A DNA stretch of 20,000 nt. Source: an uncultured virus (IMG/VR IMGVR_UViG_3300031851_000008). Lineage: Duplodnaviria; Heunggongvirae; Uroviricota; Caudoviricetes. Below the pieces are notes generated by a model. That model was not told where the DNA came from and made no database searches. It worked only from the letters and a program-made list of their open reading frames with translations. Both the position numbers and the translations under genes were made by a program. Location of the stretch: IMG/VR virus record IMGVR_UViG_3300031851_000008; one strand, given 5' to 3'. Below are positions 1 to 20,000 of this stretch, in pieces (the stretch's first letter is position 1; the number at the start of each line of letters is the position of its first letter).

Positions 1-183
1 GAAACTCTTACCTCTGTAAAGATGAGGCATTATGGTCAAGTAAATTATTGTAGACAACAAAAAAAGAATGATAAGACACGAAGAATACTAGCAAAGTGTT
101 TTAATGATAGTTGGGCAGACAGATACATTGATACTGTATTATTCAATGAACCAAGAGATAAATATAAAAAAGATATAGATTGA
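1..183 (+). CDS. pcyA: Phycocyanobilin:ferredoxin oxidoreductase, C-terminal part (5'-truncated by window); phage auxiliary metabolic gene
   Basis: Not in ORF track. Frame 1 translates [60 protein letters not shown], matching the PcyA C-terminal signature Q-x-x-YC-x-x-Q-x-x-NDKTRR-x-L-x-x-x-F-x-x-x-WA-x-x-Y-x-x-x-x-LF; TGA at 181-183. Confidence 0.88.
157..164 (+). promoter_or_regulatory. T4-like late promoter (gp55 type) candidate GATAAATA
   Basis: ATAAATA at 158-164, 20 nt upstream of ATG 185; close to T4 late consensus TATAAATA. Confidence 0.55.
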
Positions 184-184
184 T

Positions 185-937
185 ATGGGAGTTGTTTTAG
201 AGGATCTAAAAAAAGAGAGGAACCAACTCAATAAGGCATTGAAAATAATTCCTAAAAAGAAGGCTGCTGCTGAGGCTAAACGTGATAAGTTTCAAGCACC
301 AGCTTTAGAGACTCAGAAGTTGGCAAAAAATAGTTGTGATAGTGCTAATGCAATAAAACAACAAATTATTTCTCTTGGTGGTAATACTGGAGTTAGCACA
401 TCTCTTTATGGAACTAGTGTATCTTCAATAACATCTTTATATGGTAATGTTGTCGGTCTTGCTACTACTGCGACAGGATCATCTGTGGGTGTTGTTGGAT
501 TGGGTTCTGCAATAATTGCCGTAGGATACATCTACGAAGATGTTATTAAGGGGTATGATTATCCTGTTATATCTGGTGAAAATTATGGTGCAGAATATCC
601 TTGGTCAGGTGAAGGATATTATGAAGTTACTAACAGTAATTTGGGTATTGGTAAAAGCACAGAGTTCTTTAGAAGTGGTGGATCTCAAATAGGTATTGTA
701 TTCCATCTAACTTCAATTGAGAGTGCTGTTACCACTTTAAAATCTCAATATTCTGTTGGATTAACTTCTGTCACTGATCAGTGTCTTGTTGCAACTGAAA
801 CTCAAGAAGCAAAGAGTGAGCAAGAATTTGTGATATGGAGTTTTGGACGCGAAGAACAAATTAAAAATGATCGCCTTGCAGAGATCGAGAATTCAGTTAC
901 TAGCGTTACAGATCAGCAGTATGGGGGTCCTTGGTAA
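185..937 (+). CDS. Hypothetical phage protein, probably virion/structural (coiled-coil ends, Gly/Ser/Thr-rich core)
   Basis: 250-aa ORF behind a late-promoter motif; charged helical N- and C-termini and a G/S/T/V-rich middle with VGLAT/LGIG motifs like those in the downstream fibre protein. Confidence 0.6.
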   Translation: MGVVLEDLKKERNQLNKALKIIPKKKAAAEAKRDKFQAPALETQKLAKNSCDSANAIKQQIISLGGNTGVSTSLYGTSVSSITSLYGNVVGLATTATGSSVGVVGLGSAIIAVGYIYEDVIKGYDYPVISGENYGAEYPWSGEGYYEVTNSNLGIGKSTEFFRSGGSQIGIVFHLTSIESAVTTLKSQYSVGLTSVTDQCLVATETQEAKSEQEFVIWSFGREEQIKNDRLAEIENSVTSVTDQQYGGPW

Positions 938-940
938 TAC

Positions 941-969
941 TTGACCATGGTCATATCCTGTGTTATATT
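941..969 (+). promoter_or_regulatory. Sigma70-type promoter for the tRNA gene
   Basis: TTGACC (941-946), 17-nt spacer, TATATT (964-969), with TG at 961-962 (extended -10); ends 8 nt upstream of the tRNA 5' end. Confidence 0.65.
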
Positions 970-977
970 TTTTGTTT

Positions 978-1062
978 GGGAGTGTGGCGGAATCGGTAGA
1001 CGCACCAGACTTAAAATCTGTTGGGAGTTAATCCCGTGGGGGTTCAAGTCCCCCTACTCCTA
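978..1062 (+). tRNA. trnL: tRNA-Leu, anticodon TAA (reads UUA), no intron, CCA not encoded
   Basis: Acceptor GGGAGTG/TACTCCT plus discriminator A1062; D-arm TGGCGGAATCGGTAGACGC; anticodon arm CCAGA-CTTAAAA-TCTGT (TAA at 1012-1014); long variable arm GGGA-GTTAA-TCCC; T-arm GGGGG-TTCAAGT-CCCCC; followed by CCT rather than CCA. Confidence 0.96.
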
Positions 1063-1067
1063 CCTAA

Positions 1068-1075
1068 ACTAAATA
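1068..1075 (+). promoter_or_regulatory. Possible late promoter variant ACTAAATA
   Basis: CTAAATA 18 nt upstream of ATG 1094; variant of the late motif. Confidence 0.4.
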
Positions 1076-1093
1076 TTAAGAAATGGTAACATA

Positions 1094-1384
1094 ATGAAGT
1101 TAAAGTTAACTAAATCATTTTGTTGGTCTCTTGCAGAATCAACTGAACGAATAGTTACCATGTACTTTATAAATGACATTCCATTTACTTGGGATGAGTT
1201 GACAGAGGATCAAGAAGTAGATTATTCTTGTAAGATTGCTGCAGATACTCATAGAAAGGGGTATAGATATACCCCAGAAGATTTGTTCCGTTCTTCGGGA
1301 TATTTAATTATGGAAGAATGCCATCCTTGCTTTTTTGATTTAGATTTAGAGAATCCTGAAATCTTGGCAGAATTAGAAGATTAA
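1094..1384 (+). CDS. Hypothetical acidic protein of cyanophage type
   Basis: 96-aa ORF, in-strand and tightly packed; MYFINDIPFTWDEL and YL-x-x-EECHP segments resemble a recurrent T4-like cyanophage hypothetical (recalled, not searched). Confidence 0.7.
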   Translation: MKLKLTKSFCWSLAESTERIVTMYFINDIPFTWDELTEDQEVDYSCKIAADTHRKGYRYTPEDLFRSSGYLIMEECHPCFFDLDLENPEILAELED

Positions 1385-1393
1385 CGGATTATT

Positions 1394-2491
1394 ATGTTCG
1401 ATTCACAAATATACAATTATGACTCTGATAAATATCGCTTCCGTGATATTATATTGGAATCTATTCAAAAATATTATCCAGACGTAATTGATCTGGAGCA
1501 CCTTCATGAAGTGGTTCCATATAAGTTAGTTGGAGATCTTGTCAAAAAAATTGGTAAAGATATTGCAGACACTGATTTTTATCAAATATTTGATGGACTA
1601 ATTGCTGAGGAAGTTCTCCCACTATTACCGACAGATGTTCTTGTTCAGAGATTTGGTAATATTAGAATAAATGTTCCAGATCAAGATAGGATTGGCGCTG
1701 TCCTCCCCTTCCACCAAGGTAAGTGGGTTGGTAATGGTTTGGGGTTGAGAACAATATGGTTACCCTTTACTGATGCCTATGATTCTAATTCTCTACAGAT
1801 ACTTGACATAGAGAAGAGTAGATGGATTACTGAAGGTTGTCTCAAAGAAAATTGGGATTATCAAAGATTTCAACATTTTTGTTTAAATCATTGTAAACCT
1901 GTCAATATAACTCAGAATCAGTTTTTGATGTTCACTCAGGAGAATATTCATGGTGCAGTTCCAAATCGAACTGGTAAGACTAGAATAAGTATTGATGTTA
2001 GGGTTCTCCTTAGAGGTGGACAACCTCATAGGAAATGGCCAGGAGCATATTTTAGAATTCTTGGTGATACAGATATTCAGTCAAGGAATGTTTCTATTCT
2101 GGATCACGAGAATGTCGTCATGTATGCAGAATACGAGGGATTTAAAACTAGTCATATAGACTTACACTTTCAGACTTTAACCGTTAAAGATTATTGTAAT
2201 AGGATGGGATATGCATTCCCACATCAAACTGGTGATAATGAAGGAAGAGATCATACATATTTGGAGTACCTAATTAAGCAGGATACTTTAGATCATATTT
2301 TAATGTTTAGTATATTTTCTCTTCCCGATAATATTGATAGAAGAAAATATTTAATGAATCTGTCTTTAGAATATGGTTGCAAGTTACACTTCGCTAACGA
2401 AGAATTTGTCTTAGACAGTGAAGATATGCTACATAAAATAGAATATTTACGCAGTTTTACTGCAGATTGGAGTAGTCCTGTATGCAAATAA
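1394..2491 (+). CDS. Two-domain protein: N-terminal Fe(II)/2OG-dependent enzyme (StrG/PhyH-like) with HxG motif, plus C-terminal domain resembling the 'sporadic carbohydrate cluster' TIGR04323 family
   Basis: H107-Q-G109, TIWLPFT strand, distal H186 in HGAVPNRTGKTRISIDVR (R197-x-S199 2OG-binding). From about residue 240: Q-x-L-x-VKDYC, SIFSLP-x4-RR and LHFANE motifs. Confidence 0.7.
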   Translation: MFDSQIYNYDSDKYRFRDIILESIQKYYPDVIDLEHLHEVVPYKLVGDLVKKIGKDIADTDFYQIFDGLIAEEVLPLLPTDVLVQRFGNIRINVPDQDRIGAVLPFHQGKWVGNGLGLRTIWLPFTDAYDSNSLQILDIEKSRWITEGCLKENWDYQRFQHFCLNHCKPVNITQNQFLMFTQENIHGAVPNRTGKTRISIDVRVLLRGGQPHRKWPGAYFRILGDTDIQSRNVSILDHENVVMYAEYEGFKTSHIDLHFQTLTVKDYCNRMGYAFPHQTGDNEGRDHTYLEYLIKQDTLDHILMFSIFSLPDNIDRRKYLMNLSLEYGCKLHFANEEFVLDSEDMLHKIEYLRSFTADWSSPVCK

Positions 2492-2652
2492 AAATTTGGT
2501 ACAGTGAGGAGATGCATCAATGGCGTTGGATTCTCACAAATGACGACGATAACTATCTACAAGAATCTGGTCAACAGAAGTATCTTGCAGAAGCAATGGC
2601 AGATATAACTGCCACGGTTGAGTACGTTTTAGAGTGTAATCAATCTGAATAA
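2482..2652 (+). CDS. Small hypothetical protein (56 aa), missed by ORF track
   Basis: ATG 2482 overlaps the upstream stop; MQIKIWYSEEMHQWRWILTNDDDNYLQESGQQKYLAEAMADITATVEYVLECNQSE*, TAA 2650-2652. Fills the gap exactly; the WY..QWRW..QESG..AM..TVEY pattern recalls a small conserved cyanophage protein. Confidence 0.75.
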   Translation: MQIKIWYSEEMHQWRWILTNDDDNYLQESGQQKYLAEAMADITATVEYVLECNQSE

Positions 2653-2655
2653 ATA
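2648..2655 (+). promoter_or_regulatory. T4-like late promoter AATAAATA
   Basis: ATAAATA at 2649-2655, about 30 nt upstream of the structural gene ATG (2685). Confidence 0.65.
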
Positions 2656-2684
2656 AAACATAGCAATAGTACTTGTGGAATAAA

Positions 2685-5600
2685 ATGGGTCTTAGTCGCT
2701 TAGATAATTTTCTGAAAAATAGTAGAGGAGATATCCTTTACGTTGATCCTTCAAGTATTGACTCGACGGATAGTATTGAAAACCAAGGTAACTCTTTGGT
2801 TAGACCCTTCAAAACTATCCAAAGGGCATTAATTGAAGCAGCAAGATTCTCTTACCAGAAGGGATTTGACAATGATAGGTTCAGTAGAACAACTATCATT
2901 GTATATCCTGGCGAGCACCTGATTGATAATAGACCAGGTTGGATACCCATACATGATAATCCACAAGGCGGAAATAATTATTTGACTCGTAGTGGATCTG
3001 CATCCAATGCGTTATCCGAATTTACTTTGGATACTAATTTTGATATTGATGATCCAGACAACGATCTCTACAAGATGAACTCGGTATACGGGGGTGTGAT
3101 TATTCCCCGTGGTACATCTATCGTTGGATTGGATCTTCGTAAAACTAAAATTAGACCAAAGTTTGTACCAGATCCTTCTGATACTGATATTAGTAGAACT
3201 TGTTTGTTCCGTGTAACGGGTACTTGTTACTTCTATCAGTTTACTTTCTTTGACGCTGACCCAAGTTCTAGAGTATTTAAAGATTACAGCACCTCTATTT
3301 TTGTACCCAATTTCTCTCACCACAAGTTAACTTGTTTTGAGTATGCTGATGGTGTAAACCCTGTCGCTTTTAATGATTCATTCCTTAACTATAACACCAC
3401 AAGGACTGACCTAGATCTTTACTATCAAAGAATTGGTCTAGCATTTGGTGCTTCTAGTGGAAGAGAGATTGGTCCTGACACTCCAGATAGTGGGGTTGAC
3501 ATTCAGACCAAGGTTGATGAATTTAGAATCGTTGGTTCTAAAGGTGAGAATATTGGTATTAGTAGTATTAAGGCGGGTAATGGTGTAACTGCAAACACCA
3601 CAATTACTGTGGATCTTGTAGAAGAACTCGATGGACTGGACGTTGATACTCCTATAAGAATTGAGGGTGTTCCTACTGGTGGATATAATGGTTCATTTGT
3701 AATTAATTCTGTTGAGAGTAAAACTAGAATTAATTACGAGGTCTCTAGTCCTCCAGCAAATCCTCTACCTTCAATTGTTGCTGGATCTGCAACCCTGAAT
3801 ATTGTTGTTGACTCGGTAACTTCTGCTTCTCCATATATCTTTAACTGTTCATTGAGATCAGTATTTGGTATGTGTGGTCTCCATGCTGATGGTAGCAAGG
3901 CGACTGGATTTAAGTCGATGGTTGTAGCTCAATTCACTGGAATTGGTCTACAAAAAGATGATGAGGCATTTGTAAAATATAACGCAATATCTGGTGTATA
4001 TGAAGATTCTACCGCTGTAGAGAACTTACATACAGATACATCTGCTGTTTATAAACCAGATTATGAGAACTTCCACATTAAGGGGTCTAATGATGCCTTC
4101 TTGCAGTTGGTCTCAGTATTTGCTATTGGATATGCTAACCACTTCCTGTCGGATACTGGTGGTGATATGTCTATCACCAACTCTAACTCTAACTTTGGAG
4201 CAAAAGCATTAATTTGTGTCGGATTTAGAAATAATGCCTTCCCTAGAGATGATACGGGATTTATCACTCACATCCTTCCACCACAAGAACTTACTACAGA
4301 TGAAGTAAACCTTGAGTGGGAAGCAATTGACGTTGCAAGAACAGTTTCTGTAGGACAAACCAGCAGATTATATTTGTATAATCAGTTCAATGCTAATGTC
4401 TCACCACAATCTGTAATTCAAGGATATAGAATTGGTGCAAAAAATCAGGATAGATTGAAGGTTATCATTAATATTAATGGTCAACCTGAGGTTAAACAAG
4501 CAGATATTATTATGCCCGAAACACAGGGCACTGGTGTCTTTGAGACAACTGCTACCAAAATACACACTGTTGGTAGAACTGCCATCGGTATTAATAGTAT
4601 TACTTCTAATATATTCACTCTTACACAACCACACTCATTTATCAGTGGGGAATCTCTCAGAATTTTGAGTGATGATGGAGAACTTCCTGATGGTTTAGAC
4701 CATAATAGACTTTATTATGCAATTACCGCTGGTATTAATACTGACCAAGTTAAGTTGGGTCAAACTCTTAATGATACAATCAGTGCTTCTGCTGTAACTG
4801 TAAACAGTAAAGGTGGTATTCTTCAAATTGAATCCAGAGTATCTGATAAGAAGTCTGGAGACATTGCTCACCCAGTACAATATGATGACACTCAACAGCA
4901 ATGGTATGTTCAGGTAAGTGAAGACAGTACAAAAAATAATATTTACAGCACTATCGTTGGATTAGGAACATTATCTCTTGGAGATGCATCTCCAAAGACA
5001 TTCATTTCTAGAACTCCAGATAATAGATCACTTGAAGATAAAATCTACAAAGTTAGATATGTTGTACCTAGAGATTCTTCTGTTCTTGGTAGACCACCAG
5101 AAGATTCTTTCGTACTTCAAGAATCTGGACAAACAGTTGGACTTACTAATAATGAAATCTCCAAGTTTAAGAGTGTAAGTCCTGTTATTCTTTCTAACAG
5201 TTCTGAATTAAGAAACCCTAGAATGCTCGCAAGTGCTGTCTGGGATGCCACTAGTGGTATTGCTACTATACACACAGAAGTACCACACCAGTTATCTACT
5301 GGTTCTCAAGTTCAGATCTTCAATGTTGTATCTACAGCAAACACTACTGGTATTGCAAACACTGGATTTAACGGTGTATTTGCGGTTACTGGAAGACCAG
5401 ATAGAAAAGCGTTTACTGTTGGTCTCAATACTAACCCTGGACAGTTTGATAACAATACTGATTTAAGAACTACGGATCTTCCTAGGTATGAGAGAAAGAA
5501 TCTTAATAACACATTATTTGTATATAAGAAGGAAGAAGTTCAGGAATATATTCCAAATGCGAAAGATGGTGTTTATCACTTAACCTTAATTGATGCATCT

Positions 5601-8510
5601 TCTAAACCTGCTGTCACTCCATTCCAGAATTTAAGATATCAGCAACCACTTAAGAACCTATTCCCACAACTCGATAGAGATAATCCAGTCTCTGACCCAG
5701 AGCAAACGAGAACATTTGCTCTTCCAACTCCTCTTGGACTTACTGAGGTTAATGATCCTCAGAAAAACCTGACTAAAGAGGTAATTAATAAGAATATTAG
5801 AGACATCAAGATTGGATTTGATGTTGCAGATGTTCTATCTCAGAGTGGTATTGCTCACACTATCCAAACTTTAGGTGACCATGGATTCAATGCGGTCACT
5901 AAAGTTGGTGTTACTAGCACTGGTTTAAATTATGGTAATGGTTCTGGAAGTATTCAGACTCTTTATAATGCTAACTTAGTTGGTTTTGGCAACTCTGATA
6001 CAGGTAAGTTTGCTACAGCAAACGTTCAAATTGATGTTGATGGTGCAATTACTGCTGTCAAGATTGTTGACGGTGGATCTGCATATGGTATTGGTAACAC
6101 TCTTGCTGTTACTGGTATTGGTTCTACTGGGGGATTTGTTCAAGGTTATGTTACTGTTGAAGAAATCCATAACAGTGTTGGTGATGCTATCAGACTTGAT
6201 GGTATTAGGGATGATCGTTTTGTAGATTATAATAACATCTATACCATCTCTGGAATTACTTTAGGTGATGATGTTAATGTAAATGTAACTTCTGCATCTG
6301 AGATCCTTGCTAAATTCCCATTCACGGGAGCACAAGCAGTCGCTGGTATCAATACTAATGGATTGAGTAATATATCTGCAGCAATTCTTTCAGATGTTAC
6401 TGCCTATATGACAGGTAAGACTGTAGGTATTACTTCAATTACTTACAATAACCTGACTGGTATTGCTAGTGTTACTTGTGACAACTCTCACGGAATGTTG
6501 GTTGGTAACAACATTAAGTTTGGTGGATTCTCCGAAGATATTCTGAATGGTGACTTCACCGTTGATACTGTCTACACTGTTGATAGTCTGTCAGTTAAAG
6601 TTGGCGTCGGTACTACAGTAGTATCACCAACTGGTGGTGGACTAATTTATCCTAAAGGTATTACATCTCAGGCAGATAGTATTGATTTTAATGATGAAGC
6701 AGTATCTGCTAGATTGGTTCCTCAGTATGCGGGTATTCAAACCAATATTGTTGCCTCTTTAACTGACACTACTCTCAACACTTTGACCGTGCAAAATGCA
6801 AGTCACGGTGGTTGGGATGTTGGTGATTATCTCGTTATGAATAATGAGATCATGCGTATTAGTCAGTCAGTTAGTAGTGAGAATGCTATTGATGTCTTCC
6901 GTGGATTGTTTGGATCACAAAAACAACAGCACCCAATTGGATCTGTAGTTAAGAAAGTTAGTTTTAAACCTGTTGAATTTAGAAGAAACTCTATTCAACG
7001 TGCATCTGGACATACTTTTGAATATCTTGGATTCGGTCCTGGTAACTACTCTACTGCACTCCCAGAGAGACAGGATAGACAGTTTAAGCAGGTTGAGAGA
7101 TTGTTATCTCAGTCAGTATCTATTGACGGTGGTACTCCATTCTATAATGGACTTGATGATAGAGGTAATTCTTATACTGTTAACAAATTCACTAGTGGTA
7201 CAACTGGTAAAGACTTAGTTACTAATGCACCAGTTCCTACTGTAAGAGGTGAAGACATCACTAGTGATAGTGGTGAGATTGGATTTGATGTAACTTCTAG
7301 TGAACAACTTACAATTAATAGGGGATTGGTTGTTGATGGTGGTAAGGACAATGTTATCATCTCTGAGTTCAATGGACCTGCGGTATTCAATAAGAAAATT
7401 ACTGCAAATGCTCCGATTGAAGGTAATAGTGTTCTGATCCAGGGTGATCAAACTATTGCTAGAGAGTACACTGTTGGTATCTCTACACCACAAGTTGCTG
7501 GAAACGTTGGTAACGTTGTATATGACGCTGAACCAAGATCTGGTGGTGAAATTGGGTGGGTTTATACTAACGATAATAACTGGAAGAAGTTTGCTCCTAT
7601 CCAAGCAAATCCAGACAACTATTACGTTGGTCTTTGGAGTGGTTCATTCAAGGGTGATGGTAGTCAGTTAACAAACGTATCTGATGTTTGGGTATTTGAC
7701 GGTGTTGGTGTCTCGACTACCGCACAAGTTGGTATTGAAACTAGTCAAGCAAAAGCAGGATATTCTCTGTATGCTGCTGGTCCTGTTCTCTTTGAGAATA
7801 ACGTTGAATTTAGAATGGGTTCCTTAGTTTGGAACGTTACTGATGGGTGGATTGTTGAGACTGGTATTACTACTTTTAATCAGCAAGTCAACTTTAACAC
7901 TACAAACACTATTGGTATTGCAACGTTTGTTAATGATGTTATTGTCACAACAGATAAAAACACCACAGGTGATACTCAAGGTAATTATGTAAGATTTACT
8001 CAAACTGATCAGGCACTCAATAGTTCTTACTTCTATGGTGGAATTAAGTTTGAAGGTAGAGACATCAGTAATGATGGTGAGCGCGGATTTGTTAAGGGTG
8101 TATCTGAAGGTACTTCTGGTCAATTTGGATTAAGTTTTGGTACTCAAGACTCTGGTCCATCTAATCCTTTAGAAAGACTGAGAATTAATAAAGATGGAAA
8201 TGCTACATTCTCTGGAACTGTTACTGCAAACTCTGACGAGAGACTTAAAGAAAATGTTGTTGGTATCACTAACGCACTTGATAAAGTTCTCGATCTGCGA
8301 GGTGTATTCTTTAATAGAATAGGTGATCCAGAACGTCAGATTGGTGTAATTGCACAAGAAGTTGAGAAGGTTATTCCTGAATTAGTTCTTGAGGCGAGTG
8401 ATGGAGTTAAATCTGTTGCATACCAGAATATGGTTGCGGTTCTGATTGAGGCAATCAAGGAGCAGCAAGAACAGATCAACGAGTTGAAGGACAGGTTGGA
8501 CAATCTCTAA
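2685..8510 (+). CDS. Large virion structural / tail-fibre-like protein with C-terminal peptidase S74 intramolecular chaperone domain
   Basis: Likely start ATG 2685 (MGLSRLDNFLK; track uses TTG 2673). N-terminal LYV...G-x-S-x-x-RPFKTIQRAL (DUF1565-like beta-helix cap); repeated T-x-x-x-H-x-[LF]-x-x-G beta modules; ends with SDERLKEN...IGVIAQEVEKVIPELV...SVAYQNMVAVLIEAIKEQ plus coiled coil (S74 autocleavage chaperone); late promoter upstream. Confidence 0.88.
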   Translation: MGLSRLDNFLKNSRGDILYVDPSSIDSTDSIENQGNSLVRPFKTIQRALIEAARFSYQKGFDNDRFSRTTIIVYPGEHLIDNRPGWIPIHDNPQGGNNYLTRSGSASNALSEFTLDTNFDIDDPDNDLYKMNSVYGGVIIPRGTSIVGLDLRKTKIRPKFVPDPSDTDISRTCLFRVTGTCYFYQFTFFDADPSSRVFKDYSTSIFVPNFSHHKLTCFEYADGVNPVAFNDSFLNYNTTRTDLDLYYQRIGLAFGASSGREIGPDTPDSGVDIQTKVDEFRIVGSKGENIGISSIKAGNGVTANTTITVDLVEELDGLDVDTPIRIEGVPTGGYNGSFVINSVESKTRINYEVSSPPANPLPSIVAGSATLNIVVDSVTSASPYIFNCSLRSVFGMCGLHADGSKATGFKSMVVAQFTGIGLQKDDEAFVKYNAISGVYEDSTAVENLHTDTSAVYKPDYENFHIKGSNDAFLQLVSVFAIGYANHFLSDTGGDMSITNSNSNFGAKALICVGFRNNAFPRDDTGFITHILPPQELTTDEVNLEWEAIDVARTVSVGQTSRLYLYNQFNANVSPQSVIQGYRIGAKNQDRLKVIININGQPEVKQADIIMPETQGTGVFETTATKIHTVGRTAIGINSITSNIFTLTQPHSFISGESLRILSDDGELPDGLDHNRLYYAITAGINTDQVKLGQTLNDTISASAVTVNSKGGILQIESRVSDKKSGDIAHPVQYDDTQQQWYVQVSEDSTKNNIYSTIVGLGTLSLGDASPKTFISRTPDNRSLEDKIYKVRYVVPRDSSVLGRPPEDSFVLQESGQTVGLTNNEISKFKSVSPVILSNSSELRNPRMLASAVWDATSGIATIHTEVPHQLSTGSQVQIFNVVSTANTTGIANTGFNGVFAVTGRPDRKAFTVGLNTNPGQFDNNTDLRTTDLPRYERKNLNNTLFVYKKEEVQEYIPNAKDGVYHLTLIDASSKPAVTPFQNLRYQQPLKNLFPQLDRDNPVSDPEQTRTFALPTPLGLTEVNDPQKNLTKEVINKNIRDIKIGFDVADVLSQSGIAHTIQTLGDHGFNAVTKVGVTSTGLNYGNGSGSIQTLYNANLVGFGNSDTGKFATANVQIDVDGAITAVKIVDGGSAYGIGNTLAVTGIGSTGGFVQGYVTVEEIHNSVGDAIRLDGIRDDRFVDYNNIYTISGITLGDDVNVNVTSASEILAKFPFTGAQAVAGINTNGLSNISAAILSDVTAYMTGKTVGITSITYNNLTGIASVTCDNSHGMLVGNNIKFGGFSEDILNGDFTVDTVYTVDSLSVKVGVGTTVVSPTGGGLIYPKGITSQADSIDFNDEAVSARLVPQYAGIQTNIVASLTDTTLNTLTVQNASHGGWDVGDYLVMNNEIMRISQSVSSENAIDVFRGLFGSQKQQHPIGSVVKKVSFKPVEFRRNSIQRASGHTFEYLGFGPGNYSTALPERQDRQFKQVERLLSQSVSIDGGTPFYNGLDDRGNSYTVNKFTSGTTGKDLVTNAPVPTVRGEDITSDSGEIGFDVTSSEQLTINRGLVVDGGKDNVIISEFNGPAVFNKKITANAPIEGNSVLIQGDQTIAREYTVGISTPQVAGNVGNVVYDAEPRSGGEIGWVYTNDNNWKKFAPIQANPDNYYVGLWSGSFKGDGSQLTNVSDVWVFDGVGVSTTAQVGIETSQAKAGYSLYAAGPVLFENNVEFRMGSLVWNVTDGWIVETGITTFNQQVNFNTTNTIGIATFVNDVIVTTDKNTTGDTQGNYVRFTQTDQALNSSYFYGGIKFEGRDISNDGERGFVKGVSEGTSGQFGLSFGTQDSGPSNPLERLRINKDGNATFSGTVTANSDERLKENVVGITNALDKVLDLRGVFFNRIGDPERQIGVIAQEVEKVIPELVLEASDGVKSVAYQNMVAVLIEAIKEQQEQINELKDRLDNL

Positions 8511-8553
8511 ACTGTCACGGGGGGCATTGCCCCCCTTTTTTATGGGTTATAAT
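8497..8553 (+). promoter_or_regulatory. Putative early (host sigma70) promoter with upstream GACA-N10-TGTC inverted repeat
   Basis: Perfect TATAAT at 8548-8553; TTGCCC at 8527-8532 (short 15-nt spacer); GACA(8499-8502)-N10-TGTC(8513-8516) upstream; GTG start at 8580. Confidence 0.5.
8519..8541 (+). terminator. Rho-independent terminator
   Basis: GGGGGGC-ATT-GCCCCCC followed by TTTTTT, 8 nt after the fibre gene stop codon. Confidence 0.85.
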
Positions 8554-8579
8554 TACGGGGTAAAGCGATTCTTCCATTC

Positions 8580-10361
8580 GTGTCCCTCGTCAACATCTAC
8601 TTCGACACTGCCAAAGGTGCCACAGTTCCATCTTTTAATGTTGGAGAGACCCACTTTGCTTGGGAGCATCGGCATCGTGGAAGTGATTATGGTAAGGCAA
8701 AGCAGATTGCTGCCCAATTTGATTCCAAGTATATTCGCTGCCGTTGGTGGGAGAATGTTTCTACTCGTAATGACAGGGATGATCATCACGACGACATTAT
8801 TCATGATTGGTTGATTAAACAACCTGGTATCAAGAAGATTGGTAGAGAGACTTTTGAGTATGATCAGTCTCGATACAACTTGGATATTATCGGTGAGATG
8901 ATCCATGAACAATTCTTCGCAGGTAAGGAGAAGGTGTATGAGGAATTCAAACCGCGTCCATATCAGCAGAAGTTCCTTAGTAAGATTGCATGGTGTACTA
9001 GTAAAGAGTTCCTGCTGTTTGCTAAGTGCCGTGCAGGCAAGTCTGCAATGGTCCTGAAGCACATTGTTGATACTGACTATAAAGTATCCCTGGTTTGCTC
9101 TCGCCAGAAGTCTCCTGAGGGGTCCTGGAAAGACGATTCAAACAAATACTTCCCTTCAGTCAAGTACGTCTCTCTCAAAAAACCTGGTTGGGAGACACAT
9201 CTTGAATACTGGCGTCAACGTGATGTGAACGTTGTTCTCTGGGGTACGGTTCAGACTTGCTTGAAGCGTCTGGACAAGATCAAGAACGTTGACTTCGTTG
9301 CCTTTGACGAGGCACATATTGGAGGTACTGCTGATCAGTTTGTCAAACTGCGCGAAGAACTTGATACTCGGATCTGCTATATCTCTGGAACTGCCCACAA
9401 ACTTTGTTGGATGTTCCCCGATGATAATCAGAAGTTTGTCTATACCTATTTTGATGAGCAACTGGATGTCCAGAATGGGGTGTTCCAACGTCCTAAGATG
9501 AATGTTGCCTTTGCTAAGTATCAAACTTCTGCATATCAAGAGATCTTTGGTAACGATCCTGATGCGATGAAGAACATCTTCACCATGAAAGGAAATGAGT
9601 TCCTACATGAAGATCTGGTCAGAGAGTTTGCTCATAATTACTTTGGACCGCAACGTAATATCCGTATCGGTGATCGTTTGTTGAAGGGTACATATCACAT
9701 GATGGCACTGCCCAGCGTCAAGGCATGTTATGCATTCCAAAAGTTGGTTGAGTGTTACTATCCTGCATTGGTAGTTACCTCTGATGCTAAGAAAGATCAG
9801 GATGATATCAATCTATTCTTGGAGGAGCATTCCAAGGCACTCATCATCACTCAGTCTGCAAATGTTCTGGGTGTGACTGCTAAGAAGATTGATACGGTTA
9901 TCAATTGCCGTGGTGGAGAATCGATTGAGTTCTGGACACAGTTTGCATTCCGTGGTGGATCTGGTGAACATGATTGGTGGGTGATTGATTTTGATGCTCA
10001 GAGGTGCCTACGTGCTCTTCATACAGCGTTCCAACTTGCATGTGATAGCAATCCTTCACTCTCCCAATTCAGCGTTGTAGACTTCACCAACATCCATGAA
10101 TGGAACGATGGGTTCCAGGAACTGAGTAAGGAGGCATTTGAAGATGCTTTAGCAGCAGATGTTGAGAGCAGCATCTCTACTGTGACCAGCATTGTTGAGT
10201 CTCTTGATCTCAGTGGTCTGAGTGACTTCAACTTCAACCTGAAGTCTGCTCTTACGACAGTCTTGAAGGAGACGCAGTTAAATGACAATGGTGCTAACAA
10301 TCAAAGTTGTGTCGTGATGGAGACCGATCGCGTAAAAAAGTCGATGACCTTGACACGCTGA
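8580..10361 (+). CDS. SF2 DExH helicase/ATPase of restriction-enzyme type, with an N-terminal GIY-YIG/T5orf172-like domain (tentative); 0-frame product of a probable -1 frameshift gene
   Basis: Q-motif FKPRPYQ, Walker A AKCRAGKS, Walker B FDEAH, motif III SGT, motif VI variant QFAFRGG. N-terminal ~120 aa has IY...VGET...R...HD-x-x-x-H-x-x-L...E-x-F, resembling the nuclease domains of such R proteins. Confidence 0.8.
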   Translation: MSLVNIYFDTAKGATVPSFNVGETHFAWEHRHRGSDYGKAKQIAAQFDSKYIRCRWWENVSTRNDRDDHHDDIIHDWLIKQPGIKKIGRETFEYDQSRYNLDIIGEMIHEQFFAGKEKVYEEFKPRPYQQKFLSKIAWCTSKEFLLFAKCRAGKSAMVLKHIVDTDYKVSLVCSRQKSPEGSWKDDSNKYFPSVKYVSLKKPGWETHLEYWRQRDVNVVLWGTVQTCLKRLDKIKNVDFVAFDEAHIGGTADQFVKLREELDTRICYISGTAHKLCWMFPDDNQKFVYTYFDEQLDVQNGVFQRPKMNVAFAKYQTSAYQEIFGNDPDAMKNIFTMKGNEFLHEDLVREFAHNYFGPQRNIRIGDRLLKGTYHMMALPSVKACYAFQKLVECYYPALVVTSDAKKDQDDINLFLEEHSKALIITQSANVLGVTAKKIDTVINCRGGESIEFWTQFAFRGGSGEHDWWVIDFDAQRCLRALHTAFQLACDSNPSLSQFSVVDFTNIHEWNDGFQELSKEAFEDALAADVESSISTVTSIVESLDLSGLSDFNFNLKSALTTVLKETQLNDNGANNQSCVVMETDRVKKSMTLTR

Positions 10362-10379
10362 AGAAGCAGACTGTCAAGG
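10319..10379 (+). other. Candidate programmed -1 ribosomal frameshift signal
   Basis: GGAG 10319-10322; A_AAA_AAG at 10334-10340, in phase with the upstream ORF (GTA AAA AAG); 7-nt spacer; stem CCTTGACA (10348-10355)/TGTCAAGG (10372-10379) with inner CTG/CAG; downstream ORF is in the -1 frame. Confidence 0.72.
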
Positions 10380-11713
10380 CACTTTTAGAATCTATCCCTC
10401 TGACCATGTTTTATATCATCCGTAGTGGTCGGAATGTATACTCCATCAACGATGTGATTGGTTCTGATGTTTATTCTTCTGTAAGTGGTGATAAAGAAGG
10501 AATCCTCTCTGAGGTTATCTCTAAAAATCCTCGCAGTGTAGAACTTCTGACCCGTCGCATCGGTTTGGTCTCCAACAGCATTCAGAAGAGTATGAGGCAA
10601 TCGGTCTCTGAGACTATTAACGGTCTATCTGTCTCATCTGCTATTCAGCAATCGATCCCCACTTCTCTCCTTGATACAATGATCAATGACTGTCAAGATA
10701 TGAGCAACACATACATGTTTGGAGATCCTAGTGGATCACACTCTGCTCGCCTTCTAGAACGAGGAATCAATCCCGACAGTCTCACTGTGTGGGAGAGTTG
10801 CGATAGTCACCGTAATCGTGTAGGATATATTGACAAGCAGATCAAAATCGTTGCTACCCACCCAGACATGAAGTTCACTGCCATTCTTGCTAATCCTCCA
10901 TACAACGATCCGACCAAGAAGGCAAGGAACAATAAGTTGTGGACAAAGATTGTAGAGCAACATCTTGAGTTGCTTGCTCCTGGTGGTGATATGTGTGAGG
11001 TTACTCCTGCATCAGTGTTGGGTAACACTGGCAAGGGTAAGAAGTTCATGCAGTTGTTCTCTACTATCTACAATCTTAAACTGATTGATTACACTGCTGA
11101 TGATTACTTTACAGAAGGTGTGGACATTTGTCGTTGGCATCTAGTGAATGAACCATATCAGGGTAAGACTACTGTGATTACTCATGATGGAATCTTTATC
11201 TGGGATCTCCGTGATGGTCTACCTGTTTTTGGTGATGCTGCTCTTAAGTATTCTATTTTAGAGAAGATTGCTAACTCCAACCATCCTCGTATTCCTTTAA
11301 AGATGGGTCAGGTAATTGCTAATGATGATTACACTCCTGATGGTAAGTATGAGATTTATAAATCTGCAGATAAGATTGGTAGAACTGATGTTCTTCCCAA
11401 TACTACTGATGTACTAAAATTTATTGTACCATTCTCATCAACATATAAGAAGAGGTTTATCTCTAATGGATATGTGGGTATGCTTAACGCTTGGTGTCCT
11501 ATTACTTCGGAAGAGGAAGGGACGCGCCTTAGCAAAATCTTTGATAATTCGATTATCAAGTTTTTTGTGGACAATTATAAAAAGACTGCAGGATTTACTC
11601 CTGCTATTAAGAATGCGGAAGTACCTGACATCACAGTCTACAAGGATCTACCTCAGCAATTTGGTTTTACATCCGAAGAACTGAATTACTTGGAGAGATC
11701 TAATGTCATCTAA
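10340..11713 (+). CDS. Eco57I-like N6-adenine methyltransferase catalytic/target-recognition region; probably the C-terminal part of a ~1044-aa frameshift fusion with 8580-10340
   Basis: KFTAILANPPY (motif IV, 10892-10903), LW-x-x-IV, LL-x-x-GG-x-x-x-x-VTP, F-x-x-x-V motif VIII-like, then a TRD-like tail. Motif I is degenerate (FGDPSGS). Track start TTG 10307 and first ATG 10406 lack an evident SD. Confidence 0.75.
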   Translation, partial: VDDLDTLKKQTVKALLESIPLTMFYIIRSGRNVYSINDVIGSDVYSSVSGDKEGILSEVISKNPRSVELLTRRIGLVSNSIQKSMRQSVSETINGLSVSSAIQQSIPTSLLDTMINDCQDMSNTYMFGDPSGSHSARLLERGINPDSLTVWESCDSHRNRVGYIDKQIKIVATHPDMKFTAILANPPYNDPTKKARNNKLWTKIVEQHLELLAPGGDMCEVTPASVLGNTGKGKKFMQLFSTIYNLKLIDYTADDYFTEGVDICRWHLVNEPYQGKTTVITHDGIFIWDLRDGLPVFGDAALKYSILEKIANSNHPRIPLKMGQVIANDDYTPDGKYEIYKSADKIGRTDVLPNTTDVLKFIVPFSSTYKKRFISNGYVGMLNAWCPITSEEEGTRLSKIFDNSIIKFFVDNYKKTAGFTPAIKNAEVPDITVYKDLPQQFGFTSEELNYLERSNVI

Positions 11714-12119
11714 GAACCGTCACAATCAGCAGCATGGGTCCACCATTGAACGCTCTGATGAGAGGATTAAGCAAACACAGGAGGTCTTCACTCCCATTGC
11801 TCTAATTGAACAGATGATTCATGAGATACCTGCATCACAACTGAAGGATCCTGACTCTAAGTTCATGGATAATTGTGCTGGCAGTGGTAACTTCATTGTT
11901 TGTTTATGTGAGGCACTGCAGGAATATCACAGCAAAGATCACATCATCAACAATATGCTGTATGCTGTGGAGTTGATGGAAGACAATCACAAAGAGATGT
12001 GTAGGAGACTTGACATCCCTGCAGATCACCCACATTTTGTCTGTGCAGATGCACTTCAGTATCATTACAGATTTGATGGAACTACAGGACCCGTCACGGT
12101 AGACCAATTCCTGGTATAA
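11703..12119 (+). CDS. Small adenine-methyltransferase-like protein carrying only SAM-binding motifs X, I, II, III
   Basis: QEVFTP (motif X), FMDNCAGSGNF (motif I), LYAVEL (motif II), CADAL (motif III); ends with no NPPY/DPPY. GGAG SD at 11692-11695; overlaps upstream gene by 11 nt. Confidence 0.8.
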   Translation: MSSKNRHNQQHGSTIERSDERIKQTQEVFTPIALIEQMIHEIPASQLKDPDSKFMDNCAGSGNFIVCLCEALQEYHSKDHIINNMLYAVELMEDNHKEMCRRLDIPADHPHFVCADALQYHYRFDGTTGPVTVDQFLV

Positions 12120-12120
12120 T
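12112..12120 (+). promoter_or_regulatory. Extended -10 promoter candidate TGGTATAAT
   Basis: TG-n-TATAAT 12 nt upstream of ATG 12133; no recognisable -35. Confidence 0.45.
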
Positions 12121-12132
12121 ATTCGTATTCAC

Positions 12133-13380
12133 ATGAGTTCAATGCAACTTCGTCCCCACCAGGCAGAAGCACTTGATGTTATGGATCAGAAGTCCAAAGG
12201 CATCGTGGTGGTTCCGACTGGTGGAGGTAAGACCTTTATCGCAATTGCCGATGCAATGCGTGAGATGGATAAGATGGAGGGATGCAAGACCATTGTTGTG
12301 GTTGCTCCTCGCCTCCTGCTTGCTCGTCAACTATCTGATGAGTTTACTCAGCATATTAAGAATGCTGCTGTCCTTCATGTTCACTCTGGTGGTAATGATC
12401 TTCCATACAATTGCACCACCGATCCCAGCATGATTTACAAGTGGGATTATCATACTACTTGTCATAAGCTAATTTTTACTACATATCATTCGCTTCATCG
12501 CATACAAGAATCTAAAATAGTTGTAGATTGCATTTATTTTGATGAGGCGCATAATTCGGTCAAAAAGAATTTCTTTGGTGCTGCCAGGTATTTCACTTCT
12601 GCTGCTCGTCGCTGCTACTTCTTTACTGCTACTCCTAAGTATTCTGCCACTCTTAAAAAACATGGTATGAATGACAGCGTGTATGGTGGCATTATATACA
12701 ATGTTCCAGCACCACGATTGATTAAGAACGGGTCTATTCTCCCCCCTAAGATCAACGCTATCCCTATCGCTGCTATTCGTGAGAAGAGTGTTGAGGAAGC
12801 AGCTCAACGTGACTGCATGACTCTTTTGAGGACTCTTCGTAATGAAGATCATATGCAGAAGGTTCTAATCGCTGCTCCTAACACTACTGTGTTAGGTAAC
12901 ATGATCATCAAAACTACCTTCCTTCAAGAGGTAAGGCAGATGGGGTATGATATATTGTGGATAACTAGTAGGCAGGGTGCATTTCACAACTATAACAAAA
13001 TTAGTCGTGAGAAGTTCTTCTCTCTTGTTCGTGAGTATGGTGATCAACCTGGTAAGAAGTTTATTGTTATTCATTACTCTATCTTGAGCGAAGGTATCTC
13101 TGTTCCTGGTCTCACATCATTAGTTCTGATGCGTCAGATGAATGTTATTGAGATGTGTCAGTCTGTCGGTCGCGTTCTTCGCTTACATCTTGATGATGTT
13201 AAGAGAATACAGCAAGGACAACTTACCCCAGGTAAACTGGAAGACTACAAAAAGTCCTTTGGTCTTGTTCATGTACCTGTTTACAGCAATGTGGGTATTT
13301 CTACAGTCAAGCGTCTGCAGGATGTAGTAAACACAGTGTTTGTAGAAGGTCAACCCGCTATCTCAACTATTAAACGATGA
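12133..13380 (+). CDS. SF2 DEAH-box helicase (ResIII-like), stand-alone
   Basis: LRPHQ, VPTGGGKT, VVAP, FTTYHS, FDEAH, TAT, ILSEGISVPGL, QSVGRVLR: full set of motifs Q and I-VI. Confidence 0.9.
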   Translation: MSSMQLRPHQAEALDVMDQKSKGIVVVPTGGGKTFIAIADAMREMDKMEGCKTIVVVAPRLLLARQLSDEFTQHIKNAAVLHVHSGGNDLPYNCTTDPSMIYKWDYHTTCHKLIFTTYHSLHRIQESKIVVDCIYFDEAHNSVKKNFFGAARYFTSAARRCYFFTATPKYSATLKKHGMNDSVYGGIIYNVPAPRLIKNGSILPPKINAIPIAAIREKSVEEAAQRDCMTLLRTLRNEDHMQKVLIAAPNTTVLGNMIIKTTFLQEVRQMGYDILWITSRQGAFHNYNKISREKFFSLVREYGDQPGKKFIVIHYSILSEGISVPGLTSLVLMRQMNVIEMCQSVGRVLRLHLDDVKRIQQGQLTPGKLEDYKKSFGLVHVPVYSNVGISTVKRLQDVVNTVFVEGQPAISTIKR

Positions 13381-13811
13381 CATACACAGTAGAACGATCC
13401 GCATATTCCTTTGTGAAGGGAATCCGATGGGATCATGTTGATAGACAAAAGGAAATAGAAGAAGCGGCAGGAACTTATGAAGATAGGGGAGACACAAGTT
13501 TACTTGTAAATTGTGGGTACTCTGAACCAGGTCTTCTACAAAACATTCTCATTCAAATGAAGAGAATTGGTTATGGCATGTTCCACATGTATTACAGTAG
13601 AGTAAATGATGGAGAGACTGGTGGATGGCATGAAGATGAGATGGATGTCTTGATTGTTGCATCAATGGGTAGAGTTAAGTATTTGTTTGATATTGATGGT
13701 ACAATAGAAGAGGTTATTCTTTTACCAGGGGATGCCCTTTATATTGATAAAGGAACTCCTCATAGTGCGGTTCATCTTGAACCTAGAATCACTTGTAGTT
13801 TTTGTGAATAG
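13377..13811 (+). CDS. Cupin/JmjC-like 2OG-Fe(II) oxygenase
   Basis: WHED-x-x-DV-x-I...G-x-x-x-Y...LLPGDALYI-x-x-G-x-x-H...R-x-x-x-SF; ATGA overlap with upstream gene. Confidence 0.75.
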   Translation: MTYTVERSAYSFVKGIRWDHVDRQKEIEEAAGTYEDRGDTSLLVNCGYSEPGLLQNILIQMKRIGYGMFHMYYSRVNDGETGGWHEDEMDVLIVASMGRVKYLFDIDGTIEEVILLPGDALYIDKGTPHSAVHLEPRITCSFCE

Positions 13812-13812
13812 C

Positions 13813-14034
13813 ATGGAAAAAGAATTGAGGGAAGTTTACAACTTCTACAAAAACACTAAAGATGGATTTGTAACTAAAGATGGTTATGCTGCTATTCCAC
13901 TTACAGGTCGCAAATCTTTAGTTATCTGCTATAATGGACAGATACTGAAGACGTGTCAGAATGAAAAGTCTGCACGTAACTTTATTAAAAAACATAGCAC
14001 ACAATCAAGAAAGGGTACTGTTTTTGTAAAATGA
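13813..14034 (+). CDS. Small basic hypothetical protein (73 aa)
   Basis: Likely start ATG 13813, just after TAG 13811 (track start 13732 overlaps the upstream gene); GF-x-TKDGYAA-x-P...YNG...SA-x-x-FI pattern recalled from cyanophage hypotheticals. Confidence 0.7.
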   Translation: MEKELREVYNFYKNTKDGFVTKDGYAAIPLTGRKSLVICYNGQILKTCQNEKSARNFIKKHSTQSRKGTVFVK

Positions 14035-14222
14035 AATCAAAATTTATCTACATTACGCCCATTAGTCCGAATGCCCGTATCTTTTTTGAAATGGACATGA
14101 ATCATCTTCATGCTTGTAGAATCCAGGGTGAAGACACTAATGAATATCATGTCGAATCTATCACTAAACATAAGTTTAGTGTTAATAAACATAATGATTT
14201 TAATTGGAGGGTTGAAAAATGA
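14031..14222 (+). CDS. Small hypothetical protein (63 aa)
   Basis: ATGA overlaps at both ends; co-oriented in the gene run. Confidence 0.7.
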   Translation: MKSKFIYITPISPNARIFFEMDMNHLHACRIQGEDTNEYHVESITKHKFSVNKHNDFNWRVEK

Positions 14223-14440
14223 TGAATGCCGATCCACATCCTGATACTTTGGTAAGTATCACTTGTGATAAGGAAGGTCTAAAGACTATGATTCAGGCAG
14301 CGATTGCCGCAATCAGAAGCACTGATCAGTGGAATTATGGCGATGAGTATGACATTGATGTCACACCATATCATGATATGAGAGACTCTCTAATTGAGAA
14401 GTATAAATCAGTATACGGAGATGAAGAATTTCTTGTGTAA
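14219..14440 (+). CDS. Small acidic hypothetical protein (73 aa)
   Basis: ATGA overlap upstream, GGAGG SD about 9 nt before the start, TAATG overlap downstream. Confidence 0.7.
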   Translation: MMNADPHPDTLVSITCDKEGLKTMIQAAIAAIRSTDQWNYGDEYDIDVTPYHDMRDSLIEKYKSVYGDEEFLV

Positions 14441-14940
14441 TGGTAGAAGAGTTTTTTACAACTGATGATCTTGTTGAATATATGACCTTACTTTTAAAGG
14501 TCTCTTTAGTAAGACCAGAAATATGTAAGGACTACAAAAACAGTTCTTTAAGTGAATCATGTTTTGCCACATTAAATCTTCTTGATTTTTATCGCAGTGA
14601 TAAGTTTTATAACTATATTGGCAAACTTAAAGAAAATGTTGAATTGTCTGTTGAATGTAAGTTGGAATATTATTACTTACATATGGTAGACTATTCTAAT
14701 GGTGGGATTATGACTCCACATAAACATGATCATAACGAAGATTTTAGTTTTATTCTTTATTTGAATGACTGTAATGATGGACACACTATCTTAAAGTTAT
14801 CTGAACCTTGTAGGGTAAAACCAGACAAAGGTAAAGTGTTATTATTTTCTTCTGATATTATTCATGAATCAGAATATTCGCGATCAAAAAAAGTTTTGGT
14901 TGGTGGGTTAAAACGCATAAAGGAGCAGCATGGACAGTAA
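14440..14940 (+). CDS. 2OG-Fe(II) oxygenase-like protein (HxH motif)
   Basis: PHKHDHNEDFSFILYLN...G-x-T...P-x-KG-x-x-x-x-F-x-S-x-x-x-H: double-stranded beta-helix pattern. Confidence 0.75.
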   Translation: MVEEFFTTDDLVEYMTLLLKVSLVRPEICKDYKNSSLSESCFATLNLLDFYRSDKFYNYIGKLKENVELSVECKLEYYYLHMVDYSNGGIMTPHKHDHNEDFSFILYLNDCNDGHTILKLSEPCRVKPDKGKVLLFSSDIIHESEYSRSKKVLVGGLKRIKEQHGQ

Positions 14941-15115
14941 ACATCAAAAACGTAAGGATGCCTTTTTTATTTTTTATGAGAGTGTATTGAAACCAGACCA
15001 TGAACTACGCCAAAATGCACATGATCAGCATTGTTATCATGAATTGTTAGAATGGAGATCCGAAATTATCGAATACCTTGATCATCGTCGTAATGAAGAA
15101 TTTTATTCCAAATAA
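14930..15115 (+). CDS. Small conserved cyanophage-type hypothetical protein (61 aa)
   Basis: AAGGAG SD upstream of ATG 14930; FYESVLKPDHELRQ-x-AH...HEL-x-EWR pattern recalled from cyanophages. Confidence 0.75.
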   Translation: MDSKHQKRKDAFFIFYESVLKPDHELRQNAHDQHCYHELLEWRSEIIEYLDHRRNEEFYSK

Positions 15116-15692
15116 ACACGCTCATCCTGAAGAGGGATACGTTCCCTATGATACCAAACACTTCATCAAGGATTGGGTCATACCATTTTTGCATCTATCC
15201 ATAACCAATTGGGAATTAAAGAGAGAGAAACTGTTAGATGTTTTTGAACAACACTGTGAGGATAGGATAGAAAATATTGGTGAACAATGGACTGATTACC
15301 ATAAAGATTCACGATATCATTATTTGATTGAAAATATCTTATTTGAAGATATAGATCTAGCAATAAAGGAATTGGGGTTTAAAGGTAAAACGCCTAGAGT
15401 TGATACTGCATGGTATCAGATTTATAACGTAGGTCAGCATCATGCGGTTCATAATCATGGATTTGGTGGTATAAGTTTTGTTGTTTTTGTGGATTATGAT
15501 TCAAAAAAACATTTACCTACAACTTTTGTAGCACCATTCACTAGTATGTCGGATGGAAATGTTCTTGAGTATGAACCAGAGGGGGTAAAAGAAGGATCAA
15601 TGATTTTATTTCCTTCTGCTCTTATGCATTATGCTCCAACAAATCAAAACGAAGAGGACAGAATAGTCCTTGCAGGTAATATTAGATTATGA
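15093..15692 (+). CDS. Putative 2OG-Fe(II) oxygenase (TIGR02466/2OG-FeII_Oxy_5-like, HxH)
   Basis: W-x-Q-x-Y...H-x-x-HNHG...S-x-V...EGSMILFPS-x-L-x-H...N...RIVLAGN; start uncertain (TTG 15078 or ATG 15093). Confidence 0.8.
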   Translation: MKNFIPNKHAHPEEGYVPYDTKHFIKDWVIPFLHLSITNWELKREKLLDVFEQHCEDRIENIGEQWTDYHKDSRYHYLIENILFEDIDLAIKELGFKGKTPRVDTAWYQIYNVGQHHAVHNHGFGGISFVVFVDYDSKKHLPTTFVAPFTSMSDGNVLEYEPEGVKEGSMILFPSALMHYAPTNQNEEDRIVLAGNIRL

Positions 15693-16462
15693 ATCTTAGT
15701 AAACAACAAGAAGATTATATTCAAAGACTTGCAGATCGTCTTGGGGTTGATCCAGAAACCCGTCTTGATGAGATAATTAGTGATGAATACATGAGGACAT
15801 TCCGACCAGCAGAGACTGGAACAGAATGTCCGACTGTAGATCATATTGAGGATGATTATTATAAGGATAAAAGAGATTATGAAACGTTCTCTTTTATGGG
15901 GAATACAATTTACAGAGCTTACAATATATTCACACCTCATGTTCTAAATGAATTGGAAGAGGAGATTGATGATGAACTTAGATCTCCAAATAAATGGGAT
16001 AGAAGTGTTGAGGTAACTAAAGGACTATCTGCCAGAAAATTGAAGTACAGGATTAGTTGGTTTATATTTTTTAGTGAAATAAAAAAACATCTTTACAGAT
16101 ATGCAAAGTTGACAAATAATAAAAAGATTCTTGATTATAAGATTGCATCTTACTGGGCAAAAAGGATGAAGGGAAATACTGAAGAAGATTATGATCAAGA
16201 ATTGTATATAAATTATAGGAACACCCATAAGCATGATGACTTTGACCTTGGAATGATTTTTTATCTCAATAATCCTTCCAGGATATATGGTACTCTTATT
16301 GAGAATGATAATAAAGAGATTATTCTACCTGGAGATACTAATTCCTTGTTGATACATCATTCTGATATTAATCATTCTCCTGTTATGCCACAACCAATTG
16401 TTGCTAACAAGGCACATAGATGTGTGATTGTAATCGATTTTAAACATGAGTCTAAATTATGA
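15689..16462 (+). CDS. Divergent 2OG-Fe(II) oxygenase-like protein with N-terminal extension
   Basis: THKHDDFDLGMIFYLNNP...GT...H-S-P...R-x-V-x-x-x-DF; ATGA overlaps. Confidence 0.6.
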   Translation: MNLSKQQEDYIQRLADRLGVDPETRLDEIISDEYMRTFRPAETGTECPTVDHIEDDYYKDKRDYETFSFMGNTIYRAYNIFTPHVLNELEEEIDDELRSPNKWDRSVEVTKGLSARKLKYRISWFIFFSEIKKHLYRYAKLTNNKKILDYKIASYWAKRMKGNTEEDYDQELYINYRNTHKHDDFDLGMIFYLNNPSRIYGTLIENDNKEIILPGDTNSLLIHHSDINHSPVMPQPIVANKAHRCVIVIDFKHESKL

Positions 16463-16692
16463 ACTCCAGCGAACGTATTAAATACTTTAGTATAGTAAAC
16501 AAAATCAACAGGGGTGAGTTTGATAAACTTACAGAGGATGAGATGCTGCTCTTACAGAGAGAACCTTTATTCTTGACGACTATGAAAAAATCTAGAGAAA
16601 AGAAGGATTTACTTCGTAAAAGCAATCAACATCATGGTACTATAGAAGAAATACTATTTGAACTTGACTTGTCAAAGACCCTGTATAAGTGA
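16459..16692 (+). CDS. Hypothetical protein (77 aa)
   Basis: ATGA overlap with upstream gene; co-oriented. Confidence 0.6.
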   Translation: MNSSERIKYFSIVNKINRGEFDKLTEDEMLLLQREPLFLTTMKKSREKKDLLRKSNQHHGTIEEILFELDLSKTLYK

Positions 16693-16698
16693 TAAAAT
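16669..16698 (+). promoter_or_regulatory. Sigma70-type promoter candidate upstream of the HNH gene
   Basis: TTGTCA (16669-16674), 18-nt spacer, TAAAAT (16693-16698) with TG-n extension. Confidence 0.4.
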
Positions 16699-16719
16699 GT
16701 ACTTAAATCAGTAACTTGT

Positions 16720-17196
16720 ATGGAGCATTTAAAAATTCAACCACACCAAACGGTTCTGGTTTTGAATTCAAGTTATGAACCAATTAACTTTACTAATTGG
16801 AAGAGAGCAATAGTTCTTGTTCTAAAAGAGAAAGTTCAAGTTTTATCAGGTAGAGTAGTAAGACTCCTTAACTACATAAAAATTCCTATTAGGAGTTTTA
16901 TGGCAAATCGCCCGACACGTAGTATGATATACAAGAGAGATAGAAATTCTTGTCAGTATTGTGGAGTGACAACCAGACTTACTATAGATCATGTAATTCC
17001 TCGTAGTAAAGGTGGAGAAGATACATGGGATAACCTAGTAGTTGCATGTTCTTCTTGCAATGTCAAGAAGAGTGATAAAATGCTTGAACAAACAAACCTT
17101 AAATTGAGGAAAATGCCCAGAGCACCATACAGCACAGTTGCTATTGATTTAGCAGAATCAAGTGTTGATGAGTGGAGAGAGTATAGTTACGTCTAG
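16720..17196 (+). CDS. HNH endonuclease (McrA-like, zinc-binding)
   Basis: VLVLNSSYEP N-terminus; RD-x-x-x-CQYC, TIDHVIPRSKGG-x-x-TWDNLV-x-AC-x-x-CN-x-x-K. Confidence 0.92.
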   Translation: MEHLKIQPHQTVLVLNSSYEPINFTNWKRAIVLVLKEKVQVLSGRVVRLLNYIKIPIRSFMANRPTRSMIYKRDRNSCQYCGVTTRLTIDHVIPRSKGGEDTWDNLVVACSSCNVKKSDKMLEQTNLKLRKMPRAPYSTVAIDLAESSVDEWREYSYV

Positions 17197-17204
17197 GAGT
17201 TATT

Positions 17205-17759
17205 ATGTTTTATCGTAAATTAAATAAGCAATTTGTCATTGATCACTATCAAAAAACTGGTAGTAAGATTGAGTATGGGATTGATACCCCGATGGGTTTT
17301 ATGGGAATTAAGTATTCCTATATCATGACCCCCAATGATGAGGAGTTATATCGTGTGGTCCCTAATCGTGATCGGGATAATTGTACATTATCCGTAATGG
17401 AGTTGAATTATCAAATTCCTCCACACACTGATAGTGACATTGAAGCAATCATTAATTTTTACATTAGAACTGATAGATGTATCACTCAGTTTTACTATCC
17501 AAGCACTAATCCCCAAGCAATTGCTGAAGGTGTATCTACCCAGACAGATGGAGCAGTGTTTCATGAAGGACATTTGAAGAAGTCTGTTAGATTCATGGCA
17601 CATCCTGGTGATGCATATTTGCTTGATGTATCAAAACCACATTCAGTTATGCCTACAGAACCTGGATTAACTGATCGTCGTTGCATTTGTATGCAACTTC
17701 TATATAAATCATTTGATGAAGCAGTAGAGATGTTACAGGAGACGGGATATCTTGATTGA
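17205..17759 (+). CDS. Cupin-fold 2OG-Fe(II) oxygenase-like protein (Asp/Asn beta-hydroxylase-like)
   Basis: IPPHTD, INFY, LLDVSKPHSV, R-x-x-I; AGGAG SD upstream. Confidence 0.65.
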   Translation: MFYRKLNKQFVIDHYQKTGSKIEYGIDTPMGFMGIKYSYIMTPNDEELYRVVPNRDRDNCTLSVMELNYQIPPHTDSDIEAIINFYIRTDRCITQFYYPSTNPQAIAEGVSTQTDGAVFHEGHLKKSVRFMAHPGDAYLLDVSKPHSVMPTEPGLTDRRCICMQLLYKSFDEAVEMLQETGYLD

Positions 17760-18294
17760 AGTATTTGACGATTATTTGGGTCCAGAAGAACATGATCGTT
17801 TGTGTAGTTACTTTATGGGCAACTATGACAAAGGAGATATCGCTAATTCATGCTGTTGGATATTTAATGGTGGAGTTAGTCACCCAAATGATGGTCACTT
17901 TCAACACATCCATCAGTTGTTTTCGGACCATCAAATCATTAGTCCTGCATGGTCATTGGTAAGACCAATTATTGATAAGGAAGAAGCAATTGCTATTGCT
18001 AGGGTAAAGGCAAACATGCTTGTTAGAACACCTGAAGTAGTAGTCTTTGATAACTGTTTTCATTGTGATTATGACTGCTCAATGTCACATATGAATACTG
18101 CAATCTATTATATCAATACTAATAATGGATTTACTTTGTTTGAAGATGGAACAAAAGTTGAGAGTGTAACTAATCGGTTAGTAAGATTTCCATCAAATTT
18201 GAAGCATACTGGATCTACATGTAGTGATGCTGATCGTAGGATTTTGATCAATTTTAACTACTTTACTGAGAGATGTTTACTACAAAACAATTAG
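17752..18294 (+). CDS. 2OG-Fe(II) oxygenase (prolyl-hydroxylase-like family common in cyanophages)
   Basis: FHCD...TAIYYINTNNG-x-T-x-F...NRLV-x-F...HTG...R-x-x-INFNY; TTG start with AGGAG upstream. Confidence 0.8.
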   Translation: MIEVFDDYLGPEEHDRLCSYFMGNYDKGDIANSCCWIFNGGVSHPNDGHFQHIHQLFSDHQIISPAWSLVRPIIDKEEAIAIARVKANMLVRTPEVVVFDNCFHCDYDCSMSHMNTAIYYINTNNGFTLFEDGTKVESVTNRLVRFPSNLKHTGSTCSDADRRILINFNYFTERCLLQNN

Positions 18295-19118
18295 AGTTTC
18301 ATATAACCCATACATGTAACTTTAGTTGTCAGGGTTGCTCACACTATTCTAATCATGGTCATTTGGGGACAGTATCAGTGGATATTGCTAGAGAATGGCT
18401 ATATAATTGGAGCAGAAGAATTAAACCAAAAAAATTTGTAATACTTGGTGGAGAACCAACATTACATAAAGATTTAGTTGATATGGTGTATATGATTAGG
18501 TTGATGTATCCTGATCCATATACCAATATTGATTTAGTATCAAATGCAAGTTTTTTGCACAATCATCCACAACTTCCTACAGCTTTAAAGGCAACAAGTA
18601 CAACCTTAGCAATATCGATACATAGCACAAAACATAAAGATTACGCTAGGAAGTTTAAAAGAGGATATCAATTAGCAAAATCATGGAGACATGATCTTGG
18701 TGTTACAGTAGAGTTCTGGGACTTTACAAATCAGCACTGGGTTCCACAGTACATGGGATTTGGTAATAATATGCTACCATTTGAGGACAATAATCCTAGA
18801 GAGAGTTGGAATAAATGCATATCAAAGGATGCCTTACAATTACATGAGAATAAACTTTGGAAGTGTCCCCCTTTGGCATATCTTCCAATGCAGAAGAAAA
18901 AGTATGATTTGAGTTCTAAATGGGATTCTTACCTAAAATACAAACCACTAGAACTTGATTGTACTGATGAGCAACTTGAAGAATTTTTATCAAGAGAGGA
19001 AGAGTCTTATTGTTCAATGTGTCCCGCAAATCAAGAACCAGTTGTAAAGGAAGACCCTACATTACCAGTTAGTTATTGGGAGAAAAAGTATGATCACATG
19101 GGGAATATCATCGGATAG
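18273..19118 (+). CDS. Radical SAM enzyme with C-terminal Cys cluster (SPASM/Twitch-like)
   Basis: CNFSCQGC (CxxxCxxC), LGGEPTLH, VSN, plus WNKC, KLWKC and CSMC near the C-terminus. Confidence 0.9.
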   Translation: MFTTKQLEFHITHTCNFSCQGCSHYSNHGHLGTVSVDIAREWLYNWSRRIKPKKFVILGGEPTLHKDLVDMVYMIRLMYPDPYTNIDLVSNASFLHNHPQLPTALKATSTTLAISIHSTKHKDYARKFKRGYQLAKSWRHDLGVTVEFWDFTNQHWVPQYMGFGNNMLPFEDNNPRESWNKCISKDALQLHENKLWKCPPLAYLPMQKKKYDLSSKWDSYLKYKPLELDCTDEQLEEFLSREEESYCSMCPANQEPVVKEDPTLPVSYWEKKYDHMGNIIG

Positions 19119-20000
19119 TCACAACGCCGCACTTGCTGTGTTTTGTAACAATTCTTTGGTGTTTGCTAGTGAGAGTGAACGATTTAGTAGGATAAAGAAC
19201 GATCCTAATATTAACGAGCATTTAATAACACATGCTTTGATGTATGGAGAACCTGATCTTATTTGCTGGTATGAGAAACCTATGAAGAAAAAGATCAGGC
19301 AGTTAAGGTCTGGTCAAGGTTTAGGAATTAAGAATTTTACAAGATATTATAATTGTAAACATAAGTTTTTTGATCATCACTATTCTCATGCTTGTGCTGG
19401 ATACTTTACGAGCAAATATAAAAAATGTGCTGTTTTAGTTATTGATGCGATTGGTGAGACTACCACCATGAGTATTTGGGCAGCAGCAGGTGATAGGTTG
19501 GAGTTGAAGTATAAATTAGATTATCCTAATAGTATTGGTTTATGGTATTCTGCCATGACACAGAGGATAGGATTGAAACCAAATGAAGATGAATATGTTC
19601 TCATGGCACTATCTTCTTATGGTGATAGGACGAAACTTACAAGAAAAGTGTTGGAGGAACTTATTGGTATTGACTTTAAAGCAAAACGTAATCTACATAG
19701 AGGTTGCTTAGATTGGGCACCAGGAGAATCTGATGAAGATATCGCTGCAGCAACTCAACATGTATATGAAGTTCTATTCATGTCAGCATTAAAAAAGGCA
19801 AAAGATTTGGTAGGTAGTACAAAGTTGGTATTGTCTGGGGGATGTGCTCTAAATTGTGTGGCAAATAGACATGCATATGATTACTTTAATGATGTTTGGA
19901 TAATGCCTGCTCCAGGAGATTCTGGATCTGCTATTGGCGCTGTATTGGCACATACTCAGAAGAAGATAGATTTTTCTCCATATTTGGGATATAAAATTCA
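19090..20000 (+). CDS. Carbamoyltransferase, NodU/CmcH/TobZ family (3'-truncated by window)
   Basis: Not in ORF track. MITWGISSDSHNAALAV...ESERFSRIKND...HHYSHACAGYFTS...VIDAIGE...SIGLWYS...EYVLMALSSYG...SGGCALNCVAN...PAPGDSGSAIGA; open to the window end. Confidence 0.93.
   Translation, partial: MITWGISSDSHNAALAVFCNNSLVFASESERFSRIKNDPNINEHLITHALMYGEPDLICWYEKPMKKKIRQLRSGQGLGIKNFTRYYNCKHKFFDHHYSHACAGYFTSKYKKCAVLVIDAIGETTTMSIWAAAGDRLELKYKLDYPNSIGLWYSAMTQRIGLKPNEDEYVLMALSSYGDRTKLTRKVLEELIGIDFKAKRNLHRGCLDWAPGESDEDIAAATQHVYEVLFMSALKKAKDLVGSTKLVLSGGCALNCVANRHAYDYFNDVWIMPAPGDSGSAIGAVLAHTQKKIDFSPYLGYKI

Follow-up and report, generated by a model that had tools for sequence, protein, structure and literature searches.

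A glycine at the facial-triad carboxylate position and a coupled glutamine in a two-domain viral Fe(II)/2-oxoglutarate enzyme: rebuilt oxygenase site or radical halogenase?

Introduction

Which reaction might a viral Fe(II)/2-oxoglutarate (2OG) enzyme carry out if the carboxylate of its facial triad is replaced by glycine? This question is raised by an open reading frame (ORF) in a stretch of 20,000 nucleotides from an uncultured marine cyanophage (IMGVR_UViG_3300031851_000008), which we refer to at its full length as the window. A preliminary description of the locus had proposed an aliphatic halogenase with an H-x-G metal motif, acting on a sugar, nucleotide or amino acid. Here we compare the protein with its homologues, with solved structures and with its genomic surroundings. 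We favor an oxygenase with a rebuilt iron site over a viral radical halogenase, which we consider less likely.

Results and Discussion

Domain organization and fold

According to the ORF list and its translation, the gene (P0001) spans positions 1394..2491 on the plus strand and encodes 365 amino acids followed by a stop codon. It had earlier been assigned an end at 2110, which is approximately where the N-terminal oxygenase domain stops, and the resulting single-domain picture overlooked the C-terminal half. The N-terminal portion (residues 1-235; 1394..2098, plus strand) is a PhyH-like double-stranded β-helix oxygenase domain, and the C-terminal portion (residues 236-365; 2099..2488, plus strand) is a TIGR04323/LIC12192-like domain folded like the catalytic domain of serine recombinases. 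The AlphaFold2 model of the whole product has a mean pLDDT of 94.4 and a pTM of 0.90; for the C-terminal domain the model pLDDT is 87.3.

Just two NCBIfam models matched the phage protein, one for each half. TIGR04324 covers residues 15-204 with 78.9 bits, under its curated cut-off of 150, and TIGR04323 (LIC12192 family) covers the C-terminal half with 52.8 bits, just under the cut-off of 55, which is passed by the relatives P0122 (57.5 bits) and P0039 (61.6 bits). TIGR04324 is named “sporadic carbohydrate cluster 2OG-Fe(II) oxygenase” and TIGR04323 is its neighbor; in the phage protein the two are fused, while the stand-alone proteins that pass the TIGR04324 cut-off carry H-x-D (P0181 with 207.8 bits, P0203 with 242 bits). 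A full-text literature search found no publications under the family name of TIGR04324/TIGR04323. The 176 homologues of the ORF product are mostly fused forms of 360-390 residues, and a search for split, stand-alone C-terminal domains gave only four short fragments at contig ends. In bacteria, the counterpart of the C-terminal domain is a separate neighboring protein.

Other searches with the protein gave little: two sub-threshold chance matches in Pfam, no match in PHROGs, no match with E < 1 in a single-sequence search of the PDB, and no full-length structural look-alike in BFVD (best TMq 0.35). The matches in the ESM Atlas were solely viral clusters, either unnamed or tagged as PhyH. Foldseek listed 268 matches in the PDB with E ≤ 0.001; PhyH-like enzymes head the list, which includes CurA Hal, SptF, PtlH, SyrB2 and HygX. 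The five best matches are all the halogenase domain of CurA (E 3.5e-8 to 2.1e-7), and PtlH superimposes on model residues 1-220 with a Z-score of 15.4 and an rmsd of 3.3 over 207 aligned residues. The Fe(II)/2OG fold assumed in the preliminary description is supported and is PhyH-like.

For the C-terminal domain, twelve serine recombinases match at Z-scores of 11.7-8.4, with the next unrelated entry at 6.4, and Foldseek likewise retrieved serine recombinases (E 5.9e-5 to 1e-3), including the TP901-1 integrase at 5.9e-5. Serine recombinases carry a nucleophilic Ser and an Arg after the first strand, in the motif Y-x-R-V-S. This motif is absent from the C-terminal domain, where the sequence after the first strand reads Y-A-E-Y-E-G (alignment A3), and no DNA-binding domain follows the recombinase-like fold. 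The fused domain may act as a substrate-binding or partner-docking module.

The iron site

The proximal iron ligand and its neighbors read H107-Q108-G109 (CAC CAA GGT, 1712..1720, plus strand) in the ORF starting at 1394; the residue two positions past the proximal His is Gly109 and not an Asp or Glu. The distal iron ligand H186 (CAT, 1949..1951, plus strand) is present in the translation, as is R197-I-S199 (1982..1990, plus strand; codons 1982-1984 for R197 and 1988-1990 for S199), the R-x-S pair that presumably anchors 2OG by its C5 carboxylate, a role described for AspH (PMC6817910). The readings of these residues given previously were thus correct. A profile of the wider family, “pfHtDewy”, aligns with “PFHQDGFY” of PtlH (E 1.5e-7), with the distal His falling on the PtlH His. 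Because the profile is aligned to the H-Q-D of PtlH in this way, Gly109 is placed by sequence alignment at the carboxylate position of the triad. H186 aligns with the corresponding His of PtlH (“HMCHKS”), AndA, PhyH, EasH, SyrB2 and CytC3, and R197 and S199 align with “RMSMDTR” of PtlH.

The motif is highly conserved. No variation occurs at H107, Q108 or G109 among the query and its 120 best homologues (alignment A1, n = 121). In a set of 244 homologues of at least 200 residues, H107 is kept in 238, H186 in 241, R197 in 240 and S199 in 236, and the triad-carboxylate column contains Gly in 145 sequences, Asp in 93, a gap in 6 and nothing else. Among the 80 motif matches in the window and 80 viral loci (three truncated loci being without the motif), all four glycine codons are used: GGT 44 times, GGA 28 times, and GGC and GGG 4 times each. 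It had been cautioned that GGT is one base away from GAT (Asp); the invariance of H-Q-G together with the four codons rules out chance or a sequencing error. As judged from the sequences of the family, H-x-G is derived from H-x-D relatives.

A glutamine coupled to the glycine

Does another residue accompany the loss of the carboxylate? Gln182 (CAG, 1937..1939, plus strand) lies four residues N-terminal to the distal His. Gly109 occurs together with Gln182 in 141 sequences, with a gap at 182 in 4 and with any other residue in none, so that Glu is found in 0/141, and Gln is present at this position in just two of the 93 Asp forms (P0132 and P0242). The same holds for all 80 motif matches from the window and the 80 viral loci and for 40/40 Gly forms among 46 further loci; Asp+Gln forms were also seen at loci L111 and L116. 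On a tree built without the tested columns, Gln and Gly change together in 3/3 independent pairs on well-supported branches, which, with only three pairs available, corresponds to p 0.25 and weakens the support for coupling.

HygX is an oxygenase with the signature H-X-G...E-X3-H, in which, according to a review (PMC13374393), the carboxylate has been relocated and precedes the distal His by four residues. The spacing of Gln182 to the distal His equals that of this Glu, but the phage protein has Gln in place of the acidic residue. In the halogenases SyrB2 (“FWSTLMH”) and CytC3 (“FWSNTMH”), the aligned residue is Ser. We infer from motif spacing and alignment that Gln182 can reach the metal site, and regard it as a candidate for either a relocated third ligand or a hydrogen-bond partner of a halide or oxo group. 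In the preliminary description, a substitute third ligand (Asp, Glu or His) was to speak against a halogenase; Gln182 may be such a substitute, although it is none of these three residues.

Further positions were inspected. Thr or Ser is found at position 120 in 144/145 Gly forms, compared with Asn in 68/93 Asp forms. Asn114, which is His in most Asp forms, was considered as a substitute ligand and rejected, because its association with the Gly state disappears when phylogeny is allowed for. Asp201, also checked as a substitute ligand, is common to the Asp forms (222/244 homologues) and PtlH. Asp67, located in an N-terminal helix and likewise checked as a substitute ligand, is enriched in Gly forms (57/65 vs. 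12/90 Asp forms).

Distribution and gene neighborhood

Relatives were found on 265 viral contigs, to which a second query added 43, and at only 2 loci in a set of one genome per prokaryotic species scanned with alignment A1. A tblastn search against 50,697 GenBank phage records gave no match, so the gene is not present in the cultured phages of that set, from which records close to the window may be missing; querying viral sequences with the Asp form P0130 gave no match. The near-identical DNA was recovered in 20 rows from 14 studies, all of them metagenome runs of marine, seawater or viral type.

Relatives are located in polysaccharide or nucleotide-sugar clusters. Their neighbors include NDP-sugar epimerase/dehydratases and a DegT-like fragment, and at the locus of one relative a B12-radical-SAM gene overlaps the enzyme gene by 4 bp. 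Loci such as L060 or L067 have epimerase/dehydratase, B12-radical-SAM and nucleotidyltransferase genes as neighbors. The relative in Roseivirga is surrounded by a GDP-mannose 4,6-dehydratase, fucosyltransferase-like genes, a sulfotransferase and an ABC-2 exporter. A sugar nucleotide, one of the substrates proposed at the outset, fits these neighborhoods, but in the window itself no sugar genes adjoin the ORF.

In related phages, one and the same genomic slot is taken by either an Asp or a Gly form. A SufBCD/SufS/peroxiredoxin/GNAT block precedes both L111 (Asp+Gln) and L085 (Gly+Gln), and both L084 (Asp) and L112 (Gly) have a cytidylyltransferase-like gene directly downstream. Such a pattern would result if the ligand had been exchanged neutrally in a single pathway.

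Close to the ORF, an upstream ORF of 96 residues (phrog_4134, present at 56/81 loci) has no Pfam match and no visible link to the enzyme. The promoter scan did not exceed shuffled sequences (11 found vs. 8.0 ± 3.0), and none of the four terminator-like sites flanks the ORF sensibly. Short contigs from RNA-type libraries match without differences at 1852-2039 and 2281-2547 (X15, X16), 1884-2034 and 2079-2229 (X18) and 1259-1422 (X20); because such libraries may contain DNA, this coverage is no proof of transcription, and the gaps between matches carry no meaning.

Possible reactions at the rebuilt site

The reading we favor, and to which we give about an even chance, is a non-halogenating Fe(II)/2OG oxygenase of a sugar-nucleotide pathway with a rebuilt His2-Gln site. 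In this proposal, which starts from the positions of the residues in the sequence, Gln182 would swing into the space vacated by the missing Asp and take up the third position on the iron. By analogy, its geometry would match that of the relocated Glu of HygX, but with a neutral amide oxygen as the ligand. 2OG would then bind in a bidentate manner and leave one position free for O2. The ferryl species formed would hydroxylate a nucleotide-sugar or glycan intermediate, or oxidatively cyclize, desaturate or epimerize it. In this cyanophage, the product would probably serve to decorate surface glycans, virion components or nucleotide derivatives. The preserved PhyH fold, His107, His186 and Arg197-x-Ser199 support an active oxygenase; the absolute coupling of Gly109 to Gln182 (141/141), together with the HygX precedent, supports a relocated-ligand site; and the small Ser of SyrB2 and CytC3 at the Gln182 position favors a non-halogenating enzyme. 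On the other side, Gln binds Fe(II) only weakly. Were simple ligation all that is required, Glu would be expected in at least some Gly forms, so its complete absence counts against ligation by Gln182, and the fact that the best Foldseek match is the halogenase domain of CurA counts against a non-halogenating enzyme.

These two observations belong to the case for a radical halogenase, in which chloride or bromide would bind the iron where the Asp ligand has been lost and be held by the amide NH2 of Gln182; the ferryl would abstract a hydrogen from a carbon of a sugar or nucleotide-sugar, and the halogen would rebound. We consider this possible but on balance doubtful. H-Q-G carries one of the residues (Ala or Gly) that replace the carboxylate in such enzymes, it is invariant and of H-x-D ancestry with all four codons in use, and SyrB2 and CytC3 appear among the profile matches in addition to the CurA structures. 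The coupled residue is always a neutral hydrogen-bond donor, and the preference for Gln over Glu is easier to explain if an anion sits beside it, which keeps the halogenase reading alive; the environments from which near-identical DNA was recovered are rich in chloride. However, a long Gln, unlike the small Ser of SyrB2 and CytC3, can fill the halide site just as the Glu of HygX does, Asp and Gly forms interchange in one slot, and Asp+Gln intermediates exist (P0132, P0242, L111 and L116). Chlorinated sugars are not known to us from natural glycans. Moreover, AspH, whose iron is held by just two His ligands and which has an R-x-S motif for 2OG, hydroxylates its substrate and shows no halogenase activity with chloride, and its authors name factors beyond the number of ligands as controlling hydroxylation versus halogenation (PMC6817910). 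The H-x-G motif of the preliminary description thus stands as a real and conserved feature, but in view of AspH, HygX and the invariant Gln182 it is insufficient by itself to identify a halogenase.

AspH also provides the model for a further explanation, in which His107 and His186 alone bind the iron, water is the third ligand and the product is hydroxylated, while Gln182 and Thr120 bind the substrate or the C1 carboxylate of 2OG and leave the metal untouched. That AspH works with two His ligands and R-x-S (PMC6817910) speaks for this model, and the way in which Thr/Ser120 tracks the Gly state hints at a wider rebuilding of the second sphere rather than a single ligand swap. Nevertheless we judge it unlikely: the absolute coupling to Gly exceeds what a substrate contact needs, Asp+Gln forms occur in the same slot, and Gln stands exactly where HygX has a metal ligand (PMC13374393). 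Could the fold be catalytically dead and retained as a binding protein? This we regard as highly improbable. Pseudoenzymes can arise, among other ways, when the carboxylate ligand is lost, which would fit such a fate. But both His residues, Arg197, Ser199, Asp201 and Arg203 are kept in 222 to 241 of the 244 homologues, down to about 20% identity, and a mere scaffold would have no need of these residues.

Whether oxygenase or halogenase, the iron site would bring something new to enzymology, and this in viruses of a very common group. Should Gln182 ligate the iron, the protein would be a 2OG-dependent oxygenase with a naturally occurring His2-Gln site, for which we found no report in the literature. 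If a halide binds and is held by Gln182, a prospect we rate as clearly the less probable of the two, the protein would be without precedent both as a radical Fe(II)/2OG halogenase encoded by a virus and as one acting on a sugar or nucleotide-sugar; a literature search combining halogenase, cyanophage and 2-oxoglutarate gave only flavin-dependent phage halogenases. This would further imply a new H-x-G...Q-x3-H signature in hundreds of uncultured marine and freshwater phages and halogenated glycans or nucleotides made by phage-infected cyanobacteria. In addition, the natural series of Asp, Asp+Gln and Gly+Gln forms in one slot offers a probe of what determines hydroxylation versus halogenation.

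Comparison with known enzymes

PtlH (1-deoxypentalenic acid 11-β-hydroxylase, PDB-codes: 2RDN-2RDS) is the closest solved structure and also the best profile match (E 1.5e-7). Both proteins carry H-Q-x, W-x-P and R-x-S-x-D-x-R, but PtlH, a single-domain enzyme with a terpenoid substrate, has the canonical H-Q-D, and Ala stands where the phage family has Gln182. SyrB2, CytC3 and CurA Hal belong to the same fold subfamily as the phage protein and also have a small residue in place of the carboxylate; SyrB2 (E 0.031) and CytC3 (E 0.056) are weak profile matches. These halogenases act on aminoacyl- or acyl-carrier proteins, whereas no carrier protein was seen with the phage enzyme.

A glutamine as third ligand has a possible parallel in methylphosphonate synthase, a cupin non-heme iron enzyme in which, as Born et al. 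reportedly described in 2017, Gln replaces Glu; this would show that a His2-Gln iron site, of which no other precedent is known to us, can activate O2. That enzyme differs in being independent of 2OG, in belonging to another cupin family and in its substrate. AspH differs from the phage enzyme by its fold subfamily and its protein substrate, and its description mentions no coupled Gln (PMC6817910).

The most instructive comparison is with HygX (hygromycin B orthoester synthase, PDB-codes: 4XCA, 4ZPI), which like the phage family is PhyH-like and has H-x-G, and which acts on a sugar. It was retrieved by Foldseek as 4zpi_B with an E-value of 6.6e-6 and 10% identity. It lacks the resolvase-fold domain of the phage protein, has Glu where the Gly forms of the phage family all have Gln, and fills the gap with its Lys137. 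With only 10% identity HygX is not a close relative, and the rebuilding of the iron site has therefore probably taken place independently in the two lineages.

Domain architecture of the enzyme

The open reading frame of the target enzyme extends from 1394 to 2491 on the plus strand and, according to the ORF list and its translation, encodes 365 residues; the end at 2110 in the preliminary description was wrong and lies near the end of the first domain. The motif residues named there, His-107–Gln-108–Gly-109 (CAC CAA GGT, 1712-1720), His-186 (CAT, 1949-1951) and Arg-197-x-Ser-199 (within 1982-1990), all on the plus strand, were confirmed in the sequence. Pfam and PHROGs returned nothing for the enzyme. 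The NCBIfam model TIGR04324 ("sporadic carbohydrate cluster 2OG-Fe(II) oxygenase") matches residues 15-204 with 78.9 bits (cut-off 150), and TIGR04323 (LIC12192 family) matches residues 244-352 with 52.8 bits (cut-off 55). The enzyme is thus a relative of both models and a member of neither, and a fusion of two proteins that adjoin in some bacterial carbohydrate clusters.

An AlphaFold2 model built from 121 sequences has a mean pLDDT of 94.4 and a pTM of 0.90. Its residues 1-229 resemble PhyH-like Fe/2OG enzymes in both VIA-align and Foldseek comparisons. With VIA-align the match to PtlH has a Z-score of 15.4 (r.m.s.d. 3.3 over 207 residues), that to FtmOx1 13.7 and many more 12-13. In Foldseek the CurA halogenase domain takes the top five places (E 3.5e-8 to 2.1e-7), followed by SptF, ThoJ, PtlH, SnoK, EctD, the hygromycin B orthoester synthase HygX (6.6e-6) and the halogenase SyrB2 (7.0e-6). 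The TIGR04323-like C-terminal domain (2099-2488, plus strand; residues 236-365) was modelled alone with a pLDDT of 87.3. These 130 residues fold like the catalytic domain of a serine recombinase: 12 recombinases score Z 11.7-8.4, the next, unrelated row 6.4, and Foldseek finds the TP901-1 integrase (E 5.9e-5). Serine recombinases carry a Ser/Arg motif after the first strand; here Y-A-E-Y-E-G comes at this place and the motif is absent. The modelled domain reads as a recombinase fold put to some other job, and the uptake of this fold by sugar-pathway enzymes appears to be undescribed.

Genomic context and distribution

The window is T4-like marine cyanophage DNA, and short stretches of it match Synechococcus and Prochlorococcus phages. 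We compared 81 loci, the window and 80 from a first scan; these include the nearest record, L002, which is not independent, as its gene is identical and it has half of the sampled words of the window in common. A tail-fibre gene of about 1,940-1,945 aa comes after the target ORF in 53 of the 81 loci (in the window directly downstream at 2673-8510, 1,945 aa; phrog_529, 1344 bits), and a 95-aa phrog_4134 ORF precedes it in 56. Both adjacencies are gene order common to related phages and do not argue for a functional link. A tRNA-Leu (anticodon TAA, 978-1064), resembling those of cyanophages P-RSM1 and metaG-MbCM1, lies immediately upstream of the gene pair. Farther along, an Eco57I-like methylase ORF (468 aa), an N6-DNA-methylase fragment (138 aa) and a ResIII/DEAD helicase (415 aa) stand in a row at 10307-13380; together they may form a phage restriction-modification-like module that is split or degenerate. 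Three small neighbouring cupin/2OG-oxygenase genes (13377-13811, 14440-14940 and 15078-15692; JmjC/Cupin_2-like, 2OG-FeII_Oxy_3 and 2OG-FeII_Oxy_5), an HNH endonuclease (16720-17196) and a radical-SAM protein with an overlapping carbamoyltransferase that passes the window end (18273-19998) are also present.

Phages at a greater distance, with 50-56% identity, carry the target gene in a tight operon. Beside it are NDP-sugar epimerase/dehydratases (one or two), a DegT-like fragment and a B12-binding radical-SAM gene, the last with a 4-bp overlap with the target gene; next come genes for GTP cyclohydrolase I, a QueD-like PTPS, a phosphoribosyltransferase, a HIT protein, a methyltransferase and SAM synthetase. 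At L060 (6190-9113), L067 (6169-9113) and similar viral loci the enzyme is translationally coupled to the B12-binding radical-SAM protein (~595 aa) and flanked by the epimerase/dehydratases and by 7-deazaguanine-type genes (GTP cyclohydrolase I, QueD-like PTPS, phosphoribosyltransferase), an operon that may represent a sugar-plus-deazapurine modification pathway. In a third phage group a cytidylyltransferase-like gene overlaps the end of the target gene. Among prokaryotes (one genome per species) only two loci were found, both from Roseivirga-like Bacteroidota, where GDP-mannose 4,6-dehydratase, an epimerase, two fucosyltransferase-like genes, a sulfotransferase, glycosyltransferases and an ABC-2 exporter surround the gene. 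The best inference for the substrate is a nucleotide-sugar or glycan; beside the target ORF in the window there are no sugar-pathway partners of the relatives' kind. Tandem copies of the enzyme with a 4-bp overlap, both with Gly and Gln, occur in 8 of 46 further loci (L089, L090, L093, L095, L097, L098, L099 and L117; in L093 at 5862-6998 and 6995-8131), the second copy of L117 being broken into two ORFs.

Relatives are encoded on 265 viral contigs, with 43 more from a second query, and GenBank phages gave no match. The listed sequencing runs with near-identical DNA number 20 and come from 14 studies; seven of these runs may be the source sample, and all labels are marine, seawater or viral metagenome. 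RNA-type libraries yielded short error-free contigs over parts of the ORF, for which DNA carry-over is possible.

Conservation of Gly-109

A word-indexed search gave 176 homologues, mostly of 360-390 aa, and an exhaustive HMMER search 356 further, more distant proteins, the best 150 of which were used; 244 of the 269 collected proteins, those of at least 200 aa, were aligned. The HQG motif of the preliminary description proved well conserved: His-107, Gln-108, Gly-109, His-186, Arg-197, Ser-199, Asp-201 and Arg-203 are invariant in the query and the best 120 homologues, and across all 244 the Gly-109 column contains Gly (145), Asp (93), gaps (6) and nothing else. In a profile of 115 diverse family members, "pfHtDewy" falls on PtlH "PFHQDGFY" and "HG" on the His within PtlH "HMCHKS" (E 1.5e-7). 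In the deposited PtlH chain the aligned residues are numbered 140, 142 and 229, which are reportedly His-137, Asp-139 and His-226 in the numbering of the PtlH paper. This alignment and the Gly/Asp column place Gly-109 exactly at the iron-binding Asp position of the relatives and PtlH. In the window and the 80 viral loci, which include three truncated loci lacking the motif, the 80 motif matches encode this Gly as GGT (44), GGA (28), GGC (4) and GGG (4); as all four codons are in use, the earlier concern that GGT is a one-base slip from GAT (Asp) is removed.

Exchange of Asp and Gly and coupling to Gln-182

For the phylogeny, 230 rows that had Gly or Asp, retained the distal His and covered 170 or more domain residues were thinned at 75% identity to 155 (90 Asp, 65 Gly). 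The FastTree tree, calculated with the motif columns left out, has local supports and several flagged long branches. Its outer clades are Asp throughout. All 65 Gly forms fall, together with 13 Asp forms, in a single well-supported clade of 78 rows; the window's own clade (27 rows, support 97) is Gly throughout. Parsimony gives 7 Asp/Gly changes, at least 3 of them forced by well-supported branches. Because the outer clades are all Asp and other PhyH enzymes also have Asp, we infer for this unrooted tree that the change ran from Asp to Gly.

The site that best separates the two forms is Gln-182, four residues before the distal His. Among the 244 homologues Gly-109 pairs with Gln-182 in 141 cases, with a gap in 4 truncated sequences and never with another residue, whereas Asp forms have Ser (24), Pro (21), Asn (12), Ala (11), Gly (7) or Thr (7) there, and Gln (2) or Glu (1) only rarely. 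Gln-182 is found in all 80 motif matches of the window and first-scan loci and in all 40 Gly forms of the 46 further loci, the other six being three truncated and three Asp forms. On a tree built without the coupled columns, supported branches offer 3 independent pairs, and in all 3 Gln changes together with Gly (p 0.25, too few for significance). Residue 120 follows the Gly state as well (Thr/Ser in 144 of 145 Gly forms vs. Asn in 68 of 93 Asp forms). A coupling of Asn-114 seen in raw counts was gone in the tree-based test.

Asp occurs together with Gln in the homologues P0132 and P0242 and at the viral loci L111 and L116, which fits a path where the new Gln arrived before the old Asp ligand was lost. 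The enzymes of L111 (6995-8089) and L116 (517-1611) have F-H-K-D-E-W with F-Q-Q-H-H-I-H-G, are ~61% identical to Gly+Gln forms and occupy the same genomic slot as that of L085. L111 (H-K-D, Gln) and L085 (H-Q-G, Gln) both place the gene after a SufB/SufC/SufD/SufS/FeS-assembly/peroxiredoxin/GNAT block; in L085, a large phage, the full SUF set (SufB, SufC, SufD, SufS and FeS-assembly protein) and peroxiredoxin, at 1099-6496, adjoin the enzyme. Similarly, in both L084 (H-C-D, with Thr in place of the Gln) and L112 (H-Q-G), Hsp20, ClpS and peroxiredoxin genes lie upstream and the gene that follows is cytidylyltransferase-like.

Oxygenase or halogenase

In profile alignments the equivalent of position 182 is Ser in SyrB2 ("FWSTLMH") and CytC3 ("FWSNTMH"), Ala in PtlH, Gly in AndA and EasH and Pro in PhyH, and is thus small in halogenases and hydroxylases alike; the Ser of SyrB2 presumably lines the chloride pocket. 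We give about even weight to the target enzyme being a non-halogenating oxygenase with a rebuilt iron site, since HygX provides a precedent at the same position, the true halogenases of the subfamily have a small residue there, and Asp and Gly forms interchange within one genomic slot. These last two observations equally speak against a halogenase, which we regard as possible but doubtful. For it, and against the rebuilt site, Gln is never swapped for Glu (0 of 141 Gly forms) although Glu is the better iron ligand, a neutral amide NH2 suits a place beside a bound anion, and the best Foldseek match is a halogenase; moreover, the rebuilt oxygenase is not known to have a precedent for its His2-Gln iron site other than the one reported for methylphosphonate synthase.

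AspH also favours the rebuilt-site oxygenase over a halogenase. This enzyme is a hydroxylase that holds its metal through just two His and carries an R-x-S 2OG motif; no halogenase activity was seen with chloride, and the authors attribute hydroxylation versus halogenation to factors other than ligand number (PMC6817910). Hence, of the proposal that H-x-G marks a halogenase, the motif stands, but not its sufficiency as a sign. An AspH-like two-His hydroxylase with Gln-182 non-ligating is rather unlikely, and a dead enzyme highly improbable. A full-text search on the family name found no paper; in the part examined of the literature on halogenase, cyanophage and 2-oxoglutarate, flavin-dependent tryptophan-halogenase-like genes are the sole phage type.

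As far as literature searches reach, an H-x-G...Q-x3-H site is undescribed in a 2OG enzyme. A comparison is offered by HygX, whose H-X-G...E-X3-H motif moves the acid ligand to four residues before the distal His (PMC13374393). Equating Gln-182 with this Glu by motif spacing and shared fold, the analogy suggests that a Glu/Gln-length side chain at position 182 can reach the iron in a PhyH-like fold. The spacing is the same, Glu-x3-His in HygX and Gln-182-x3-His-186 here, but HygX has a Glu that none of the 141 Gly forms shares.

Follow-up and report, generated by a model that had tools for sequence, protein, structure and literature searches.

Anatomy of the locus

The window, that is, the whole 20,000-nucleotide stretch of DNA analysed here, comes from an uncultured virus of the Caudoviricetes (IMG/VR IMGVR_UViG_3300031851_000008), whose host is presumably a marine picocyanobacterium. 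It carries an open reading frame, ORF1, with a GTG start and the C-terminal end ...METDRVKKSMTLTR*, and a second one, ORF2, in the -1 frame, which has stops at 10283 and 10295 and is then open (from 10307) to 11713. The overlap of the two contains the heptamer A_AAA_AAG, flanked by an SD-like sequence and a hairpin, an arrangement that the first-pass annotation had read as a dnaX-type programmed -1 frameshift cassette. Re-derivation from the window reproduced all of its coordinates for the overlapping ORFs, the heptamer and its phase, and the GGAG, and likewise returned the products it had predicted, of 593 aa and ~1044 aa (1044 aa as re-derived), with the junction ...DRVKK/VDDLDTLKK. The features are as follows.

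8580..10361, + strand: ORF1 in frame 0, 593 aa, the short product if no shift occurs
ORF1, ~aa 1-125: N-terminal domain, no recognised fold
9021-9044, in ORF1: SF2 helicase-like ATPase motif, Walker A, AKCRAGKS
9303-9317, in ORF1: SF2 helicase-like ATPase motif FDEAH
9384-9395, in ORF1: SF2 helicase-like ATPase motif SGTA
9942-9965, in ORF1: SF2 helicase-like ATPase motif FAFRGGSG
10319..10322, + strand: SD-like GGAG, separated from the heptamer by 11 nt
10334..10340, + strand: slippery heptamer A_AAA_AAG in X_XXY_YYZ phase; ORF1 reads GT[A] AAA AAG
10341..10347, + strand: spacer TCGATGA, 7 nt from heptamer to hairpin
10348..10379, + strand: hairpin (candidate stimulator), with the 0-frame stop TGA (10359-10361) inside; outer stem 10348-10355 with 10372-10379, inner stem 10358-10360 with 10367-10369
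10340..11713, + strand: -1 frame continuation, 457 codons after G10340 is re-read, then a stop; in order, a helical coupler-like region, a gamma-class N6-adenine methyltransferase and a C-terminal region
10718-10741, in the -1 frame: methyltransferase motif FGDPSGSH
10892-10903, in the -1 frame: methyltransferase motif NPPY

ORF1 matches phrog_22930 (E 3.5e-184, profile positions 13-572 of 691) and phrog_16, a DNA helicase family (E 1.7e-17); searches of Pfam, NCBIfam and PDB sequences returned nothing for it beyond one weak row, Pfam ResIII (E 0.027). ORF2 matches phrog_3689, a DNA methyltransferase family (E 6.8e-36), and Pfam Eco57I (E 1.3e-6), with a single weak row among PDB sequences (E 0.17) and a single weak Type IIG row from PADLOC (E 0.0056). 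Because residues 10-115 of ORF2 match positions 584-689 of phrog_22930, one family profile spans the break between the two frames.

The heptamer by itself is not rare: the window has ten copies of AAAAAAG where 5.6 would be expected, and ten are attained in 11 of 200 shuffles. Its significance therefore rests on context and conservation. The hairpin, which had been proposed to lie 7 nt downstream and to enclose the 0-frame stop, was borne out by folding: its dG is -15.9 kcal/mol, compared with -7.6 +/- 2.1 for shuffles (z -3.9), and one of 200 shuffles is as stable. At gathering thresholds, Rfam matched a tRNA alone in the window and nothing at the candidate site. An intrinsic terminator, considered on account of the CACTTTT that follows the hairpin in the window, was rejected because the T-run is not conserved among relatives. 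The earlier statement that the downstream ORF has no convincing start is a judgement, not a fact, since two candidate starts exist in the -1 frame, TTG at 10307, before the heptamer, and ATG at 10406, after it.

Conservation of the cassette and changes of frame state

A clade of uncultured cyanophage contigs retains the cassette, even where protein identity falls to ~58%. Our source set comprised 40 sequences (the window and L004-L042), 37 of which reach the site with AAAAAAG; L012 is without the heptamer, and L036 and L037 end short of the site and were left out of the heptamer counts. Twenty of the 37 are frame-broken and 17 are in-frame. Every frame-broken source (20/20) has a stop in frame 0 six codons past AAG, and every in-frame source (17/17) has a stop in frame -1 one codon past AAG, as do L047, L092 and L095.

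The heptamer is invariant in these 37 sources and is also present in L047, L053, L055, L058, L092, L093, L094 and L095; its X base remains A while the codon containing it varies between GTA, GCA and ACA (V/A/T). GGAG occurs in 19 of 20 distinct junction sequences, and the G ahead of GAG persists even where the residue before it differs (M/R/L/Q); L047, L092, L093 and L058 have GGAG, GGAGG or GAGG at the same distance as in the window. The exception is the in-frame L030, whose heptamer is intact but which has no GGAG and whose hairpin is degenerate (dG -6.0, z +1.0). The 1-nt deficit relative to the in-frame relatives sits in the spacer (AAG TC-GAT against AAG TCT GAT), which also measures 7 nt in the other two frame-broken lineages and 11 nt in the in-frame L092/L095. 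Across 14 distinct sequences, 93.8% of cells in the stem pair and four of the eight outer stem pairs vary on both sides, giving a covariation score of 0.324 against 0.214 for shuffles (reached by 0 of 500), with slid partners scoring at most 0.128; in the close set alone, one of 11 pairs is compensatory, a count equalled by 228 of 500 shuffles. A different stem sequence occurs in L058 at the same 7-nt distance (dG -15.5, z -4.9).

Few independent events underlie the covariation, and conserved residues also constrain much of the stem.

In 20 distinct full-length sequences, the 15-codon window from AAA has a synonymous observed/expected ratio of 0.30, which is the gene-wide minimum (first percentile across the gene, 0.395). 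Taken alone, the in-frame class gives 0.326 for the cassette window, rank 7 of 1047, and the broken class 0.311, rank 28 of 1047 and not the lowest. Within the broken clade, ORF2 has a dN/dS of 0.09-0.12 at dS up to 0.97, equal to that of in-frame relatives. Taken together, these comparisons indicate that coding need alone does not account for the conservation of the heptamer, the SD-like GGAG and the hairpin, and that purifying selection acts on the -1 frame, starting at the slip site. An alignment of homologous loci had been proposed in the first-pass annotation as a check, and in it the heptamer, GGAG, hairpin and frame break are conserved in many relatives; far from the homologues being all in-frame or devoid of heptamer and stem, the outcome that it had named as a refutation, those that are in-frame keep both and have a -1 stop in addition.

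The window's broken clade is monophyletic (support 100/100, and 0.99 in a second tree) and nested among in-frame forms, while L058 and L093/L094 are frame-broken beside the in-frame L092/L095. On the tree, at least three switches of frame state occurred around an unchanged cassette, and three frame-broken lineages, the window's included, need a shift to make the long product. A TGA closes the -1 frame of L093/L094 three codons ahead of the heptamer, and no start codon follows until +84 nt; L058 has none until +66 nt. In neither lineage can a -1 start codon reach the conserved codons.

Further away, the protein runs on unbroken through the site in MA01, S-CAM7 and ACG-2014f, S-CAM7 (704+348 aa) and ACG-2014f (691+337 aa) being two genes cut ~110 codons further on, and most of the more distant protein matches are ~690-725 aa long. 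The phage GenBank collection contains distant relatives only, eight records that match small parts of the query at 66-82% DNA identity. In a separate search, the nearest record, G001, had no match to the gene. Truncated ORF1 products of the frame-broken lineages recur in the protein collection, in clusters P0001 (59 members), P0002 (45) and P0004-P0006 (28, 5 and 57); many clusters of 587-604-aa 'hypothetical proteins' are apparently the short form of this gene.

The break itself recurs in independent data. Contigs of runs X9 and X13 each span 9800-10900 and that of run X8 spans 9800-10432, all with 0 gaps, and the comparison with these contigs, from three other studies, lists no indels; contigs of the one RNA run, X17, cover 9800-10106 and 10783-10900, either side of the site, and none crosses it. 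Moreover, 14 distinct broken junction sequences were found in two collections, and the missing base lies outside the A run.

Probable ribosomal frameshifting and its alternatives

We consider it likely, with a probability of about 0.8, that the site is a functional dnaX-type cassette for programmed -1 ribosomal frameshifting in one T4-like cyanophage gene, which would probably make a short and a long protein. Here our reading agrees with that of the first-pass annotation, since the heptamer in phase, the SD-like GGAG, the hairpin and a selected -1 frame were all found. In the proposed mechanism, ribosomes on ORF1 would pause with tRNA-Lys on AAA-AAG (10335-10340), held by the hairpin 7 nt downstream and probably also by pairing of the GGAG, 11 nt upstream, with the anti-SD. 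A fraction would slip back one base on A_AAA_AAG into the -1 frame and make the 1044-aa motor-methyltransferase through the junction ...DRVKK-VDDLDTLKK..., and the unshifted ribosomes would stop six codons on, inside the hairpin, and release the 593-aa motor-only protein. Both products would presumably accumulate and work together. In E. coli, A_AAA_AAG is highly shift-prone for lack of a tRNA-Lys(CUU).

Alternatively, the gene may have been split by a plain 1-nt deletion, with ORF2 started independently, at TTG 10307 or by coupled re-initiation near the ORF1 stop, and with the heptamer and hairpin kept for some other reason. The family evidently tolerates a plain split, as the two-gene forms of S-CAM7 and ACG-2014f imply and as the length of most of the more distant matches would also allow, and TTG 10307, being upstream of the site, could start ORF2 unshifted in the window's clade. 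However, this TTG has no SD-like sequence before it and falls within Ser-Cys codons conserved in in-frame relatives too, so no new feature arose at that place once the frame was broken. The N-terminus cannot lie at ATG 10406, because the 22 codons that precede it, from the slip site on, carry nine synonymous against one non-synonymous extra codon variant in the broken class. Independent initiation would fail for L093/L094 and L058, given the positions of their start codons, and it leaves unexplained the synonymous minimum, the kept X base, the kept G of GGAG, the stem covariation and the -1 stop in all 17 in-frame sources. We therefore regard a plain split as quite unlikely.

Similarly unlikely is transcriptional slippage, in which RNA polymerase would add an A within the A6 run and bring part of the mRNA into frame. 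A homopolymer is indeed present, and the resulting product (V-K-K-V...) would be identical. The run, however, is always exactly six A, in X_XXY_YYZ phase and followed by G, whereas transcriptional realignment is linked to runs of >7 A in the accessible part of PMC3711429; the same source describes a hairpin and an SD-like element as stimulators of ribosomal shifting in dnaX, and both are conserved here, at 7 nt and 11 nt, with covariation in the hairpin. We infer that it is ribosomes, not RNA polymerase, that slip.

As far as the sequence data allow, an artefact or decay, be it a homopolymer assembly error, which the first-pass annotation had named as a risk, or a recently inactivated pseudogene, is refuted: the break adjoins the A6 run and in-frame relatives exist, but the same sequence, free of gaps, is found in independent contigs from three other studies, the broken junctions are many and distinct, the missing base is not one of the A run, and the dN/dS of ORF2 in the broken clade argues against a pseudogene.

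The shift efficiency is presumably intermediate, in which case a flip of frame polarity would be nearly neutral, and at least three polarity changes around a fixed cassette would be explained by such ratio-neutral indels. More specifically, and only tentatively, we suggest that efficiency is of the order seen in dnaX, that a 1- or 4-nt indel 3' of the heptamer swaps which product needs the shift with little change in the ratio, and that the short protein is a subunit that assembles with the full-length Type ISP-like enzyme, recoding thus setting the stoichiometry of a restriction-modification-like machine encoded by the phage; this combined proposal is more doubtful than not. One can speculate, as the first-pass annotation did, that a fixed product ratio sets subunit stoichiometry.

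Protein architecture and comparison with known systems

The long form, called a nuclease-helicase-methyltransferase of a restriction-modification-like complex in the first-pass annotation, is on the evidence of structural models better described as Type ISP-like, with an N-terminal domain, an SF2 motor, a coupler, an N6-adenine methyltransferase and a C-terminal region. Its motor and methyltransferase are restriction-enzyme-like; for the N-terminal domain no clear family or fold match was found, and the 'nuclease' label is unproven. The domain's motifs NIY...FxVGxT...R...E are those that we take to mark a GIY-YIG nuclease, an assignment we dropped for want of a clear fold match. Residues 1-127 have no Pfam match even at E 5, and a model of the domain (pLDDT 79.6) has no Foldseek match at E <= 0.001; its best VIA match (Z 5.5) is to unrelated folds, and GIY-YIG rows occur only among tied weak matches (At-HIGLE, Z 4.2; Slx1, Z 3.7 and 3.5).

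The protein as a whole matches no Pfam, NCBIfam or PADLOC family. When a full-length model of the in-frame relative L014 is compared by Foldseek, LlaBIII and LlaGI rank highest, with alignments of 979-1039 columns but low TM scores of 0.26-0.37, the best being 4xqk_B (E 2.7e-15, 1036 columns, TM 0.37) and 5ffj_B (E 7.9e-12, TM 0.28), and the Pfam Eco57I and phrog_16 matches agree with them; mean pLDDT of the model is 65.6 and falls below 50 in the C-terminal residues 882-1019 and in residues 551-587. Counting along the L014 coordinates puts the last codon of the heptamer at residue 586, the end of the latter stretch, which places the site at the end of an interdomain linker, predicted to be disordered. 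The predicted order of motor, helical coupler, gamma-class adenine methyltransferase and C-terminal region agrees with the Type ISP domain list in the accessible part of PMC4666363. The differences lie in size (~1045 aa here against ~1500-1580 aa), in a sequence identity of 12%, in the N-terminal Mrr-family (PD-(D/E)xK) nuclease of Type ISP enzymes, no Mrr nuclease having been found here, and in the gene being phage-encoded, with relatives that are often two genes.

To our knowledge, phage programmed frameshifts are annotated almost solely in tail chaperone genes, and the present gene is consequently now annotated as broken or as a pair of unrelated ORFs. Nor do we know of a gene family whose orthologues alternate between shifting to truncate and shifting to extend at one conserved site. 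The first-pass annotation knew of no frameshift in this gene type, and the literature searched, including the accessible parts of PMC5009743, PMC10885494 and PMC3711429, likewise describes none in a cyanophage or phage helicase-methyltransferase gene; PMC10885494, in its accessible part, names 'methyltransferases' as one kind of phage gene 'known to contain a frameshift' but gives no detail. If our reading is correct, a class of DNA-enzyme genes joins phage recoding, a widespread cyanophage gene gains an annotation rule, and a phage-encoded Type ISP-like enzyme may act as a mixed assembly of motor-only and motor-methyltransferase subunits. Close relatives with one cassette in both polarities would then form a natural experiment, in which it can be asked how frameshift efficiency and product ratio are selected.

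Among known systems, the OrfA/OrfAB frameshift of IS3-family elements such as IS911 joins two overlapping frames into one longer protein; the ribosome moves back one base at A_AAA_AAG, helped by SD-like and structured stimulators. The window has the same A_AAA_AAG and would form a like fusion, without a transposase or inverted repeats; we know of no IS3 orthologues in both frame states, whereas here both exist. In the tail assembly chaperone G/GT of tailed phages, a -1 shift likewise extends the product at its C-terminus and fixes the proportion of the two forms, but the present gene encodes a DNA enzyme, not a morphogenesis protein, has putative SD-like and hairpin stimulators, and has in-frame relatives; the tail chaperone cluster is mentioned in the accessible part of PMC3711429.

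Another close parallel is the tau/gamma frameshift of E. coli dnaX, which, as described in the accessible part of PMC3711429, shares with the window the A_AAA_AAG heptamer, an upstream SD-like stimulator and a downstream hairpin, and shifts with an efficiency of ~50%. In either gene the site is placed between domains, and the two forms, which in the window are predicted, share their N-terminus. The dnaX gene encodes a clamp-loader subunit, the window's gene a phage motor-methyltransferase. After the shift, dnaX reads one codon and then a stop, and the in-frame relatives are identical to it in this respect, while in the window the polarity is inverted, in that the unshifted product would be the short form and the shifted product the long one.

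The proposed frameshift cassette

We read the junction between the motor and methyltransferase ORFs of the window best as ribosomal -1 slippage at a three-part cassette giving two products, as the first-pass annotation had proposed. Direct reading of the window sequence places every element where that annotation had put it:

ORF1 (0 frame, motor part): 8580-10361, GTG start, 593 aa
ORF2 (-1 frame, methyltransferase part): open after stops at 10283 and 10295, to 11713
SD-like GGAG: 10319-10322, 11 nt separating it from the heptamer
Slip-site heptamer AAAAAAG: 10334-10340, GT[A] AAA AAG in ORF1 phase
Spacer: 10341-10347, 7 nt, heptamer to hairpin
Hairpin: 10348-10379, enclosing the 0-frame TGA at 10359-10361

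With the hairpin and the SD-like element as stimulators, ribosomes would slip by -1 on A_AAA_AAG and would produce a 593-aa motor-only protein along with a 1044-aa motor-methyltransferase; the efficiency of the shift, the product ratio and the joint function of both products are matters of inference. The heptamer by itself is not unusual, with 10 copies in the window vs 5.6 expected. Folding gives the hairpin a dG of -15.9 kcal/mol vs -7.6 +/- 2.1 for shuffles (z -3.9).

Conservation of the signal and history of the frame state

With the -1 frame protein as query, scans of IMG/VR and of contigs from metagenomes yielded 39 loci (L004-L042), several of them the same contig present in both collections. 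AAAAAAG is present in 37 of the 40 sources (the window and these loci), all reaching the site; the heptamer is missing from L012, and L036 and L037 end short of the site. Twenty sources are broken as in the window, with a 0-frame stop six codons past AAG in every one, and 17 are in-frame, with a -1 frame stop one codon past AAG (GTC TGA or GTC TAA) in 17 of 17, this immediate -1 stop being the dnaX arrangement. The recurrence of the frame break and heptamer that the first-pass annotation had proposed to look for among homologues is borne out in 20 broken sources, and the in-frame ones keep the heptamer too. The 201-nt junction region occurs as 26 distinct sequences (14 broken, 11 in-frame and L012). 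The X base of the heptamer is constantly A though its codon varies (GTA, GCA or ACA), the G preceding GAG is constant though the residue varies (M, R, L or Q), and GGAG is kept in 19 of 20 distinct junctions. The exception is in-frame L030 (336-407), where heptamer and -1 stop are retained, GGAG is missing and the hairpin is degenerate (dG -6.0, z +1.0); this lineage may be losing the signal.

A profile scan and follow-up scans added more distant lineages. Five loci at ~70% identity (L047-L050, L055) are in-frame; they carry the heptamer, GGAG and a -1 stop one codon on (GAT TGA), and their form of the hairpin is rich in wobble pairs (dG -11.4, z -2.7). L058 (58%) is broken at the same heptamer, with a frame-0 UAG immediately following AAG, a 7-nt spacer and a hairpin of other stem sequence (dG -15.5, z -4.9). 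A third kind of frame break (AAG AAC CAG ACC CTA ACG CTT TAA) is found in L093/L094, to which the in-frame L092/L095, with a -1 stop one codon on, are close. The heptamer is absent from relatives at <=50% identity, and folding found no hairpin in L012.

Compensatory changes in the stem, which the first-pass annotation had also proposed to look for, are hardly visible in the close set alone, where the stem is mostly invariant and 1 of 11 pairs is compensatory, a count matched by 228 of 500 shuffles. They do appear once the distant lineages are included, with 14 distinct sequences among 20: 93.8% of cells pair, both sides change in 4 of 8 outer pairs, and the covariation score is 0.324 vs 0.214 for shuffles (reached by 0 of 500) and <=0.128 for slid partners.

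In the IQ-TREE phylogeny (22 rows), the 11 window-type broken sequences form a single clade (100/100) within the in-frame forms, sister to in-frame L031. FastTree (23 rows, L012 as root) divides the heptamer-bearing clade into Clade I, (L058,(L093,(L092,L095))) (supports 1.0, 1.0 and 0.97), and Clade II, which runs from L047 to the window. On these sequences, the frame state must have changed at least three times, whichever state is ancestral; the three broken junctions each have a sequence of their own, consistent with independent events. The protein collection contains numerous truncated versions of ORF1 from these lineages: cluster P0001 (98% to L058) has 59 members, P0002 (83%, C-terminus ...VLVKK) has 45, P0004-P0006 end in VKKNQTLTL or TKKNQTLTL, and window-type forms fill more than 20 clusters of 591-598 aa.

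The protein encoded across the break

Distant homologues occur in three isolate cyanophages, as a single CDS of 1074 aa in MA01 and as two genes whose stop and start overlap in S-CAM7 (L002 4182-7335; 704+348 aa) and ACG-2014f (L003 3732-6817; 691+337 aa). None of the three is interrupted where the window's frame breaks, and each aligns with the -1 frame continuation. In the two-gene forms the cut falls ~110 codons past the window's frameshift site, just ahead of the methyltransferase fold, and more distant matches in the protein collection are mostly of two-gene-form size (~690-725 aa). PHROG 22930 (691 positions) itself spans the break, its positions 13-572 matching ORF1 and 584-689 matching residues 1-115 of the -1 frame; PHROG 3689 (DNA methyltransferase) matches the remainder. 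Pfam Eco57I is found on ORF2 (E 1.3e-6) and, weakly, ResIII on ORF1 (E 0.027).

In-frame relative L014 (1043 aa) was modelled with AlphaFold from a 13-row alignment; mean pLDDT is 65.6, and residues 551-587 fall below 50. As the last codon of the heptamer corresponds, by arithmetic from L014 coordinates, to residue 586, the frameshift site is modelled at the end of a disordered linker, followed by a helical region (590-682) and then the methyltransferase fold. The top full-length Foldseek matches are the Type ISP enzymes LlaBIII (4xqk_B, E 2.7e-15, 1036 columns) and LlaGI (5ffj_B). The N-terminal 126 residues are well modelled (pLDDT 79.6); Foldseek returned no match for this domain at E 0.001 or better, and its best VIA Z is 5.5, GIY-YIG nucleases appearing only among tied weak rows. 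The nuclease label it had received is therefore unproven, neither search yielding a clear fold.

The frameshifted gene belongs to a block of DNA enzymes with a second SF2 helicase (12133-13380; ResIII E 7.6e-21, Helicase_C, PbeA-like PADLOC rows) and a 144-aa JmjC/cupin protein following it with a 4-nt overlap (13377-13811). A 138-aa ORF (11703-12119) begins within the methyltransferase ORF, sharing its last 11 nt. Its matches are phrog_4376 and, confined to the N-terminal portion of the profile (positions 21-89 of 311), Pfam N6_Mtase (E 2.6e-5); it could be either a piece of a methyltransferase or a small protein that binds SAM. The tRNA-Leu(TAA) (978-1064), the 1945-aa tail fibre protein (2673-8510; phrog_529, C-terminus matching many fibre families) and, further along, 2OG-Fe(II) oxygenases, an HNH endonuclease and endonuclease V-like genes make this a typical variable region for a T4-like cyanophage.

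Alternative readings and relation to known frameshifts

The gene-wide lowest synonymous obs/exp across 20 distinct full-length sequences (0.30; 1st percentile 0.395, median 1.0) belongs to the 15-codon window starting at the AAA codon. The same window ranks 7/1047 in the in-frame class alone (0.326; the class minimum, 0.269, begins three codons earlier) and 28/1047 in the broken class alone (0.311). A second strong minimum (0.32-0.35) lies at ~11560-11660 (alignment columns +408 to +421 codons past the slip site), late in the methyltransferase ORF and shortly before ATG 11703 of the next gene; an embedded start or a regulatory signal may account for it. At ~8958-9003 (codons -460 to -455 relative to the slip site), a few 15-codon windows have zero synonymous variation in the broken clade alone and not in the in-frame class; a recent recombination tract could underlie this, or a further embedded element.

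A less probable reading for the window's clade, judged on sequence alone, is a plain split gene, with ORF2 begun at TTG 10307. ORF2 had been described as having no convincing start; candidates do exist, at TTG 10307 and ATG 10406, but the latter is rejected as the N-terminus because the 11 distinct full-length broken sequences show nine synonymous extra codon variants vs one non-synonymous, at the junction codon, between the slip site and this ATG. A split gene leaves unexplained the conserved cassette, the -1 stops of the in-frame relatives and the start-less broken lineages. Among these, L093/L094 have a -1 frame TGA three codons ahead of the heptamer and the next start codon 84 nt past it, and L058 has its first start at +66 nt, so that in these lineages the conserved codons past the site are reachable by a shift only. 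Transcriptional slippage would make the same protein but is disfavoured, given that the A6 run is short and phased and the stimulators are of ribosome type. Gene decay is rejected, since the -1 frame part has pairwise dN/dS of 0.09-0.12 at dS 0.71-0.97 within the broken clade, equal to that of in-frame relatives; its first 110 codons have 0.07-0.12.

For 9800-10900, 24 public runs were listed, 16 of them with at least half of the sampled words, and contigs were compared for four. X9 and X13 each gave one contig across the whole interval, with no gaps and seven other letters, and the X8 contig covers 9800-10432 without gaps; those of RNA run X17 cover only 9800-10106 and 10783-10900. No indels relative to the window were listed in the compared contigs. 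Because the contigs are gap-free and the base absent relative to in-frame relatives lies 3' of the heptamer, outside the A run (AAG TC-GAT vs AAG TCT GAT), assembly error is ruled out as far as contigs can show.

We found no description of a frameshift of this kind in such a gene in the literature searched. The cassette itself is textbook; what is new is the class of gene that carries it, and that frame polarity has changed repeatedly while the signal stayed the same.
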